A stretch of DNA of 64,000 nt from Nannocystaceae bacterium ST9. Lineage in GTDB: Bacteria > Myxococcota_A > Polyangia > Nannocystales > Nannocystaceae. The number at the start of each line of letters is the position of its first letter. Positions within the stretch are counted from its first letter, which is position 1. Positions 1-64,000 of the stretch are shown in pieces. Under the pieces are notes generated by a model. That model saw nothing but the letters and a program-made list of their open reading frames with translations, made no database searches and was not told where the DNA came from. Location of the stretch: contig JBLWFJ010000001.1 in the NCBI GenBank assembly GCA_048320885.1, positions 1,669,642-1,733,641 on the forward strand, in the 5' to 3' direction. The translations under genes and the position numbers were made by a program.

Positions 1-3000
1 CATCATCGGTATGTGGCGGCCGATCCGTCCCGTCGACCTCTCCACTCGTGCTCTTCTTGGACCCCGGCGCGCCGTCGGTGTCCCCGGTGTGCCCGAGCCC
101 GAGCACGTCGACCTGCACGAGCGGGTTCGCGCAGTACGCATACAGATTGACCTCGCTGCCGCGGTACCCGATCGGATCACTCTGAAGGTACCTCCCGAGC
201 CCCGGATCATAATACCGGTAACGATTGTAATGCAACCCCGTGTCGGCGTCGTAGTAGTGACCCGGCCAGCGCAGGGCATACTCGATCGTCGAGCCCGGGT
301 GCACGTCGACGCCCCCGTAGGGATCGATCCGCTGGGCCCACCAGACGACCGTGCCGTGCTCGTCCTCGATGTGCAGCGGCATGCCGATGCCGTTGCCGAA
401 CACGTGGAAGAGCCGGCCCTGCTCGGGCGCGGCGTCGCGGCTCTGGTAGTCGACGAAGGCGATCGGGGCGAGCGCGTCGTGGCCGGCGTAGACGTAGATC
501 CGCAGCTTTCCGTCGGGGCCCTGCTCGGCGGCCAGGCGGTCGCCGTCCCACCAGAACTCGCGCCGACGATCGCCGCGCTGCGTCCACAGTCGCCGGCCGA
601 TCGCGTCGTAGCCGGCTCGCCAGAGCGCGCCGCCGACCTCGACCCGGGTCAGCATGTCGAAGCTGTCGTAGTGGTAACGCGTGACGGCGCCTTCGCGGTG
701 GCGGCGAGCGGCGAGCCGGTCGCGGGCGTCGTACTCGTAGAGTTCGTGGGCGGTGGCCAGCGCGAGGTTGTTGGGGCCGACCTCGAGCCGCGAGACGCCG
801 GGCTTGTGGACCAGGTTGCCGGCGGCGTCGTGCTCGTAGGCAAGCCGCTCGCCGCTCGGCGTGAGCGCTTCGATCAGGCGATGGGCCGCGTCGACGCGAA
901 AGCTGGTCGTGCCGCGGGCCGAGTCGGACTCGCGCAGCAGGTCGCCCTCGGGCGAGTAGACGCAGCGCGTGCCCCAGGCGATCCGCTGGCCGGTGGCGTC
1001 GCGCTTGCTGGTCATGCGGGCCTCGAGTCGGCCCTCGTGATCGTACTGCTGCCAGTCGAGCGTGCCGTTGCCGAGCTCGCACACGACCACGCCCTCGTGG
1101 GTATGACGGATCCGAATCACGGCCCCGTTGGGCGCGACGATCCGATGCTGATCGCGGCCGCGCTCGTGGACGATCTCGAAGCGATCGAGCACGCGGGTCC
1201 GCTCGCGTCCGCCCTGCTCGTGGCGGCGCTCGAGCCCCTCGCCGTCGCGGCGATCGATCGCCCGCCGACCGTGCAGGTCGTAGGCCATGCGAACCTCGTG
1301 GGCCTCGGTCGAGGCCTCGACGATCCGCCCGCGCGCGTCGTAGTCGAAGCGATGCTCGCCGCCGCTGGCCAGCTCGCGCCGACGGACGAAGTGGTTGGCG
1401 TGAAACTCGGCGTTGCGGAAGATCAGCCGACCCTCGCCGTCGTACTTGCCGACGAAGTGATCGCCGAGGTCGTACTCGTAGACATCGCGCAGTCGATCGC
1501 CGCGCCAGACCTGGGTCAGCCGCTCGCCCTTGTCGTAGCCCCAGTGGGTCGTGTTGCCGAGCGGGTCGCTCAGCGCGATCATCTGCTCGATCGTCGACCA
1601 GTGATGGCGAGTGACGTGGCCGAGCGGGTCGATGCGCTGGCCGATCAGGTTCCACGAGGTCGTCGTCCAGGCCCGAACCTGGCCGTCGCGATCGGCTTGC
1701 GCGATCAGGTTGCCGGCGGCGTCGTACTGCCAGCGGCGCGTGCGTCCGAGCGCGTCGACCTCGAGCAGCTTGCGACCGAGCGGATCGAGCTCGACGCGCG
1801 GCTCGACCGGCGTCCGTGCGCCGCGGCGACGAAAGAGCGTGTGGGCGAAGTCCTGCAGGTCGCTCGGGATCTCGTCGAGCAGCAGGCCGCTCGCGCCGAA
1901 CATCGCGGCGTCGTCGGGCTCGATCGCCCCGCCGAAGTTGCGGCCGAGCGCAGTGGTGGCCAGGTCGCGGGCGAAGGGATCGCCGAGCTTGGCCTGCTCG
2001 AGTTCGGGCGGGTGCAGGTAGCCGAAGCGATCGCGGCGGGCGTAGTGGGCATCGTCGGCGTCGTAGAGCCACGCGAGCTCGCGGCCACCGGGATCGATCT
2101 CGCGCAGGATTCGGCCCTCGCCGTCGCGCTCGCGGATCGTCGCGGCGCCCTGGGGATTGACGATCTTGCCGATGAACCCGTCCTTGTCGTAGTGAAATTC
2201 CCAGACGGCCTCGTTGCCCTCGCTGTAGCGGGTGTAGCCGTCGTCGGGGAAATACTCGACGGCGGCCTGCCACAGGCCGTCTTGCCCGCTCGCCCACACG
2301 CAGCGGCCCTGCTCGTCGTAGCGAAACGAATAGGCGTAATTGCGAGGATCGATCTGTCGGGTCCAGAAATGCTTGGCATCGTATTCGTAGGCCCACTCGC
2401 CGCCGGCGGCGTCGCGGACCCGCACGAGCTCACCGATCGGCGAATAGGTCGCGGCGAACCGAACGATCGAAGGATTGCCGCGTTCGACGATCGCGGTGAT
2501 CCGGCCGGCGGCGTCGTGCTGAAAGTCGTAGATCCTGCGGTCGCGGGCCTGCTCGCGCGACGCGTCGACGCAGGTGGTCAGCCGGCCGCGATCGTCGTAT
2601 TCGAACGCGAGCTCGCGGGTCTCGCTGTGCAGGCCGATCAAGGGGAGCGGGCCCGCGAACATGTCGCCGGCGAAGATCATGGTCGGCTCGCCGCGGGTCG
2701 CGAGCTCGTAGCGATCACGATGGATCCGCGTCAATCGGTAGCCGTGCGCCCGACACAGCGACTCGCCGCGCGCGAACTTGGGAAATTCGAATGCGACGCC
2801 GTCCCAATCGACGAATGTGGTCTGGTGGAGGCGAACGTCGAGCGTGCGCTGATGGAGGTGGCGAAACCCGAACCCGAGCGGGCCGTCGACGTGCGCCCGC
2901 GCGGTCGTGTAGTGCCGCTTCCATGTGAAGAGCCCGGGCGAGACGAAGTCGGTGAAGCGATCGAAATTCTCGCCGGTGACCAGATAGATCGGGTGCGAGC

Positions 3001-3919
3001 CATTGCCACAATGCGCGTTGGCCCGCCGCGACGAGCGGAGCTTCTTGGCCGCGTTGGCCAGCGCCTTGAGCCCCTTCATCAGGGCGCCGACGACCATGTC
3101 GCCGATCGGTGGGCAGGGGAATCCGCCGATCAGCACGGTCGGCGTGGGCGGCCCGACCAGCGCGCCCATGCCCGGCGGGATCCCGGGGTCCTTGCCGCAG
3201 AGCAGCTTGATCGCGAGCACGGCCGCGTCGGCGGCGGCCTGGGCCGCGGCCGCGGCCTGACCGGTGGCGATCGCCCCGGCCGCGCCCGCGATCACGCCCG
3301 CGCCACCCATCGCGATCGCGAAGGGCCCCATCGAGGTCGGATTGCAGTGCTTGGTGAGATCGAGGATCCGCGCGGCCCGGGCCCCGCCGACGAACACGTT
3401 GCTCGAGCCGGTGAACACCTCGAAGGGCGGCGCGAGCGAGCCACAAGTGACCGAGATCCCGATGTCGCCGGCGCGGGCGAGCGGTAGGCCGCAGCCGAGC
3501 ACCGAGATCGCCCCGGAGCCGACCAGCATGCCGATGCTCGGCAGGGGCACCGGCGGCGCGGGTGGGATCAGCGAAGGCGGATGCGCGTGGGCGTGCGGCA
3601 TGCCGACATGCATGCCCAGCAAGGTGATCGCCGGCATCGCGGGGAAGAGCGCGGCGATCGGGGCGGTGAAGCCCGCGAACGCCTGATCGATGATCTGCTG
3701 GGGCGCGCCGACGACCCCGAGCACGCCGCCGAGCCCCTGCGCGACCCAGCCGGCCGCGCCCTGCTCGGGCGGCGGCGCGCTCATGAAGGGCGCGGCGGTC
3801 GAGTTGATCGCGTCGATCGCCGAGTCGAGTCCCGGCGATCCGGTCGGCGCGAGCAGGGGCGCCGGAGGGTTCTGCGGGCGCGTCGAGGGGCGCGGGCGAT
3901 CCGAGGCGGCGTTGGTCAT
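1..3919 (-). CDS. PAAR-like / RHS (YD-repeat) polymorphic toxin protein, partial. The 3' end, the C-terminal toxin tip and its stop codon lie beyond position 1.
   Basis: The minus-strand frame is open from an ATG at 3919..3917 to the window edge. It is not in the ORF track because there is no in-window stop. The N-terminus reads MTNAASDRP... with a PAAR-like block (GMPHAHAHP...LPLARAGDIGISVTCGSL...LTKHC). Then comes the RHS N-region (GSHPIYLVTGENFDRFTDF), many YD repeats (EYDxxG.L, AYEYD) and the RHS core end ...GHYYDADTGLHYNRYRYYDPGLGRYLQSDPIGYRGSEVNLYAYCANPLVQVDVLGL at about nt 250..100. A variable tail begins after that (GHTGDTDGAPG...). The plus ORF 11..3487 is its antisense artefact. Confidence 0.85.
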   Translation of the reverse strand, partial: MTNAASDRPRPSTRPQNPPAPLLAPTGSPGLDSAIDAINSTAAPFMSAPPPEQGAAGWVAQGLGGVLGVVGAPQQIIDQAFAGFTAPIAALFPAMPAITLLGMHVGMPHAHAHPPSLIPPAPPVPLPSIGMLVGSGAISVLGCGLPLARAGDIGISVTCGSLAPPFEVFTGSSNVFVGGARAARILDLTKHCNPTSMGPFAIAMGGAGVIAGAAGAIATGQAAAAAQAAADAAVLAIKLLCGKDPGIPPGMGALVGPPTPTVLIGGFPCPPIGDMVVGALMKGLKALANAAKKLRSSRRANAHCGNGSHPIYLVTGENFDRFTDFVSPGLFTWKRHYTTARAHVDGPLGFGFRHLHQRTLDVRLHQTTFVDWDGVAFEFPKFARGESLCRAHGYRLTRIHRDRYELATRGEPTMIFAGDMFAGPLPLIGLHSETRELAFEYDDRGRLTTCVDASREQARDRRIYDFQHDAAGRITAIVERGNPSIVRFAATYSPIGELVRVRDAAGGEWAYEYDAKHFWTRQIDPRNYAYSFRYDEQGRCVWASGQDGLWQAAVEYFPDDGYTRYSEGNEAVWEFHYDKDGFIGKIVNPQGAATIRERDGEGRILREIDPGGRELAWLYDADDAHYARRDRFGYLHPPELEQAKLGDPFARDLATTALGRNFGGAIEPDDAAMFGASGLLLDEIPSDLQDFAHTLFRRRGARTPVEPRVELDPLGRKLLEVDALGRTRRWQYDAAGNLIAQADRDGQVRAWTTTSWNLIGQRIDPLGHVTRHHWSTIEQMIALSDPLGNTTHWGYDKGERLTQVWRGDRLRDVYEYDLGDHFVGKYDGEGRLIFRNAEFHANHFVRRRELASGGEHRFDYDARGRIVEASTEAHEVRMAYDLHGRRAIDRRDGEGLERRHEQGGRERTRVLDRFEIVHERGRDQHRIVAPNGAVIRIRHTHEGVVVCELGNGTLDWQQYDHEGRLEARMTSKRDATGQRIAWGTRCVYSPEGDLLRESDSARGTTSFRVDAAHRLIEALTPSGERLAYEHDAAGNLVHKPGVSRLEVGPNNLALATAHELYEYDARDRLAARRHREGAVTRYHYDSFDMLTRVEVGGALWRAGYDAIGRRLWTQRGDRRREFWWDGDRLAAEQGPDGKLRIYVYAGHDALAPIAFVDYQSRDAAPEQGRLFHVFGNGIGMPLHIEDEHGTVVWWAQRIDPYGGVDVHPGSTIEYALRWPGHYYDADTGLHYNRYRYYDPGLGRYLQSDPIGYRGSEVNLYAYCANPLVQVDVLGLGHTGDTDGAPGSKKSTSGEVDGTDRPPHTDD

Positions 3920-5154
3920 CGCGGCGCTCCTCGGCGAGCTTCGAGTTGCACGACCATGGCTCGCTCGCGCTCGAACTCCTGCTGCTCGCCACGCATGCCG
4001 GCCTGCCCGTAGAGCGCGGCCAGCTTGCCGGCGACCGACTTCCAGCAGTGCAGGTGCTGGTAGGTCCGGCACAGCTCGCGGGCGCGCGCATAGCTGGCCT
4101 GCGCGTCGGCGTGCCTGGCCTGCGCGAGCTGGGCGTCGCCGCGCTTCTCGTGCAGCTCGCAGTACGCGAAGGGGTTGAGCACGCCGGCCGCGACCTTGCT
4201 GCCCGAGTCGGCGTAGCTCTCGGCCTCGGCGTGCTGGCCGAGCGCCATGCAGACGTCGGTGATCGACGAGAGCGAGGTCAGCAAGACCGGCAGGCTCGCA
4301 CTGGCCAGCGCGAGCGCGACCGCCTGTTGCAGCCGCTGCTTGGCCATGACCGAGTCGCCGGCCGCGTGCAGCGTGTCGCCAGCGCCCTGCAGACACAGCG
4401 CCTGCAAGCCGGGCTGGCGCTCGCGCTCGTAGTAGTCGTGCAGCGCGGCGTACTTGTCGAGCGCGTCGGCGTGGCGTTTGTACGAGAAGTCGATCGCGGC
4501 CAGCTGCAAGAGGCAGAGCATGCGCTCGGGCACCGGCAGGCTGCGGTCGGCCGCGTCGAGCGAGAGCGAGTCGGTCAGCGCGGGCGTCGAGAAGTCGACC
4601 TCGTGGAGCAGCACGTGCTCGGCCGGCCACGAGCGCAGCGCGGGCCGCAGCAGCGGGCGCGCGAGGTCGTCCCAGGCGATCAAGCGCAGCGGGGCCATCC
4701 AGGCCGGAACCTCGGGGTGCGGGACCACGCCGGCGATCAACGCGGCGTAGGCCTCGAGGTCGCGGCACTCGAGCGGGAGCAGGCCGACGACGATCCGGTA
4801 CTCGTCGGGATCGGGCAGCAGGCGGGGCAGGAATTGCAGCAACTCGGCGAGCCGCGACGCGGGCGGACGACGAGGATCACTCAGCTCGAGCGGCAGCGCG
4901 GGCACGGGTCGCTCGGCGGCGTCGAGCTGAAGCCGGACGCTCTCGACCAGCGCGTCGATCCACGCGCCCGGGCTGGTGAAGGGCTGATGAAAGGCCGCGA
5001 TCAGGTGGCTCGGCAGCGTCTGCTCGAGCGACTGCAAGAACTTCAGGACATAGGCGAGATCGTCGGGTCGGGCCCCGATCACCAACATCGGAAATTCGTC
5101 TTGCTGAGCAAATTCGTCGAGCGCAGCTCTGAGCTGATCGAACTTCCGCTTCAT
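3916..5154 (-). CDS. Hypothetical cytoplasmic protein (412 aa) with a C-terminal TPR-like helical region. Its stop overlaps the RHS start (ATGA), so it may be an adaptor or chaperone.
   Basis: Track ORF 3916..5154 (-) has protein-like composition and no signal peptide. Its TGA at 3918..3916 overlaps the RHS ATG at 3919..3917, which suggests translational coupling. Confidence 0.7.
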   Translation of the reverse strand: MKRKFDQLRAALDEFAQQDEFPMLVIGARPDDLAYVLKFLQSLEQTLPSHLIAAFHQPFTSPGAWIDALVESVRLQLDAAERPVPALPLELSDPRRPPASRLAELLQFLPRLLPDPDEYRIVVGLLPLECRDLEAYAALIAGVVPHPEVPAWMAPLRLIAWDDLARPLLRPALRSWPAEHVLLHEVDFSTPALTDSLSLDAADRSLPVPERMLCLLQLAAIDFSYKRHADALDKYAALHDYYERERQPGLQALCLQGAGDTLHAAGDSVMAKQRLQQAVALALASASLPVLLTSLSSITDVCMALGQHAEAESYADSGSKVAAGVLNPFAYCELHEKRGDAQLAQARHADAQASYARARELCRTYQHLHCWKSVAGKLAALYGQAGMRGEQQEFERERAMVVQLEARRGAPR

Positions 5155-5172
5155 CGTCGACGAATGATCGTA

Positions 5173-6504
5173 TCACTCGCCGGCGATCTTGGGATTGATC
5201 GCTTCGGCCGCCGATCGCAATTCGGCGGCGCGCGGCTCGTCGCCCGACTTGGCGTAGACCTCCGCGGCGGCCCAGAACAGGTCGGCTCGCTTGGCCTTGG
5301 TCGCGAGGGCTTCGTCGATCACCGATTTTGCACCGACGACGTCACCGACCCCGAGCCGCGCCTGGGCCAGGTCTCGCTTGGCCTCGAGGTTGGGTCGGAG
5401 CCGATGGTTGGCCTCGGCCAGCTCGAGTGCCCGGCTGGCCGGCCCGAAGCTCAGGAAGTGGCCGAGCGCGTGGCCGTAGCTGGCCTCGGGAAACTGGATC
5501 AGCTCGGCTTCGAAGCGCTCGCTCGAACGATCGATCCACTGCTTGGCCCCGGCTTCGTCGCCGCGGGCCTGGGCGAGCTCGGCCAGCGCGTCCATGAACT
5601 CGCCCTTGTCGGTGCGCGCGACGATCGACTCGTAGAGCTCCGTCGCCTGGCTGGTCCGACCGGTCAGCACGCAAATCTCGGCGATGTGCTCGTCGAGCAA
5701 CCACCAGCCCGGGAGCAGCTCGGCGCCCTCGCGGTAGTGCTCGAACGCGTCGTCGTAGCGGCCACGATCGAGGTCCATCAGACCGAGCTGGAGATGGATC
5801 CACGCGCGGGCCTCGGGCCGCTCGCTCGCCGGTGGCCGGCTCGAGTCGTCGCCGACGATCGTCGCGAGTGCGTCGCGGTAGTGGGCCTCGGCGGCCTCGT
5901 AGTCGCCGGTCTGCCACAGCCACAGGGCCTGGCGCGAGAGCGTGGTCAAGTTGCGATCGAGCTCGAGCGCCTTGGCGATGTGCTTGCCCGCGGTCTCGTA
6001 GTCGCCGCGCTGCATGGCCAGATCGCCGCGCATGCCGGTGATCACCGCCTGCGTGGGTTCGTCGACCAGGATCGCCGCGGCCATGCGCTCGAGGTCGGGC
6101 TCGACCCGATCGACGCGGTGCATCGACAAGTTGAGCGCGGCGCGAGTCAGCACCGGACCCGCGCCCTCGGGTGCGCGTGCGAACGACTCGACCAACACCT
6201 GCTCGGCCTTGGCGTAGTCGCCGTAGTCGCCGCTCAGGCGCGCACGCAGCAGGTAGAGCCCGGCGAGCTTCTCGAGCACCATCCACGAAGTCGCCTGCTC
6301 GTCGGCGCGCGTGCGGGTCGCGGCGATCTGCTCGTCGAGATCGGCGAGCGCGTTGACGAAGGGCGCCTTGCTGCTCGCGAACTCGAGCGGCGCGGGCTCG
6401 CTGGACGCGGCCGGCTTGTCGGCGACCGGGCTGCTGGAGCGACAGCCCGAGCTCTCGATGAAGACGAGGGCGAGGGCGAAAGCGGGGGCGAGTCGGCGGA
6501 GCAT
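5173..6504 (-). CDS. TPR-repeat lipoprotein (443 aa).
   Basis: The N-terminus MLRRLAPAFALALVFIESSGC carries a lipobox. Repeated A/L/Y-rich helical TPR-like units run throughout. It sits 18 nt upstream of the 3916..5154 gene on the same strand. Confidence 0.75.
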   Translation of the reverse strand: MLRRLAPAFALALVFIESSGCRSSSPVADKPAASSEPAPLEFASSKAPFVNALADLDEQIAATRTRADEQATSWMVLEKLAGLYLLRARLSGDYGDYAKAEQVLVESFARAPEGAGPVLTRAALNLSMHRVDRVEPDLERMAAAILVDEPTQAVITGMRGDLAMQRGDYETAGKHIAKALELDRNLTTLSRQALWLWQTGDYEAAEAHYRDALATIVGDDSSRPPASERPEARAWIHLQLGLMDLDRGRYDDAFEHYREGAELLPGWWLLDEHIAEICVLTGRTSQATELYESIVARTDKGEFMDALAELAQARGDEAGAKQWIDRSSERFEAELIQFPEASYGHALGHFLSFGPASRALELAEANHRLRPNLEAKRDLAQARLGVGDVVGAKSVIDEALATKAKRADLFWAAAEVYAKSGDEPRAAELRSAAEAINPKIAGE

Positions 6505-6602
6505 CGGTGCGGCGGCGCGAGGTGGTGAAAGATCGTAGCGAAGTTCATGAAATGCGAAAGCTGCCCACGCCGAGGCGTGGGCAGCTTCGCATCGACGATC
6601 GC

Positions 6603-7313
6603 TCAGTGCGGATCGGCGAGGTAGGGGAAGTCGGCCAGGAATTCCTTGTCGTTGGCCGGCGGGTTGAGGGGCAGGCTGGCGAAGAGCAGCGGATCCTGAC
6701 CCATCACGCTGAGATCGAGCATCACCACCGCGAGCGTGACGTCGATGACCGGATCGGGCAGGGCGCGGCCGTTCGGGAAGCCGGGCTCTCCGGTCAGATC
6801 GATCTTGAGGGTGTCGGGGATCACCAGGGGTCCGGCCTGCGCCAGACAGTCGTTCGGGGCGCAGGGGACCGCTCCGAGGCCCATCAGATCGTCATCGAGC
6901 GCCATGTGAAGCGCCGTCACGTTCGCGCCGATCTCGTCGACGAAGTCGAGGTTGGCGTCGTCGCTCGGGTTGGCGGCGTTGTACTCGTCCTTCGAGGTGA
7001 TCACCGCGGTCGCGACCGCGGGCATGCCCATCCGGTCGACCCGCGTGTAGGCCTCGGGCGGATCCGCGGCGAACACGAAGGGATCCGGCGGATCGCCGGT
7101 CGTCGAGTCGGTGGTCTCCGTGGTGTCGGCCGTGTCGGACGAGGTCGTGTCGTCGGCCGTCGTGGTGTCGTCGGCCGTCGTGGTGTCGCCGGTCGTGTCG
7201 GCGGTCGTGTCGCCGATCTCGTCTTCACCTTCGTCGCTGCCACCGGGGCAGCCGGTGAGCAGCAGGGGCAGGGCAAGGCCGAGCAGGAGCGTGGAAGTCT
7301 GGAAGTTCTTCAT
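6603..7313 (-). CDS. Lipoprotein resembling the C-terminal half of the DUF4331 family (236 aa).
   Basis: The real start is an internal ATG of track ORF 6603..8147, read MKNFQTSTLLLGLALPLLLTGC (lipobox). The upstream part of that ORF is R-rich junk. A D/T-rich acidic linker follows. Motifs VDRMGMPAV and GFPNGRALPDPVIDV are recalled DUF4331 hallmarks. Confidence 0.6.
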   Translation of the reverse strand: MKNFQTSTLLLGLALPLLLTGCPGGSDEGEDEIGDTTADTTGDTTTADDTTTADDTTSSDTADTTETTDSTTGDPPDPFVFAADPPEAYTRVDRMGMPAVATAVITSKDEYNAANPSDDANLDFVDEIGANVTALHMALDDDLMGLGAVPCAPNDCLAQAGPLVIPDTLKIDLTGEPGFPNGRALPDPVIDVTLAVVMLDLSVMGQDPLLFASLPLNPPANDKEFLADFPYLADPH

Positions 7314-7324
7314 GGTCGTCCTCC

Positions 7325-7939
7325 TCACTTCCGGCCCGTGGTCGCCCAGAGTTGGATGTCTTCCGTGCCGACGGAGGCCACGTCCATCTCGACGACGATC
7401 GAGGTCACATTGGTGCCCGCGAAGTGGTCGTTGTTCGAGTCGAACATGACCGTGCCGGTCATCAGCGTGGCCTTGAAGCCATCGAGGTCGAAGAAGAAGG
7501 GATCGTCGCGCAGACCCGCGAACACCCGCAGGCCACCGCCCGCGTCGATCGTGGTCTCGACCGCACCCTCGACCAGCGCGTCGCCGCCGGGCAGATCGAC
7601 GACCTGCACGCCCCACTCGCCGGCGCCGTTCTGGCCGAAGCGAACCCAGGTGTCGAGATCGGGCTGGTTGTCGCCGTCGTTGTCGATGTGGATGCCGTAG
7701 AGCATGTCGGCGTCGTAGGTCGCGGGCGTTCCCGGCTCCTGCAAGCCGGCGAAGTCGACCACGACGACGAGCTTGCCGTCGGCCGTCCAGGCGTAGACGT
7801 CGGTGAGGTCGCCGGCCAGATCGGCCATGGTCCCGGGTGCTTCGGCGTGGTCCGCCGCGAACACTCCGGAGGTGCCGAGGGCGAGGGCTGCCACCGCACT
7901 CACTCCAAGGGTCAACGTAATCAGTCGTGTCTTTCGCAT
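7325..7939 (-). CDS. Secreted protein resembling the N-terminal half of the DUF4331 family.
   Basis: Track ORF 7325..7975 has a Sec signal, MRKTRLITLTLGVSAVAALALGTSGVFA|ADHAEAP, and ADHAEAP resembles the DUF4331 N-terminal SSHREAP-type motif. The motif RDDPFFFDLDGF is present. The gene ends 11 nt before the next gene. An alternative start is at 7975. Confidence 0.6.
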   Translation of the reverse strand: MRKTRLITLTLGVSAVAALALGTSGVFAADHAEAPGTMADLAGDLTDVYAWTADGKLVVVVDFAGLQEPGTPATYDADMLYGIHIDNDGDNQPDLDTWVRFGQNGAGEWGVQVVDLPGGDALVEGAVETTIDAGGGLRVFAGLRDDPFFFDLDGFKATLMTGTVMFDSNNDHFAGTNVTSIVVEMDVASVGTEDIQLWATTGRK

Positions 7940-8115
7940 GGTGTCGTCTCTCGTGCTCGGTCGTCGCCGAAGCACGTCGAGAAGTTACCTGACCCGTGCA
8001 GCCCGCGCGGACAAATTCGCCGCTTTCGCGAACTCTTCTCCAGGTCATGGACCAACCAACCCTGGAGCTTCCATCAGGCTCGCGATCAGCCTCGCAGTCG
8101 ATCGCGTGCCCTCGA

Positions 8116-10428
8116 TCACTCTTCGCGATCGCGATCGGGTCCCCCACCCCAACGACCCGACTCGGTGGCGATCCGTTCGGCCACCCCGACCGCGGTTCGG
8201 TACTGCGGAGGCCCCCAGGTTTCTCGCTGCCAACCCTGCTCTGCGGCGGCGTGCGAGGTCAGGTAGGGATCATAGAGATGCGGGCGAGCGAGCGCGCACA
8301 GATCCGCGCGACCCGAGACGATGATCGTGTTGACGTGATCCCAGCCTTGGATGTTGCCGACCGCCATCGTCGCGATGTCGAGCGGATGCAGCTCGTTGCG
8401 GATGCGATCCGAGAAGGGCGTCTGAAACATCCGCCCGTAGATCGGCCGCGCGTCGGGGTGAGTCTGTCCGGCCGAGACGTCGATCAGATCGCAGCCCTGC
8501 GCGTGGAACATCCGGGCGACCTCGACCGCGTGCTCGGGCTGCAGCCCCTCGGGCAACCAGTCGGTCGCCGAGATCCGCACCGACATCGGCTTGCGGCTCG
8601 GCCAGACCTCGCGCACCGCCGCCCAGACCTCGAGCGGAAATCGCATGCGCTTGGTCAGCGAGCCGCCGTAGTCGTCCGAGCGCTGGTTGCTGAGCGGCGA
8701 GATGAAGCTCGAGAGCAGGTAGCCGTGGGCGCAGTGCAGCTCGAGCATGTCGAAGCCGGCCGCGTCGGCGTGCCGAGCCGCCTCGACGAACTGCCGACGG
8801 ATCGCGGCGAGGTCGGCGAGCGAGAGCTCGCGAGGCACCTGCGAGCTCGCGTCCCAGGCGATCGGCGAGGGAGCGACCAGGGGCCAGGCCTGATCGGCCG
8901 GCAGCGGCTTGCCGCCCTTCCACGGCAGATCGGTGGCGCCCTTGCGGCCGGCGTGGGCGAGCTGGATGCCGATCTTGGCCTGGCTGTTGGCGTGGACGAA
9001 GTCGACGATCCGCCGCCACGCGTCGGCGTGGGTCGAGCTCCACATGCCCGTGCAGCCGGGCGTGATCCGAGCCTCGGGCGAGACATCGGTCATCTCGCAC
9101 ATGACCAGGCCCGCGCCGCCGACCGCCCGACTGCCGACGTGGACCATGTGCCAGTCGTTGGGCACGCCGTCGATCGCCGAGTACTGGCACATCGGGCTGA
9201 CGACCACGCGGTTGGCCAGCTCGAGCTCGCGCAGGCGGAAGGGCTGGAACATCGGCGGCGGAACCGGTCGATCGGGCGCGACCGGCCGACCGACGTGCGC
9301 GGCGAACCAGCGATCGAGCTGCTCGACGTAGCCGGGGTCGCGCAGGCGGAGGTTCTCGTGGGTGACCCGCTTGCTGCGAGTCATCATGCTGACCGTGAAC
9401 TGCTCGGGATCGAAGTGCTTGTAGCGGCTGATGTCCTCGAACCACTCTTGGCTGACCTTGGCCGCGCGCTGGAGCTTGGCGACGTCGAGCCGGCGGCGCT
9501 GCTCGTAGACCGCGATGCTCTCGCGAGCCGGTCGCGCGCGGTCTTCGGTCAGCGCGGCGACCAGGGCGATCGCGTCTTCCATGGCCAGCTTGGTGCCCGA
9601 GCCGATCGAGAAGTGGGCGGTGTGCGAGGCGTCGCCGAGCAGCACGATGTTGTCGTGCTGCCAGCTCGCGCAGCGCAGCTCGGGGAACGAGATCCACTTC
9701 GAGCGGTTGCCGAGCAGCTTGGCCCCGGCCAGCTCGGGCGCGAACAGCTGCTCGCAGTAGGCGATGCTCGCGGCCTCGTCGGCCTGATCGAGCCCGGCGT
9801 TGCGCCACGACTGCTCGTCGCACTCGACGATGAAGGTGCTGGTGTCGGCGTCGAACTGGTAGGCGTGAACCTGAAAGAGCCCGTGCTGGTTCTCGCGGAT
9901 GATGAAGGTGAAGGTCGACCAGAGCTTGTTGCTGCCCAGCCAGATGTACTTGGCCTTGCCGGCGACGATCTCGGGCCGAAAGCTGGCCTCGTGGCGGGCG
10001 CGGATCTGCGAGTTGACCCCGTCGGCCGCGATGATCACGTCGCAGTCGGCGAAGCGATCGAGGCTGGTCAGGTCGACGTCGTACTCGAGGCGCACGCCGA
10101 GCTCGCGGGCGCGGGCGCCGAGCAGATCGAGCAGCGCGACCCGGCGCAGGCCGACGAAGTCGTGCCCGCCCGAGGTGATGGTCTTGCCCTTGAAGTGGAC
10201 GTCGATCGCCTCCCAGCGAGCGAAGCGATCGGCGATCGCCCGGTAGCTCTCGGCGTCGGCGTCGGCGAAGTGGGCGATGGTCGCCTCCGAGAACACCACG
10301 CCGAACCCCCAGGTCACGCCCTCGGGGTTGCGCTCGACCACGGTGATGTCGGCGTCGGGCCGAGCCTTCTTGAGGAGAATCGCGCTGTAGAGCCCCGCTG
10401 GGCCGCCGCCGACGATGCCGACTCGCAT
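8116..10428 (-). CDS. Bifunctional FAD-dependent monooxygenase / Old-Yellow-Enzyme-type NADH:flavin oxidoreductase (salicylyl-CoA 5-hydroxylase/oxidoreductase-like fusion, 770 aa).
   Basis: The N-terminus [14 protein letters not shown] is a GxGxxG FAD fold, with DG/GD motifs of UbiH-type hydroxylases. The C-terminal half carries the OYE TIM-barrel signature [26 protein letters not shown]. Confidence 0.85.
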
Positions 10429-10505
10429 GCGCGGCAGTCTGCCACGAGCCTCGCGGGCTCTGCCCCCGCAAACCCGGCGTCAGGCGAGTCCGCGTGCGAG
10501 CACGA

Positions 10506-11534
10506 TCACGGACAGACCGCGCCGCAGTCGTTGACGGCCTCGCCCGCACACAGGCCGTCCCACGAGTTGTTGCAGCACCAGGGATCGAGCGCGCACACGC
10601 AGGCCTGGACCGAGGGGACCTCGCAGCCGATCCCGCCCCACGCGACGCAACAGTTCCCGCTCGACGAGAAGCTGCAGTTGGCCGTGTCGTAGGACCCGCA
10701 GTTGCCCGCGCAGGTCAGGTTGCCCTGATCGAAGCCTTGGCTCACACAGGTCTGGCCGCCGAGGTTGTTGCCGTCGCACACCTCGCCCGGCTCGATCACG
10801 TTGTTGCCACACGAGTAGTTGACGCAGTTGACCGCGTTGTAGCCGAGGCAGCCGGCCGCGCAGGCGAGCGTGCCGGCGTCGTATCCCTGGCTCACGCAAG
10901 TCTGGCCATTGAGATTGTTGGCGTCGCACACCTCGCTGCCTTCGATGACCCCGTTGCCACACACGTAGTCACTGCAGCCGGTGCTGTCGAAGCCCGAGCA
11001 CAGCCCGTTGCAAGCCAGGGTGCCGAGATCGAAGCCCTGCGTCACGCAGGTCTGGCCGTCGAGGTCGGCCCCGTCGCAGACCTCGGCCCCGTCGATCTGA
11101 CCGTTGCCGCAGGTGTCGCTCGTGCAGGCCGCGGTGTCGAAGGTGCGGCAGTCGACCGCGCAGCCGAGCGTGCCGCCGTCGAAGCCCTGCGTCATGCAGG
11201 TCTCGCCGGCGAGGTCGTCGGGCTCGCAGACCTCGTCGCCGGTGATCATCCCGTCGCCGCACACGTCGACGCCGCCCGTCTCGGTCGTCGGGTCGTCGGT
11301 CGTCGAGGTCGAGGTCGACTCGTCCGCGCTCGGGTCGTCGGTCGTCGAGGTCGGTTCGTCCGTCGTCGACTCGCTGCCCGACTCGCTGCCGATCTCGTCT
11401 TCGCTCTCGTCGCTGATCGTCGTGAACGTGGTCGTGAAGGTCGTCGTCCCCTCGTCGGTCGCCCCCGAAGCACAGCCGGCCATCACCACGAACGAGATCG
11501 ATGCCAAGGACGATGCGAGTTTGCGATGGAGCAT
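10506..11534 (-). CDS. Cysteine-rich repeat lipoprotein (342 aa).
   Basis: It has an MAGC lipobox and an acidic T/S/D/E-rich linker. About five tandem units of roughly 45 aa follow the pattern CGNGxIExGEVCDxxNLxGQTC(V/M)xQG(F/Y)DxGTLxC, with a Cys-rich C-terminus. Confidence 0.75.
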   Translation of the reverse strand: MLHRKLASSLASISFVVMAGCASGATDEGTTTFTTTFTTISDESEDEIGSESGSESTTDEPTSTTDDPSADESTSTSTTDDPTTETGGVDVCGDGMITGDEVCEPDDLAGETCMTQGFDGGTLGCAVDCRTFDTAACTSDTCGNGQIDGAEVCDGADLDGQTCVTQGFDLGTLACNGLCSGFDSTGCSDYVCGNGVIEGSEVCDANNLNGQTCVSQGYDAGTLACAAGCLGYNAVNCVNYSCGNNVIEPGEVCDGNNLGGQTCVSQGFDQGNLTCAGNCGSYDTANCSFSSSGNCCVAWGGIGCEVPSVQACVCALDPWCCNNSWDGLCAGEAVNDCGAVCP

Positions 11535-11774
11535 GGGATCCTCTGCGGCCGACGCGACGCTCGTCCATCCTAGAGTCGGGCGTCACGCCACCGCAACCGA
11601 AAGGGCGGCCCGCGGGCTGCTACCCGAGCGCCGAGTTTCGATGCGTGGAGGTTGCCCCTCGCTCCTCGCGGTTCTCGCGGTTTTCCCCACGAGCCCTTGG
11701 GGCGCTGCTAAATCGAGTTTTGTGCGACGAGCGCGGCCCGTCGAGATTACGCGCGCATTCCGCAATTCACTGTC

Positions 11775-12845
11775 ATGACCATGCATCGAAATCTTTCTCC
11801 TCAACTCCTCATGTTGGTGTGCGCCGGTGTTCTGGCGACGGCGTGCACCGACGACACCATCAACGGCGACGAAGTCGGCGACAGCGAGACCGACACCGGC
11901 TCGACGGACGAATCGAGCTCGAGCTCGACCACCACCTCGACCACCGACGAGTCGACCACCGACGAATCGACCACCGCCGACGAGTCGACCACCGACGAAT
12001 CGACCACCGAAGAGTCGACCACCGCCGACGAGTCGACCACCGCCGACGAGTCGACCACCGAGCCCACGACCACCGACGAGTCGACCACGAGCGCGGGTGT
12101 GTGCGGCGACGGGATGCTCGACCCCGACGAAGAGTGCGACGACGGCAACGACGTCGACACCGACGAGTGTCCGACGACCTGCGTGCCGGCGGTGTGCGGT
12201 GACGGCTTCGTGCTCGAGGGCAGCGAGGAGTGCGACGACGGCAACGACGTCGACGACGACGAGTGCGCCAACGACTGCACCGTGCCCGCCAACGACTTCT
12301 TGATCGAGCTGGCCAATCCGGCCGTGGCCGGGGCGATCGTCGACGACGGCTACAACGGCAACCTGAACTCGATGACCTGCGCGTCGCTCGACGTGGTCGA
12401 CGAGGGCACGGTCGTCGAGGTCACCGCGGTGTTCGGCATCACTCACACCTTCGTGGGCGATCTGACCGCCAAGTTGATCAGCCCGAACGACACCGTCGTG
12501 ACCATGTTCAGCCGGCCCGGGCTGGTCGACATGGGCGACAACGGCACGGGCTGCTGTGGCGAGAGCGCGAACATCTCGGGCATGTCGCCGCTGAGCTTCG
12601 CCGACGCGTTCGTGGACAACCCCGAGAACATGGGCGGGCCGCTGACCACCGATCAGGTCGTCTGCCTCGCCGATCTGATCTGCGACTACCAGACCAACCC
12701 GGGCTCGGCCGCGCCCGGGACCATGGCCGACTTCGCCGGCGAGAGCGTGACCGGCAGCTGGACCTTCTGCGTGGCCGACGGTGGCGGCGGAGACACGGGC
12801 CAGCTCGCGGGCATCGGGATCAGCATCTTGGCCAGCCCGCCCTGA
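11775..12845 (+). CDS. Lipoprotein with two Myxococcus cysteine-rich repeats and a C-terminal proprotein-convertase-like P-domain (356 aa).
   Basis: It has a LATAC lipobox and DESTT-type acidic repeats. Two units match the TIGR02232-like repeat ([23 protein letters not shown] and [24 protein letters not shown]). A P-domain-like motif reads [22 protein letters not shown]. Confidence 0.8.
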
Positions 12846-12861
12846 GCTATCCTCCCGCGCG

Positions 12862-13608
12862 ATGCTGCTGCGTGCCCGGCACTTCCCGGACTCGGTGGTC
12901 CACGGCTTCACGACCCGCGAAGGTGGGGTCAGCGTGGGCCGCTATGCCAGCATGAACCTCGGCAACCGTTGGGGCGACGAGCCCGAGGCGGTCGCCGAGA
13001 ACTTGCGTAGGCTCGCCCGCGCGGCCGAGTTCCGGCCCGAGCAACTGGTCCGGGTCACGCAGGTCCACGGCGACACGATCCTCGCGGCCCACGAGGTCGA
13101 CGCGAACAGCCAGGCCGACGCGATCTGGCGGCACCACGAGCACCCGGGCGAGCACGTGGTCGGGGTCATGACCGCCGACTGCGTGCCGCTCCTGCTGGTC
13201 GATCGTCAGGCCCGGGTCTGCGCGGCCGTGCACAGCGGCTGGCGAGGCACGGTCGCCGGGATCGCGGCCAAGACCGTCGCGCTGCTGGTCGAGCGAGCCG
13301 GGATCGCGCCAGGCGATCTCTTGGCGGCGATCGGTCCTTGCATCGAGCTCGACGCGTTCGAGGTCGGGCCCGAGGTCGCCGAAGAATTCGATCCGGCGTT
13401 CGTGCTGCGTCGGCCCGATCGCAAGCCGCACGTCGACCTGGTCGCGGCCGTCCGTGCTCAGCTCGAGCAGGCCGGCGTACCTGGCCAGCAAATCGAACGG
13501 GTTGGCGGGTGTACCCACGCCAACCCGGATTCGTACTTTTCGTATCGCCGCGAGGGGGCCGGTCAGGGCCAACACCTCGCGTTCATCGGGCTGCCGGCGA
13601 GCGGCTAG
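12862..13608 (+). CDS. pgeF: PgeF/YfiH family (DUF152) purine nucleoside phosphorylase / peptidoglycan-editing factor-like protein.
   Basis: The internal ATG of track ORF 12781..13608 gives MLLRARHFPDSVVHGFTTREGGVS...YASMNLG...QVHGD...HSGWRG...CTHANPDSYFSYRREG, which are typical YfiH motifs. Confidence 0.85.
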   Translation: MLLRARHFPDSVVHGFTTREGGVSVGRYASMNLGNRWGDEPEAVAENLRRLARAAEFRPEQLVRVTQVHGDTILAAHEVDANSQADAIWRHHEHPGEHVVGVMTADCVPLLLVDRQARVCAAVHSGWRGTVAGIAAKTVALLVERAGIAPGDLLAAIGPCIELDAFEVGPEVAEEFDPAFVLRRPDRKPHVDLVAAVRAQLEQAGVPGQQIERVGGCTHANPDSYFSYRREGAGQGQHLAFIGLPASG

Positions 13609-13614
13609 CCCGGG

Positions 13615-13842
13615 CTACTCGGCGGCCTTGTCGGCGGCGTCCTTGCTGGCGGCCGCTTCCTTGTCGACGACCATGCCGCCCGACTCGGTGAAGGTGCCTT
13701 GGACCGAGCCGATGATCAGCGCCACGAAGAACAGGATGAACCCGGCCATCATGATGATGGCGCCGATCGCCGCGGGGCTGAAGAAGTTGGGCTTCGACGC
13801 CTGGACTTCCCACTTGTTGTCTTGGATCTCTGCGGCCGACAT
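13615..13842 (-). CDS. Small membrane protein (about 75 aa).
   Basis: It has one hydrophobic helix (AAIGAIIMMAGFILFFVALIIGSV) and a K/A/E-rich tail. The start is uncertain. Confidence 0.4.
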   Translation of the reverse strand: MSAAEIQDNKWEVQASKPNFFSPAAIGAIIMMAGFILFFVALIIGSVQGTFTESGGMVVDKEAAASKDAADKAAE

Positions 13843-13959
13843 GTGTCCTCCTGAGCTCGAACGGGTAAGGGAAACTAGCATGTCGCACTCCGCTAGATCA
13901 ACCGTGCGGAGTGCTCCTCGTTCGCGCGCGCTACGCGGCCGTTCGGGCGAGCGCCGAGG

Positions 13960-14922
13960 TCAGTAGGTCACGGTCAGCCGGTAGCGACCGCGGGCCGCTC
14001 CGAGCTGATCGACGACCAGCAGCGCGTTGGTCGTCTCGCCGAAGCTGGCGCTGGCCGTGGCCCCGCAAGACAGCTCGGTGGTGGTCCCACAGTCGGTGCG
14101 GATCGAGGCGATCGGCTGGAACTCCTCGCCGCCCTCGAGCACCTCGACGACCGCGTTGAGCGTGCCGCCGCCGGTCAGGATCAGCTCGAACACGTCGTCG
14201 TCGCCGGGCGCGATGCAGCCACTGTCGAGCCGGCCCTGCTTCTCTTCGAGGTTGGCCTCCCACACGAAGTTGCCGCCCGCCGAGAGCTCGATCGCCTGCT
14301 CTTCGAACGCGCCCTCGCAGTCGGCCCCGAACGCGTCCTCGCCGAAGCGGACCTGGAACGCGTAGTCGCCCGCGTCGCCGAGCTCGGTGTCGACGATCAC
14401 GAAGTACTGATCCGCGTCGCCGCCCTGATCGTAGAAGCCGCGACCGGGCACCGAATTGGTGATGTCGGCACAGACCTCGCTGTCGACGACCGTCGCCTCG
14501 GCACAGGGATCGCCTCGGACCACCCGCAAGACCGGGTTGAAGTTGGTCTCTTGCGGCAGGAAGTCGATGAAAATGTCCTCGCTGGTCGAGGGCACCCGGT
14601 AGACGTCCTCGCCACCGCTGCCGCCACACCAGCCCTCGGTGCCCGAGCAGCCGCCGAGGTTGCCTCGCACGATCAGCGTCTCGCCGACCGGCATGTCGAT
14701 CGGGTTCTCGCAGCTGCCGAGCCGCGGCGTCCCGACCGGACCATCGTCGGTCGCGTCGTCGGTCGCGTCGTCGGTGCCCGCCGTCTCGCTGCCGCCGTCC
14801 GCCACCAGCCCTTCGTCCTTGCAGATCGGCTGGAAGTCGGGATCGGTCCGCAAGCCACAACCCGCGAGCATGGCGATGATCGAGGCGAGCCCCACGAGTC
14901 GAGTCATGCCGCGATCTTGCAC
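13960..14922 (-). CDS. Secreted lipoprotein, hypothetical (about 315 aa).
   Basis: It has a LAGC lipobox and a D/T-rich linker. Two Cys-containing beta-rich halves follow, with no recognised motif. Confidence 0.6.
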   Translation of the reverse strand: MQDRGMTRLVGLASIIAMLAGCGLRTDPDFQPICKDEGLVADGGSETAGTDDATDDATDDGPVGTPRLGSCENPIDMPVGETLIVRGNLGGCSGTEGWCGGSGGEDVYRVPSTSEDIFIDFLPQETNFNPVLRVVRGDPCAEATVVDSEVCADITNSVPGRGFYDQGGDADQYFVIVDTELGDAGDYAFQVRFGEDAFGADCEGAFEEQAIELSAGGNFVWEANLEEKQGRLDSGCIAPGDDDVFELILTGGGTLNAVVEVLEGGEEFQPIASIRTDCGTTTELSCGATASASFGETTNALLVVDQLGAARGRYRLTVTY

Positions 14923-15029
14923 GCGCGCTCGCGGCCCGTCAAAGACTCTTGCGCGGCGCGAGATGGGCGAGAGGGCGGTGATCCGAGTGCATGACCGCGG
15001 CGCTGGGAGCCTTCATTTTCTGGGGTGGA

Positions 15030-15426
15030 CTGAGATAGGGAGGCCGTCCGCCGGCCTCCCCCTCGAGCTTCGCTCGAGGAACCCCCTCCACGCGGCTCTG
15101 CCTAGGTGGGATGTTGCGTGGTTCCCCTGCTCGGGCCGTCTCGCCCTCGCGGGGAATGGACAGCGGGTTCGCTTCGCTCCCCTTGCACCCTTCGTTGGGG
15201 GTCTCGGAGCGCGGTGAAGTTGCGCTCGCCGCCGAAGCAAGTCCACTCCCGCCTCCCGCCGAAGCAAGCGCGAGGCCGGCGAAGCCAGGCCGTTGTCCAT
15301 TCCCCGCGAGGGCGAGACGGCCCGAGCAGGGGAACCACGCAACGCCTCACCTAGGCAGAGCCGCGTGGAGGGGGTTCCTCGAGCGAAGCTCGAGGGGGAG
15401 GCCGGCGGACGGCCTCCCTATCTCAG
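15030..15426. repeat. Large near-perfect palindrome: about 133-bp inverted arms flanking an about 130-bp spacer.
   Basis: The left arm 15030..15162 (ctgagatagggaggccgtccgccggcctccccctcgag...) is the reverse complement of 15294..15426, with a single 4-nt mismatch block. The spacer holds the direct repeat cgccgaagcaag twice. Both strands give mirror ORFs (15102..15350 - and 15106..15354 +), which are artefacts of the palindrome. Confidence 0.85.
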
Positions 15427-16496
15427 CCCCTCAGCCAGCGCATGGTTCGGACCAGCGCTTCGGGCAGGGGCGTGCGAGGGTGCTGACCCAGGATCTCGCG
15501 GGCTCGGCCGACGTCGGCGCGACTGTGGCGGATGTCGCCTGCTCGGAAGTCGGCGTAGATCGGCTCGATCCCTGCACAAGGGGCGCCGAGTTCGGCCATG
15601 CCGTCGCGCAGCATTGCGAACAGCTCGGCGAGGGTCGTGCGGCCGCCGAGGCCGACGTTGTAGGCGCCGTCGCTGGGATCGCCGGGCAGCTCGCGCCGCT
15701 CGGCGGGGACTCGCTCGTGCAGGGTCGCGGCCAACAAGTTGGCTTGCACGACCTCTTCGACCGGGACGAAGTCGCGGGTGGTCTGGCCGTCGCCGAAGAT
15801 CTGCGGGCGCTCGCCGGCGGCGAGCGCTGCGACCCACTTGGGGATCACGGCCGCGTAGGCGCCCTCGGGATCCTGGCGGGCGCCGACGATGTTGAAGTAG
15901 CGCAGGCACGCGGTCGCGAGCCCGAAGCTGCGCGTCCAGGCTTGCGCTTGGATCTCGCCGATCCGCTTGTGCGCGGCGTAGGGCGAGAGCGGTCGACCGA
16001 TCAGAGCCTCGACCTGCAGGCCCTCGGGGCCCTCGCCGGGACGATCGCCGTAGACCGCCGACGACGACGCCAACACCACGCTGCGAACCCCCGAGCGACG
16101 CGCGGCCTCGAGCACGTTGAAGGTGCCGCCGACGTTGACGGCCTGGGCCAGCTCGGGTTCGGCGATCGTGCGTGGGACCGAGGCGATCGCGGCCTCGTGC
16201 AGCACGTGATCGACCCCCTCGCAGCTGGCCAGGCAGGCCGCGAGCTCGCGGACGTCTCGCTCGTGAAAGCCGAAGCGAGCTCGAGCCTCGCTCGCGCCTC
16301 GAGCTTCGGCGGCGACCAGCAGGGCCTCGAGGTTGTCGGGCGTGCCGGTGTCGAAGTCGTCGATCCCGACCACGCGCTGACCGAGCACGAGCAGGTGCTC
16401 GGCCAGGTGCGAGCCGATGAAGCCGGCGACGCCGGTGATCAGCCAGGTCCGCGGGCGAGCGCGCAGCTCGAGCTCGAGGGCTTCGATCGCGCTCAC
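15423..16496 (-). CDS. NAD-dependent epimerase/dehydratase (UDP-sugar 4-epimerase, WbpP/CapD-like, about 357 aa).
   Basis: This is the C-terminal part of track ORF 15423..18467. It contains WLITGVAGFIGSHL (a GxxGxxG Rossmann motif), YAAHK (YxxxK) and FNIVGARQDPEGAYAAVIPKW. A GTG start overlaps the upstream stop (GTGA). Confidence 0.85.
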   Translation of the reverse strand: MSAIEALELELRARPRTWLITGVAGFIGSHLAEHLLVLGQRVVGIDDFDTGTPDNLEALLVAAEARGASEARARFGFHERDVRELAACLASCEGVDHVLHEAAIASVPRTIAEPELAQAVNVGGTFNVLEAARRSGVRSVVLASSSAVYGDRPGEGPEGLQVEALIGRPLSPYAAHKRIGEIQAQAWTRSFGLATACLRYFNIVGARQDPEGAYAAVIPKWVAALAAGERPQIFGDGQTTRDFVPVEEVVQANLLAATLHERVPAERRELPGDPSDGAYNVGLGGRTTLAELFAMLRDGMAELGAPCAGIEPIYADFRAGDIRHSRADVGRAREILGQHPRTPLPEALVRTMRWLRG

Positions 16497-17338
16497 GCGA
16501 TCCGCTCGCCGCGAACGAGGTCGTAGACGTGGCCGGGCAGCGCGACGCGAAAGCCGAGCGCCTCGACTCGTTCGCGGTGAGCTTCGATGTCGTCTTCGTG
16601 GTGCATCAAGACCATCTTGCGGCGGACCGACTCGGGCAGCCTCGCGAGTCGCGAGAACGCGCCGTGCACTTGGCCCGGGTACTCGGTGAAGGTGCAGTCG
16701 TGAAAGTAGATGCTGGTCCGCGGCTCGATCGCGGTCAGGAATCCGGCGTCGACCGTACAGTCGCCGCTCCACCAGGCGATCCGACCCTCGCCGACGCCGA
16801 ACTCGAGCGAGCACGAGGGCTTGCCCGGGACGTGCTCGCTCTCGCGGGCGACCAGCTCGAGCGCGCCGCTGGTGAAGCGCTCGCTGTGCCGCCAGGGGTT
16901 GGCCTGCGCCGGCTCCCACTCGCTCGGCTCGACCCGTTCGAAGTAGTTGGCCAGCGTGCCCGAGCGTGGGTTGCCGCTGTCGTCCTTGAGGTAGCGCAGC
17001 GACGCGGCCATCGTCTCCCAGACCTCGTCGAGCACCGCACCGTGAGCGACGAGCTTGGGTCGCGGACCCCCGAACATCACGCCCAGGATCTCGCGCCGCG
17101 ACTCGTAGTAGCGCATGAACGCGAAGTCCTCGAGCCCGTACACGTGATCGCCGTGGACGTGGGTGATGATCTGGCCTTCGATCCGATGCCAGTCGAGCCC
17201 TGCCGCCCAGAGTTGATCGGGCGCCTGTCGGCCGCAGTCGATCAGCCACAGCTCGCCCGAGCGGAGCGTGACCATCGAGCACGTCGTTCCATAGTGACGA
17301 GAGAACGCGCCTCCCGCACCGAGGAAGCGCAAGGTCAT
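16493..17338 (-). CDS. MBL-fold metallo-hydrolase.
   Basis: The internal start gives MTLRFLGAGGAFS. The HxHxDH motif reads ITHVHGDHVYGL. It is coupled to the epimerase gene by a GTGA overlap. Confidence 0.8.
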   Translation of the reverse strand: MTLRFLGAGGAFSRHYGTTCSMVTLRSGELWLIDCGRQAPDQLWAAGLDWHRIEGQIITHVHGDHVYGLEDFAFMRYYESRREILGVMFGGPRPKLVAHGAVLDEVWETMAASLRYLKDDSGNPRSGTLANYFERVEPSEWEPAQANPWRHSERFTSGALELVARESEHVPGKPSCSLEFGVGEGRIAWWSGDCTVDAGFLTAIEPRTSIYFHDCTFTEYPGQVHGAFSRLARLPESVRRKMVLMHHEDDIEAHRERVEALGFRVALPGHVYDLVRGERIA

Positions 17339-17455
17339 GGTCTCGCCGGCGCTCACCGCCCCCACATTGTACAGCGTTGCCGGCGGATCCAAAGTTCTCG
17401 TCCACGACGCCGGAGGATGTTCGAGATCGTCGAGGATCCTGGAGATCCGCGAGGG

Positions 17456-18796
17456 TCAGGGCTCGGCTTCGGCCCGGCGGCGGCGCAGGACGGCCACGAG
17501 CGCCCAGACGTTCAGCGCCATCACCCCGAGCACGCCGACGAACATGACCGCGGAGGGCCAGGCGTCGCGCGGATGCTGGCCGACCATGATCAGGTAGCCG
17601 TCGGGATCGGTCCGCAGCGCCCGCTCGAGCCGGACGGCCTCGATCTGCGAGCGCGGCACCGCGAGCGAACCTTCGACCGGCGCGATCGCTTCGAGCCGAC
17701 CTTCGACCTCGCGCCAGCCGGTGTCCTCGGGGCTGTCTTGATCGTAGGGGATCGAGACCACGCCCTTGGCCAGCGCGAGCTCGGCGAAGCGGGCCAGGTA
17801 GGTGACCCGGCGCGGCATCACCAGCGCGCCCTTCTTGGGATCGGCCCGATTCGCCTCGACGTCGGCCTTGCTCGCGGCGTCGAGGCCGGCCTCGAGCTGC
17901 TTGCCGATCGCGTCGTAGCGGGCTTGCTCGGCCTGCTGGAGCCCGGCCTGCTCGTCGAGCCCGACCACGAACTGCCAGGCGACCGACGACGACTTCTTGT
18001 CGAGCGGCGCCCAGGCCAAGCCGAGCCCGATCACGGCCTGCTCGGCGGCCTCGCGGGTCTTCCAGGTCGAGCGACCGAGCTGGACCACGCCGACCGGGAA
18101 GTCGACGACCAGGCGGACCATGTCGTCGTCGCCGAGCTCGAGCGCGACGCCCTCGGCCGACTCGACCGAGCGCGAGCCCTGCTCGATCGCCGCGAGCACC
18201 GAGCCGGCGTCGAGGTCCTGGAGATCGATGACCTGCTCGGCGTCGAAGAACTGCTGGAGCTTCTCCCACTGCGGGGTCGCGCCGAGCCGACGCATGCGGC
18301 CCTCGTGGTGACCGGGGAACTCGGCCGGCGCGTCTTCGTCGTCGCGCGGGATCGCGACGAAGAGCTTGCCCTCGGCCCGCAGCAGGCGGAGCACGCCGTA
18401 CCAACCATCGCGGCTGGGCGTGCGGGCGGCGTGCTGGACGTCGGGCTCGCCGTCGAGCACCACCCACTCGTTGTCGAAGTTCTCGACGAACTCGCCGTCG
18501 CGGTAGATGTCCTCGACCGAGCCCAGCGCCCGCGGCTCGCTCTGGAACACGCGCAGGAAGTAGACGAAGTCGGCCCAGGTCGCGACCAGCAAGAAGAGCC
18601 CGACGACGATCACCGCGACCGCGATGATCGGCGAGCGACCCCAGCCCAGGCGGCTGCGCAGGCCGGCCTCTTCCTGCGTGAACACAGGCGGGCTCGCGGC
18701 CGCGCGGGCCGAGGCGACCTCGCGATCGAAGTCGAGATCCTCGTCGGCGTCCGCACCTTCGGCCGGCTTGTCGCGGTTGGAGTCGCTCACGGGCAC
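17456..18796 (-). CDS. Membrane protein, hypothetical (446 aa). It is the first gene of the operon with the MBL hydrolase and the epimerase.
   Basis: An N-terminal TM (IIAVAVIVVGLFLLVATWADFVYFL) and a C-terminal TM (VMFVGVLGVMALNVWALVAVL) bracket a soluble domain. Confidence 0.55.
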   Translation of the reverse strand: MPVSDSNRDKPAEGADADEDLDFDREVASARAAASPPVFTQEEAGLRSRLGWGRSPIIAVAVIVVGLFLLVATWADFVYFLRVFQSEPRALGSVEDIYRDGEFVENFDNEWVVLDGEPDVQHAARTPSRDGWYGVLRLLRAEGKLFVAIPRDDEDAPAEFPGHHEGRMRRLGATPQWEKLQQFFDAEQVIDLQDLDAGSVLAAIEQGSRSVESAEGVALELGDDDMVRLVVDFPVGVVQLGRSTWKTREAAEQAVIGLGLAWAPLDKKSSSVAWQFVVGLDEQAGLQQAEQARYDAIGKQLEAGLDAASKADVEANRADPKKGALVMPRRVTYLARFAELALAKGVVSIPYDQDSPEDTGWREVEGRLEAIAPVEGSLAVPRSQIEAVRLERALRTDPDGYLIMVGQHPRDAWPSAVMFVGVLGVMALNVWALVAVLRRRRAEAEP

Positions 18797-18883
18797 CTCG
18801 CTATACCACGGCGGAAGGACGGGCTGCTCGACCTCATGCTCGGGCTCCGACTGCCCGCCCCCGGGGATGTTCCTGGCCTCGGC

Positions 18884-21800
18884 TCAGCGCGCATGGACCC
18901 ACAGCTCCCGACGGCGCTCGACCTTGTCGTGATCGCGGGTGATCACGACGATCCGGTTGCTGCCAGCGACCAGCGGGACCTCGGTCGAGAACGCCAGCGT
19001 GCGCGCGGCCGGGCCCTCGAGCTCGGGGTTGGCCAGATAGAACACCTTGCGCTGGGGCTGGCCCGGCGCCGAGCCCTGGACGATCACGACCACGTCGCGC
19101 ACGCGGGTCGCGTGGCTGGCCTGGCCGGAGATCGTCACGCGCTGGCCCTCGACCTGCTCGGGCACGGCCTGGATCTCGAGCTTGGGCGGATCGACCATGT
19201 GCAGCGGCAGCGCGATCGGCTTGGCCGAGCCGCGCGCGCCCGCCTCGACGCGATCGGCCGGGATCCACAGGCGCCGGCCCTGGCCCTTGGGTCCCGCGAT
19301 CGCCAGCCACTCGCCGGCGCGACCCTCGACCTCGACCAGCGCGCCGGGCTCGAGCTCGGCGACGACCGGCATCGACGCGTCGGCGCCGGCGTAGACCCGC
19401 AGCGGCTCGCTGCCCGCGACCGCGCGCAGGCGGTCGCCCTCGATCGCCTCGATCGCGTCGCGCCCGGGCAGCAGCCGAAAGAGCAGCTTGTCCTCGACGC
19501 TCTCGTGCAGCAGCCCGTCGCCGACGATCAGCTCGAGCTCGAGGGGCAGCGCGGGATCGGCCTTGCCGGCGATCGAGATCCCGAACGCGCCCATGAACGA
19601 TCCGCCTTGGCCGAGCGGACCGTGCACGAAGAGCCCCTCCTCGAGCAGGCCCTGCTTGCCCGACAAGTTGCGCAGCAGCACGCGCGCGTCGGGGGCGTCG
19701 CCGCCCTCGTCCCAGGCCTGGAACGCGAGCAGCACCCGCTCGCCCGGCTGGAGCAGCCCGTCGCCGTTGCCCTCGATCGTGAAGGGCAGCTCGCCCGGGA
19801 AGGGCTCGCTCTTCGGTCGGCTGGGTCCGCGCGCGGCCAGCCGTGGGTCGTCGATGATCCAGTAGTCGAACGCGAACTGCGGGCGCGGGGCGCCGACGAC
19901 CGCGAAGCTCAGCTGGGCCTCGCCGTCGGGCGTGGCCTCGGGCTCGCCGACGTGGGCCGCGATCGCCAGCGTGTCGACGAAGTCGACGTGCCAGCCCATG
20001 ACCTGCAGCTCGAGATCGCGGCTGAGCGTCTGCCCGGCGCCGAGCTTGCCGATCAAGACCTCGATCCCGTCGAGCTCGTCGCGCGGGCAGTCGGTGATCA
20101 GGTGGACCTGCTCGAGATCGCGATCGCTGGGGTTGCGGACCTCGACGTGCAGCGTGAAGGGCTTGCCGGCCTGCGTGGTCGGCAGCGCGATCTGACCGGG
20201 CGCCGGCGGCTCGCCGATCGAGAGCGCGAGCTCGAGCTTGGTCTCGGCGTCGGCCGGATCGTCGATCGGCGTCCAGTCGATCTTCCAAGGCTCGATGCCC
20301 GCACGGATCCGCTGATCTTCGACCGCCGCGAGCTCGCCGACCACGGCCGGCAGCGCGTCGAGCTGGGCCCGCCGACCGACCTTGCCCTCGAGCTTGACCG
20401 CGACCTCGCGGGCCAGCCGGATCTCGGGATCGCCGAGCTCGATCGGCGTGGGCAGCTCGGCGCCCGCGGGCGGCTGGGCGAAGTAGCGCAGCGAGAGCTT
20501 GGGCTGGGCGAGCGCGGCCTCGGCTCGCGCGTCGGCCTCGTGGACCGCCGAAGGCAGGTGCAGGGTTCGCCCGCACTCGCGCGCCCGCTCGAAGCGCTCG
20601 ACGTCGTACATCGCCGCGACGCCCTCGTAGGCGCTGAGCTGGACCGGCAAGAGCTGGAGATCGGGCACGACCCCGATGCTCTGGATCTTGCGGTCGCCCG
20701 CGACCCGGTACTCGGCGATCGTCAGCTTGAGCGCGAGCTCGCGGCCGTAGGGCGTGGCCGGATGCAGCTCTTGAACCGTGCCCTTGCCGAAGCTCGCCCG
20801 CCCGAGGATCACCGCGCGATCGAGGTGCTTGAGCGAGCCACCGACGATCTCCGCGGCCGAGGCCGCCTCTTCGTCGACCAGCGCGACGATCGGGACCTCG
20901 AGCGGGATCGCCAGCTCGGGCGTGCCGTCTTGATGCTCGCGGCCGTGCGCCGAGTGGACGATGACCAGCTCGCCGCCGGTCACGACCTCGTCGAGCACGC
21001 CGGTGCCCTGGGTCAGCAGCCCGCCCGAGTTGTCGCGCAGATCGAAGATCACCCCGGCCAGCTTGCCCTGGTTCTGAAACTCGACCAGCGCCTCGTGCAG
21101 CTTCTCGGTCGTGTCTTCCTGAAACGAGGCGATCTGCACGTAGCCGACGTTGCCCGGCAGCATCACCGAGCGAACCGCCGGGATCCGAATCACGCCGCGC
21201 GTGATCGTCAAGGTCAGCACTTCGTCGCCGCGGCGAACCTTGACCACCACCGGCTCGTCGACGGGTCCACGCAAGAGCGCCTGCGCGTCGCTCGAGGTCA
21301 TGTTGACGGTCGACTGCTCGTCGATCTCGAGCAGCAGGTCGAGGTCGCGCAGACCGGCCTTCTGGGCCGGCGAGTCGGGCAGCACGCGGACCACCACGAT
21401 CCTTCGCTCTTGCCCGCGGATCTCGGCCCCGATCCCGCCGAAGTGTCCGCGGGTCTTGATCCCGAGCTCGGCGTTCTCCTCGGGCGTCAGCAGGATCGTG
21501 TGCGGATCGAGGGGCGAGAGGAACCCGTTGATCGCCGCGTACTCGAGCTCGTGCAGCGGCTCGTCCTCGAGCGAGAGCACCTCGGCGGTGAACACCAGCA
21601 CGCGCTCGAGCAGGTCGGCCGCGGTCGCGAGATCGTGGACCTCGGCGAGCGGGAATTCCTGGCTGCGCGAGCGGACCGTCACCTTCAATTGCTCGCCGAC
21701 GATCTCGGCGAAGAACTCGGGCGTGTGCAGGCCGAGCTGATCGGCCGCGGTCGCCAGCTGCCCGCGAGGATCGAAGCGGCGCGCGTCGAAGTAGTCCTGC

Positions 21801-22042
21801 TCGACCATCGCGACCGACCAGATCAAGAGCGGGAAGCTGCGGGTCTCGAGGTGCAGCCGCTCGACCAGCTCCTCGCTGGTCGGCCGCTCGGACGCCTTCG
21901 TGGTCTCGCCCTCCGGCGTGGCCTCGACCTCGCCCGACTCCTGGGCGCCCTCGGCCTGCTTGCCCCTACAGCCGGCCACGAGCATCAGCGCGAGCAGACC
22001 TGCGGATAGAAGAGAAGGCCGGGTCAGCCGCAGGTCGCGCAT
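18884..22042 (-). CDS. S41-family C-terminal processing peptidase (tail-specific protease-like) lipoprotein with a long C-terminal extension (1052 aa).
   Basis: It has an LVAGC lipobox and a PDZ-like segment. The S41 motifs are LRDNSGGLLTQG and ASFGKGTVQ. The antisense ORF 16529..22009 (+) is an artefact. Confidence 0.85.
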   Translation of the reverse strand: MRDLRLTRPSLLSAGLLALMLVAGCRGKQAEGAQESGEVEATPEGETTKASERPTSEELVERLHLETRSFPLLIWSVAMVEQDYFDARRFDPRGQLATAADQLGLHTPEFFAEIVGEQLKVTVRSRSQEFPLAEVHDLATAADLLERVLVFTAEVLSLEDEPLHELEYAAINGFLSPLDPHTILLTPEENAELGIKTRGHFGGIGAEIRGQERRIVVVRVLPDSPAQKAGLRDLDLLLEIDEQSTVNMTSSDAQALLRGPVDEPVVVKVRRGDEVLTLTITRGVIRIPAVRSVMLPGNVGYVQIASFQEDTTEKLHEALVEFQNQGKLAGVIFDLRDNSGGLLTQGTGVLDEVVTGGELVIVHSAHGREHQDGTPELAIPLEVPIVALVDEEAASAAEIVGGSLKHLDRAVILGRASFGKGTVQELHPATPYGRELALKLTIAEYRVAGDRKIQSIGVVPDLQLLPVQLSAYEGVAAMYDVERFERARECGRTLHLPSAVHEADARAEAALAQPKLSLRYFAQPPAGAELPTPIELGDPEIRLAREVAVKLEGKVGRRAQLDALPAVVGELAAVEDQRIRAGIEPWKIDWTPIDDPADAETKLELALSIGEPPAPGQIALPTTQAGKPFTLHVEVRNPSDRDLEQVHLITDCPRDELDGIEVLIGKLGAGQTLSRDLELQVMGWHVDFVDTLAIAAHVGEPEATPDGEAQLSFAVVGAPRPQFAFDYWIIDDPRLAARGPSRPKSEPFPGELPFTIEGNGDGLLQPGERVLLAFQAWDEGGDAPDARVLLRNLSGKQGLLEEGLFVHGPLGQGGSFMGAFGISIAGKADPALPLELELIVGDGLLHESVEDKLLFRLLPGRDAIEAIEGDRLRAVAGSEPLRVYAGADASMPVVAELEPGALVEVEGRAGEWLAIAGPKGQGRRLWIPADRVEAGARGSAKPIALPLHMVDPPKLEIQAVPEQVEGQRVTISGQASHATRVRDVVVIVQGSAPGQPQRKVFYLANPELEGPAARTLAFSTEVPLVAGSNRIVVITRDHDKVERRRELWVHAR

Positions 22043-22220
22043 GGATGCACAGCATAGCTTGGCCGGGCGCGGCCCTGTATGGGGCCCCGAACGAGCTCAA
22101 TGACACGGAAACCAGCAAACTCGCTCGGATACGTAGCAAAACACGCCCGCGCGCCTGGCTAACTACCGAAGATCAAGTCTGATCCGATCTGGCACGGGAT
22201 CGGCAGACAAAAATGTCGCA

Positions 22221-22835
22221 GTGCGTACCCCCCAACCGACGACCGCACGTCCCCTGCGCCGAGTCTCGGCCGCATTGGGTTTCTGCCTCACGCTGGCGAC
22301 TGCCGCTTGCGCCGACGCGCCGATCACCGCCGCCGACCTCCAGTCGAACGGCGAACTCCGGCAAGGAACCCAGCATGTTCACTCCGCGGAGACCGCGGCG
22401 GTCACCCAGCGCGCTTCGCACTTGCGCGTGACCGGGGTGCTGGCCGCGCAGGCCGACGGTCCGCTCGAGGATGCCACCCGCTTCTCGGACGAGGTCGAGG
22501 CCATCCATCTCCACCTGCGCGTCGAGGACATCGCCGAGCCCCGGCCCGTGACCTTCGTGTGGACGCACGATGGGGTGACGCGCGAGACCCTGGGATTCCT
22601 CCAGCCCTCCGAAACTCTCTCGCTGGCCGCGAGCCTGCCCCTCGTCCTCGACGAGCGCGAGGCGGCCCCCATGGTCGAGCCGATGACCGGCACCTGGAAG
22701 GTCGAGGTCTTCTCGACCAGCGGCCCCAGCCTGGTCGAGACCCGCAGCCTGCTCTTCGAGCGCGAGTTCGAGATCCTGGCCGCCGAGCAGTTCGAGGCGC
22801 TCGCGTCCGAACCCGCCCGCGGTGTCGCTGGCTGA
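22221..22835 (+). CDS. Lipoprotein, hypothetical (204 aa).
   Basis: It has a LATAAC lipobox and protein-like composition. Confidence 0.5.
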   Translation: MRTPQPTTARPLRRVSAALGFCLTLATAACADAPITAADLQSNGELRQGTQHVHSAETAAVTQRASHLRVTGVLAAQADGPLEDATRFSDEVEAIHLHLRVEDIAEPRPVTFVWTHDGVTRETLGFLQPSETLSLAASLPLVLDEREAAPMVEPMTGTWKVEVFSTSGPSLVETRSLLFEREFEILAAEQFEALASEPARGVAG

Positions 22836-22995
22836 CGCCCCACAAAGTTACCGTTCGAGTCTTCGTTCCGTCCTGATCGAGCTGCTGAAGTCGAGTCGAG
22901 TGCGCCCACGGTTTCCGGCCGTGGGCGCACGCTTTTTTGCTCGTTTGGCCCGCCCGAGTCCGACCGCGACCGAGTTCGGGTAGCATGCGGACTCC

Positions 22996-23379
22996 ATGGC
23001 GGACAGCCTCCTCGATCCCCAAGAAGTCGAAGCCTTTGCCCGCGGTCTGTGGATCTTGGCCACGGCCGACGGCGTCGCCCACCCGAACGAGCAGGCGTTG
23101 ATCCGCGAGTTCCTCGCGGACACCGGCAACGTCGTGAGCTGGCAGCAGGCGACCGCCGGCGAGTTCGGCCCGGCCGACGTCGCGATCGCACTCGAGAGCT
23201 CCTTCTTGCGTCGCGTGTTCATGAAGGCCGCGATCGCCCTGGTCCACGCCGACGGCATGTACACCGACAACGAGCGGCGAGCGATCGGCGAGTTCGCCGA
23301 GGCGCTCGGCATGAGTCACACCGAGTTCGGCGAGCTCGAGCAGGCCGCCAAGCGAGTCGACCTCGCGGCCGCCGAGTGA
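22996..23379 (+). CDS. TerB-like (tellurite-resistance TerB family) small protein.
   Basis: Two halves each carry an LxxADGxxxxxExxxIxEF pattern (ILATADGVAHPNEQALIREF and LVHADGMYTDNERRAIGEF). Confidence 0.45.
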   Translation: MADSLLDPQEVEAFARGLWILATADGVAHPNEQALIREFLADTGNVVSWQQATAGEFGPADVAIALESSFLRRVFMKAAIALVHADGMYTDNERRAIGEFAEALGMSHTEFGELEQAAKRVDLAAAE

Positions 23380-23483
23380 ACGCCGCGGAATCACCCCACG
23401 CCCGCCGGGTTCAATCCCCCGGCCGGCGAGTTTCCAAGCGCCCCTGGCGCTGAACCGAACCGACCTCAGGAGCAGCAAGCCGA

Positions 23484-24632
<1,149 letters not shown>

Positions 24633-24772
24633 TCGCGTCGCGACTCCGCGCTCGGATCGGGCCGCCTGGACGCGATTCCAGGCGGCCTCTTCGCTTCGAA
24701 GACGCGACCCGGTGAACCAAAGGAGAAGCCCCGCATCGAGCGATGCGAGGCTCTCCATCAATCGAGCGACAA

Positions 24773-25975
24773 TCAGGGCAGGAGCGCGTTGGTGGTGACG
24801 ATGTCGTCGACCCACACGGAGTCGGAGTTCGAGCTCACGCTGCCGTCCTTGACGTAGCTCCAGCGCAGGGTGTGGTTGCCGGCCGCGATGTTGAACGCGG
24901 GCGACTGCGTCCACCCGATGATGCCCGACCACGCGCCCGGCTGCTGCACGCCGTCGATGTAGAAGCGCAGGAAGTCCCAGCCGGACTCGGTGCTGATCCG
25001 GTACCAGAACTGCACGGTGCCGGGGTTCACGTAGTTCAGGGTCACTTCCATGACGCTGGTCTGGCTGTCGCCGATGTTGCCCGACTCGCCGTTGAAGCCA
25101 CCCGCGTGCGGCATGGTGGCGCTGCCGAACCAGTTGGCGTTGCCGCTGAGCACCCACTCGGCCGGCAGCACGGCGCCGCCCTCGAAGTCCTCGCCCCACC
25201 AGCTGTTGACGCAGAGGTCCTCGACATAGGCGTCGCAGGCGTCGCTGCACGAGAGCGTGCCGCCGAGGTAGCCGAGGCCGACACAGGTGCCGCCGTCGAG
25301 GTCGGCACCGTCGCACGCCTCGCCGTCGTCGATCACGTCGTTGCCACAGTTGTTGCAGCCATCGGTGATCAGCGCCGAGCAATCGTCGGCGCAAGCCAGC
25401 TCGCCGCCCGCGAAGCCCTGATCGGCGCAGGTCTGGCCGCCCAGATCGGCGCCGTCGCAAGCCTCGTCGCCCTCGACCACGCCGTTGCCACACTCGGCCG
25501 CGACACAGCCCGACGCGTCGTACTGACAGTCGGCGCCGCAGAGCAGCTCGCCGCCCGAGAATCCGAGCGCGACACAGTCGAAGCCGCCGAGGTCGGCACC
25601 TTCGCACTGCTCGCCCGCGTCGATGATCCCGTCGCCACAGGTGCCGCCGGTCTCGGTGCCCGTGTCGGTGCCCGTGTCGGTCGTCGCCGTGTCGGCCGTG
25701 TCGGTCGTCGCCGTGTCGGCCGTGTCGGCCGTGTCGGTCGTCGCCGTGTCGGCCGTGTCGGTCGTCGCCGTGTCGGCCGTGTCGGTCGTGTCGGACGCGG
25801 TCGTCGAAGTGTCGGCCGTCGTGGTGGTGTCGGAAGGATCGGTGTCGGTGCCTGTCTCGCCGGCCGTGCCGGTCTCACCGATCTCCTCGTTGCCGGTCGA
25901 GTCGTCGGTACAGCCGACCGCGAGCAGGGGGAGGCAGCACACGGAAGCGAAGAAGTGAAGTTGGAGGCGTTTCAT
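24773..25975 (-). CDS. Secreted cysteine-rich repeat protein with a C-terminal beta-sandwich-like domain (paralog of the protein at 10506..11534).
   Basis: The internal start gives MKRLQLHFFASVCCLPLLAVGC. A T/D-rich linker follows. Four repeats follow the pattern CG(D/N)GxxDxGExC(E/D)GADLxGxxC, then a W/Y-rich globular tail. Confidence 0.75.
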   Translation of the reverse strand: MKRLQLHFFASVCCLPLLAVGCTDDSTGNEEIGETGTAGETGTDTDPSDTTTTADTSTTASDTTDTADTATTDTADTATTDTADTADTATTDTADTATTDTGTDTGTETGGTCGDGIIDAGEQCEGADLGGFDCVALGFSGGELLCGADCQYDASGCVAAECGNGVVEGDEACDGADLGGQTCADQGFAGGELACADDCSALITDGCNNCGNDVIDDGEACDGADLDGGTCVGLGYLGGTLSCSDACDAYVEDLCVNSWWGEDFEGGAVLPAEWVLSGNANWFGSATMPHAGGFNGESGNIGDSQTSVMEVTLNYVNPGTVQFWYRISTESGWDFLRFYIDGVQQPGAWSGIIGWTQSPAFNIAAGNHTLRWSYVKDGSVSSNSDSVWVDDIVTTNALLP

Positions 25976-26211
25976 GTTGGTGGAGTCTCTGCGAAGGGGC
26001 CGAGCCAAGTGTCGGCCTGGGAACGATAACGCAAACAGGTCGCGTCTATCTCGCTCGGTGTGAGCGCCTGTACCCGAGTTGCGGTCGGGTCGGAGAGTCC
26101 GCGAGTCCACCAGTCCCCTCTTGGCCACAACCTCGTACTTCCATCTCGAAACTCCGTCCTACGGTCGATCACGGCGCAGTTCGTCGGGCAAGGAACCTCC
26201 TCACGACACCA

Positions 26212-28806
26212 ATGTCTCGGTCGCCCATGCGCGCGACCCCAGCAGTTCGAGTTCCACGAGGAGGCGATGCCCAGGGGCGTCGCCTCTTCGCGTTTTTCCT
26301 CACCCCCACGCTGCTCGCTTGCGCGCCCGTGGGCAGCGACGAGTTTCAGGATCGCACGGAGATCTTGACGGACGAGCTTGACGAGATCGCGCTCGTGCTG
26401 CCCGACGACGACCGTGAGGAGCCCGTCGCCAATCTCGCGCCCGACGAGCTCTACTGCGACGTTCGAGCGCGTCCGAGCGAGGTTCGTCCGGTCGCCGATG
26501 CGCTCGCCGACCCTGGTCCCGGCGCGCTGCGCTTTCACGATCCGCTGACGCAGGTGTTGCTCGAGCTGCCCCTGCAAGCGACCCGCTTCGACACGCATGT
26601 CATCGGCACGATCGCCGAGACCGAGGTCGTCCAGGTGTTCAGCAACCCGCTCGATCAGCCGATCGAGGCGGTCTACATGTTCCCGCTCCACGAGCACGCG
26701 GCGGTCGACGACTACGCGCTGACGATCGGCACGCGAACCATCCGCGGCAAGATCGACACCCGCGAGCAGGCTCGCGCCACCTACGAGCAGGCCAAGCAGG
26801 CCGGGCAGACCGCGGGCCTGCTCGAGCAGCAGCGGCCCAACCTGTTCACCCAGCAGGTCACCAACATCGCGCCGGGCGAGACGATCGAGGTCAGCCTGCA
26901 CGTCGTCCAGCCGCTCGATCAAGACGAGGGCCGCTACACGCTGACCCTGCCGACCGTCGTCGGTCCGCGCTACGTCGGCGACGCGAGCGATGCCGCGAAG
27001 ATCACCGCGCCGATCACCGCCCCGATCATGCCCGAGGGCACCACGACCTGCGCGGGCGTCGAGATCTCGGTCGCGATCGAGGCCGGCCTGCGCCCGCGAT
27101 CGCTGCGCTCGCAGTACCACGGGATCGTGATCGATCGTCGGCACGAGAACCTCGTCGAGATCGAGCTGGCCGGGGGCCCCGCGATCGCCAACCGCGACTT
27201 CGTGCTCTCGTGGGACGTCGAGGGCGGGCGACCCGAGGCGGCGATCGTCGCCCAGCCACCGAAGGCCGCCGGCCCCGGCTACTTCACGATGACGATCGCC
27301 CCGCCGGACGTCGTGCTCGACGAAGACGCGATCGGCCGCGAGCTGGTGTTCGTGGTCGACAACTCGGGCTCGATGGAGGGCGCGCCGATCATCACGGCCA
27401 AGGCCGCGATGCAGCGCGCGCTCGCCCAGCTCCGACCCCACGACAGCTTCGCGGTCCTGCGCTTCTCGGAGGAGGCGTCCGGCCTGTCCGACGCGCTGCT
27501 GCCGGCCACCCAAGCCAACATCGAGCGCGGCTTGGCCTACGTCGACGCGATGCAGGGCGAGGGCGGCACGGACATGCAGGCCGGGATCGAGGCCGCGCTC
27601 GCGCTCCCACACGATCCGACCCGCGTCCGCATGGTGCTGTTCTTGACCGACGGCTACGTCGGCGACGAGGCCGAGATCTTCGAGTTGGTCGAGCGCTCGA
27701 TCGGCGAGGCACGGCTCTTCGGCCTCGGCGTCGGTGGGGCGCCCAACCGCTACCTGCTCGACGGTCTGGCCGCGGCCGGTCGCGGCGCGGTGATCTACGC
27801 CGGCGTCGGCGAGGCGATCGATCCGATCGTCGAGCGCTTCTACGATCGGATCGCGACCCCGGTGCTCGGCGAGCTCGAGATCGACTGGGGCGGCCTGGCG
27901 GTCAGCGACGTGCTGCCGGCCAAGCTGCCCGACCTGTTCGCCGGCCAGCCGCTGACCGTGTTCGGCCGCTACACCGGCGAGCCCCAGGGCACGATCCGCG
28001 TGCGCGCCAAGACCAAGTCCGGCGCGATCGAGCTGCCCGTCGAGTTCGACCTCGCGCAGGCGCAGAGCAGCACCGGCGTGTCCTCGATCTGGGCCCGCCA
28101 CGAGGTCGATCGCCTGCTCGGCTACCCGACGCCGGCCTACCCCAACGGGATCGGCGGCGAGCAGGCCAAGCAAGACGTGATCGCGCTGGCGCTCGAGCAT
28201 CGACTGCTCACGCAGTTCACCAGCTTCGTCGCGGTCGACGAGCGCCAGGTGCTGGGCGCCGACGGTACGCCGCAGACGATCGTCCAGCCGCTCGAGCCAC
28301 CGATCGGCACCACGTTCGAGGGCTTCGGCGAGCTCATGCTGACCGGCACCGGCCGAGGCGGCGGCGGTACGGGTCAGGGCGTGATCGGCCTGGGCAACAC
28401 CGGCTTGATCGGTCGCGGCGGCGGAGGCACGGGCGGCAGCTACGGTCGGGGATCGGGCGCCGGCTTCGGTGGGCGTGGTTCGGTCGTCCCGCAGATCCGA
28501 CTGGGCAAGGCCAGCGTGGCCGGCTCGCTCGACAAGGACGTGATCCGCCGGATCGTCCGCGCCCACATCAACGAGATCCGCGGCTGCTACAACCAGGGCT
28601 TGGCCAAGGATCCCACGCTGGCCGGACGGATCGTGCTGAAGGTCGAAGTCGGCGGCGATGGCAAGGTCGTCGCCGCCGAGATCGGCGAGGACGGCCTCGA
28701 GCAAGGCGTCGGCGCGTGCATGGTGAAGGCCGCCAAGAAGTGGACCTTCCCCAAGGCGAGCGGTGGGTTCTCGTTCACCTATCCCTTCGAGTTCTCGCCC
28801 TCGTGA
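26212..28806 (+). CDS. VIT domain + von Willebrand factor A domain lipoprotein with a C-terminal AgmX/PglI-type (TonB-C-like) domain (864 aa).
   Basis: VIT motifs read FDTHVIGTIAETEVVQVFSNP...EAVYMFPL...TIRGKI. The VWA MIDAS motif reads LVFVVDNSGSM...LFLTDG. A G-rich linker precedes the C-terminus DKDVIRRIVRAHINEIRGCYNQ...WTFPKASGGFSFTYPFEFSP. A probable lipobox is LLAC. Confidence 0.85.
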   Translation: MSRSPMRATPAVRVPRGGDAQGRRLFAFFLTPTLLACAPVGSDEFQDRTEILTDELDEIALVLPDDDREEPVANLAPDELYCDVRARPSEVRPVADALADPGPGALRFHDPLTQVLLELPLQATRFDTHVIGTIAETEVVQVFSNPLDQPIEAVYMFPLHEHAAVDDYALTIGTRTIRGKIDTREQARATYEQAKQAGQTAGLLEQQRPNLFTQQVTNIAPGETIEVSLHVVQPLDQDEGRYTLTLPTVVGPRYVGDASDAAKITAPITAPIMPEGTTTCAGVEISVAIEAGLRPRSLRSQYHGIVIDRRHENLVEIELAGGPAIANRDFVLSWDVEGGRPEAAIVAQPPKAAGPGYFTMTIAPPDVVLDEDAIGRELVFVVDNSGSMEGAPIITAKAAMQRALAQLRPHDSFAVLRFSEEASGLSDALLPATQANIERGLAYVDAMQGEGGTDMQAGIEAALALPHDPTRVRMVLFLTDGYVGDEAEIFELVERSIGEARLFGLGVGGAPNRYLLDGLAAAGRGAVIYAGVGEAIDPIVERFYDRIATPVLGELEIDWGGLAVSDVLPAKLPDLFAGQPLTVFGRYTGEPQGTIRVRAKTKSGAIELPVEFDLAQAQSSTGVSSIWARHEVDRLLGYPTPAYPNGIGGEQAKQDVIALALEHRLLTQFTSFVAVDERQVLGADGTPQTIVQPLEPPIGTTFEGFGELMLTGTGRGGGGTGQGVIGLGNTGLIGRGGGGTGGSYGRGSGAGFGGRGSVVPQIRLGKASVAGSLDKDVIRRIVRAHINEIRGCYNQGLAKDPTLAGRIVLKVEVGGDGKVVAAEIGEDGLEQGVGACMVKAAKKWTFPKASGGFSFTYPFEFSPS

Positions 28807-30572
28807 GCGGGCGAGGACCACGGATCGAGCGGATCGGGCGGATCGAGTGGCTCGCCGGCCTCGCGCTGCTCGGCTGCCTGCCGACCACCCACGAGCGCGA
28901 GCCGCTCGACGACGCACCGTCGCTCGTCGAGCGGCCGCGCTGCCCCGAAGGTTCGGCGAGCGTGGCCAGCTTCGACGCGCACGTGATCGGCGAGCTCGCC
29001 CAAGTCGAGGTCGTTCGGACCTTCGAGAATCACGGCGATCGGCCGATCACGATCGCCGACGAGTTCGCGCTGCGCGGCTGGACGCTCGTCGATCATGCGA
29101 TCGAGATCGCCGACCTGCGCATGCGCGACCTCGTCGTCACCCGCGAGCAGGCCTACGCGAGCCAAGCCGCCCCCGCAGTGGTCGAGGTCGTGCCGCGAGC
29201 GACCGACGCCTTCGCGCGCCGCTTCGAATTGCTGCCGGGCGAGTCGGGCCGGGTCGAGCTCCTGCTCGCGCGCGAGCTCGACGTCGAAGCCGCTCGCACC
29301 ACCCTGACGCTGCCGACCCGCGCGAGCGGCTGCGAGCTCGACGTCATGGTCACGCTCGAGAGCACGTTCACGGCGAGCTCGCCGACCCACGCGATCACGA
29401 GCGTGTCGACCGAGCGAGCCACCCACCTCGCCCTCGCCCAGCCGGAGTCGGACGATCGCGACTTCGAACTGACCTGGCGGCGAGCCGACGCCGACGATGT
29501 CCACGCCACGCTCTGGCTGGTCCCCGACGGCCACTTCACGCTGATCGTCGAGCCCCCGACCCACGCCGATCCGGCGCAGGCGATCGCCCGCGAGTTGATC
29601 TGGCTCGAAGGCGACGACGCTTCGCCCGACTCCGCCGAGGCCCTGGCCCGGGCGACCACGCTCGCGGGCCTGCGAGCCGACGACGCGATGGTCGTGATCC
29701 CGAGCGATCACGTGCGCCACGTCGAGTTCGAACGCGCCCTCGCCCACCACCCCGAGCGCCTGCACATGCTCGTACTCGGCCTCGACGTGATGCCCCCGAG
29801 CAAGCCGCTCGCCGACACGCGCGTGTTCGGCCTCGCCGACTCCGACCCGGCCTCGCCGACGCGCCTGCGCCTGCTCGACGCGCTGCCGCGGCGGAGTCGG
29901 GGCGCCGGCGTGGTTCGCCGCGAGGGCGAGCTCGACCCGATGCTCGCCGAGCGCTTCGCTCGACGGATCGCCTCGCCCCTGCTCGTCGATCTCGAGCTCG
30001 ACTGGGGCGACGCGCAGGTCGAATTCCTGACCCTCGCTCGCTTGCCGGATCTCTTCGCGGAGCACTCGCTCGTGCTGCATGGACGCGTTCGCGGACCGCT
30101 CGGATCGCTCGTGCTGCATGGACGCGATCGCGTGGGTCGGCGGGCGATCACGATCGAGATCCGGCCCACGCAGACGACCGACTCGCGCGGGCTCGCGACG
30201 ATCACGAACCTCGAGCGGATCGACGCGCTCTTCGGGGTGAATCGCGAGCGCCTGCCCTGCTTCCCCGACGGCCGCGAGGACCAGGCGCTGGCGCTCGCGC
30301 TCGCGCTGCAACAGCCGATCGCTACGACCTGCGTGGTCGCGGTGATCGAGCAGGCCGGCGCGCCGACGCGGCTCGATCCGATCCAGCCGCGCTGCGACAT
30401 CGAGCAGGCGAGCTCGATCGAGTCGCGCGAGCCCTTCCGCGACTTGGACAAGCTCGGCGGTCTGTTGCCGATCGGACCCCTGCCGCTCTCCAGCTTGCTC
30501 GGGGCGACTCAGATCCGACCCAGCGCCTCGCGCAGCTCGGCGAGCGCGGGTCGACGCCCTGGATTCGAGTGA
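28803..30572 (+). CDS. Degenerate VIT-like paralog lipoprotein (about 589 aa), GTGA-coupled to the preceding gene.
   Basis: GTG at 28803 overlaps the TGA at 28804..28806 in the frame of track ORF 27210..30572. The product starts MSGRGPRIERIGRIEWLAGLALLGC (lipobox). FDAHVIGELAQVEVVRTFENHGDRPITIADEFAL parallels the VIT block of the upstream protein. No MIDAS motif is present. Confidence 0.65.
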   Translation: MSGRGPRIERIGRIEWLAGLALLGCLPTTHEREPLDDAPSLVERPRCPEGSASVASFDAHVIGELAQVEVVRTFENHGDRPITIADEFALRGWTLVDHAIEIADLRMRDLVVTREQAYASQAAPAVVEVVPRATDAFARRFELLPGESGRVELLLARELDVEAARTTLTLPTRASGCELDVMVTLESTFTASSPTHAITSVSTERATHLALAQPESDDRDFELTWRRADADDVHATLWLVPDGHFTLIVEPPTHADPAQAIARELIWLEGDDASPDSAEALARATTLAGLRADDAMVVIPSDHVRHVEFERALAHHPERLHMLVLGLDVMPPSKPLADTRVFGLADSDPASPTRLRLLDALPRRSRGAGVVRREGELDPMLAERFARRIASPLLVDLELDWGDAQVEFLTLARLPDLFAEHSLVLHGRVRGPLGSLVLHGRDRVGRRAITIEIRPTQTTDSRGLATITNLERIDALFGVNRERLPCFPDGREDQALALALALQQPIATTCVVAVIEQAGAPTRLDPIQPRCDIEQASSIESREPFRDLDKLGGLLPIGPLPLSSLLGATQIRPSASRSSASAGRRPGFE

Positions 30573-31972
30573 AGGCCCGCGACCGCGAGCGAGCGCAGCG
30601 GCTCCGGGACGCCCTCGCACTCGGGCGCGGCCGAGAGCATGGCTCGCACCCGCTCGGCGAGCGTGGGCCGAGCGAAGGGGTGCTTGCCCGTCGACCACCA
30701 GACCATCGTCGCGCTCAGCGAGAATACGTCGCTCGCGGGCGTGGGCGCCGACCCCATCAGCAGCTCGGGAGCGAGATAGATGTCGTCGAAGGGCGGCTCC
30801 TGGCCCTCGACCCGCGGACCGAGCGGCCAAGTCAGACGGCGCAGGAGCTCGCCGCGAGGGACCAGCGTCACGCGACCGAGCGCATCGACGAGGGTCAGCT
30901 CGGGGCGCAGCCCGACCACGCACTCGCCACCGGCGTGAACTCGCTCGAGGATGCACGCGGTCGCGTCCGCGAGCCTGGCCACCTCGACGAGCGGCGCAGG
31001 CGAGCGCGCGTCGCTGCGGGCCAGCTTGGGCAGCGCCTCGACGAGAACGTTGGCGAGGCCTTCGTTCGTTTCGACGCGTCCGAGCCAGAGCATCGGCGCG
31101 ACCCCTTCGTAGTCGAGAGCGAGCCGATCCGCGGGCGGCAGCGGCTCGCCCGACAAGACCAAGAGCGTGGTCACCAGCACACGTTTGCCGCTCGCCAGAT
31201 CACTGCCGATCTCCAGCGAGCGACCGCGGCTGCCCGCGTGGCGCTTGCGAACGAAGTAGGTGGTGCCGGGAACCGAGTATCCATGTGCGCTGGCATGAAT
31301 TCGCCGCTCGAAGTCGGCCGGGATCAGTCCAATCGCCTCGAAGCGACGCAGCTGGTTCGACGAGGCATTGGTGAGGCTGGCCGGATACTCGTCGAGGTAC
31401 TCGGCCACCCGCGCCAGCCACCACGCGTCGTCCCCCTGCGACCAATCCTCGCTGGCGGCGCGAAGCATGAATCGCAACAGGCGCTTCTCGTGCGAGTTAC
31501 CACTGTCGAGATAAGCCTCGATGAGCTCGGCCTCGTGGTCGAGCCGTCGCCACTCGTGCATGGCCTTGCTGAACATCACGTTCGAGATCGGCGCATCGAC
31601 AAATTCTTCTTCGACCAGATACACGAGTCGACGCAGGAGCTGGCGGACTCGGGCGGCGGGCTCGGCCTGATCGTCGAGCAAGGGCTCGGCGAAGCCGGGG
31701 CCGAGCGCGTCGAGTTGGTTCGGGTCGCCTTCGCCGGCCTCGATCCGCGCGCGCAAGGCCAGCCACAGCCCGAGGTGCTCGAGCTCGGGGAGCTCCGCGA
31801 TCAGGGGCTCGAGCGCGGTCGGACCGAGCGACACGAGCGCTCGCAGGGACCGCGCCGCACCGACGACACCGAGGTTGCTGCTCGACTTGCCGTAGCCCTC
31901 GGTGAGCAAGAGATGACGAAGCCGATCGATCAGCGACCGCCAGCGCGGCGAACTCGGGAGCGTGTCCATCAT
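30509..31972 (-). CDS. Protein-kinase-like protein, probably a pseudokinase (487 aa), ATGA-coupled downstream of the giant DUF4157 protein.
   Basis: The C-terminal half keeps kinase subdomain VIII/IX-like residues ([36 protein letters not shown]). The catalytic HRD position reads GLRPE and the DFG position reads ALG. The start MM at 31972..31967 overlaps the upstream TGA. Confidence 0.65.
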
Positions 31973-34900
31973 GGATTCGTTCGACCCTGCGAACTCATGG
32001 CAGGTGTGATCACGGGAATCAAGCAGACCTGCTCGTCCGCGTTCAGCGAGATGCGGGTGTTGCCGGCGCTGTGCTCACCGTTGCGAAGCGCGTTCGTGTA
32101 GATGTCCTCCCAGCGCGACATGTTGTGCGGCGAGATGCGATCACCGAGGAATTCCTGCAAATGCGTGGACTCGATCGGATGGTGTCGCACGATCCGAGGC
32201 GGATCGCCGGAGATGACGACCGCGAGCATCGGCGTACTGTCGCGGTGCGTGGTCGACACATCGGCCTGGAGCGTGAGCGCACCACGTCCGCTCTCGGGAT
32301 CACCGAGTCGAGTCTGAAGCAGGAAATTGGCCATCGATTCGGGATTCCCCCACGCCGGTAACGAATAGTTGCCCTCCAGCGTCGTTCCGAGCTGCCGCGA
32401 CGCGGCGTTGCCCTCGGTCTGCATCCAACGGCCGCCGCCCTTGACCTCGCGCAAGACCAGGGCCTCGCCCGGCCGATAGAACTCGAAGTCCACCCGCCGA
32501 CCCACCTCGTAGGCGGTCAGCCGGCTGCCGTCGGGGTACTCGATCGAGACTCGGTTCTTGCCCGCGACGATCACTCCGCCCGTGGTCCCCAAGCTCTGAT
32601 GCATCTGCCGAAACGCGGCCCACTCGTGGTCGCCTTTGAGGATGCCTTCCGCCTGCGATCCGGCCCGGAGTCGGTCGATGACCTGAGGGTCGCCTCCGCC
32701 GGTGCCGGAGCGGACCTCCGTGCCGCCGTGGGGCCGCACCGGCATGTCGACCGGAGGAGGCCGCAATCCGGCGATCGGATTCAGGCCCATGACCTGGCCG
32801 AGATAAGGGTGAGGCATCCCATGGATCGGGCCCTGCCAGAGCACCTCGCCCGAAGGACTGCGGATTACGATGTCGGCCCGATACGCAGGAAGCTCGCCGA
32901 AATAACCTTCGATCCGCGCGCCATGAATCTCGATCTCGACTCGGGGTCGCCCGCTCCCGGACACGGCATTGCCGATTCGTCCGTTGCCGAGCACCTCGAA
33001 GGGCGCATGCACGCTGTGCGTCGACAGTCCATTTTGCGCGACATAGGCGAGATCCTGCGCCGAGGGCAAGAGCGCGGTGCGATTGGCCTCGTCGGCCAAC
33101 GCCTGATGGATCGACATCTCCGATTGTGGTCCTTCGCCACCGTGCAATCGATTGGTCGTCGGATGACTATGGGAAACGGCACGAACACCTGGGAAATGGC
33201 CCCAATCGACCGCGCCATGCTGGCCTCGAATGACCACGAATTCGCCGGTCGGAAGCTGCCCTATCCCCCATTCCACCGATGTCGGCCGGAAGCCCTCGGG
33301 TAGATCACCCACGCCGAGCGAGCGCAGGGCTCCGGGGTGATCTTGCATGATCGATTGCATCACCGCGCGCGCTTCGGCCTCGGTCGCCAAGGGGCGACCC
33401 ACGGCGACGTTGGTGGCCGTGTTCAGCTCGGCGGCGTCGTGCGAGGTCCGCATCACCCGAGTCTCGGGCGGCTCCTCACCCGGCGGGCGCGTCCTGGTTC
33501 CCTCCTCTTCGCCGGTCCGTGTTCGAGTCTCGGTTTCCTCGCCCGGCGGCCGTGTCGGCGCTCCACCCTCTTCCTCGCCCGGCGGCCGCGTCCGCGGCGG
33601 CCCTTCGTCCTCGCCAGGCCCCGGCGGGCGGACACGCGGCGTGGTCCCGTCTCCCGCGGGAGCCCCACCGAAGCGACGATTCACCGCGCCCTCGATGCGG
33701 GTCTCGAGCCGCGATCCGATCCGCCCCGGATCGAAGCGACGGAAGCGATCCAGAGCGGTTCGCGGCGCCTCGCTCGGCGGCGCGTGGGTGCCCCCGCGAC
33801 GCGAGGCTCGGGCCGAGGTGCCGGCCGAGGCGGCGGCCGAGAAGGCGCGGCTGAGATCGAATTTCTCGCCGCTCAACCACGAGGTCAGGCCTTCGAGCCC
33901 GAAGCCGACCAGCGCTCCGCCGGCGATCTGCGTCACGGCGGCGCGCGTGCCCCCGGCTCCGCCGGTGGGCACGTTGGGTGTGCCGGGATGCGGCGCCGCG
34001 GGGTGCGGTGCGTCGGGCGTGCCCGCGTGCGGCGTGGCGCTCGGGGCATCCGCGTGGGCGGTCGGATGCGGGGCGTCGGGCGTGCCCGCGTGGGCGGTCG
34101 GATGCGGGGCGTCGGGCGTGCCCACGTGAGCGGTCGGGTGTGGGGCGTCCGGCGTGCCCACGCGCGGCCGCCCGCCGCCTTGCGGACGGAAGCTGACACT
34201 CGACATCGCGCCGGCCATCAAGAAGCCCTGCCAGTTGAACTTCTGACCGAACGCGACGTAGCCGATCGTCTGCGTGATGCCTTCGGAGACCAGGTCGGCG
34301 CCGACGTTGATCGCGAACTGCACGACGTAGCGACCGGCGAGCGCCGACGCGCCGCTGGCCGCACCCGCGGCGAAGCCCAGGCCACCCCCGATCGCGCCAC
34401 CGATCGCGCCCATGATCATCGCCTGCGCGAGCCCGGTATGCCACGCCTCGCCCGACGCCCAATTGTTGATGATCTGGATCAGCCCGGCACTGACCGCGCC
34501 GACCAGGGCGCCGACCAGGATCACGGCGAACAGGCTCGCACCGGCGCCCAGGGTCACGATGCTGATCACGGCGGCCGCGATCACGACCAAGACCACCAGC
34601 ACGATCGCGACCACGCTCTTCCAGGCCGGCTGCTCCTTGCCGGCCGCCTTCCAGGCCTCGCTCGCGACCCGGCGATCGAGCCCGCCGAGCTGACCACGGA
34701 GATCCTGATCGAGCTGGCCGAGCGAGCTCGCGATCGCAGCGTCGACGCGCGTGCCGATCGTCGCGAGCGCGCCCTCGAAGCCCTGCACGGCTCGCTGCAT
34801 GCTGGCCACGCCCTCGCTGCTGGCCTGCTGGGTCTGCTGGACGTGCTGCTGACCGAGCTGCTGGAAGGTCTGGCTGGCGCCGGCCTGCAGGGCCGCGAGC

Positions 34901-37900
34901 TGGCCCGCGAAGGTCGACTCGCTGGTCGCACACTGCTCGGCGTTGCGAGCGGTGATGTCGGTGAGGGCCGCGAGCGCGGCGTTGCCCAGCTCGCCCAGGC
35001 GCGCCTCGGCCTGGCCGGCGCCGAACTGCATCTGCTCGAGCAGCGTGCCCATGCCACCGCCGAGCGAGCCCTCGATCGTCGCGAGCGTCAGCGCGAGCTG
35101 ATCGGGATCCGGGATGCCGCCGGCGGTGAACTGCCCGCGCAGCCGAACGAGGGTCTGCTCGAGCGAGGTGACGGCGGCCGCGATGCCGCGCCCGAGGTTG
35201 GCCGCGCTCGCGTGGGCGAGCTGCTCGAGCGCGACCTGCTTGAGGTAGCCGGCGTCGTCGACCGCCTGCCGCTGCGCGTGCTCCTGCGCTCGCAGGCCGG
35301 CGAGCGAGGCTGCCAGCCCGGCATCGATCGCGCCGAGGCTGGTCGTGCGCGCGCTCGCGAGTCCGTCGAGCGCCTGCATGCGCGAGGTCTCGAGCCCGGT
35401 GATCAGCTGATCGTGGGTGTCGTCGAGGGTCTGATCGACCTGCCGCGCGCCCGCGATCACGGCGCAGCGATACTGCTTGCGGACGTCCTTGAGGTCGTAG
35501 CCCTTCTTGTTGGCGGTTCGAATGAACCCGTCCTTGTAGCCCGCGGCGGTCTTGCACGCGGCGTCCTGCTGCGCGCGAGCGCGACGAACGGTCAGGCAGC
35601 CGTCCCAGAACCCGTCGTCGGCGTAGGTGCCCTTGCAGCGCTCGTAGGCGTGCGCGTGCTCCTGCCCGCGTTGGACCGCCCGCCGCGAGTACTCGGGGCC
35701 CTTGGCCTCGTGCTGGGTTCGACCGGTGGCGAAGCGAGCGTTGACGTCGGCGAGGCCCTCGGTCTCCTTCTCGGCGACGAGGTCGACGTCGGTCGAGTGC
35801 TCCTCGTCGAGCACGAGCATCGCGGCCAGCGTCTCGGCCTCGACCAGCTCGGCCGTCGCCGCGTACTCGACCTCGACCTGGGCTCGAGCCGCGGCCGCGC
35901 CCTCGATCGCCAGCGCGCGGGCCTGGCCGATCCGCTCCGAGATCGCGGCCTTCTCGACCTCGATCGACCCCTGGATGTTGGCCATCGCGGTCTGAGCCAG
36001 CCCACCGAGTCGACCCGGGACCTCCTGCTGGGCGAACGCGATCGCGGCGAAGATCTGGCTCGACGCGCCGGCCATGAACCCGCGCAGCTGATCGATCGCC
36101 GCGTCGCGGCGCGTGCGATCGACGACCTCGTTCGGACCGGGCTCGAAGCGAATGCCCTGATCGAGTCGACTCGCACGATCACCGACTTGCTCGAGCTCCA
36201 TGGTCGAGCGCTCGTAGTCGCTGACCGCGAGATCGCGGCTGGTCTCGGCGGCGCCGATCGAGCCGCCCATCCCCGAAGCTGCCCCGCCGCCTTCGCCCTC
36301 TGGTGCACCGCCACCGCCGCCTTCGCCCGTCGCCGCGCCTTCGCCCGTCGCCGCGCCTTCGCCCGTCGCCGCGCCCTCGCCCGTCGCCGCGCCCTCGCCC
36401 GTCGCCGTCGCACCACCGGCCGGACTCGCAGCAGCCGGGCTCGCGGCGGCCATCGACATCGTCGCCGCGGCCGAGGTCGCGGGGCGCTCGACCGTCTGCG
36501 CGCTCGCGCTGGCGCCGATGCCCTGCGGCATCTGCTGGCTGCCCTGCGCGACCTCGGCTTCGGCCGGGCACGCGTCGACCTCGTCGGCCCAGGAACCGAA
36601 GTAGATCTGGGAATCGGACTGCGATCGCGAGTTGCGGTTGTCGCTGCTGGGCTCCGGCGTGCTGTCGGGTCGCGGCGGAGGATCGACGTTGTAACAGGGC
36701 GCGCTGATCGTCCCCGCGGCGCCCTCGGGTGCACCCGGCGGCGTGTCGGCGCTCGTCGGCGAAGCACCGGCCGCGCTCGCGGCGGTTCCCGCCGGCGCGG
36801 CTCCGGCTGCACCCGGACCGGTCGGCACACCTTCGGGTGGCGGCTCGCTCTCGCCTTCGGCCGCTTCGTCGACGGACGCTTCGGGACCCTGCGCTTGCTC
36901 GCCTTCTACGGGCGCCGCCTCGCCCTCGGGCGTCGCCTCGCCTTCGCCCTCGACCGGCGCCTCGCCGACTTCGATCGGGCCCTCGATCAAGCGCGAGGGC
37001 CTCGCGGTCAGGCGATGCTGCACGACGGCTTGCGAGGGCGCGCCGCCGGTCGGCGCCACACCGTCGAGCAGCGGCTCGGCCGAGCGACCTTCGACGACCG
37101 CGTCGGCGACCTGATCGGCGTGTCGCTCCCAACGATCACCGACCTGCCCGACCTTGCCGGGCAAACTCAGGCCCGCGCGCTGCTGGACGGTGTGCGCGGC
37201 CTCGTGCGCCGCGAGCCGGAGATCCGGCGCCTCGCGAAAGCCGATCCGCGAGCCGGCCGTGAACGCGAGCGCGCCCATGCGTCGACTGGCGCCCGCCGCC
37301 TCGCCGCCGACGCGAACCCGGACGCCCGACACGTCGTGGCGACCGAACGCGGCCTGGATCCGATCGGCGTGGGGCAGGCCCTCGCTCGCGCCCACGAGCC
37401 CGCGCTTGGCCTCGCGGTGGATCACGCTCGCGCGCCGCGTCGCCTTGGCCTCGCGCTGAACCGGCGCCTCGTCGTCTTCGGCCGCACAGGCGTCGCAGGC
37501 CTGCTGCACGCAGGTCGGCTCGCCGTACTCGCTGCAATCCCACAGCTGCACGAGCCCGGCCTCGCCGCTCGCCGCCGACGTCGGCTCGGCCTGCGACTGC
37601 ACGCAGGTCGGCTCGCCGTACTCGCTGCAATCCCACAGCTGCACGGGCTCGTCCTCGCGCGCGGCCTCGGCCTCGCACGCATCACATTTGTGCTGGACCG
37701 GCGGACCGTCGTCGTCGTCGTCGTCGTCGAGCGGGACCCCGGCCGCGCCACCCGATGAGCCGCCGAGCTGCGTCGTGGTCGGATCGGGCTGGTCCTCGCC
37801 ACGATCGTCGTCCTCGGCCTCGCACGCGTCGCACTTGCGCTGGACCGTGGTCGCGAGCTGAGCCCAACCCGGGTTGATCGGCGCGCTGCGATCTTCACGA

Positions 37901-37953
37901 GCCACGCTCGTGGGGATCGGCCGACTCGGCGTTGGTTTGGCGCGCTCGTGCAT
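31969..37953 (-). CDS. Giant multidomain protein (1994 aa) with an N-terminal Cys-motif region, a DUF4157 (HExxH) domain, a long helical region, a TM block, repeat arrays and a C-terminal globular tail. It is polymorphic-toxin-like.
   Basis: CDACEAE appears three times and [16 protein letters not shown] twice. The DUF4157 signature reads [67 protein letters not shown] repeats x5, four or five TM helices with Gly-zippers ([16 protein letters not shown]), [11 protein letters not shown] x4 and RPPGEEEG repeats are present. The C-terminal 500 aa are globular. Confidence 0.8.
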
Positions 37954-37959
37954 GGAGGT

Positions 37960-38982
37960 TCAAGCGTCCGAGGGCCCTCGCTCGCGCGGGCGCCCGGTCA
38001 ATCGCTCGACGATCGCCTCGGGCGACGCGTCGTCGAGCGCCAGCGATCGTCCGAGCCGCTCGATCATCGCCATGATCTCGGGCGGCGGCCCGGCCTCGTT
38101 CGGCTGCTGGAGCGCGCCGATCAAGCTCGGCAACACTTCGTCGCCGAGCGACTCGATCGTGCTCGCTACCGCCGCGAGCGTCCGCGGATCCAGCTGGGGC
38201 GTCGACGCGCTGCTCGGCAGCCGGGCCACGTCGTCGAGCAGCCGCGCGGCCAGCTCGGGATCGACGTAGCCCTTGCGGCCCGCGCTCTGCAGCAGCTCGA
38301 GCACGAGCGGCGTCATCGTGCGAGCGAGCGGCATGAACTCTCGCGGAAGCGCGGTCGATTCGGTCTCGATCGCTTCGTCGTCGATCGGCTCGCGCGAGTC
38401 CAGCCCGATCGCCCCGCGAAGGTCCGCGCCCTCGAGCTTCGCGCCCGCGAGCTCGGCCTCGCCGAGATCGGCCCCGCGCAGATCCGCGTCGCTCAGATCC
38501 GCGTCGCGCAGGTCGGCCCCGCGCAAGTCGGCCCCGCGCAGGTCCAACCCCTCGCCCGAGATCCGAACCAAGACGGCCCCGCGCAAGCTCGCCCGCGAGA
38601 GATCCGAGTCGGTCAGCAGCGCGCCGGTGAAGTCGGCCCGATCGAAGTGCGCCCCGCGAGCCGTGCCGTTCTCGAAGCGGGCGCGCACGAACGAGGCCTC
38701 GCTCGCGCGCGCTCGATCGAAGTCGCACATGCGCAGGCGAGCGTCGCCGAAGTCGGCTCGCTCGAGTCGAGCGTCGCGCAACATGCAGCTACGCCACTCG
38801 ACCGCGCCCAGCTTGGCGTCACGCAGATCGCAGTCGTCGAGCACGAGCTGATCGGCGCGCAGCCCCACGAGCTGAATGCCGCGCAGATCGGCGCCCACGA
38901 ACGCGAGGTCGCGGGCTCGTCGGCGACCCGCGAGCAAGCGCCGAAGCGTCTCGCCAGGATCGCCGCGGAGCTCGTCGACCAC
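37960..38982 (-). CDS. Pentapeptide-repeat protein with a C-terminal non-repeat domain (340 aa).
   Basis: Tandem A(D/N)LxG pentapeptides run through LDLRGADLRGADLRDADLSDADLRGADLGEAELAGAKLEGADLRGA. The gene ends 6 nt before the giant gene. Confidence 0.85.
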   Translation of the reverse strand: MVDELRGDPGETLRRLLAGRRRARDLAFVGADLRGIQLVGLRADQLVLDDCDLRDAKLGAVEWRSCMLRDARLERADFGDARLRMCDFDRARASEASFVRARFENGTARGAHFDRADFTGALLTDSDLSRASLRGAVLVRISGEGLDLRGADLRGADLRDADLSDADLRGADLGEAELAGAKLEGADLRGAIGLDSREPIDDEAIETESTALPREFMPLARTMTPLVLELLQSAGRKGYVDPELAARLLDDVARLPSSASTPQLDPRTLAAVASTIESLGDEVLPSLIGALQQPNEAGPPPEIMAMIERLGRSLALDDASPEAIVERLTGRPRERGPSDA

Positions 38983-39045
38983 CCGATCAGCATACCCGAG
39001 CGACGCCCGGTCCCGATCGCATTCGAAGCCTGCCGACCAGCCGGT

Positions 39046-40746
39046 TCAGGGCGCCGGCTTGGCGATCTTGCTCACCCATCCGACCAGCGCAGCCAGGAAG
39101 GTCGGGTCGACCGCCCGGATCTCCAGATAGCTGGCTTGGTTCGAGTTCCCACCTTCGGGTTTGAACAGGTGATCGAGCCCCGGGTACTCGGCGACTTCGA
39201 AGCTCCGCTTGTGCTTGCGGGCCGAGGACTTGAGCGCGGCGAGATCCTTGATCGGATCGACCTCGAAGTCCTTGTCACCTTGGGCGATCCACAGCGGCAC
39301 GCGAGCGCGAAAGATCAGCGCGTCGGGATCCTCGACCAGGATCTCGCCGTACCAGGCCGCCATCGGGACCAGCGACTCGGGCAGACCCTGCCCGGTCTCG
39401 AGCGAGGCCAGCAGCTCGGGTTGATTCGAGAACAGCTCGCGATAGCTGCGGCCCGGCGTGGCCAGCAGCGCGACGCCGACGATCTCCTTGGGTCGCTCGG
39501 CCGCCAGCGCCAGCGCTCGCCAACCACCTTCGGCGTGGCCGACCGCGATGATCCGATCGGGGTCGACCTCGGGCTGGACCAGCAGCGTGCGAAACGCTCG
39601 GCGCGCGTCGTTGCGTTGGCGGGCCCAGCTGACCTTGGCCTCGGGGCTCTCGCCGGTGCCGGGCTCGTCGTAGCGGATGACCACGAACCCCGCGTTGGCC
39701 AGCGCGTCGCCGATCTCGTGGTAGCCGAGGTCGACCGCGGGCGGCCCCGCGAACCCGTAGCGATCGGTCTCGACGCTGCCGCCGAGGAACACCACGCCCG
39801 GGAAGGGCCCCGCGCCGTGCTTCGCCGGATCGGGGATCAGCAGCTCGCCGCGCAACACCGGATCGTCGGACTGCCCGGGCAGCTCGACCGGCCGGATCGT
39901 GAAGCTCGCGTCGGCGGCAGCGTGGTAGCGCAGCGTGGTCGGGCCCTCGACGTCCCACTCGGGCCAGACCGGGTGAGCCATCGGCTTCACGACCAGCTTG
40001 TCCTCGGGCACCTCGACCCGGGTGATCCGGCCGTGCTCGAGCCAGATCTCTTCGCCGAGGTTGGTCTGCACGACCAGCGTGTCGCCGCGCTGCTCGGCCT
40101 TGCCCGACCACAGATCGGCGCGCCCGGCCGAGAGCGAGATCAGCCGCCACTCGTTGTCGCCGGCCCGCAGCGTGCGAGTCGCGAACATCAGCTCCTCGTG
40201 CAGCGTGGCCATGTAGCCCATCACCGCCGTCTCGCCGTCGTAGCCGAGCTGATCGGTCTCGGCTTCGGGCAGGCCCGAGCGCTTGCCGATCGCCAGCAGC
40301 TCGGGCTTGGCTCGAAAGGTCAGCTCGGCCGCGATCGATCGCTCGAAGCCCTCGACCAGCCGGCCGCGCTCGTCGAACAGGATCTCCGAGCTCCAGCGCA
40401 GCGGCTTGGTCCCGGGCGGCAGCAGCTCGATCCGCGAGGCGAAGCGATGCAGCGTCACGCCCTCGCGCTCGAGCGTGCCTTCGTAGCGACCGAACGAGCG
40501 ACCGATCACCGTGCCCTCCTGCACGAACTCGAACGCCCGGACCTCGCCGAGCGCGTAGAGCCCGGTCAGCGGGCGAGCCTCGCTGATCACCGTGCCGGCC
40601 TCGATCGCCCCGCCCTCGCCCTCGCCGGCCGCGTCGGGATCGAGGGTCGGCGGCGTGACGCAGCCGACCAGCAGCGCGAGGCTCAGAGCGAAGGTCCGCA
40701 TGCCGGCGTTCCGCATGCCGGCGAACATAGCCGAACTCACTCGCAT
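39046..40746 (-). CDS. Alpha/beta-hydrolase-fold lipoprotein (about 566 aa). The nucleophile position may be substituted.
   Basis: The internal start gives [29 protein letters not shown] (lipobox). An alternative start is MRTFA at about 40701. The C-terminal hydrolase region reads VVFLGGS...[11 protein letters not shown]...D...H, and the G-H-A-E-G-G box has Ala where GHSxGG has Ser. Confidence 0.65.
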
Positions 40747-42881
40747 GGCCGCACGCGCACCGGCACGTCGAAGAAGAGCGCCCCGGCGCCCATGTCGGTC
40801 TCCTCCGGCGAGGTCAGCCAATTGATGTTGCGCCGGTCGGGGCTGAGCTTGGTCCACCAGATGCTCGGCGCGACCACGGTCCCGCGCACGACCTCGTCGG
40901 TCACGCGCGCGCGCAGCCGGACCAGCCCGCGCTGATTTTCGACCGCGACCTCGCGCCCGTCGACGATCCCCCGAGGCGCCGCGTCGTCGGGATGCACGAG
41001 CAAGCTCGGGCCGCGCTCGCGGGCCGCGAACTTGGCCACGTTGACGAAGCTGGTGTTGAGGAACGAGTGGGCCGGCGGCGAGATGCAGTGCAGCGTGTGC
41101 TCGTCGCCTTCGCGCGCGACGTCGGTCGGCGAGAAGCTCGGCAGTGGATCGTAGCCGTCGGCCGCCATCGACTCGCTGAACAATTCGCAGCGCCCGCTCG
41201 GGGTCGGAAACTCGCCCGCCGCGAAGGGCAGGTAGGGCTCGGGCACGTCGAGCCGACAAAAACCCCGCTCGCTCAGGCGCTCCCACGTGATGCTGGCGAG
41301 CGCAGGGTCGGTCTGATCGGCGACGAACTGGCGGAGGATCGCCTCGTCGCTCTCGCGGAAGCAGGGCTCGTCGAAGCCCATCGCCACCGCGAGGTTGCGG
41401 AAGATTTCGGCGTTCGATCGGCTCTCGCCGACCGGCGCGATCGCGGGCCGATTGAGCCCGAGATAGAGGTGACCGTAAGGCTTGACGATGTCCCAGTGCT
41501 CGAGCTGCGTGGTCGCGGGCAAGATCAGATCGGCCCAGTCGGCGGTGTCGGTCTGGAAGTGCTCGAGCACGACCGTGAACAGATCCTCGCGCGCCAACCC
41601 ACGCACGACCGCGCCCTGATCCGGCGTGACCGCGGCCGGGTTGCAGTTGTAGACGAAGAGCGCGTGCACGGGCGGGCCCGGCTCGGCCGGCAGCGGATCG
41701 ATCGGTCGCTCGCGCAGCCGAGCGCGGCGCAGATCCTCGCGATCGAGCGAGAGCGCCTCGCCCAGCCGGTTCATGTTGAAGGTTCGCGGGTTGCGATCGC
41801 CGAGCAGATCCGAGCGCTCGAGCCCCGCCAGGTTCAACGCGAAGCTGCCCGAGCTCGACAGCTGCAGGCCCCCGCCGCGCTCGCGCCACGAGCCGATCAA
41901 CGCCGGCAAGCAGGCGATCGTGCGGACCGCCATCCCGCCGCCGCGGTGGCGCTGAAGCCCGTAGTTGATCCGGATCGCCGCCGGCCGAACGCTCGCGTAC
42001 TCGCGGGCCATCGAACGGATCCGCGACGCCGGCACGCCCGTGATCGCCTCGACCCGCTCGGGCGCCCACTCGCGCGCCCGCTCGGCCAGCGCCGCGAACC
42101 CGATCGTCGCGCGCTCGACATACTCGTGATCGATCAGGTCTTCGCCGATCAGCACGTGCATCAAGCCGAGCGCCAGCGCCCCGTCGGTGCCCGGCCGGAT
42201 CGGCAGCCACTCGTCGGCCGCCCGCGCCGTGCGAGTGCGGACCGGATCGATCACCACGAGCTTGGCCCCGGCCTTGCGCGCCTTCGTGATGATCGGCCAC
42301 AGGTGCATGTTGCTGGTCAGTGTGTTGCTGCCCCACAGCCAGATCAGCCGGGCGTGCTCGAAGTCCAGCGGATCGGGGGCGATCGCCCGACCGAGCGTGT
42401 AGAGCAACCCGTGCTTGCCCGCGCTCGCGCAGATCGTCCGAGCCAACCGCGTGGCCCCGAGCCGATGAAAGAAGCGCTGGGCCATCCCCTCGCCTTGCAG
42501 CAGCCCCATCGTGCCGGCGTACGAGTACTGCAACACCGACTCGGCCCCGTGACGATCGATCACCGCCCGCGTGCGCTCGGCGATCTCGGCCAGCGCCGCG
42601 TCCCACGAGACCGGCTCGAAGCGACCTTCACCCTTGCGACCCACGCGACGCAGCGGCGTGGTCAGGCGCTCGGCGTGGTAGCTGCGCTCGAGGTAGTTGT
42701 CGACCTTTCCGCACAGCTTGCCGGCCGTGAACGGGTGCTCGGCGTGCCCCCAGATATCGACCGCGCGACCGCTCTCGACCTCGACCGCGACCTGCCACGC
42801 GCAGGTGTCCGGGCAGTCGTGCGGGCAGGTGCCGGTCACGACGCGGAAGCGAGGATCGCTGCGGTAGTGTTCGCGGCTCAC
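40737..42881 (-). CDS. Molybdopterin oxidoreductase (MopB superfamily, NasA/formate-dehydrogenase-like catalytic subunit).
   Basis: A GTG start is read 19 aa ahead of the CPHDCPDTC...C 4Fe-4S motif. MopB-like blocks run throughout ([18 protein letters not shown]). The 5' part of track ORF 40737..43265 is R-rich junk. Confidence 0.8.
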
Positions 42882-42937
42882 GGCGTGGATGGTAGCGCAT
42901 GCACGGACGGCCTCGGAGTTGTGGTAGGTTGCGCGCC

Positions 42938-44602
42938 ATGGCGTCTCGGACGCGCAGCACGTACGCCCACGCACCGATGTACGAGCAGCTCCTGCTCTTC
43001 CCGGAGCGGGCCGAGTACCTCGCGGATCGTCGGTTTGACTCGTACCGCGTGAGCCTCGAGCACTGGAAGGCGCTCGCCAGCACCTTCCGCGAAGCGTTCG
43101 AGACCGTCTACGAGCGTGGGAGCGCCCGCGTGTTGCTCGTGCATGGCGGCCAGGGCCATGGCAAGAGCCTGTTCGTCCAGACGCTCGAGAAGGACTTCGC
43201 CAGCTCGTCGGGCTCGACGACTCGGGATCCCGGGAACCTCTGGCATGCGCTCGCCGGAGGCTCACCTCCGAGCGTTGAGACGATCCGCCGCGCGACCGAG
43301 ACCACGGTGCTTCGGCGCGTGAGCCCGCGGGCCAATTGGCTCGCCGACGAACGAACGTTCGCCAAACAGAACACGCACTCGATGCGCATCTTCCTGTTCG
43401 ACGACGCGCAGAAAGATCCTTTCGTGCGTGAATGGGCCGATCTTCCTCAGGCCGACTACGCGCGGTTGAAAGCCGATGGTCATCGAAGCGTCGCGCTCGA
43501 GTCGGTCGCCGAGCGGATCGTCGAGGACTGTCGTGGTGACTTTCAACGGGCGATCTTCGTGCTGCTCTCGAACGACCCGGGATATCTCGACGAGCTCAAG
43601 ACGCAGATCGATCGGTCGCACGAGGGCCTGGCGCTACGGGTCGAACTGCCCCTGCCTGCGCCTGCCGTCAAAGAAGAGATCGTTCGCACCAACACCAACT
43701 TGCTGAATCCTCGGAGCTACTGGTTCTGCCTCGATCAAGGCGGCCCGGACGAAAAGAAAGACGCGTTCACGACATTGAAGGGCGACCGAGGATTCCTCGA
43801 CTCGTTCCAGGCGATCAGCCGTGCATTGGCGGCCCAACACCGAGCAAAGCGCACTGGCCGGCCCGCGAACAAGAACCTGCTCACGCTCGTGACGCTGGGG
43901 ACCGCCCCGGCCGAGGTCGCGTCGTTCCTCGACGATCACGAGATGGAGCCCGACGAGCAGACGACGGGCCTCCACGTCGGCGTGTGGATGTTCCGAAACC
44001 GCTGGGCCTCGGCGTTGAACCTCGAACCCGGAGGCGACCACTCGCGACGTGCAAGCCTCGTCGAATCCGAATTTTCTCTGCGTTGGGTCGCGTTCGACAT
44101 GGCCGCGACTCGGATCTCGTGCGAGGCCCCGGACGACGACGAACTCGCCGCCAAGCTCGTCACCGTCCTGCGCAGCGCACCGAGCATCGGCGCGAGCAAG
44201 GAGGTCAAACTCCGCGACAAGGGCGTCGTCGACCAGATCAACGAGGCCCTCGCTCGCTCGGCGTCGGAACCCGAGGTGAGCGCCTTCGCAGCGAGGTTCA
44301 TCTCGCTCGGCCAACAGCGAAGCCGAATCTACGAGCCCGCGATCGCCAAGCGTTTGGCTCGGCCCTTGAGCACGGGGCTGCGAGCATGGACCTCGCTCAA
44401 GCCCGACGTCATCCTCGAGGAGTACGAGCCCTGCGCGGTCACCAGCGCCGCGACCTCCGAAGCCAAGGCGATCGAACTCGCCATCAAGCGAGGGTGTCAC
44501 GTGATCGAAATGACGGCGCATCTGCTGGCCGACATGCGTGGACTCGACGGCTATCTGGGCGACAAGGTTCGGGTCTACGCCGAGCTGCTCGAATCCGTTT
44601 GA
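42938..44602 (+). CDS. P-loop NTPase, uncharacterised (about 555 aa).
   Basis: Walker A reads [12 protein letters not shown] and a Walker B-like RIFLFDD lies about 95 aa later. No other recognisable domain is present. It is divergent from the MopB gene with about 57 bp between the starts. Confidence 0.65.
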
Positions 44603-44680
44603 CGCGTCACCGGCGCGCAGATCGTCGAACGCCGCAATCGCTGGCCAAGGATCCGTCCCTCGTCGGACTATCTACGCACC

Positions 44681-45328
44681 ATGCCCTGGGACCGCGACCA
44701 GATTGCCGCCCGCGCCGCGCGAGAGCTGCCGACCAACGGCGTCGTCAACCTCGGGATCGGCATCCCCACGTTGGTCGCCAACCACCTCGAGCCCGCGCGC
44801 AACATCTTCTTGCACTCCGAGAACGGCCTGCTCGGCATGGGCCCCTTCCCGCGCGAGGACGAGGTCGACGCGCAGATCATCAACGCCGGCAAGCAGACCG
44901 TGACCGTGCTGCCCGGCGGCAGCACCTTCGACTCGGCGCTCAGCTTCGCGATGATCCGCGGCGGCCACGTCGACGTCGCGGTGCTCGGCGCGATGCAGGT
45001 GAGCGAGCGTGGAGATCTCGCCAACTGGATGGTCCCGGGCCAGAAGGTCGCGGGGATCGGCGGCGCGATGGACCTCGCGACCGGCGCGCGGAAGGTGATC
45101 GCGGTCCTCACCCACCGCGACCGCGACGGCGCCAGCAAGCTCGTGCGCCAGTGCACGCTGCCGCTCACCGCCCTGCGCTGCGTCGACCTCGTGATCACCG
45201 AACTGGCCGTGATCGCGGTCGACAAGCAGGGCCAGGGCGGCTTCACGCTGGTCGAGGTCGCCCCGGGCGTCAGCGTCGACGAGGTCGTCGCCGCCACCGG
45301 CGGCTCCCTCGTGGTCCCCGCGGCTTGA
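44681..45328 (+). CDS. scoB: 3-oxoacid CoA-transferase subunit B (ScoB/AtoA-type). No adjacent A subunit is present.
   Basis: [36 protein letters not shown]...SENG is the canonical B-subunit N-terminus. It is 215 aa. Confidence 0.85.
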
Positions 45329-45393
45329 GTCGCCTCACCTCCCGAGGGGTTGGCAGCGCCGGAGGATCGTGTACCTTCCCGTTCCCCGACAGC

Positions 45394-45466
45394 GGGCTCG
45401 TAGCTCAATTGGCAGAGCAGCGGACTCTTAATCCGCGGGTTGTAGGTTCAATTCCTACCGGGCTCA
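45394..45466 (+). tRNA. tRNA-Lys (anticodon CUU).
   Basis: A manual cloverleaf gives acceptor gggctcg/cgggctc (two G-U pairs), D-arm gctc/gagc, anticodon stem gcgga/tccgc with loop cuCUUaa, T-arm gtagg-ttcaatt-cctac and discriminator A. No CCA is encoded. Confidence 0.8.
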
Positions 45467-45481
45467 CTCAAAAATCAAGCG

Positions 45482-45513
45482 AAGGGGAGCCATTTCGATG
45501 GCTCCCCTTTTTC
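45482..45513 (+). terminator. Rho-independent terminator downstream of tRNA-Lys.
   Basis: The stem aaggggagcc / ggctcccctt has an 8-nt loop and is followed by a T5 run. Confidence 0.7.
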
Positions 45514-45629
45514 GTGTGCTCCTGCGTCGCCGCGAGCATACGGCCAATGGTGCAGTGCGCCCGATCGATCGGATCACTCGATACCCTTCGCTTGTCAGGC
45601 GTCCCGATCTCCGCCACGGTCGATGGCCG

Positions 45630-46649
45630 ATGCGCCTGCTCTCGGGCTCCCTCGTTCGCGTGCTCCTCTTCGCATTCGTGGTGGCGCTCGCATGCGGGTG
45701 GGCCTCCGCGGTGCGGGCCGCCCCGGCCGAGGCCGAGACGAGCGTCGAGCCGACCCGGATGGGTGTGTTCGTGAGCTCGCTCGCCGACATCAGCGAGACC
45801 CAGCGACGCTTCGAGATCATTTTCTGGGTGTGGCTCTTGCCGCCGGCGTCCGACCCGACGCCCGACCCGGCCAAGACGCTCGAGATCATGAACGCAGTCA
45901 CGACCGAGCGGCAACACTCGGTCACCGACGACACGCCCTCGGGACGCTACTCGCAAGTCAAGCTGCGCGCGCTGGTCCGCAATCCGCTCGACTTCACCGA
46001 CTTCCCCTTCGACCGCCACGTGCTGCGAGTGGTCATCGAGGACGCCGAACGCGACACCCGAACCCTCGAATTCGTGCCCGACACGCCGGCCGACGGCCGC
46101 GCGCCGGTGGTGGTCTCGCAAGACCTCGACCCGCAGGACTGGGACATCGGCGAGCTGACGCTGACCGCGACACACCAGAGCGAACCCACCAATTACGGCG
46201 ACCCGACCCAGACCACCGACAGCGTGTTCTCGCGTGTCGTGCTCGGCATCGAAATCACCCGCAAGCACTCGCTGCGGATCCTGCTGACGCTGCTGTTGGG
46301 CACGTTCATGGGCGTCGTCGTGGCATTCTTCGCCGTGCTGCTGCCGATCCAGCAGTCACCCCCGCGCTATACGTTGCTCTCGGGCGCGCTGTTCGTGTGC
46401 ATCGCCAACCGGCTCTTGGTGGATACGCGCTTGCCTCCCGGCAGCTCGCTCGGCCTGATCGATCTGATGCAGTTGGCCGCGATCCTGGGCCTCTTGCTGC
46501 TCACCGGGATGAGCCTCGTGCTGACGAACTGGGCCGAGAAGAAGCTGTCCCCCGCGCGCGCGACCCAGCTCAGCCAGCGCGTGGGGTTGGCGTGGATCTC
46601 CGGCTTGGCCGTGGTCCAGGTGCTGCTCGTGTGGGCTCACGCCCGTTAG
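45630..46649 (+). CDS. Pentameric ligand-gated ion channel (Cys-loop receptor-type, GLIC/ELIC-like) homolog.
   Basis: It has a signal peptide (MRLLSGSLVRVLLFAFVVALACGWASA) and a beta-rich extracellular domain with the FPFD motif (DFTDFPFDRHVL). C-terminal TM helices follow (ILLTLLLGTFMGVVVAFFAVLLP, LLSGALFVCIA, LAAILGLLLLTGMSLVL). Confidence 0.6.
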   Translation: MRLLSGSLVRVLLFAFVVALACGWASAVRAAPAEAETSVEPTRMGVFVSSLADISETQRRFEIIFWVWLLPPASDPTPDPAKTLEIMNAVTTERQHSVTDDTPSGRYSQVKLRALVRNPLDFTDFPFDRHVLRVVIEDAERDTRTLEFVPDTPADGRAPVVVSQDLDPQDWDIGELTLTATHQSEPTNYGDPTQTTDSVFSRVVLGIEITRKHSLRILLTLLLGTFMGVVVAFFAVLLPIQQSPPRYTLLSGALFVCIANRLLVDTRLPPGSSLGLIDLMQLAAILGLLLLTGMSLVLTNWAEKKLSPARATQLSQRVGLAWISGLAVVQVLLVWAHAR

Positions 46650-46667
46650 CGCGGCATCAGCCACTCG

Positions 46668-47957
46668 TCAGAGGGTGCAGTTGAGACACGTGCAGTTCGC
46701 GAGGTCGGTCGTGATGACCACCGCGTGGTCATCCCACTCGAAGTACGCGTCGACGATCTGGAACTGCGAGGTCGACACCTCGAAGATTGCGCTATCGCTG
46801 TTCCCCATCCTGAAGCCGTAGCTTTGCTCGGACTCCATGGGCAGATCGCCATCCATCACGACGTCCAGGGCAAACATTCGCTGCGCGATCGAGCCCTCGT
46901 CGGTGCTGGCGTCGACCAGACCGAAGCCGTCAAAGGCGAGTGAGGCTCGCATGTCATCGCTGGCGTAGCCGCCGCTCGAGAAGGGAGCTCCGATGAATTC
47001 GAGGCTGTCGATGCTGAACCAGCAGGAAGGCGTCGTGCATCCATTCTCGCGACGAAGCACGACGGAGCCTTCGAGTTCGGTGAAATCGTTGCCCGCAATG
47101 CCCGAGACTTCGGCCTCCCCCTCCAGATCGCATTCCAAGATGAAGAACGAGCCCGCCTCCTGGGGTTCGTTCTCGCTGGTCACACAGGCCTGCTCGAGAT
47201 CGAAGGGGCCCTCGTTCTCGTCGATCGTGCAGCTTGCCTCAAGACTCGCACAGGCGAGTGCGCCAGGTCCCGAGTCGACGTCGGGATTCGGGAAGATGAA
47301 GGAAACGCCTTTGCGCACGCTGTCGACGCAGTCGTCGTAGTTGGACTCAAGGTAGTTGATCCAGGTAGTCAGCCCCTCCACGACACGATCGAAGCACGCG
47401 GTGTTTTCTCCGCAGCCGCCAGGTGGACTGTTGATGTGGCTGTCGAGTGCATCGTTCAACTCCGCGAGCGCAATGTTGCAGGCACCACGCGCGCAATCAG
47501 CCTCGCAGCCATCCACGACTTGCTGTGTCGAAGAGTTGGTTTCACAGCATGCACGAGCGTCCGGCTCGGTTTCCGGCGGCTCGGGCGGGAACATGAAGGG
47601 CCCCACTCCGATGGGCGCGCTTTCCCAGTTATCGAGTGCCTGGAAATTGCACTCGCCCGCGATCTCGGCAGTGCAGCCCAGCAACTGTCCGCATTTGATG
47701 TACTGGAATACGCCCTCGCCTTCGCCGACACACTGAAACAAGTTGGGATCCTCGGGTTGGTAGCCGTCTGGCTCCCAGCAACTCACTGGTTCTGGCCCTG
47801 TGTCGGATTCATCGCCGGACTCATCACCGATCTCGTCGCCGACCGTGTCTCCCACAGTCGGCTCCCAGCCGTCCGGCAGGTCTTCATTGTTACACGCCGT
47901 GAGCAGTGTCATGGCGAGCGCTGCGCCCCATTTGACCTTCTGGATTGAATCGCACAT
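46668..47957 (-). CDS. Cysteine-rich secreted lipoprotein (about 430 aa) in a lower-GC islet.
   Basis: The internal start gives MCDSIQKVKWGAALAMTLLTAC (lipobox). More than 30 Cys and many acidic residues follow. GC is visibly lower than the flanks. The upstream part of the track ORF is junk. Confidence 0.6.
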   Translation of the reverse strand: MCDSIQKVKWGAALAMTLLTACNNEDLPDGWEPTVGDTVGDEIGDESGDESDTGPEPVSCWEPDGYQPEDPNLFQCVGEGEGVFQYIKCGQLLGCTAEIAGECNFQALDNWESAPIGVGPFMFPPEPPETEPDARACCETNSSTQQVVDGCEADCARGACNIALAELNDALDSHINSPPGGCGENTACFDRVVEGLTTWINYLESNYDDCVDSVRKGVSFIFPNPDVDSGPGALACASLEASCTIDENEGPFDLEQACVTSENEPQEAGSFFILECDLEGEAEVSGIAGNDFTELEGSVVLRRENGCTTPSCWFSIDSLEFIGAPFSSGGYASDDMRASLAFDGFGLVDASTDEGSIAQRMFALDVVMDGDLPMESEQSYGFRMGNSDSAIFEVSTSQFQIVDAYFEWDDHAVVITTDLANCTCLNCTL

Positions 47958-48033
47958 GCCCCAACGTGTAGGGGACCGTGGACTGGCTGTCAACAGCCTT
48001 GATCCAGTTGTATGGGCATGATAAATTTCCACC

Positions 48034-49206
48034 ATGCCGGGCATCCGAAGCTGCTTTGCGCTCACCATGATGCTCGCTGGCTGCGTCGAGAAACCAGAAG
48101 ATAATGGCGAAACACCAGCCAAAGGGCCGGATTTCGAGGTGGTGTACCACACCGAGTATGTCGACATCGCACCTGGCTTCACCCAGCCCGTATGCCAAGG
48201 TTCGCTCGACGAGATTGACCGACACATCGAAGCCACCGCTGAATTTCTCGATATCGAAATACAGGATCGTATCACGTTATATTGGTATAACAACAACGCC
48301 GACGGTGCCATTACCGACAATGATGAGATCTGCAATTGGTGTCCCTGCAAGAGCTGCTATAATGGTGCTGTCAATACGGATCTCGGTGCGCTTCACCACG
48401 AATTGGTGCATGCCGTCGTCGCTCCGGCGTGGGGATGGAGCGATTGGCTGTTCTCCGAGGGCATCGCGGGCGCCCTGGACCGCTACAGCACGTGGATCGG
48501 ATTGACCGGCCACGGTGACGGACTCACCATTTATCCCGCCCTGACCACCGTGACGCCAACCGAGATGATCGGCAAACACGACGGCGATCACTTCGTCCTG
48601 TGGCTCATCGATCGATTCGGCCTCGAGGCGTTTCGCGCCATGTTCGAGCCGCGGCTGCGGCCGTCCTCGACCGTCGACGAAGTGCTCGCTGCGATCGAAG
48701 AGGTCTACGGCTCGCCGCTCGCGGAACTCGAAGTCGAATACTACGCGACGGCGCCCCAGATCTACCCGCTGCCGGGTCTGTGCGAAGGGTTGCTCGAGCT
48801 GCCGTGGAACGACGAGAGCGTATGGGAGCTTCGTGTCGACGCCGACTGCGACGCGCCCTACATGTTCGGGCCGAACGACGACGGCGACATGTACGTGGTC
48901 GCAATCGTCGACATCCCGCCGGATCTCGTGGGGACCTCGATCGCAACATGGAACCCCGGCGATACGACCGGCAGCGCCTGGCCTTGCCTCGACGCACCGA
49001 TCGACGAGCTACCCGACTACGACGCTCTCACGGACCGGCCGGTGTGGAACAACGGGCCGACGACCTTTCGCATGCCTGGCCGGCATCGGGTCGAGCTGCC
49101 GGTCGCCACGTCGGGCGAGGTCTACCTGCGCCTGTGCCTCGACAACGGCAAGTTCCCCGGCGCGTATCCGCAGGACAAGACCGTGGATCCCGAGAACTGT
49201 CTGTGA
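48034..49206 (+). CDS. Lipoprotein with an HExxH zinc-metallopeptidase-like motif (390 aa) in the lower-GC islet.
   Basis: It has an MLAGC lipobox and LHHELVHAVV (HExxH). Several Cys residues are present, and codon usage is of lower GC. Confidence 0.65.
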   Translation: MPGIRSCFALTMMLAGCVEKPEDNGETPAKGPDFEVVYHTEYVDIAPGFTQPVCQGSLDEIDRHIEATAEFLDIEIQDRITLYWYNNNADGAITDNDEICNWCPCKSCYNGAVNTDLGALHHELVHAVVAPAWGWSDWLFSEGIAGALDRYSTWIGLTGHGDGLTIYPALTTVTPTEMIGKHDGDHFVLWLIDRFGLEAFRAMFEPRLRPSSTVDEVLAAIEEVYGSPLAELEVEYYATAPQIYPLPGLCEGLLELPWNDESVWELRVDADCDAPYMFGPNDDGDMYVVAIVDIPPDLVGTSIATWNPGDTTGSAWPCLDAPIDELPDYDALTDRPVWNNGPTTFRMPGRHRVELPVATSGEVYLRLCLDNGKFPGAYPQDKTVDPENCL

Positions 49207-49224
49207 TCGAGTGATCGACCCGCG

Positions 49225-50196
49225 CTAAAACCAAACCTGATAGCCGACGAAGCTCTCCAACCAAGTCCCGAACGGCGTCACCCTGCGCCCATCCGTCGGC
49301 CCGAGCGGGTTCACCAGGATCGTCCGGTTCGAGAACACCTGCTGAACCGCGACCCCGAGCGTCAAGCCCTGGTTGTTGGTGATCGGCACGCCGAGGCTGA
49401 GGCCGCCGCGGACCAGGCCGTTGAACGCGTTGAGGCCGTCGTCGTCGGCGCTGTCGGCCGAGTTGGCGCGCGCGAAGTTGGAGACGGCGAAGCCTCCCGA
49501 GCCGCCGATCTGCAAGAACACCGGGCCGAGCGGGATCTCGAACGAGGGGCCGAGCGAGACGTCGGTGTGGCTCAGCAGGCTGATTCGGGTGATCGTGCTG
49601 CCGCCTTCGACGACCTCGTAGTCGTCGCGCTGCTGCCAGCGGGTGTGGCCGGCGTGCAGCTCGACGCCGAAGCGCGACTTGACGACGCGCGCGAAGTGGA
49701 TGCGGACTTGAGCGGCGAGGCCCCAGGCGATCGGTTGGATGACCTCGCGGCCGCCTGCGAGCTGAACGCCGAGCCGGGCCGCGGCGCCGACCGAGTAGGT
49801 CGGCTTGCGGAAGGGCCGGATCAGCACGTTGTTGCCGCGTCGAACGGCGGACTTGCGGGCGGCCGTGGGCGCGTAGGGCATGCCGTCGAGCGTGCGCTCG
49901 TCGATGGTCCACACGGCGGGGGCGAGCGGCGCTTCGTCTTCGTCCTCGTCTTCGTAGGGATCGGGGATCTCGACGCCTTCGGTCTCGCCGGGCGGTGCGG
50001 TGCCGGGTGGGCGACCGTCTTCGTGGACCGTCTCGTCGCCGGGCTCGGTCGGCTCGCTCGGCGGCGGGAATTCGATCGAGGGCGGGGGCGGCTCGTGGTG
50101 GGCGCTCGGATCGGGCTCGACCGCCGGCTTCGCTTCGGGCGGAGGCGCGAGGGTCGAGAGCAACACGAGGGCGAGGGCCGACACCGCGGGGAACAT
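49225..50196 (-). CDS. Outer-membrane beta-barrel-like protein.
   Basis: The internal start gives MFPAVSALALVLLSTLAPPPEA. A P/E-rich linker follows. The C-terminal half has alternating hydrophobic beta-strand patterns and ends in an aromatic residue (YQVWF). Confidence 0.55.
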   Translation of the reverse strand: MFPAVSALALVLLSTLAPPPEAKPAVEPDPSAHHEPPPPSIEFPPPSEPTEPGDETVHEDGRPPGTAPPGETEGVEIPDPYEDEDEDEAPLAPAVWTIDERTLDGMPYAPTAARKSAVRRGNNVLIRPFRKPTYSVGAAARLGVQLAGGREVIQPIAWGLAAQVRIHFARVVKSRFGVELHAGHTRWQQRDDYEVVEGGSTITRISLLSHTDVSLGPSFEIPLGPVFLQIGGSGGFAVSNFARANSADSADDDGLNAFNGLVRGGLSLGVPITNNQGLTLGVAVQQVFSNRTILVNPLGPTDGRRVTPFGTWLESFVGYQVWF

Positions 50197-50230
50197 AGCC
50201 GCGATCCCGGTTCGCGGATAGCATCCGGCG

Positions 50231-51412
50231 GTGTCCGTGCGCGTCGAGTTGCGCCGCGATGCCGGCAAGATCGAGCCGGCCGGCGGCCCGTGGATCCGCC
50301 GCGAGCAGGTCGCTCGGGTGCTCGGCCCGCCGGATCCGCTGGCGATCGCGGAGCTGGTCGATCACCGCGGGACGACGCTGGGGTTCGGGGTCTACTCGCC
50401 GGAGTCGGCGATCGTCTTGCGCATGCTGAGCTTCGGCGGGGCGGCGCCGGCCCGCGACTGGCTGGCCCGGCGGATCGAGCGAGCGCTGGCCGCCCGCGCG
50501 GCGCTGGGGCTCGAGCGCGAGGGCACGACCGGCTACCGCGAGATCAACAGCGAGGGCGACGGGCTGCCGGGGCTGGTCGTCGATCGCTTCGGCGAGGTGC
50601 GAGTGGTGCAGATCACGACGGCGCCGATGGCCGCCCGCCGCGAGGCGATCGTCGCGGCGCTGCGCGAGGTCCCGGGGCTGATCGTGATCGCGCCCGACTC
50701 GGCGGCCTCGCGCGAGGGCTTCACGGCCGGGCTCGAGAGCTTCGGCGCGATCGAGGGGCCGCTGCGCTGGCGCGAGCATGGGCTGACCTTCACGGCGCCC
50801 TCGCCCGCGGCGCTCGGCTCGTTTCAGAAGACCGGGGGCTACCACGATCAACGCGACAACCGAGCCCGGGTCGCGGCGCTGCTCGGGGGCTCGCCGATCG
50901 CCGGGCCGCTGGTCGACCTCGGCACGCACGTGGGTGGGTTCGCGCTCGCGGCCGCCAAGCGGGGCCGCGAGGTGATCGCGATCGATCAGAGCCGCGAGCT
51001 GCTCGGCTACGTCGAGCGCAACGCCGAGGCCAACGGTCTGCGGGTCACGCCGCTCGCCGCCGACATGTTCGGAGAGCTCGGCGAGCCGACGCTGCGCGGG
51101 CCCTTCGCGGCGCTGGTGTTCGATCCGCCCAAGATCGCCAACAGTCGGCGCGAGCTCCCGCGCGCGCTCGGGGCCATGACGCGCACGCTGGCCAAGCTGG
51201 CCCCGCGCGTGGCCGAGGGCGGGTTCGTGGTCGTGTGCTCGTGCAGCCACCACCTCGACGGCGAGCAGCTCGATCGGGCGATGCTCGAGCTCGCGACGCG
51301 CGGGCAGGCGTGGACGCGGATCGCCGCGTGGGGCCCGGGGATGGATCACCCGGTCTGGCCGGGCCACCGCGAGGGCGAGTACCTGCGCGTGCGCGTGTAT
51401 CAGCGCCGCTGA
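50231..51412 (+). CDS. Class I SAM-dependent rRNA methyltransferase (RlmI/RlmK-like).
   Basis: The SAM-binding motif reads VDLGTHVGGFALAAA and the DPPK motif reads LVFDPPKIA. The domain order is a PUA-like N-terminus followed by the methyltransferase. Confidence 0.75.
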   Translation: MSVRVELRRDAGKIEPAGGPWIRREQVARVLGPPDPLAIAELVDHRGTTLGFGVYSPESAIVLRMLSFGGAAPARDWLARRIERALAARAALGLEREGTTGYREINSEGDGLPGLVVDRFGEVRVVQITTAPMAARREAIVAALREVPGLIVIAPDSAASREGFTAGLESFGAIEGPLRWREHGLTFTAPSPAALGSFQKTGGYHDQRDNRARVAALLGGSPIAGPLVDLGTHVGGFALAAAKRGREVIAIDQSRELLGYVERNAEANGLRVTPLAADMFGELGEPTLRGPFAALVFDPPKIANSRRELPRALGAMTRTLAKLAPRVAEGGFVVVCSCSHHLDGEQLDRAMLELATRGQAWTRIAAWGPGMDHPVWPGHREGEYLRVRVYQRR

Positions 51413-53097
51413 GGGCCGGGCCGCTCGAACACTCGCTCGCCCTCGAGCCAGGTCTGCTCGACCTGGACCTCCGAGAGCTCGGCCGGCGCGATCGCGAAGG
51501 GGTCGCGGTCGACGATCACGAAGTCCGCTCGCTTGCCGACCTCGAGGCTGCCGACGAGCGCCTCCGAGAACGTGACCTCGGCCGCGGCCGAGGTGTAGGC
51601 CCGCAGCGCGGTGTCGAGGTCGATGCGCTGGTCGGGGCCGAGCCGCTCGCCGGCGTCCGCGTGCGGATCCTGGCGGGTGATCGCGACCTCGATCGCTTCG
51701 AAGGGGTTCATCGAGCTGACCGACCAGTCGGAGCCGGCGACGATCGTCGCGCCAGCGGCATGCAGGGCGCCGATCGGGTAGAGCCGGGTCGAGCGCGGCT
51801 CGCCGATCACCGGTCGCGTCAGCTCGCGGACGTAGGGGTCGGGCCAGGCCCAGAGCATCTGAAAATTCGCGTAGGCGCCGAGCGCCGCGAAGCGAGCGAG
51901 ATCGTCGGGGTGCACGAGCTCGAGGTGGGCGAGCTGGGGTCGACGATCACGCGGACCATTGGCGCGCGCGACCGCTTCGACGACGTCGAGGAATTGTCGG
52001 GCCGCGCCGTCGCCGATGACGTGGGCGTGGAGCTGGAAGCCGAGCGCGTCGAGCTCGATCGCGGCCCGCTCGAGCACTTCGTCGGTGTAGTAGGGCGCCG
52101 GCAAGTCGCCGTCGAGGTAGGGCTCGAGCAAGTGGGCGGTGCCCGACTCGAGGATCCCGTCGACGAAGAACTTGACCGCGTCGACCTCGACGCGCTCGCT
52201 CGAGTATCGCCGGCGCAGTTCGACGACGCGCTCGAGCTCGCCCGGCTCGCCCGGCTCGAACCATGCGGCGGCGTGGACCCGCAGCGTGAGCGTCCCGGCG
52301 GCCTCGGCTCGCGCGTACCCGGCCAGCATCCACTCGCGGACGCTGGCGTCGACGATCGTGGTGATGCCGAAGCCCTTGGCCTCGCGCAGCGCTTCGGCCA
52401 GGCCGCGGTCGACCTGGGCGTCGGCGTGCGGCGGGATCCGATCGGCGACGAGATCGATCGCGGCTTCGTGCAGGATGCCGGTCGGGACGCCCTCGTCGTC
52501 GCGCTCGATCCGACCGCGCGGAGGATCGGGCGTGCTCGCGTCGATGCCCGCGCGGGCGAGCGCGACGGCGTTGACGAGCGCGCTGTGGCCATCGACCGAG
52601 ATCAGGAAGACCGGGCGATCGGCGAGGACGGCGACGTCGAGCTGCGAGGCGTGCAGCGAGCCGGCGAAGCTGGCCATGTCCCAGCCGCCGCCGCGCACCC
52701 AGGCCGCGTCGGGGTGCTGCTCGGCCCAGGTCGCGACGGCCTCGACCAGCGCGTCGACGCTCTCGACCGCGGCGAGGTCGACGTCGAGCCGCTCGGTCCC
52801 GCCGGCGATCAGGTGGGTGTGCACGTCGTGGAAGCCGGGCAGCACGACCCGATCGCCGAGCTCGAGGATCGCGGCGCCTCGATCGGCGTGGGCGCGCGCG
52901 GTCTGGTCGTCGCCGACATGCACGATCGCGCCGGCACGGATCACCATCGCCTCGGCGACCGTGCCGGCTTCGTCCATGGTGTGGATCGTGCCGCCGCGGA
53001 GGATCAGCGTGGTCGCGTGGGTGGGGTCGACCGAGGCCGCGCGCTCGCAGGCCGCGAGCACCACAGCCACGATCGGCGTCCACCCGGCGAGCCGCAC
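51400..53097 (-). CDS. Amidohydrolase-family metal-dependent hydrolase lipoprotein.
   Basis: It has an LAAC lipobox and PGFHDVHTHL (the HxH metal site). It is 565 aa. Confidence 0.8.
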   Translation of the reverse strand: MRLAGWTPIVAVVLAACERAASVDPTHATTLILRGGTIHTMDEAGTVAEAMVIRAGAIVHVGDDQTARAHADRGAAILELGDRVVLPGFHDVHTHLIAGGTERLDVDLAAVESVDALVEAVATWAEQHPDAAWVRGGGWDMASFAGSLHASQLDVAVLADRPVFLISVDGHSALVNAVALARAGIDASTPDPPRGRIERDDEGVPTGILHEAAIDLVADRIPPHADAQVDRGLAEALREAKGFGITTIVDASVREWMLAGYARAEAAGTLTLRVHAAAWFEPGEPGELERVVELRRRYSSERVEVDAVKFFVDGILESGTAHLLEPYLDGDLPAPYYTDEVLERAAIELDALGFQLHAHVIGDGAARQFLDVVEAVARANGPRDRRPQLAHLELVHPDDLARFAALGAYANFQMLWAWPDPYVRELTRPVIGEPRSTRLYPIGALHAAGATIVAGSDWSVSSMNPFEAIEVAITRQDPHADAGERLGPDQRIDLDTALRAYTSAAAEVTFSEALVGSLEVGKRADFVIVDRDPFAIAPAELSEVQVEQTWLEGERVFERPGPQRR

Positions 53098-53106
53098 GGC
53101 GAGCGC

Positions 53107-53844
53107 TCAGCTACCGGCGAGCAGGCTGAGCATGCGCTGGACCCCGCCACGCAGCGGCTGGGGCAGCGCCTTGCGGGTGACCTCGAGCATCGGCACGACC
53201 AGGTGATCGCCGATCGCGTCGGCGGCCGCGACGAAGCCCTCGGGCAGCGGCTTGAAGTGGAGGTCGAGGTGATCGCCCTCGGTCTCGATCCCGTCGAGGG
53301 TCATCAGCGAGGTCATCAGGCCGAGCACGTGGCGGACCCGCGGATCGTTGGCCAGCTTGGGCACGCGCATCAGATCGAGCACGACCCGGTTGCCGTGCGA
53401 GTCGACGATCATCTCGGGCATGTCGGGCAGGTGCTGGACGAGGTCGCCGGGGCGCGAGAGGTCGAGCGAGCGGGTGATCAGCAGCGCGGAGATCTGCGAC
53501 TTGTGGGTGCCGATCGGGATCAGCGAGACGTCCTCGAGCCGCAGCTCGATCCGCATCTCGTCGGGCTTGAGCGCGATTCGATCGATGTAGAGCACCGCGC
53601 TGGCTCGCACGCGGGTCTTCATCATGTCGAAGGTGGCGCCCATGCGCAGGCCGGGCGCCTTCGCGCCGATCTCGAGGTCCTCGACCTTCTCGGGGTCGGC
53701 GAGCTCGGCCGCCAACCAGCGAAACGCCGAGAGCGGGACGCCCAGGCGCATGCCCATCGCGTTGCGGACGACCCGACTGAGCTCTTCCGGGTGGCGCCGA
53801 AGATAGCCTCGCGCGGCGTTCAGGATGTTGCCGGGTCGCAGCAT
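53107..53844 (-). CDS. Hypothetical protein (about 246 aa), 9 nt upstream of the amidohydrolase gene.
   Basis: The internal start is MLRPGNILNAARGY. The upstream part of the track ORF is R/S-rich junk. Confidence 0.45.
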   Translation of the reverse strand: MLRPGNILNAARGYLRRHPEELSRVVRNAMGMRLGVPLSAFRWLAAELADPEKVEDLEIGAKAPGLRMGATFDMMKTRVRASAVLYIDRIALKPDEMRIELRLEDVSLIPIGTHKSQISALLITRSLDLSRPGDLVQHLPDMPEMIVDSHGNRVVLDLMRVPKLANDPRVRHVLGLMTSLMTLDGIETEGDHLDLHFKPLPEGFVAAADAIGDHLVVPMLEVTRKALPQPLRGGVQRMLSLLAGS

Positions 53845-53968
53845 GGAGGCCGAGCATACGAGAATCCGTCGCCGGGCGTCTGCGGAGCGGGTCACGTCGA
53901 CGCGCGGGCGGCCGAGACCGGTCGCGGACACCGCGCGGACTCGTGCACGGGTGATATGCTGCGCGCCG

Positions 53969-56220
<2,252 letters not shown>

Positions 56221-56224
<4 letters not shown>

Positions 56225-56727
56225 GCGAGCTGGTCTTCGATCACGTCGGCAGCTTTCACTGCGAGGGCAAGCTGATCCTCTGCGACGTCGAGTGGCTCGA
56301 TCCTCGCTTGGCCGGGATGCAGCGCGGCAACCTTCGCCTCGACCTCGAGCTCGACGTGGTGCCCGGCGGCTGGCAGGCGCTGGTCGCCCGCGAGGCCGGC
56401 AAGGACGCGATCCACTTCGTCGTGCTCAGCCACGACGACGAGCTCGACGAACCAACGCCGCTCGATCAAGCCGAGTCGATCGGCCTGCTGCGGATCGACT
56501 CGGGCCGGATCGCCGCGCTGGTGCCCGAGCTGCGCGCCGACGAGCGCGTGCGAACGACCGCGCTGGCGACCGAGCGCGAGGATCTGCCGGCGATGATCCG
56601 CATGCCCGAGCGCGAGCACGACGAGCCCGGCGGCGCGCTCTTCGATGTCGACACCGCCGGTGTGTTCGCCGTCTACGCGCCGCCCGGCGTGCCGCGGACC
56701 GCCCTGTTCCTGGCGCTCGCCGTCTGA
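56221..56727 (+). CDS. Hypothetical protein (about 168 aa), GTGA-coupled to the RCC1 gene.
   Basis: GTG at 56221 overlaps the TGA at 56222..56224 and lies in the frame of artefact ORF 49567..56727. The protein starts MSELVFDHVGSFHCEGKLILCDVEW. Confidence 0.5.
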
Positions 56728-56728
56728 G

Positions 56729-57664
56729 TCAGTTCGACTTGCCTTCGGCCTCGGCCGGCTTCGTGTCGGCCGGCTTCGCCTCGGCCGGCTTCGCCTCGGC
56801 CGGCTTCGCGTCCGCGCCCTTGGGCGCCTCGAGCTTGCCGGGCTGCCCGACCGGACCGGTCGGATCCCCGGGCGGCGGCACGACGCCGTCGACCGGCACC
56901 GCGTCGATCGGAGCGATCGGGGTGGTCGGGATGGCCGGAGCCGGCGGCTCGGCGTCGCGGCAGCACAGGATCCCGCCGTTGCGATCCGAGGTGACCGACG
57001 AGCAGCCCTGCGCCTTGCCGACCGAGATCGGCGTGGCCGCGGGCCAGACCGAGTCCTTGCACTTGCCGTAGTCGCAGAGCTGACCGCAGCAGATCGGCTC
57101 GGCGCCGAAGCCCTCGTCGAGGCAGGGGTAGCGCGTGGTCGGGCCGGGCTCGGGCGCGCACTCTTTCTTCTTGAGCACGTGGCTGATCGCGGCGACGAAC
57201 TTGCCCGGGCCCGCGCCTTCGCGGCACTCCTGCGCGCTGACCCGCTCGGTCAGATCTTTGTAGTCGCCATCGCGGGCGCACAGGTGCCAGCCCGGCGAGC
57301 ACACGTCGGCCGGCGATCCACACACCTCGAGGTCGTCGCCGCAGGCCTTGCTGGTCTTGCCCTTGCGCAGCGTCATCTCGCCGTCCCACACGCCGAGGCA
57401 GCCGGCGATGTCGGGGAACTTGGCGAGATCGGCGAAGCCCTCGCGCTGACCATCGGCGCATCCGACCGCCGCCGGATCGCCTCCACGCGGCGACTCGGTG
57501 AAGGTCACGTCGGTCAGCGACTCCGGAGCGTCGTCGGCGATCTTGGCGTTCTTGTCGACCTTCTTGGCCTGGTTCTTCGACGAGGGACCACCACAGGCGA
57601 CGAGGGTCAGCGAGGTCAGCGAGATCAAGACGGACAGAGCGAACGAACCGCGGAAGTGCATGGC
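56729..57664 (-). CDS. Cys-rich lipoprotein with C-terminal AEAKP repeats.
   Basis: The internal start gives MHFRGSFALSVLISLTSLTLVAC (lipobox). About 16 Cys are present. The C-terminus reads AKPAEAKPAEAKPADTKPAEAEGKSN. Confidence 0.55.
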   Translation of the reverse strand, partial: AMHFRGSFALSVLISLTSLTLVACGGPSSKNQAKKVDKNAKIADDAPESLTDVTFTESPRGGDPAAVGCADGQREGFADLAKFPDIAGCLGVWDGEMTLRKGKTSKACGDDLEVCGSPADVCSPGWHLCARDGDYKDLTERVSAQECREGAGPGKFVAAISHVLKKKECAPEPGPTTRYPCLDEGFGAEPICCGQLCDYGKCKDSVWPAATPISVGKAQGCSSVTSDRNGGILCCRDAEPPAPAIPTTPIAPIDAVPVDGVVPPPGDPTGPVGQPGKLEAPKGADAKPAEAKPAEAKPADTKPAEAEGKSN

Positions 57665-57675
57665 CCGGGACTGTA

Positions 57676-58356
57676 TCAGCGAATCGCCCCGGCGCGGCGG
57701 AGCAACTCCTGGACCTCGTTGACGAAACCGTTGCGGCCACTCGCGTCGTCGGTCATCGTCTCCGACAGCCCGTCGAGCAGCAGCGGCAGCGTGTAGGTCG
57801 AGGGGTTGCAGCAGAGCAACCACTCGCGCATCTGATCGTGCATGCCGGTCCGGGCTTCGTCGGCGCTGCGACCCAGGCGTTGGCGGTAGCGCTGGTAGAT
57901 CGCCTCGATCTCGCGCAGGACCGGGCCGAGGCCGGAGGTCAGCAGCTGTTGGATCTCGTCGTCGGTCTCGTCGCTGGTCGGGGCCGCGACCACGGCCTCG
58001 CCGTCGAGCACCCGTTGCAGTCGGAGCAGCTCGCGGTCGAGCAGGGCGCGGATCACCTTGGTGTCGGTGTCGCGCTCGATCAGCGCGACGAGGATCGCGT
58101 CTTCGTGCAGCGGGCGGACCATCATCCGCGAGGGGCCGAAGTTGATCAGCAGCTCGCGCAGGGGCGCGGCCGCGGTCGTCGACGCGACGACCATGCGGCG
58201 GACGGTCTTGGCCACGTCGTTGGCGGCGGCCGGCTGTAGACCCGAGTGGGCCCCGTTGCCGAGCGCTCCTTCGGCGTTGGCGATCATCGCCCCGCGCACG
58301 CCCTCGACGTTGGCGATCTCGCGGAGCAGGCCGAGCACTTCGTCGTCACGAGACAT
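57676..58356 (-). CDS. Roadblock/LC7 (MglB-like) domain protein with a C-terminal extension.
   Basis: The N-terminal 110 aa (LLREIANVEGVRGAMIANAEGAL...AILVALIERDTDTKVIR) fit the roadblock pattern. Confidence 0.5.
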   Translation of the reverse strand: MSRDDEVLGLLREIANVEGVRGAMIANAEGALGNGAHSGLQPAAANDVAKTVRRMVVASTTAAAPLRELLINFGPSRMMVRPLHEDAILVALIERDTDTKVIRALLDRELLRLQRVLDGEAVVAAPTSDETDDEIQQLLTSGLGPVLREIEAIYQRYRQRLGRSADEARTGMHDQMREWLLCCNPSTYTLPLLLDGLSETMTDDASGRNGFVNEVQELLRRAGAIR

Positions 58357-58398
58357 CGCGGGTCATCATGGTAACGCAATCATGGTCACGCAGGCGCG

Positions 58399-59661
58399 TC
58401 AGTCGTAGCCCATGATCTCGTCGCGGACCTGCTCGGGATCGTGACCGGCCGCGATCGAGAGCACGGCCGAAGTCGCACCCATGCCGACCATGACCAGCTG
58501 CTGGCCGGTCTCGACTCGGGCGATCACCCCGTCGAACACGTTGTAGCCGAGCGAGCGAGCAATCCGCGCGGCGCCGCGCATGTAGAACCCGGCCAGCGTG
58601 ACCAAGGGCGCGTTGGTCTGCATCTTCTCGGCCAGCACCTTGCCGGTGCTCGAGATGATCGCGACCCCGTTGACGCCTTCGAACTCGAAGAACTGCCCGA
58701 GCATGAGCTCGCGGGTCTCCGGGTCGTCGAGCAGGCCGCTGGCCGAGTGAGTGCTGTCGGCGGCGGTGTGATGGTGATGATGGCGATGATCCTCGACGAG
58801 ATCGATCTCGCCGGTCTCGTTCATGCTGAGCGCGGCGCTCGGCCGACCCGCGGACTCGTCGGACTTGGCCTCGGGCTCGTCCTCGTTGAGATCGGCGAAC
58901 GAGGACTCGTCGTCGTGGCTGGCCTCGTGGCCCTTGGGATCCTCGCCGAGGATGCCCTCGTCCATCTGGCGGGCGGCCTCCATCAGCAGGCCGGTGCTCG
59001 AGCCCATGATCGTCCGCTTGGGCGGGGGCTGGTAGAGCATCTCGGTGAAGGTGCCGCGCCCGACCGCGAGCATCTTGTAGAAGGCCAGCTCGCCGCGCCA
59101 CTGCTGGAAGGTCGCGTGGACGATGTCGCCGTGCTCGAACCAGATCAGGCCCTCGCTGATCGGCGTGGCGATCTTGACCATCTTGTCGCGACCCGAGAGC
59201 GCGACCATCTGCACGTAGTCGAAGAGCTCGACCTCGATCGAGTTGCCGTAGAAGCCTCGCCGCGGGCCGAGATCTTCGACCAGCCCGATCAGGGTCGAGA
59301 GCTCGACCGGCTTCTCGAGCAGGCGGATCGTCGGCTGCTTGCCGTACTCGAGCCGGATCGCCTCGGTGATGTAGCCCGACAAGATCAGCACCTTGGTCGA
59401 GGGGCTGTAGCTGCCGAGCCACTGGACCAACTCGATGCCGTCGCCGCCGGGCATGCGCAGGTCGGTGATGACGATGTCGTAGGGCTGGGTCCGCAGACGA
59501 TCGATCGCTTGGCGAACCGTGCTGGCCGAGTCGGCGTGGTGGCCAGCCTTGCGCAAGCCGCGCTCGATCGCGAAGCGGAGGTTCACCTCGTCGTCGACCA
59601 CCAACACGCGGATGGCATGCAGCAGAGATGCACGACTCGGCTCGGACACGGGGAGGTGCAT
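58399..59661 (-). CDS. Response regulator with a receiver domain + DUF4388 + a C-terminal roadblock-like domain (420 aa).
   Basis: The receiver reads VLVVDDEVNLRF...DIVITDLRMPGGDGIEL...KVLILSGY. The DUF4388-like part reads FDYVQMVALSGRDKMVKI. An H-rich linker (HRHHHHH) precedes a roadblock-like end (GVNGVAIISSTGKVLA). Confidence 0.75.
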   Translation of the reverse strand: MHLPVSEPSRASLLHAIRVLVVDDEVNLRFAIERGLRKAGHHADSASTVRQAIDRLRTQPYDIVITDLRMPGGDGIELVQWLGSYSPSTKVLILSGYITEAIRLEYGKQPTIRLLEKPVELSTLIGLVEDLGPRRGFYGNSIEVELFDYVQMVALSGRDKMVKIATPISEGLIWFEHGDIVHATFQQWRGELAFYKMLAVGRGTFTEMLYQPPPKRTIMGSSTGLLMEAARQMDEGILGEDPKGHEASHDDESSFADLNEDEPEAKSDESAGRPSAALSMNETGEIDLVEDHRHHHHHTAADSTHSASGLLDDPETRELMLGQFFEFEGVNGVAIISSTGKVLAEKMQTNAPLVTLAGFYMRGAARIARSLGYNVFDGVIARVETGQQLVMVGMGATSAVLSIAAGHDPEQVRDEIMGYD

Positions 59662-59989
59662 CTTACCTGTCCCTTGGTACCAGCGACACCCGTACCTAGC
59701 AGATCCACCAACGCAAGGTTTGGCCCTCGGGCCGGGCTCGCTTTCGGATCGTTCGCGCGACTATGCGCACATATAGTGAATAATCCATCTTTTGAGTAAG
59801 TTTTGTTAGTTAATGAGTGGTCCAGATCGTCATTGGAAGTTTCACAGGCATACTGGAATCAGGAATTCAGGCTCTGTTCATGCTTCACTGCCAAAGCACG
59901 GCACTGGGGCATTTCTCCGCATATTTTTCTTGTACTTTCCAATGCACTTTGTTCTTTACTGCGCATCGTGAACCCACTATCGTTGGGAC

Positions 59990-60214
59990 ATGCCGATCGC
60001 AATGGAATCCCTCAACCTCGCCGACGCCGAACGGAAACTGTGTGAGGAAGCCCTCCGCACCGCGGGCAGCATCGTGGAAGCCGCGAACCTGCTCGGGATC
60101 ACTCGTCACGCGCTCAAGCGGCGCATCGTGAAGCACCAGATCGAGTGGCCGCGCCCGCGGATGACCAACCTTCCCCGCACCGTCGACGTGCTGCGTCCGG
60201 TCCCGGCTTTCTGA
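59990..60214 (+). CDS. Small Fis-type HTH protein (74 aa), speculative.
   Basis: SIVEAANLLGITRHALKRRIVKHQI is a Fis/NtrC C-terminal HTH. It follows an AT-rich stretch (about 59740..59990). Confidence 0.4.
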   Translation: MPIAMESLNLADAERKLCEEALRTAGSIVEAANLLGITRHALKRRIVKHQIEWPRPRMTNLPRTVDVLRPVPAF

Positions 60215-60363
60215 GCCCCCCCCAGCTCCACGGCCTTAGCCCCCCAACCGGCTCGCAGCCCCCTCGTCGGCGAGCCGCACCAACAACAACCCCCGGCTCG
60301 GCCCCGAGCGTCTGGCAGATCCCCCGCCAGGCCCTCGGGGTCGAGCCAATTCGCGCGAAGCGT

Positions 60364-63243
60364 TCACGAGCCCGAGCGGGCCGCGTGCTCGAGCTGGGCG
60401 AGGATCCCCAGCAGCTGCGTGTCGCCGGTCCGATCGATCCCGCGTCGAGCCAACCCGAGCAGCTCCCGGACTCGCTCGCGCTGACCCGGCTGACCGACCA
60501 GCCGCTCGGCGATCCGCAAGATCGTCTTGGGCACCTCGGCGCGCGCGGGCGAGTCGGCGTAGCGCTCGGCGATCGCGTCGAGCTCCACACCGGCCTCGCT
60601 CGTGCGACCGAGCTCGAGCAGACAGGTCGCACGCAGGTAGCGAGCCGAGATCACCGACTCCTTCGTCGCGCCGGGCAGCTCCCAGATCGCGATCGCCCGG
60701 TCGAGCGCGACGATCGCCTCGCCCGGCCGACCGGCGGCGTGCTGGGCCTGAGCGATCGTCCGCAGCGACTCGGCGGTCATCGAGTGCTCGCTGCCCAGCG
60801 TGGCCTCGTGCACGCGCAGCGCGGCCTCGGCCAGCGCGAGCGCCCGCGTCAGGTCGCCCTGCGCCGCGATCAGGTTGATGGCCAAGTTGAGCTCGGTCAG
60901 CGCGGTCAGGGGATGATCGGGACCGTAGGCGCGCTCGAGGATCGCCAGCGCTCGCTCGAGTCGGGCGATCGCCTGCTCGTGCTGCTCGAGGTAGCCGTAC
61001 ACGATCGCGACGTTGCCGAGCGCCAGGCCGAGCTGCGGGTGGCCGGGTCCGAACGCTTGCTCGAGCAAGCCCAAGCCGGTCTCGCTCTGGGCGATCGCCT
61101 CGTCGGCGTAGCCGCGCGCGTCGACCCGGATCAGCACGCTGCCGTAGTTGACATGGGCCGCGCCACGCTCGACCGGGCCGGCGCCGTTGCGCTGCAGGAG
61201 CTCGAGCTCCGCCGCGAACGAGCGGGCCGCGGCGGCCATGTCGTCTTGCATGTACCAGTAGATGCCCGCGCTCGACTCGAGCTTGGCCCGCAGCTCGGCC
61301 CGCCCGAGTCGATCGGCCTCGGCCTCGCCGTGGTGCAGCCACTGGCCGCCGACCACGTAGTCGCCGAGCCCGACCGCGTAGACGTAGACCAGCAGGGCGG
61401 CCGCGTCGATCGCAACCTCGTCGTGGCTGGCCCGGCGCGCGGCGAAGAACGCCCGCTCGAGCGCGTCGCGAGCCTCGCCGAATTCGCCGAGCTCCTGGTG
61501 GACGCGGCCGAGCGCGAGCGCGGCCTCGGCCTCGGCCGCCGGCCAGGCCAGCGCGCGCGCGCGTGCGTCGATGTCCTCGGCCAGCCCGCGCGCGTCGCTG
61601 GCCTTGCCGCCCTCGACCCAGGCATGCACCCGCGCCGCGTCGCGCTCGATCGCCTCGACCGACTCGGCCGACGCCGGATCTTCGGGCGGTCGCTGAGTCG
61701 CGCTCAGCCACGCGCGATCGCTGCACGGGGCCAGCCGCGGCAGGCTCTCGGCGGCCTCGACCGCCTTCTCGATCACCGCCGCGTCGGCCTCGCCGAACAG
61801 CTCGACCAGCGCGGTGAAGCCATGCAGGCGCTGATCGAGGCAGGCCATCCGACGATCGAGCATGTCGGTCGACTGCTCGCGGCGGACCTCGCTGGCCTCG
61901 CAGGCGTCGCGCCGCGACGTCGACCACTGCTCGGCCCAACGATCGAGCGAGGCGATCACCCGCGTCGCGCTGTCCTCGGCGTAGACCAGCTCGCTGGCCG
62001 CGAAGGTGGTTTGCAGCGCGCTCGCCCGCTCGGGGGTCCAGACCGCCAGGATCGGCGCGTCGACGTCCTGGCAGGGCGGCTGGATCGTCGGCGGCTCGGG
62101 CCAGAGCACGCCGACGCCGATCGCCGCCGCGGCGGCCACGACCAGCGAGCCGATCCCGAGCACCCAGCGGCGAGTTCGAACCCGCGGATCGTCGGCGAGC
62201 GCGGCGATCAGTCGGTTCATGTCGGGCCAGCGCGCGCTCGGATCGGCCGCGAGCCCACGCGCGATCACCCGTCGCACCCAGCTCGGCACGGCCCGCGTCG
62301 GCGTGGGCTCGCGCAGCTCGGCGTGGGTGATCGCGAAGAGCACCGAGAGCGGGTTGTCGCCGGCGAAGGGCCGCATGCCGTAGAGGCACTCCCAGAGCGC
62401 GACGCAGAACGCGAACTGATCCGAGCGGGCGTCGGCCGACTCGCCGCGCAGCTGCTCGGGCGCCATGTAGGCCGGCGTGCCGAGCAGCGAGCCCTCTTGG
62501 GTCAGCCGCGACTCGAGCACCGAGTTCGAGCTCAGCGCGTCGGTCCGCGACGAGGACGAGAGCGAGTCGCCCGACCAGCTCTCGAGCGCCGACTCGCCGT
62601 CCTGCGAGCGGGTCGCGTCGGGCTCCCCGGCCGCGCGGACCAGCCCGAAGTCCATCACGCGGACTCGACCGTCGCGACCGATCATCACGTTGTCGGGCTT
62701 GAAGTCGCGGTGGATCAGCCCGCCTTGGTGGGCGGCCGCCAGCCCGCGCCCGGCCGCGACGAACACCTCGAGGATCTCGCGGACCTCGTGCGGCCGCTCG
62801 CTCGCCCAGCCGGCCAGCGTGGTGCCCTCGACGAACTCCATCGCCATGAACACGCGGGCCTCGACCTCGCCGACGTCGTGGACGGTGATCACGTTGGGGT
62901 GCGAGAGCCGAGCCATCGCCTGGGCCTCGCGCAGCAGGCGTTGACCGTGGCGCTCGCCGTGCAGCAGCTTGAGCGCGACCTTGCGATCGAGGTCGGGATC
63001 CCAGGCCGCGTGGACGATGCCCATCGCTCCGGCGCCGAGCTTCTCGAGGATCACGTAGCGACCGACCGTCTCGCCGCGAGCGAGCTCGCGCGCGGGTCGG
63101 CGCTCGCGAGCCTCCGATCGCCGGCGCACGCGAGTCGCGAGCGTCGCCGAGGCTTCTGGGGTCGAAGCAGGGCCCTCCGTCCCTCGCTTCGCGTCCGCCT
63201 CGGCGGGCGGTGGGTGCTCGCTCGGCGCTCGCGAGTCGCCCAT
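60364..63243 (-). CDS. Ser/Thr protein kinase with a long C-terminal TPR-repeat region (about 960 aa).
   Basis: Kinase motifs are GAGAMGIVH...VALKLL, HRDFKPDNVMI, VMDFGLV and GTPAYMAPE. A TM segment is followed by extensive TPR-like repeats. The upstream 164 codons of the track ORF are junk. Confidence 0.85.
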   Translation of the reverse strand: MGDSRAPSEHPPPAEADAKRGTEGPASTPEASATLATRVRRRSEARERRPARELARGETVGRYVILEKLGAGAMGIVHAAWDPDLDRKVALKLLHGERHGQRLLREAQAMARLSHPNVITVHDVGEVEARVFMAMEFVEGTTLAGWASERPHEVREILEVFVAAGRGLAAAHQGGLIHRDFKPDNVMIGRDGRVRVMDFGLVRAAGEPDATRSQDGESALESWSGDSLSSSSRTDALSSNSVLESRLTQEGSLLGTPAYMAPEQLRGESADARSDQFAFCVALWECLYGMRPFAGDNPLSVLFAITHAELREPTPTRAVPSWVRRVIARGLAADPSARWPDMNRLIAALADDPRVRTRRWVLGIGSLVVAAAAAIGVGVLWPEPPTIQPPCQDVDAPILAVWTPERASALQTTFAASELVYAEDSATRVIASLDRWAEQWSTSRRDACEASEVRREQSTDMLDRRMACLDQRLHGFTALVELFGEADAAVIEKAVEAAESLPRLAPCSDRAWLSATQRPPEDPASAESVEAIERDAARVHAWVEGGKASDARGLAEDIDARARALAWPAAEAEAALALGRVHQELGEFGEARDALERAFFAARRASHDEVAIDAAALLVYVYAVGLGDYVVGGQWLHHGEAEADRLGRAELRAKLESSAGIYWYMQDDMAAAARSFAAELELLQRNGAGPVERGAAHVNYGSVLIRVDARGYADEAIAQSETGLGLLEQAFGPGHPQLGLALGNVAIVYGYLEQHEQAIARLERALAILERAYGPDHPLTALTELNLAINLIAAQGDLTRALALAEAALRVHEATLGSEHSMTAESLRTIAQAQHAAGRPGEAIVALDRAIAIWELPGATKESVISARYLRATCLLELGRTSEAGVELDAIAERYADSPARAEVPKTILRIAERLVGQPGQRERVRELLGLARRGIDRTGDTQLLGILAQLEHAARSGS

Positions 63244-63301
63244 CTCGGTCGCGTCCGAGAGGTCGTCGAGCGGTCGGCGAGACTCCACTGCGTGCAGGGT
63301 A

Positions 63302-64000
63302 TCAGGGCGCTCGCAGGGTATCTGCCAGCGTCTGCGCGTGACCGAGCACGGCGCTGCGCAGCGCCTCGGGCTCGACGTGGACCAGCGCGTCGCCGAGCGA
63401 GAGCAGCCGGCGGGCCAGCTCGCGGCACGAGCGGTAGGCCATCCGACGCTCGAGCAGCTGGCCCTCGACGATCCAGCGATCTTCTTGACCGGGATCCCAG
63501 AGGTTGTGGTGAACCCAGCGAGCCATCGGTGCTCGGATGCGCAAGACCGCGGTGTCGGGCCGGTCCTCGTCGATCCCGAACGCGGGGTCGTGGTCGCCCC
63601 AGATCCGCTCGATCTCCGGCAGCTCCCCGCGCGGCGCGAGCCCCTCGATCGCGGCCGCGCCCTCGATCTGCGCGACTCGAAAGCTGCGCGGCTCTCCATG
63701 CGTCCGCGACCAGGCCCGCAGGTACATGTTTCCATCGTGGAGCCGCAGCTGCCAAGGCTCGACGTCGTGCAGACGCGCGCCGCCGTCGGGGCTCCACGGG
63801 CTGGCGTAGCGGATCTGCACGACCTGCTTGCCGATCGCCCGCAGCAGCACGGCCAGCACCTCGGGGTTGGTCCGGCTACCGGTCGTCAGCGTCGCGACCA
63901 GCGAGCCTGGTCGAGTCTGGCCGGGCGCCCGACCGCGATCGCGGATCTCGGCGTCCATCTGTTCGGCCAGCCTGCGCAGCCGGCTGGTGATCTCTTCGTC
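63302..64000 (-). CDS. WYL-domain protein, partial (the N-terminus is beyond the window end).
   Basis: The WYL block reads PWQLRLHDGNMYLRAWSRTHGEPRSFRVAQI, followed by a WCX-like C-terminus. The frame remains open to 64000. Confidence 0.55.
   Translation of the reverse strand, partial: DEEITSRLRRLAEQMDAEIRDRGRAPGQTRPGSLVATLTTGSRTNPEVLAVLLRAIGKQVVQIRYASPWSPDGGARLHDVEPWQLRLHDGNMYLRAWSRTHGEPRSFRVAQIEGAAAIEGLAPRGELPEIERIWGDHDPAFGIDEDRPDTAVLRIRAPMARWVHHNLWDPGQEDRWIVEGQLLERRMAYRSCRELARRLLSLGDALVHVEPEALRSAVLGHAQTLADTLRAP

Follow-up and report, generated by a model that had tools for sequence, protein, structure and literature searches.

A PAAR-RHS polymorphic toxin with a candidate T6SS accessory partner, P412, beside a separate DUF4331/TPR envelope module in Nannocystaceae bacterium ST9

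In Nannocystaceae bacterium ST9, five consecutive genes are found on the minus strand at the start of the window, which denotes the entire 64-kb stretch of DNA (64,000 nucleotides) that was analysed. Read in the 5' to 3' direction, they encode the N-terminal half of a DUF4331 protein, the C-terminal half of a DUF4331 protein, a TPR lipoprotein, a 412-aa cytoplasmic protein (hereafter P412), and a PAAR-DUF6531-RHS toxin (Table 1). All genes and features described in a first-pass annotation of this DNA were recovered in place and on this strand. Third-position GC amounts to 0.82-0.91 in the five gene frames, compared with 0.46-0.74 in competing ORFs. The intergenic gaps measure 11, 98, 18 and -4 nt. 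Neither a convincing terminator nor a convincing sigma-70 promoter was identified, and co-transcription of all five genes is possible. In particular, the 18-nt gap that separates the TPR-lipoprotein gene from P412 is kept at 16 nt in L002, a close MAG, which allows co-transcription of P412 with the genes preceding it. The related loci compared with ST9 are labelled L001-L023.

Table 1. Features of the ST9 locus, with positions counted from the first letter of the window.
Feature	Position (nt)	Strand	Evidence
PAAR-DUF6531-RHS polymorphic toxin, codons 1-1306 of 1511	1..3919	-	open frame; Pfam/NCBIfam; identity to P0121
Toxin PAAR domain, aa 133-191	3347..3523	-	PF05488, 29-38 bits vs cutoff 27
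Toxin Gly/Ala-rich hydrophobic segment upstream of PAAR, aa 54-108	3596..3760	-	Kyte-Doolittle 19-residue means up to 1.6
Toxin Gly/Ala-rich hydrophobic segment downstream of PAAR, aa 195-245	3185..3337	-	Kyte-Doolittle means up to 1.8
Toxin DUF6531 domain, aa 309-379, start of RHS shell	2783..2995	-	PF20148, E 5.8e-10
RHS-associated core, aa 1199-1275, end ...NPLVQVDVLGL	95..325	-	TIGR03696, E 5e-22
P412, 412-aa cytoplasmic accessory protein; stop overlaps RHS ATG as ATGA	3916..5154	-	
P412 N-terminal Walker-A-less AAA+/STAND-like alpha/beta domain, aa 1-205	4540-5154	-	
P412 C-terminal half, aa 206-412			five TPRs
443-aa TPR (lipo)protein, third gene of DUF4331 module, N-terminus ...FIESSGC	5173..6504	-	TPR Pfam matches
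236-aa lipoprotein, DUF4331 C-terminal part, Thr/Asp-rich linker, lipobox LLTGC	6603..7313	-	PF14224, E 6.8e-15
204-aa secreted protein, DUF4331 N-terminal part, Sec signal ...VFA/ADH	7325..7939	-	PF14224, E 9.3e-26
770-aa FAD_binding_3 + Oxidored_FMN oxidoreductase, syntenic anchor	8116..10428	-	Pfam

The toxin frame is stop-free from the ATG at 3919 to position 2, and the 1306 aa encoded within the window are 100% identical to the start of a 1511-aa NCBI protein of the same bacterium, P0121. The earlier view of an intact PAAR-RHS toxin with its tip outside the window is thereby upheld, with no in-frame stop in the 1306 codons. In P0121, the tip, which is carried by the last 205 codons, proved to be a YwqJ-like deaminase that matches PF14431 (E 7.5e-11) and contains HGE...PRCGNC. 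The PAAR_motif profile (cutoff 27) scores 29 bits on the whole fragment and 38 bits when the N-terminus is taken by itself, the RHS repeats are matched at E 3e-46 (Pfam/NCBIfam), and the PAAR family PF05488 is precomputed for nearly all toxin orthologues. The end of the RHS core, previously placed at about nt 100, coincides with the motif DPIGYRGSEVNLYAYCANPLVQVDVLGL at aa 1248-1275 (nt 178-95), and its DPxGL-type terminus is expected to form the autocleavage boundary ahead of the toxin tip. The tips of the orthologues differ and represent more than 10 Pfam toxin families, including Ntox21, GH-E, WHH, Ntox46 and M91. The presumed cognate immunity gene of the ST9 toxin would be located beyond position 1; at the corresponding place, relatives have a small gene that encodes a pentapeptide, SUKH-3, DUF446 or SUFU protein. 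The best-conserved part of the toxin is aa 40-300, with 70-95% identity in Myxococcota versus 47-76% for the core; the first hydrophobic segment falls within it, and both PAAR-flanking segments are only borderline as membrane helices on the Kyte-Doolittle scale. No prePAAR motif (AARxxDxxxH) is present at the toxin N-terminus, as the one regex match falls within the PAAR domain, at aa 182. The toxin also lacks a signal peptide. Judged by its PAAR domain, DUF6531/RHS shell and core, and variable C-terminal tip, the protein is predicted to be a T6SS PAAR-Rhs polymorphic toxin.

The three genes preceding P412 are referred to as Module B, while P412 and the toxin constitute Module A. The two DUF4331 proteins match different stretches of the same profile (PF14224, cutoff 27), the N-half with 91 bits and a best stretch at profile positions 146-235 of 421, and the C-half with 56 bits and a best stretch at 364-421. 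Each half carries its own signal peptide, as previously described; for the N-half an alternative GTG start exists at 7975, and the NCBI call is 189 aa. The suggestion of a single DUF4331 protein split in two holds insofar as the halves cover different profile stretches, but not as a recent cut: all of the at least 120 matches listed for the N-half are short, mostly 200-215 aa, and the two-gene arrangement is a widespread form of the protein. Homologues of the TPR lipoprotein, with 49-74% identity, come after DUF4331 pairs in L002 and in L015-L019. The latter loci belong to other Nannocystaceae, where no RHS gene accompanies the trio and ZapA/TyrRS or a methyltransferase comes next instead. The trio adjoins the toxin only in ST9 and in L002; none of the other related toxin loci checked has it, even where 4-10 kb of upstream sequence is available. 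Locus L019 is syntenic with the window, carrying an 89%-identical oxidoreductase in the same position and neither P412 nor RHS, which places the DUF4331 module in the chromosomal backbone. The DUF4331 pair and the TPR lipoprotein had initially been assigned to an RHS module, with the question of whether they and the 412-aa protein recur together beside RHS genes in relatives; this assignment was abandoned, as only the P412 homologue recurs and all stand together just in ST9 and L002. On this comparative evidence, Module B is a conserved envelope trio that very probably has no part in toxin trafficking.

The 412-aa protein had been set apart from the known T6SS adaptor and chaperone families, and this separation was borne out: none of 29 P412 family members matches DUF4123, DUF1795 or DUF2169 (PF13503, PF08786, PF09937) at E<=1. 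Searches with P412 returned TPR families only in Pfam, no match in NCBIfam, and only TPR proteins in a PDB profile search, with TPR_MalT matched in 21 of the 29 members. The full-length structural model (pLDDT 93.6) predicts an N-terminal domain with the P-loop NTPase alpha/beta fold, resembling STAND/AAA+ proteins including MalT, Apaf-1 and NLRs, and a C-terminal half similar to peptide-binding TPR proteins. In all 29 sequences, the Walker A motif GxxxxGK[ST] is absent from the beta1-alpha1 loop, which instead reads G-C-x-x-x-E, and regex matches to Walker A elsewhere are chance ones in the TPR half only. Because no Walker A follows beta1, P412 is not classed as an NTPase. The family comprises 259 clusters (50% identity) at E<=1e-30, nearly all of 400-435 aa, and is distributed in Myxococcota and in Eleftheria terrae, a betaproteobacterium. 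Since P412 is conserved while the toxin tips vary, it is not regarded as an immunity protein, and it represents a candidate for a new T6SS accessory family.

The linkage between P412 and the toxin extends across the related loci. A P412 homologue lies directly upstream of a PAAR gene in 13/13 related loci with downstream sequence, L014 included, and an orthologous PAAR-RHS gene comes immediately after it in L001-L004, L006, L009-L012, L013 (Eleftheria terrae), L020 and L021-23. The ATGA coupling already described for ST9 was confirmed, and most of the loci whose gene coordinates were read show a 4-nt overlap between the two genes. In L014 (Myxococcus faecalis), the gene coupled by ATGA to the P412 homologue is not a PAAR-RHS gene but encodes a 344-aa PAAR protein that stands alone and shares 58% identity with the toxin N-terminus; a separate PAAR-less DUF6531-RHS sits behind a divergent VgrG. 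P412 follows the PAAR domain and not the RHS cage. The divergence of toxin aa 40-300 parallels that of P412 (Spearman 0.77, n=14, a statistic that ignores phylogeny). Gene order and sequence comparison together indicate that P412 is a genuine partner of the toxin.

No VgrG, TssF or homologue of an accessory protein of about 210 aa was found within the 64-kb window. In related loci, VgrG is present in 10: directly upstream of the P412 homologue in L005, L007, L010, L011, L012 and L021, at a distance of one gene in L013 and L020, in divergent orientation in L014, and on the downstream side in L001. Locus L012 also contains TssF, and in L020 (Polyangium aurulentum) a DUF2169 adaptor lies between VgrG and the P412 homologue in the same operon. 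With VgrG in 10 related loci and TssF and DUF2169 in one each, the system is considered T6SS-linked, and the initial impression of a system detached from canonical T6SS components is contradicted by the relatives. T6SS dependence of the toxin in ST9 itself is inferred. The coexistence of the DUF2169 adaptor with P412 in L020 also raises the option that the role of P412 could be other than loading, such as regulation or quality control.

The explanation proposed for the locus, to which we assign a probability of roughly 60% as a whole, combines two independent modules with a chaperone function of P412 in a T6SS effector cassette. On the minus strand, the two modules follow one another head to tail, with Module B at 5173-7975 and then Module A from nt 5154 to beyond position 1. 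That the toxin and P412 are unrelated to the DUF4331/TPR trio beside them is very probable. Module A would be a T6SS 'specialised effector' cassette, in which a PAAR-DUF6531-RHS cage carries an exchangeable tip, here the YwqJ-like deaminase, and P412 would be translationally coupled to the toxin. P412 may bind and stabilise the very conserved N-terminal region of the toxin, with the Gly/Ala-rich hydrophobic helices flanking PAAR as the putative element bound, and would keep this N-terminus soluble and loading-competent until PAAR caps the VgrG spike and the T6SS fires. In ST9, the cassette has no adjacent VgrG and sits behind Module B. The specific role of P412 as a dedicated chaperone of the hydrophobic PAAR N-terminal domain stands at about even odds. 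The combination of a STAND-like domain with TPRs is also typical of signalling proteins.

Among the alternatives, a function of P412 as a VgrG-effector adaptor in the DUF4123 (Tap/TEC) or DUF2169 sense, bridging the PAAR-RHS protein to a specific VgrG tail, retains the most weight, yet is unlikely. P412 occupies the classic adaptor position immediately between VgrG and effector in six loci, and TPR domains are protein-protein scaffolds. However, PAAR effectors attach to the VgrG tip on their own and as a rule require no bridge, the slot beside VgrG is taken by DUF2169 (L020) or by the ~210-aa protein (L013/L004) in addition to P412, and in the ST9 window, L002, L006 and L009 the P412-toxin pair is kept with no VgrG beside it. 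The resemblance of the N-terminal domain to STAND/AAA+ proteins and the frequent TPR_MalT matches would also suit a sensor or regulator, composed of a pseudo-ATPase and a TPR sensor, that controls toxin expression, activation or firing rather than aiding secretion. This is rather improbable, given the missing Walker A, the lack of a DNA-binding or other output domain, and the uniform length of about 420 aa, while translational coupling and stoichiometric-looking co-occurrence with PAAR fit a binding partner better. A comparably low likelihood applies to the ST9 cassette being an orphan or inactive remnant, displaced from a VgrG operon and no longer delivered. Such a displacement could account for the absence of VgrG from 64 kb, the position only 18 nt behind an unrelated gene, and the accessory gene of about 205 aa that is inverted downstream in the closest relative. 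Nevertheless, the 1511-aa toxin frame is unbroken and its third-position GC is high, P412 is intact as well, the toxin is 78% identical to its L002 orthologue over the window-encoded 1306 aa, and auxiliary effector modules commonly rely on distant vgrG genes. Finally, a five-gene RHS trafficking operon, in which the toxin would cross the envelope with the help of the secreted DUF4331 halves and the TPR lipoprotein and without T6SS adaptors, is hardly credible and largely refuted by comparative context: although it draws on the shared strand, the short gaps without a predicted terminator, the same juxtaposition in L002 and the lack of VgrG in the window, the trio is missing from the other P412-RHS loci checked and stands alone in L015-L019, one of them syntenic with the window, relatives of the pair stand among VgrG, TssF or DUF2169 genes, and the toxin carries a PAAR domain and lacks a signal peptide.

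The preferred reading of P412 as a chaperone can be placed among known systems. The best PDB sequence matches of the toxin (E 3e-50 to 1e-34) are RhsA of Pseudomonas protegens (7Q97), TseI (8H8A), Tre23 (7PQ5) and Tse15 (8UY4). With these structurally solved T6SS PAAR-Rhs effectors, the ST9 toxin shares the PAAR domain at the N-terminus, the cage of YD repeats, the Rhs-associated core and its cleavage boundary, and the exchangeable toxin at the C-terminus. It differs in its distinct, highly conserved N-terminal module of ~300 aa with Gly/Ala-rich hydrophobic segments on both sides of PAAR, in the lack of an N-terminal prePAAR motif, and in having P412 rather than Eag/DUF1795 as the partner gene. 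Eag (DUF1795) proteins are chaperones of prePAAR/TMD effectors, as in EagT6-Tse6 and EagR1-RhsA (Ahmad et al. 2020, PMC7773334). Like the Eag genes, the P412 gene is dedicated, co-occurs with, and lies directly upstream of a PAAR effector with hydrophobic N-terminal segments, and by analogy P412 may likewise shield these segments before loading, although this 412-aa pseudo-AAA+ and TPR protein has no sequence or fold relationship to Eag. The DUF2169 and DUF4123 (Tap-1/TEC) adaptors share the gene position between vgrG and effector with P412 but no homology, and since a DUF2169 protein and a P412 homologue occur in one Polyangium aurulentum operon, P412 is not simply a replacement. The proposed role would also parallel that of the class II TPR chaperones of T3SS translocators (AcrH, IpgC, SycD/LcrH), a likeness generic to TPRs. 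P412 is no member of that family and differs in its additional N-terminal alpha/beta domain and in the secretion system it is part of. In Myxococcus xanthus, TsaE (MXAN_1813), a PAAR protein delivered by the T6SS, bears a C-terminal extension specific to myxobacteria (reviewed in PMC10433427); as a lead only, it may be a stand-alone PAAR protein of the type represented by the 344-aa protein of M. faecalis.

With chances that appear evenly balanced, P412 would found a new family of T6SS effector accessory proteins, in which a nucleotide-binding-dead AAA+/STAND-like domain is joined to a TPR clamp recognising the conserved hydrophobic PAAR N-terminal module. Such a family would be present in Myxococcota and at least one betaproteobacterium, and may act alongside VgrG adaptors such as DUF2169.

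Nucleotides 1-7975 are filled by five co-directional minus-strand genes, which may be co-transcribed, and the gene and domain content described in the first-pass annotation was borne out by the ORF frames, the Pfam/NCBIfam matches and the coordinates. The GC content of the window is about 70%, many spurious ORFs were returned by the ORF scan, and third-position GC is 0.82-0.92 in real frames versus 0.46-0.74 in antisense frames; the long plus-strand ORFs at 11-3487 and 3946-6528 were rejected as genes on account of values of only 0.71-0.73. The 236-aa and 204-aa proteins match different parts of the DUF4331 profile. The start of the N-half is ambiguous (7895-7975), with GTG 7975 giving 216 aa, ATG 7939 giving 204 aa and a plausible signal peptide, and the NCBI call giving 189 aa.

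Coordinates of features in the window and of a recurrent small protein in related loci
Feature	Sequence	Coordinates (nt)	Strand	Length	Remark
RHS gene	window	3919 to 2	minus	1306 codons	ATG at 3919; frame open to position 2
P412	window	3916-5154	minus	412 aa	TGA overlaps RHS ATG
TPR protein	window	5173-6504	minus	443 aa	
Lipoprotein	window	6603-7313	minus	236 aa	DUF4331 C-half
Secreted protein	window	7325-7939	minus	204 aa	DUF4331 N-half
Lipoprotein-like gene one	window	within 10506-12845		342 aa	no Pfam match
Lipoprotein-like gene two	window	within 10506-12845		356 aa	DUF4215 + proprotein-convertase P-domain
Weak kinase match	window		minus	487 aa	comes after 1994-aa protein
eCIS_core/DUF4157 protein	window	31969-37953	minus	1994 aa	
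Pentapeptide-repeat protein	window	37960-38982	minus	340 aa	precedes 1994-aa protein
~205-218-aa protein	L001	16660-17304			
~205-218-aa protein	L004	7207-7863			
~205-218-aa protein	L002	8612-9229	minus		
~205-218-aa protein	L013	6064-6696			

All five genes had been proposed to form one RHS trafficking module, a reading that does not survive comparison with other genomes as far as the DUF4331 pair and the TPR lipoprotein are concerned, which are unlinked to the toxin genes in related genomes. Among the P412 loci checked, homologues of the trio adjoin the P412-RHS pair only in L002, the metagenome-assembled genome closest to ST9. In Nannocystis and metagenomic contigs (L015-L018), the DUF4331 N-half, the C-half and a TPR protein of 446-457 aa stand in this order, followed by ZapA and TyrRS. 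In another metagenomic contig (L019), the trio, with its C-half duplicated, comes after an oxidoreductase that shares 89% identity with the product of window 8116-10428 and before a convergent methyltransferase, with neither P412 nor RHS. The occurrence of the trio without these genes, together with the synteny of L019, indicates that in ST9 and L002 a toxin cassette adjoins a backbone module; judged by gene order, the five genes do not make up one functional unit.

The two C-half paralogues of L019 (7627-9140) share 61% and 68% identity with the window protein. Short proteins with the N-half of DUF4331 are common: there are at least 120 matches, and those listed are all short, mostly of 200-215 aa. 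DUF4331 was not mentioned in the literature searched, and a search for solved relatives returned none. The adjacency to the toxin cassette provides no basis for annotating DUF4331/TPR modules as toxin-trafficking genes. Just beyond the oxidoreductase gene of the window (8116-10428), two lipoprotein-like genes are divergently transcribed.

P412, a hypothetical protein of Nannocystaceae bacterium ST9 in the protein search, carries an AAA+/STAND-like N-terminal domain without a Walker A motif, followed by five TPRs. Its only Pfam match is TPR_12, in the C-terminal half; NCBIfam gave no match, and a PDB profile search retrieved only TPR proteins. As the first-pass annotation had left room for, P412 lies outside the known adaptor families, since none of 29 family members matches DUF4123, DUF1795 or DUF2169 at E<=1, and only TPR families were hit. 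An exhaustive profile search (E<=1e-30) delineated a uniform family of about 420 aa, with 259 clusters at 50% identity, nearly all of 400-435 aa. The family appears to be undescribed so far: neither Pfam 2025 nor NCBIfam 20 has a model for its N-terminal half, and the literature searched contains no report of a T6SS helper of TPR or AAA-like type for PAAR-Rhs.

P412 homologues were found in 11 GTDB genomes and five more places, many of the 11 loci being cut within the RHS gene. In every locus with downstream sequence, namely L001-L004, L006, L009-L012, L013 (the betaproteobacterium Eleftheria terrae), L020 and L021, an orthologous PAAR-RHS gene directly follows the P412 homologue, and the overlap, where gene coordinates were read, is mostly 4 nt. 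In Myxococcus faecalis (L014), the P412 homologue is instead coupled to a PAAR protein of 344 aa that stands alone and is 58% identical to the toxin N-terminus, and a PAAR-less DUF6531-RHS gene comes after a divergent VgrG gene. This arrangement indicates that P412 tracks the PAAR N-terminal module and not the RHS cage; in two phyla, the family is tied to a single specific module of this kind.

The relatives also bear on the suggestion that the RHS module is unconnected to a canonical T6SS adaptor, which they speak against. The VgrG gene is the immediate upstream neighbour of the P412 homologue in L005, L007, L010, L011, L012 and L021 and is found downstream in L001, and TssF is present in L012. 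A protein of ~210 aa intervenes between VgrG and the P412 homologue in L013, and in Polyangium aurulentum (L020 6973-8985) this place is taken by a 670-aa DUF2169 protein, which indicates that a canonical adaptor and a P412 homologue coexist in one operon. These neighbours point to a T6SS-associated family. None of VgrG, TssF or the ~210-aa homologue occurs within the 64-kb window, and on the visible side of the toxin, at least, the cassette of ST9 and L002 is an outlier that lacks vgrG. The conserved small protein of ~205-218 aa belongs to no Pfam family; it is found alongside the P412-RHS pair both in Nannocystaceae and in Eleftheria terrae (42-61% identity), gives only sub-threshold hints of Phage_base_V (gp5/VgrG-type OB fold) and DUF2345 beta-helix, and may be an additional accessory of the spike, as yet uncharacterised.

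The RHS fragment matches PAAR_motif (aa 133-191), DUF6531, RHS repeats and Rhs_assc_core (aa 1199-1275), and the core-end motif quoted in the first-pass annotation is present at nt 178-95. The tip predicted to lie beyond the window was recovered from P0121, the full 1511-aa toxin, which shows 100% identity across the window-encoded part; its 236 residues past ...DVLGL match the YwqJ-like deaminase family (E 7.5e-11) and contain the zinc-deaminase signature HGE...PRCGNC. Orthologues are 37-78% identical to it in the N-terminus and the core, which they keep, and differ in their tips (Ntox21, GH-E, WHH/Colicin-DNase, Endonuclease_NS_2, Ntox46, Peptidase_M91, OTT_1508 deaminase and others), a pattern that marks the ST9 protein as a classical polymorphic toxin, probably an ordinary T6SS weapon of standard type. 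The best-conserved part, aa 40-300 (window 3019-3802, PAAR included), shows 70-95% identity in Myxococcota versus 47-76% for the core, and its divergence runs parallel to that of P412; such conservation suggests a strong binding constraint. Gly/Ala-rich hydrophobic stretches (aa 54-108 and 195-245) flank the PAAR domain, no prePAAR motif was found at the N-terminus, and no Eag gene accompanies the toxin. Polymorphic toxins do not usually have a PAAR region that is better conserved than their RHS cage. A possible second toxin cassette occupies window 30509-38982 on the minus strand and includes the 340-aa pentapeptide-repeat protein; a pentapeptide protein is likewise the product of the putative immunity gene that belongs to the RHS orthologue in L001.

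The likeliest role of P412 is to chaperone or load the PAAR N-terminal module of the toxin, as a factor dedicated to it. This role is favoured because P412 is a cytoplasmic TPR protein that is translationally coupled and always present, goes with the PAAR module even when this is split from RHS, does not change with the toxin tip, and occurs alongside a genuine VgrG adaptor (DUF2169). In function P412 would resemble the Eag chaperones, to which it is unrelated. Less probably, P412 may bridge to VgrG or act as a STAND-like regulator, or the ST9 cassette may be orphaned. An immunity function was rejected, since P412 is conserved while toxin tips vary.

Known accessory classes of T6SS effectors comprise Eag/DUF1795, DUF4123 and DUF2169, and myxobacteria are rich in vgrG and PAAR genes, with dozens of them. 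On the genomic comparisons presented here, the P412 family can credibly be proposed as a new class of accessory proteins for T6SS PAAR effectors. If P412 is truly a chaperone or loader, it would bring the structural classes of accessory protein for T6SS effectors to four and would offer a new genomic marker for effector discovery in myxobacteria.

Follow-up and report, generated by a model that had tools for sequence, protein, structure and literature searches.

A Probable Orphan Effector Operon of a Contractile Injection System with a Pentapeptide-Repeat Partner and a Kinase-Like Candidate Immunity Protein

Operon Organization

A three-gene operon is located in a 64-kb stretch of DNA (the window) from a myxobacterium, Nannocystaceae bacterium ST9. 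It is probably an orphan module of a contractile injection system (CIS) that comprises an effector, an accessory protein, and a two-part protector conferring immunity. The general kind of module has already been published; a pentapeptide-repeat helper and a kinase-like protector appear not to have been described before.

The boundaries of the three minus-strand ORFs were reproduced as first reported (Table 1). The tight coupling claimed by the earlier note was read directly from the junctions, which are GCT TGA acctcc ATG between the pentapeptide-repeat and giant genes (6-nt gap) and CCA TGA TGG between the giant and downstream genes (ATGA overlap). The GC3 values were 0.82-0.87 with GC1 > GC2 across the three ORFs, and each ORF has homologs; thus, they are real genes and not chance high-GC ORFs.

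Table 1. Positions of the operon genes, their domains, and one further gene in the window.
Feature	Residues (aa)	Position	Strand	Description
Pentapeptide-repeat gene	340	37960-38982	minus	
Pentapeptide beta-helix	~20-195	38398-38925	minus	repeat region
Pentapeptide protein C-terminal domain	196-340	37963-38397	minus	family-specific, non-repeat
Giant DUF4157 gene	1994	31969-37953	minus	
Giant, N-terminus	1-170	37444-37953	minus	disordered basic/Pro-rich, then Cys motifs
Giant, DUF4157	171-323	36985-37443	minus	DUF4157/eCIS_core/"PVC-metallopeptidase" domain with HEAAH
Giant, linker	324-570	36244-36984	minus	low-complexity E/G/A/P
Giant, trunk	571-1100	34654-36243	minus	conserved region defining the family
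Giant, transmembrane (TM) block	1101-1276	34126-34653	minus	Gly-zipper, ~3-5 helices
Giant, junction	1277-1499	33457-34125	minus	repeats and conserved segment; trunk/variable-tail junction
Giant, JAMM/JAB-like domain	1506-1745	32719-33438	minus	E1561, H1595-x-H1597, S1631-x-x-D1634
Giant, terminal domain (dom2)	1756-1994	31972-32688	minus	invariant D1822, E1836-x-K1838
Downstream kinase-like gene	487	30509-31972	minus	
ImmN	1-225	31298-31972	minus	all-helical; putative immunity determinant for dom2
PsiK	231-487	30512-31282	minus	Hanks-type pseudokinase; partner of JAB-like domain
STK-TPR gene		60364-63885		

Architecture of the Giant Protein

The giant protein is a member of a widespread polymorphic-toxin family with trunk/tail modularity. 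PF13699 is present in every one of the more than 130 homologs (1300-3000 aa), and the BLAST-conserved parts were q103-323, q571-1276, and q1342-1432. Similarity to the homologs ended at about q1432-1500 in all but one of them, the whole tail being common to P0001 only. The C-termini of other homologs carry different Pfam toxin domains, including YwqJ deaminase, PT-HINT, EndoNS2, GH-E, LHH, M23, and lipase. The toxin-like character proposed earlier for the giant protein is borne out by this combination of a conserved trunk and swapped C-termini.

The sequence features listed in the earlier note were recovered. In the translation, the CDAC motif occurs at aa 41, 90, and 153, and the duplicated 16-residue unit at aa 104 and 135; the motifs VQxWDC...PTC and VQxKCxAC are retained in the family consensus, and the alignments with most homologs start at q103-135. 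The DUF4157 domain (PF13699, now eCIS_core) was confirmed by a Pfam profile search at aa 198-261 with E = 7.7e-12 and 45.7 bits, above the cut-off of 22 bits. A 12-residue stretch of this domain is located at aa 247-258, and H250, E251, and H254 do not vary among 23 members of the family. All three short tandem repeat arrays were found using Tandem Repeats Finder: GEGAAT in the linker (18 nt × 5, nt 36318-36407), and an 11-residue motif (36 nt × 3.1) and TRPPGEE (36 nt × 2.3) in the junction region, where the segment aa 1342-1432 is kept in close homologs. A short Cys motif of the linker (aa 414-480) is also kept in many homologs by BLAST, with C420 and C462 invariant.

The stretch described earlier as about 600 aa of helix behind DUF4157 turned out to be the conserved family trunk and not a linker; q571-1112 showed 30-64% identity to ~85 homologs (BLAST), and the trunk was matched in 19 loci by tblastn. 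The predicted TM block was seen as a hydrophobic Gly-rich stretch at aa 1107-1250 (Kyte-Doolittle windows 1107-1165 and 1178-1197), with 40-73% identity among homologs. No tape-measure homology of the giant protein was detected with PHROGs HMMs.

Variable Tail and Downstream Protein

The tail, regarded earlier as one globular region of roughly 500 aa, consists of two separate domains. The first contains a JAMM motif and gave an AlphaFold model with pLDDT >90. Across 27 sequences, the motif residues hardly varied, and in a set of 4 they were invariant; no Pfam JAB family, including DUF4329, matched the domain in 27 members. An exhaustive search gave 194 matches, and ~149 of the 150 proteins listed carry this JAB-like domain; among the matches listed, it was C-terminal in 46/149 proteins and followed by >150 aa of highly diverse sequence in 89/149, the sequences beyond it forming 38 clusters among 98. 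The second domain, dom2, is the putative toxin proper and was common to P0001, P0129, P0187, and P0208 only. Searches for Pfam, PDB, or fold matches to dom2 were negative, and no nuclease was detectable by fold or sequence. Its model (pLDDT 50-80) has a helix, strands, and a helix in the order expected of a PD-(D/E)xK-type fold, and dom2 is possibly a nuclease of this type. The two-module tail, in which a JAB-like module absent from Pfam is followed by a small D…ExK domain, looks new.

The downstream protein is likewise composed of two parts, and each of them follows one tail domain. ImmN, modeled as helical over aa 9-213, has a homolog encoded directly after every dom2-bearing gene (4/4 loci), among them L092 (201 aa, E = 5e-20), L093 (E = 1e-22), and L001; in L092 and L093, the dom2/ImmN pairing occurs on unrelated scaffolds. 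The AlphaFold model of PsiK matched the PknA/PknB kinase domains (Foldseek, E = 5e-11), the Pkinase Pfam match being confined to the C-lobe and under the curated cut-off. The degenerate catalytic motifs reported earlier were confirmed, with GLRPE in place of HRDLKPxN, PRG in place of DFG, and no VAIK Lys; PsiK is a kinase fold with lost catalytic residues. A PsiK-family gene was among the first two genes downstream of the JAB-bearing locus in 7/7 loci examined, and the JAB-like/PsiK pairs included those of L094, L097, L025, L095/96, and L070. In L001, the tail and the downstream gene matched the window copies at 56% and 45%, respectively; the tails of L002 and L003 are different, and the genes downstream of them are unrelated.

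The tail of the giant gene and the downstream gene vary together, and the latter behaves as a cognate immunity partner, in line with the role suggested earlier for this ATGA-coupled position. The claim that the pseudokinase itself is the immunity partner held in part: PsiK tracks the JAB-like domain, but it makes up only half of the protein, and ImmN tracks the terminal toxin domain. This fused double partner looks new. The giant protein would be toxic and its neighbor protective; PsiK could be a regulator and not an immunity protein.

In a rather unlikely reading, the JAB-like domain is no toxin but a pre-toxin domain, a peptidase for self-processing or release that frees the variable terminal toxin after delivery. 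PsiK would then be its inhibitor or timer and not strictly an immunity protein. The domain keeps the full JAMM catalytic set, is followed by diverse sequence in the 89 proteins mentioned above, and occupies the position of the releasing peptidases of polymorphic toxins (PMC3482391). However, it is itself C-terminal in 46 of the listed proteins, and the L094 locus, where a stand-alone pseudokinase is encoded immediately after a JAB-terminal protein, resembles a toxin-immunity pair. Moreover, two JAB clades count as toxin domains in the classification of Zhang et al., where they have immunity families of their own (PMC3482391).

Pentapeptide-Repeat Partner and Association with Injection Systems

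The upstream gene was verified as a pentapeptide-repeat gene (PF00805, E = 5.7e-35). Full-length orthologs with ~50% identity, including the C-terminal domain, adjoin the homologous giant genes, and the pairing, which the earlier note had suggested comparing among homologs, was kept in 14 of the 15 informative loci (trunk-bearing, with enough sequence). At other DUF4157 loci, weak repeat-only matches were obtained in 3 of ~65. A specific pentapeptide-repeat protein accompanying the trunk looks new. Since it travels with the trunk and not with the toxin tip, it is likely a dedicated trunk accessory acting as a chaperone or adaptor.

The homologs of the giant gene are linked to CIS. In most homologous loci, the gene is located at the 3' end of a CIS cluster, beside an AAA ATPase gene, baseplate genes, or Pvc16, and the AAA ATPase gene was directly upstream in 11/18 trunk-bearing loci. 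In L084, Phage_base_V, gp25, Baseplate_J, and Tail_P2_I (Pfam) are encoded upstream of the AAA gene; the same gene set was found by tblastn in L085, which has the start of a giant gene (encoding the N-terminus) after the AAA gene and a d290 gene. In Myxococcus xanthus AM003, Pvc16_N comes right after the pentapeptide gene. With most homologs in such positions, the reading of the operon as an undescribed module independent of eCIS is not supported. The earlier statement that no delivery machinery is nearby was correct: no CIS gene was found in the window by Pfam annotation of ~35 ORFs or by tblastn with the CIS genes of homologous loci, and CIS delivery of the window copy is therefore putative.

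That result raises the improbable alternative of a self-contained, CIS-independent membrane toxin, uncoupled from the machine in Myxococcota and reaching its target by a different route, for example through vesicles, by lysis, by outer-membrane exchange, or by inserting into the membrane of the producer itself; the TM block would then move the tail across, with the pentapeptide protein as a chaperone. The strong conservation of the TM block would suit such a toxin, as would the pentapeptide-first gene order of the window, which differs from that of homologous loci, and the lack of an AAA gene within 10 kb upstream in L011 (Nannocystaceae), L008, and L018. The AAA gene in the 11 loci and Pvc16_N in M. 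xanthus argue against it, and the N-terminus, judged from the translation, has neither a signal peptide nor a lipobox. Effector genes far from their machine are, moreover, common in eCIS and T6SS.

A structural, tape-measure-like CIS part that is not an antagonistic toxin and could act on the producer, with the downstream protein as a signaling pseudokinase, is very improbable. In its favor, Tme and Sle1 act in Streptomyces development and influence the physiology of the cells that produce them (PMC11126660; PMC13277306). Ser/Thr kinase signaling is also abundant in myxobacteria, and the window contains an STK-TPR gene. Against it, the swapped C-termini of relatives are classic interbacterial toxin domains, the catalytic kinase residues are all lost across the PsiK family, and the strict co-variation of both downstream domains with both tail domains on unrelated scaffolds is a signature of toxin-immunity pairs and not of signaling partners.

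Proposed Mode of Action

In characterized systems, effectors are attached through DUF4157 to the spike or the tube initiator of the CIS. The orphan CIS module would use a machine encoded elsewhere in the genome, and the giant protein would be its Tme-like polymorphic effector, docked through the N-terminal DUF4157 (HExxH) domain to the spike or tube initiator, as Tme binds both (PMC11126660). The trunk (~530 aa) and the Gly-zipper TM block may sit in the tube and enter a membrane after ejection, as the analogy to Tme and to the tape-measure proteins of phages suggests. The exchangeable tail would deliver a JAMM/JAB-like metal-dependent hydrolase and the D…ExK domain, probably acting as a nuclease. 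The producer would be shielded by the ATGA-coupled protein, in which the two partner domains are fused in mirror order: ImmN would neutralize dom2, and PsiK would bind the JAB-like domain either as an immunity protein or as a brake on a release peptidase. The pentapeptide protein would serve the trunk. Several points count against this orphan-effector interpretation: a protein of 2000 aa that contains TM helices is not easily accommodated as cargo in a tube, dom2 has no nuclease match, the window has no CIS gene, and the gene order and tape-measure searches depart from Tme as set out below.

Comparison with Known Systems

The architecture of the giant protein matches that of published Tme-like DUF4157 CIS effectors (PMC11126660; PMC8213781). 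Tme (BN159_7576) of the Streptomyces davawensis-type CIS comprises DUF4157, coiled coils in its middle region, TM helices, and a C-terminal nuclease (Nagakubo et al., Nat Commun 2024, PMC11126660). Both proteins are encoded by ORFs of ~2000-2250 aa with an N-terminal DUF4157, a long, largely non-globular middle, multiple TM helices, and an exchangeable C-terminal enzymatic domain of nuclease type (putative in the giant protein), and both belong to families spread over distant phyla and tied to CIS clusters; outside DUF4157, this likeness is one of architecture. Unlike tme, which lies upstream of baseplate genes, the giant homologs follow an AAA ATPase at the 3' end, CIS genes are absent from the window, and the PHROGs HMMs gave no tape-measure similarity. 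The operon also encodes a dedicated pentapeptide partner, a JAB-like domain ahead of the terminal one, and a putative immunity protein, whereas pentapeptide proteins and immunity go unmentioned in the Tme paper.

The eCIS-associated toxins (EATs) have the same layout, in which an N-terminal DUF4157 ("PVC-metallopeptidase") and a C-terminal toxin are separated by a linker of >1000 aa (Zhang et al. 2012, PMC3482391; Geller et al. 2021, PMC8213781; PMC11297309); some have adjacent antitoxins. They are, however, defined by eCIS operon proximity (88% within ten genes), which the window gene does not have, and the "linker" is here a conserved, presumably helical trunk with a TM block, which has an accessory protein dedicated to it. 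The JAB domains of polymorphic toxins share with the JAB-like domain its catalytic signature (E, H[ST]H, S, D), a place in the C-terminal region, and a dedicated partner protein; the JAB-like domain differs in lacking a match to DUF4329 or other Pfam JAB families (27 members), in usually having another variable domain behind it, and in having a pseudokinase as its partner instead of Imm65 or Imm-NTF2-2. Finally, the TagAB/DUF2169-pentapeptide accessories of T6SS (PMC13584744) resemble the pentapeptide protein as putative adaptors beside a contractile-injection effector or spike module. Here, DUF2169 is absent, the C-terminal domain is different, and the protein accompanies a DUF4157 trunk and not VgrG or PAAR, the functions of both being putative.

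Operon organization and genomic surroundings

Three minus-strand ORFs were read exactly where an earlier note on this DNA had placed them, and codon-position G+C identified all three as real genes. A pentapeptide-repeat gene (PF00805, E = 5.7e-35, six matched stretches, in agreement with its previous assignment) is followed by the gene of a giant protein and by a kinase-like gene; the 6-nt gap between the first two, TGAacctccATG, and the ATGA overlap between the last two, both described before, were read directly in the sequence. The features listed in that note for the giant were recovered as well: the three CDAC motifs, the duplicated 16-residue unit and the hydrophobic Gly-rich block are present in the translation, and three tandem-repeat arrays are present in the gene. 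The DUF4157 match holds in the Pfam profile search, with a PF13699 score above the gathering score (E = 7.7e-12), and includes the HEAAH motif. The kinase-like protein is 100% identical to the hypothetical protein ACNOYE_07165 of Nannocystaceae bacterium ST9.

The window has a G+C content of about 70% and a myxobacterial gene content (STK-TPR kinase, RCC1-repeat protein, Roadblock/LC7, and DUF4388). Genes for an alpha/beta hydrolase and a molybdopterin oxidoreductase lie upstream of the operon on the same strand. A plus-strand gene located directly after a VIT-VWA gene converges on the operon; its product was without a match in the Pfam scan, its 3' end overlaps that of the kinase-like gene by about 64 nt, and the frame plot favours the plus-strand gene. 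Elsewhere in the window, a metallo-beta-lactamase-fold protein matches Anti-Pycsar Apyc1 (PF23023, E = 6.7e-21; score 75 bits, cut-off 50); its gene has a chromosomal context and adjoins a PDZ-S41 peptidase gene.

Coordinates of the features in the window, in the encoded proteins and in homologous loci
Feature	Position (nt)	Strand	Protein or residues (aa)
Pentapeptide-repeat gene	37960-38982	-	
Giant protein gene	31969-37953	-	1994
Giant, hydrophobic Gly-rich block			1107-1250
Giant, JAB-like domain			1506-1745
Giant, terminal domain (dom2)			1756-1994
Giant, weak match to YHR177W	31972-32721	-	1826-1870
Kinase-like gene	30509-31972	-	487
Kinase-like protein, helical domain (ImmN)			1-225
Kinase-like protein, pseudokinase (PsiK)			231-487
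Convergent gene	~28809-30572	+	587
Overlap of convergent and kinase-like genes	30509-30572		
VIT-VWA gene	26212-28806		
PDZ-S41 peptidase gene	18884-22096		
Apyc1-like gene	16493-17455	-	320
L001, smaller DUF4157 protein	439-1653		
L002, smaller DUF4157 proteins	8009-11008		
L016, smaller DUF4157 protein	8239-9849		
L013, M. xanthus AM003, Ser/Thr kinase and DUF2019/HEAT protein	5597-8847		
L088, ImmN-pseudokinase homolog	3087-4589		
L089/L090, ImmN-pseudokinase homologs	340-1800		

Family of the giant protein

The database search with the giant retrieved more than 130 proteins, with lengths of 1300-3000 aa; of the 120 matches listed, all but one carry PF13699. The conserved trunk covers residues 103-323 (the Cys motif and DUF4157), 414-480 (a short Cys-containing motif), 571-1276 (the region previously read as helical with a TM block), and 1342-1432. 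The HExxH motif is invariant across 23 aligned members. Beyond the trunk the similarity ends: the whole tail is common to a single homolog, P0001 (56% identity), and the C-termini of other relatives carry YwqJ-deaminase, PT-HINT, EndoNS2, GH-E, LHH, M23, lipase and other domains. A conserved N-terminal trunk with swapped tails is the classic signature of polymorphic toxins, and the giant is predicted to belong to such a family because the trunk is kept while the C-termini differ, several Pfam toxin families being among them. No tape-measure similarity was found in a PHROGs hmmscan of the whole giant and of the trunk; the corresponding claim published for Tme, a DUF4157 effector of Streptomyces davawensis, rested on profile-profile methods.

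Linkage to contractile injection systems

Contractile injection systems (CIS) are predicted to carry DUF4157 effectors as their main cargo. ORF clustering revealed a conserved set of genes upstream of the giant, ending with an AAA ATPase of 700-860 aa that lies directly upstream of it in 11 loci; metagenome contigs were used to extend the upstream reach of the CIS-linked loci. In locus L084, Pfam scans detected Phage_base_V, gp25, Baseplate_J, and Tail_P2_I; next come the AAA gene and the gene of d290, a conserved protein with a length of about 290 aa. With tblastn, the same set was found in L085, followed by the N-terminus of a giant. In Myxococcus xanthus AM003, the giant is succeeded by a 249-aa gene, then by the pentapeptide gene, and then by Pvc16_N (E = 5e-35). 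Judged by gene neighbourhood, the giant family is CIS-linked, because AAA, baseplate, and Pvc16 genes adjoin its members.

The copy studied here differs from most of its homologs in that it is neither within nor beside a CIS operon over the 64 kb covered. The earlier remark that no delivery machinery was in view was borne out for the window: Pfam scans of approximately 35 ORFs in it gave no CIS, T6SS, or Rhs genes, and none of the CIS genes of the homologous loci was detectable there. The copy in the window is therefore a putative orphan module. A Tme-like position directly upstream of baseplate genes is likewise absent from the window; in the homologs, the giant sits after the AAA ATPase.

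Several other genes recur around the homologs. Smaller DUF4157 proteins (400-540 aa), some of them OmpA fusions, are encoded beside the giant in L001, L002, and L016, where sigma-54 activator genes are also found near the locus; neither gene type was found in the window. In L013, M. xanthus AM003, the genes immediately upstream of the giant encode a DUF2019/HEAT protein and a Ser/Thr kinase that looks active (Pkinase, E = 1e-30). The 3' edge of CIS-linked loci, downstream of the pentapeptide gene or the giant (L003, L010, L014, L015, and L029), often bears large glycosyltransferase, capsule-synthesis, and methyltransferase genes, as well as d290, which has a weak DUF922 match.

Pentapeptide-repeat partner

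In three homologous loci (L001, L002, and L003), the giant is followed by a variable small gene and a pentapeptide protein of about 330 aa. These pentapeptide proteins are true orthologs, with about 50% identity over the full length, including the non-repeat C-terminal 145 aa. In 14 of the 15 trunk-bearing loci with enough sequence (the exception is L014), tblastn and ORF clustering placed the gene immediately past the giant, so the pairing noticed in the window is kept in homologs; among the taxa represented are Cyanobacteria, Roseiflexaceae, Desulfosarcina, Cellvibrionaceae, Acidobacteriota, and Myxococcus. Among about 65 DUF4157 loci that lack the trunk, pentapeptide matches were limited to three, all of them weak and confined to the repeats. 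Because of this difference, the pentapeptide protein appears to track the trunk and not DUF4157 or the toxin tip.

DUF4157 was described as an eCIS core domain that is often located on the N-terminal side of toxins whose 'linkers' exceed 1000 aa (PMC8213781), and pentapeptide accessory proteins of T6SS are known as TagAB (PMC13584744). No mention of a pentapeptide partner was found in the papers searched on DUF4157 or CIS effectors. Since the 'linker' of the giant is a conserved trunk that contains TM helices and has a pentapeptide partner of its own, the latter may be a concrete candidate for a factor that loads or chaperones DUF4157 effectors, which matters for the engineering of CIS as protein-delivery tools.

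Two domains of the C-terminal tail

The tail of about 500 aa had been taken for a globular unit. It consists of two domains, a JAB-like domain, which AlphaFold modelled with very high confidence (pLDDT > 90), and the terminal dom2. An exhaustive HMMER search with residues 1500-1994 gave 194 matches, and the JAB-like domain was carried by about 149 of the 150 matches listed, in proteins of 120-4700 aa. Among these approximately 149, it is C-terminal in 46 and followed by more than 150 aa in 89, the latter extensions forming 38 unrelated clusters; ten representative C-termini had no match in the Pfam scan, and several of them carry D…ExK-like motifs by eye. The conserved residues of the domain, E (in EWGLG), HxH, PSxxD, and H, correspond to the JAMM signature (E1561, H1595, H1597, S1631, and D1634 in the giant). 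The H, H, S, and D positions are nearly invariant in 27 sequences, and all five residues are invariant in four. With E-values of up to 10 allowed, the curated models JAB, Prok-JAB, RadC, and DUF4329 still matched none of these 27 sequences. A sequence search of the tail against PDB and profile searches gave no significant match, and a scan of viral contigs with the domain found none. The fold may be MPN / deaminase-like, as in JAB/JAMM metallohydrolases; Foldseek of the tail model against PDB gave nothing significant. The domain is called here divergent JAB-like, a putative new clade.

Besides the giant, dom2 was found only in P0001, P0129, P0187, and P0208 among the matches listed of the exhaustive search. 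No fold, Pfam, or PDB match was found for it. D1822 and E1836-x-K1838 are invariant in the five sequences and lie on consecutive predicted strands after a helix in the model; owing to this invariant D…ExK and the compatible strand order, the model suggests that dom2 is a PD-(D/E)xK nuclease candidate. The weak, non-significant match of the dom2 profile to the fungal WOPR/Gti1-Pac2 protein YHR177W (E = 0.11; pattern P..E.K.G..RW...S.SR..G..L) is probably due to chance. A 174-aa gene upstream of the kinase-like homolog in L088, suspected to encode a stand-alone dom2, proved unrelated on comparison.

Downstream partner protein

The AlphaFold model of the kinase-like protein (pLDDT 82, pTM 0.70) has two parts, an N-domain made up entirely of helices (aa 9-213) and a kinase fold that covers aa 230-487. 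Foldseek matched it to PknA/PknB (E = 5e-11, TM 0.65-0.70 over the target), in keeping with a bilobal kinase fold. The L001 ortholog shares 45% identity with the protein. Alignment of close homologs shows GLRPE for HRDLKPxN, PRG for DFG, and VLVT for VAIK, with G354, R356, P357, E358, P372, and R373 conserved without exception across the eight sequences compared. The C-terminal part is a Hanks-type pseudokinase, because the VAIK Lys, the HRD Asp, the catalytic-loop Asn, and the DFG Asp are all replaced; the degenerate kinase fold proposed previously is thus upheld by the model, the structural match, and the motifs.

The idea that this ATGA-coupled gene is an immunity-type partner gained support from its co-variation with the tail across homologous loci. 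In L092, dom2 forms the end of P0187, a 1271-aa protein with an unrelated scaffold; the next gene overlaps it by 1 nt and encodes a 201-aa product whose homology is confined to aa 14-217 of the kinase-like protein (E = 5e-20). The dom2 gene of L093 is likewise followed by an ImmN-type homolog. P0124 (L094) ends in the JAB-like domain, and the gene directly after it encodes 260 aa with homology to aa 239-480 alone (E = 1e-23). Where the JAB-like domain is combined with another tip (L097, L025, L095/96, and L070), a small gene comes next, and the pseudokinase is encoded in the gene after that. In total, the pseudokinase occurs in 7/7 JAB-bearing loci and the helical domain in 4/4 dom2 loci. The two halves thus seem to segregate independently, ImmN with dom2 and PsiK with the JAB-like domain, and in the window both partner domains are joined in one protein, their order mirroring that of the two tail domains. 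This fusion allows the one-domain-one-partner rule to be tested in a single operon. The pseudokinase as immunity for the terminal domain was ruled out, since elsewhere the gene that follows a dom2 protein encodes just the helical domain.

The short contigs of L088, L089, and L090 also carry full-length ImmN-pseudokinase homologs (40-70% identity), with no toxin gene in view next to them there; the one in L089 adjoins an RCC1-repeat gene. These homologs are possible orphan immunity genes.

Proposed model and comparison with known systems

In the best-supported model, which we consider probable although far from certain, the giant would be an orphan Tme-like CIS effector with a trunk-specific pentapeptide accessory, its tail would comprise two tandem enzymatic modules, of which the JAB-like one may be either a toxin or a release peptidase, and the downstream protein would be a bipartite immunity protein. 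Two other readings, even taken jointly, seem unlikely: the pseudokinase could be a dedicated immunity or decoy protein for an unclassified JAMM-like toxin, or the trunk and the pentapeptide protein could form a self-sufficient membrane-translocation device, no contractile machine being involved in Myxococcota. If immunity acted by substrate mimicry, the JAMM-like toxin would attack Hanks-type kinases or kinase-fold proteins of rival bacteria.

The operon had been proposed as an undescribed toxin/immunity module. The finding is real and has more structure than the earlier note described, but systems of this general kind have already been published. Three of its elements appear to be new variants: the pairing of the pentapeptide protein with the trunk, that of the JAB-like domain with the pseudokinase, and the putative immunity protein in which two partner domains are fused in mirror order. 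The JAMM-like domain, with about 190 protein clusters and the pseudokinase as its predicted partner, makes one of the two putative toxin-partner pairs of the tail that are absent from Pfam. A literature search for kinase-fold immunity proteins returned only EssB of T7SS. Zhang et al. named DUF4157 the PVC-metallopeptidase (PMC3482391), and Tox-JAB-2 from the same work is closest to the JAB-like domain in motif. Tme of S. davawensis (2247 aa) combines DUF4157 with coiled coils, TM helices, and a nuclease at the C-terminus; the protein was co-purified with the spike and the tube initiator, and Tme-like genes were found in CIS clusters of several phyla (PMC11126660). With its very long ORF, N-terminal DUF4157, and hydrophobic block, the giant shows the Tme-like layout, and Tme is the closest described system to it.
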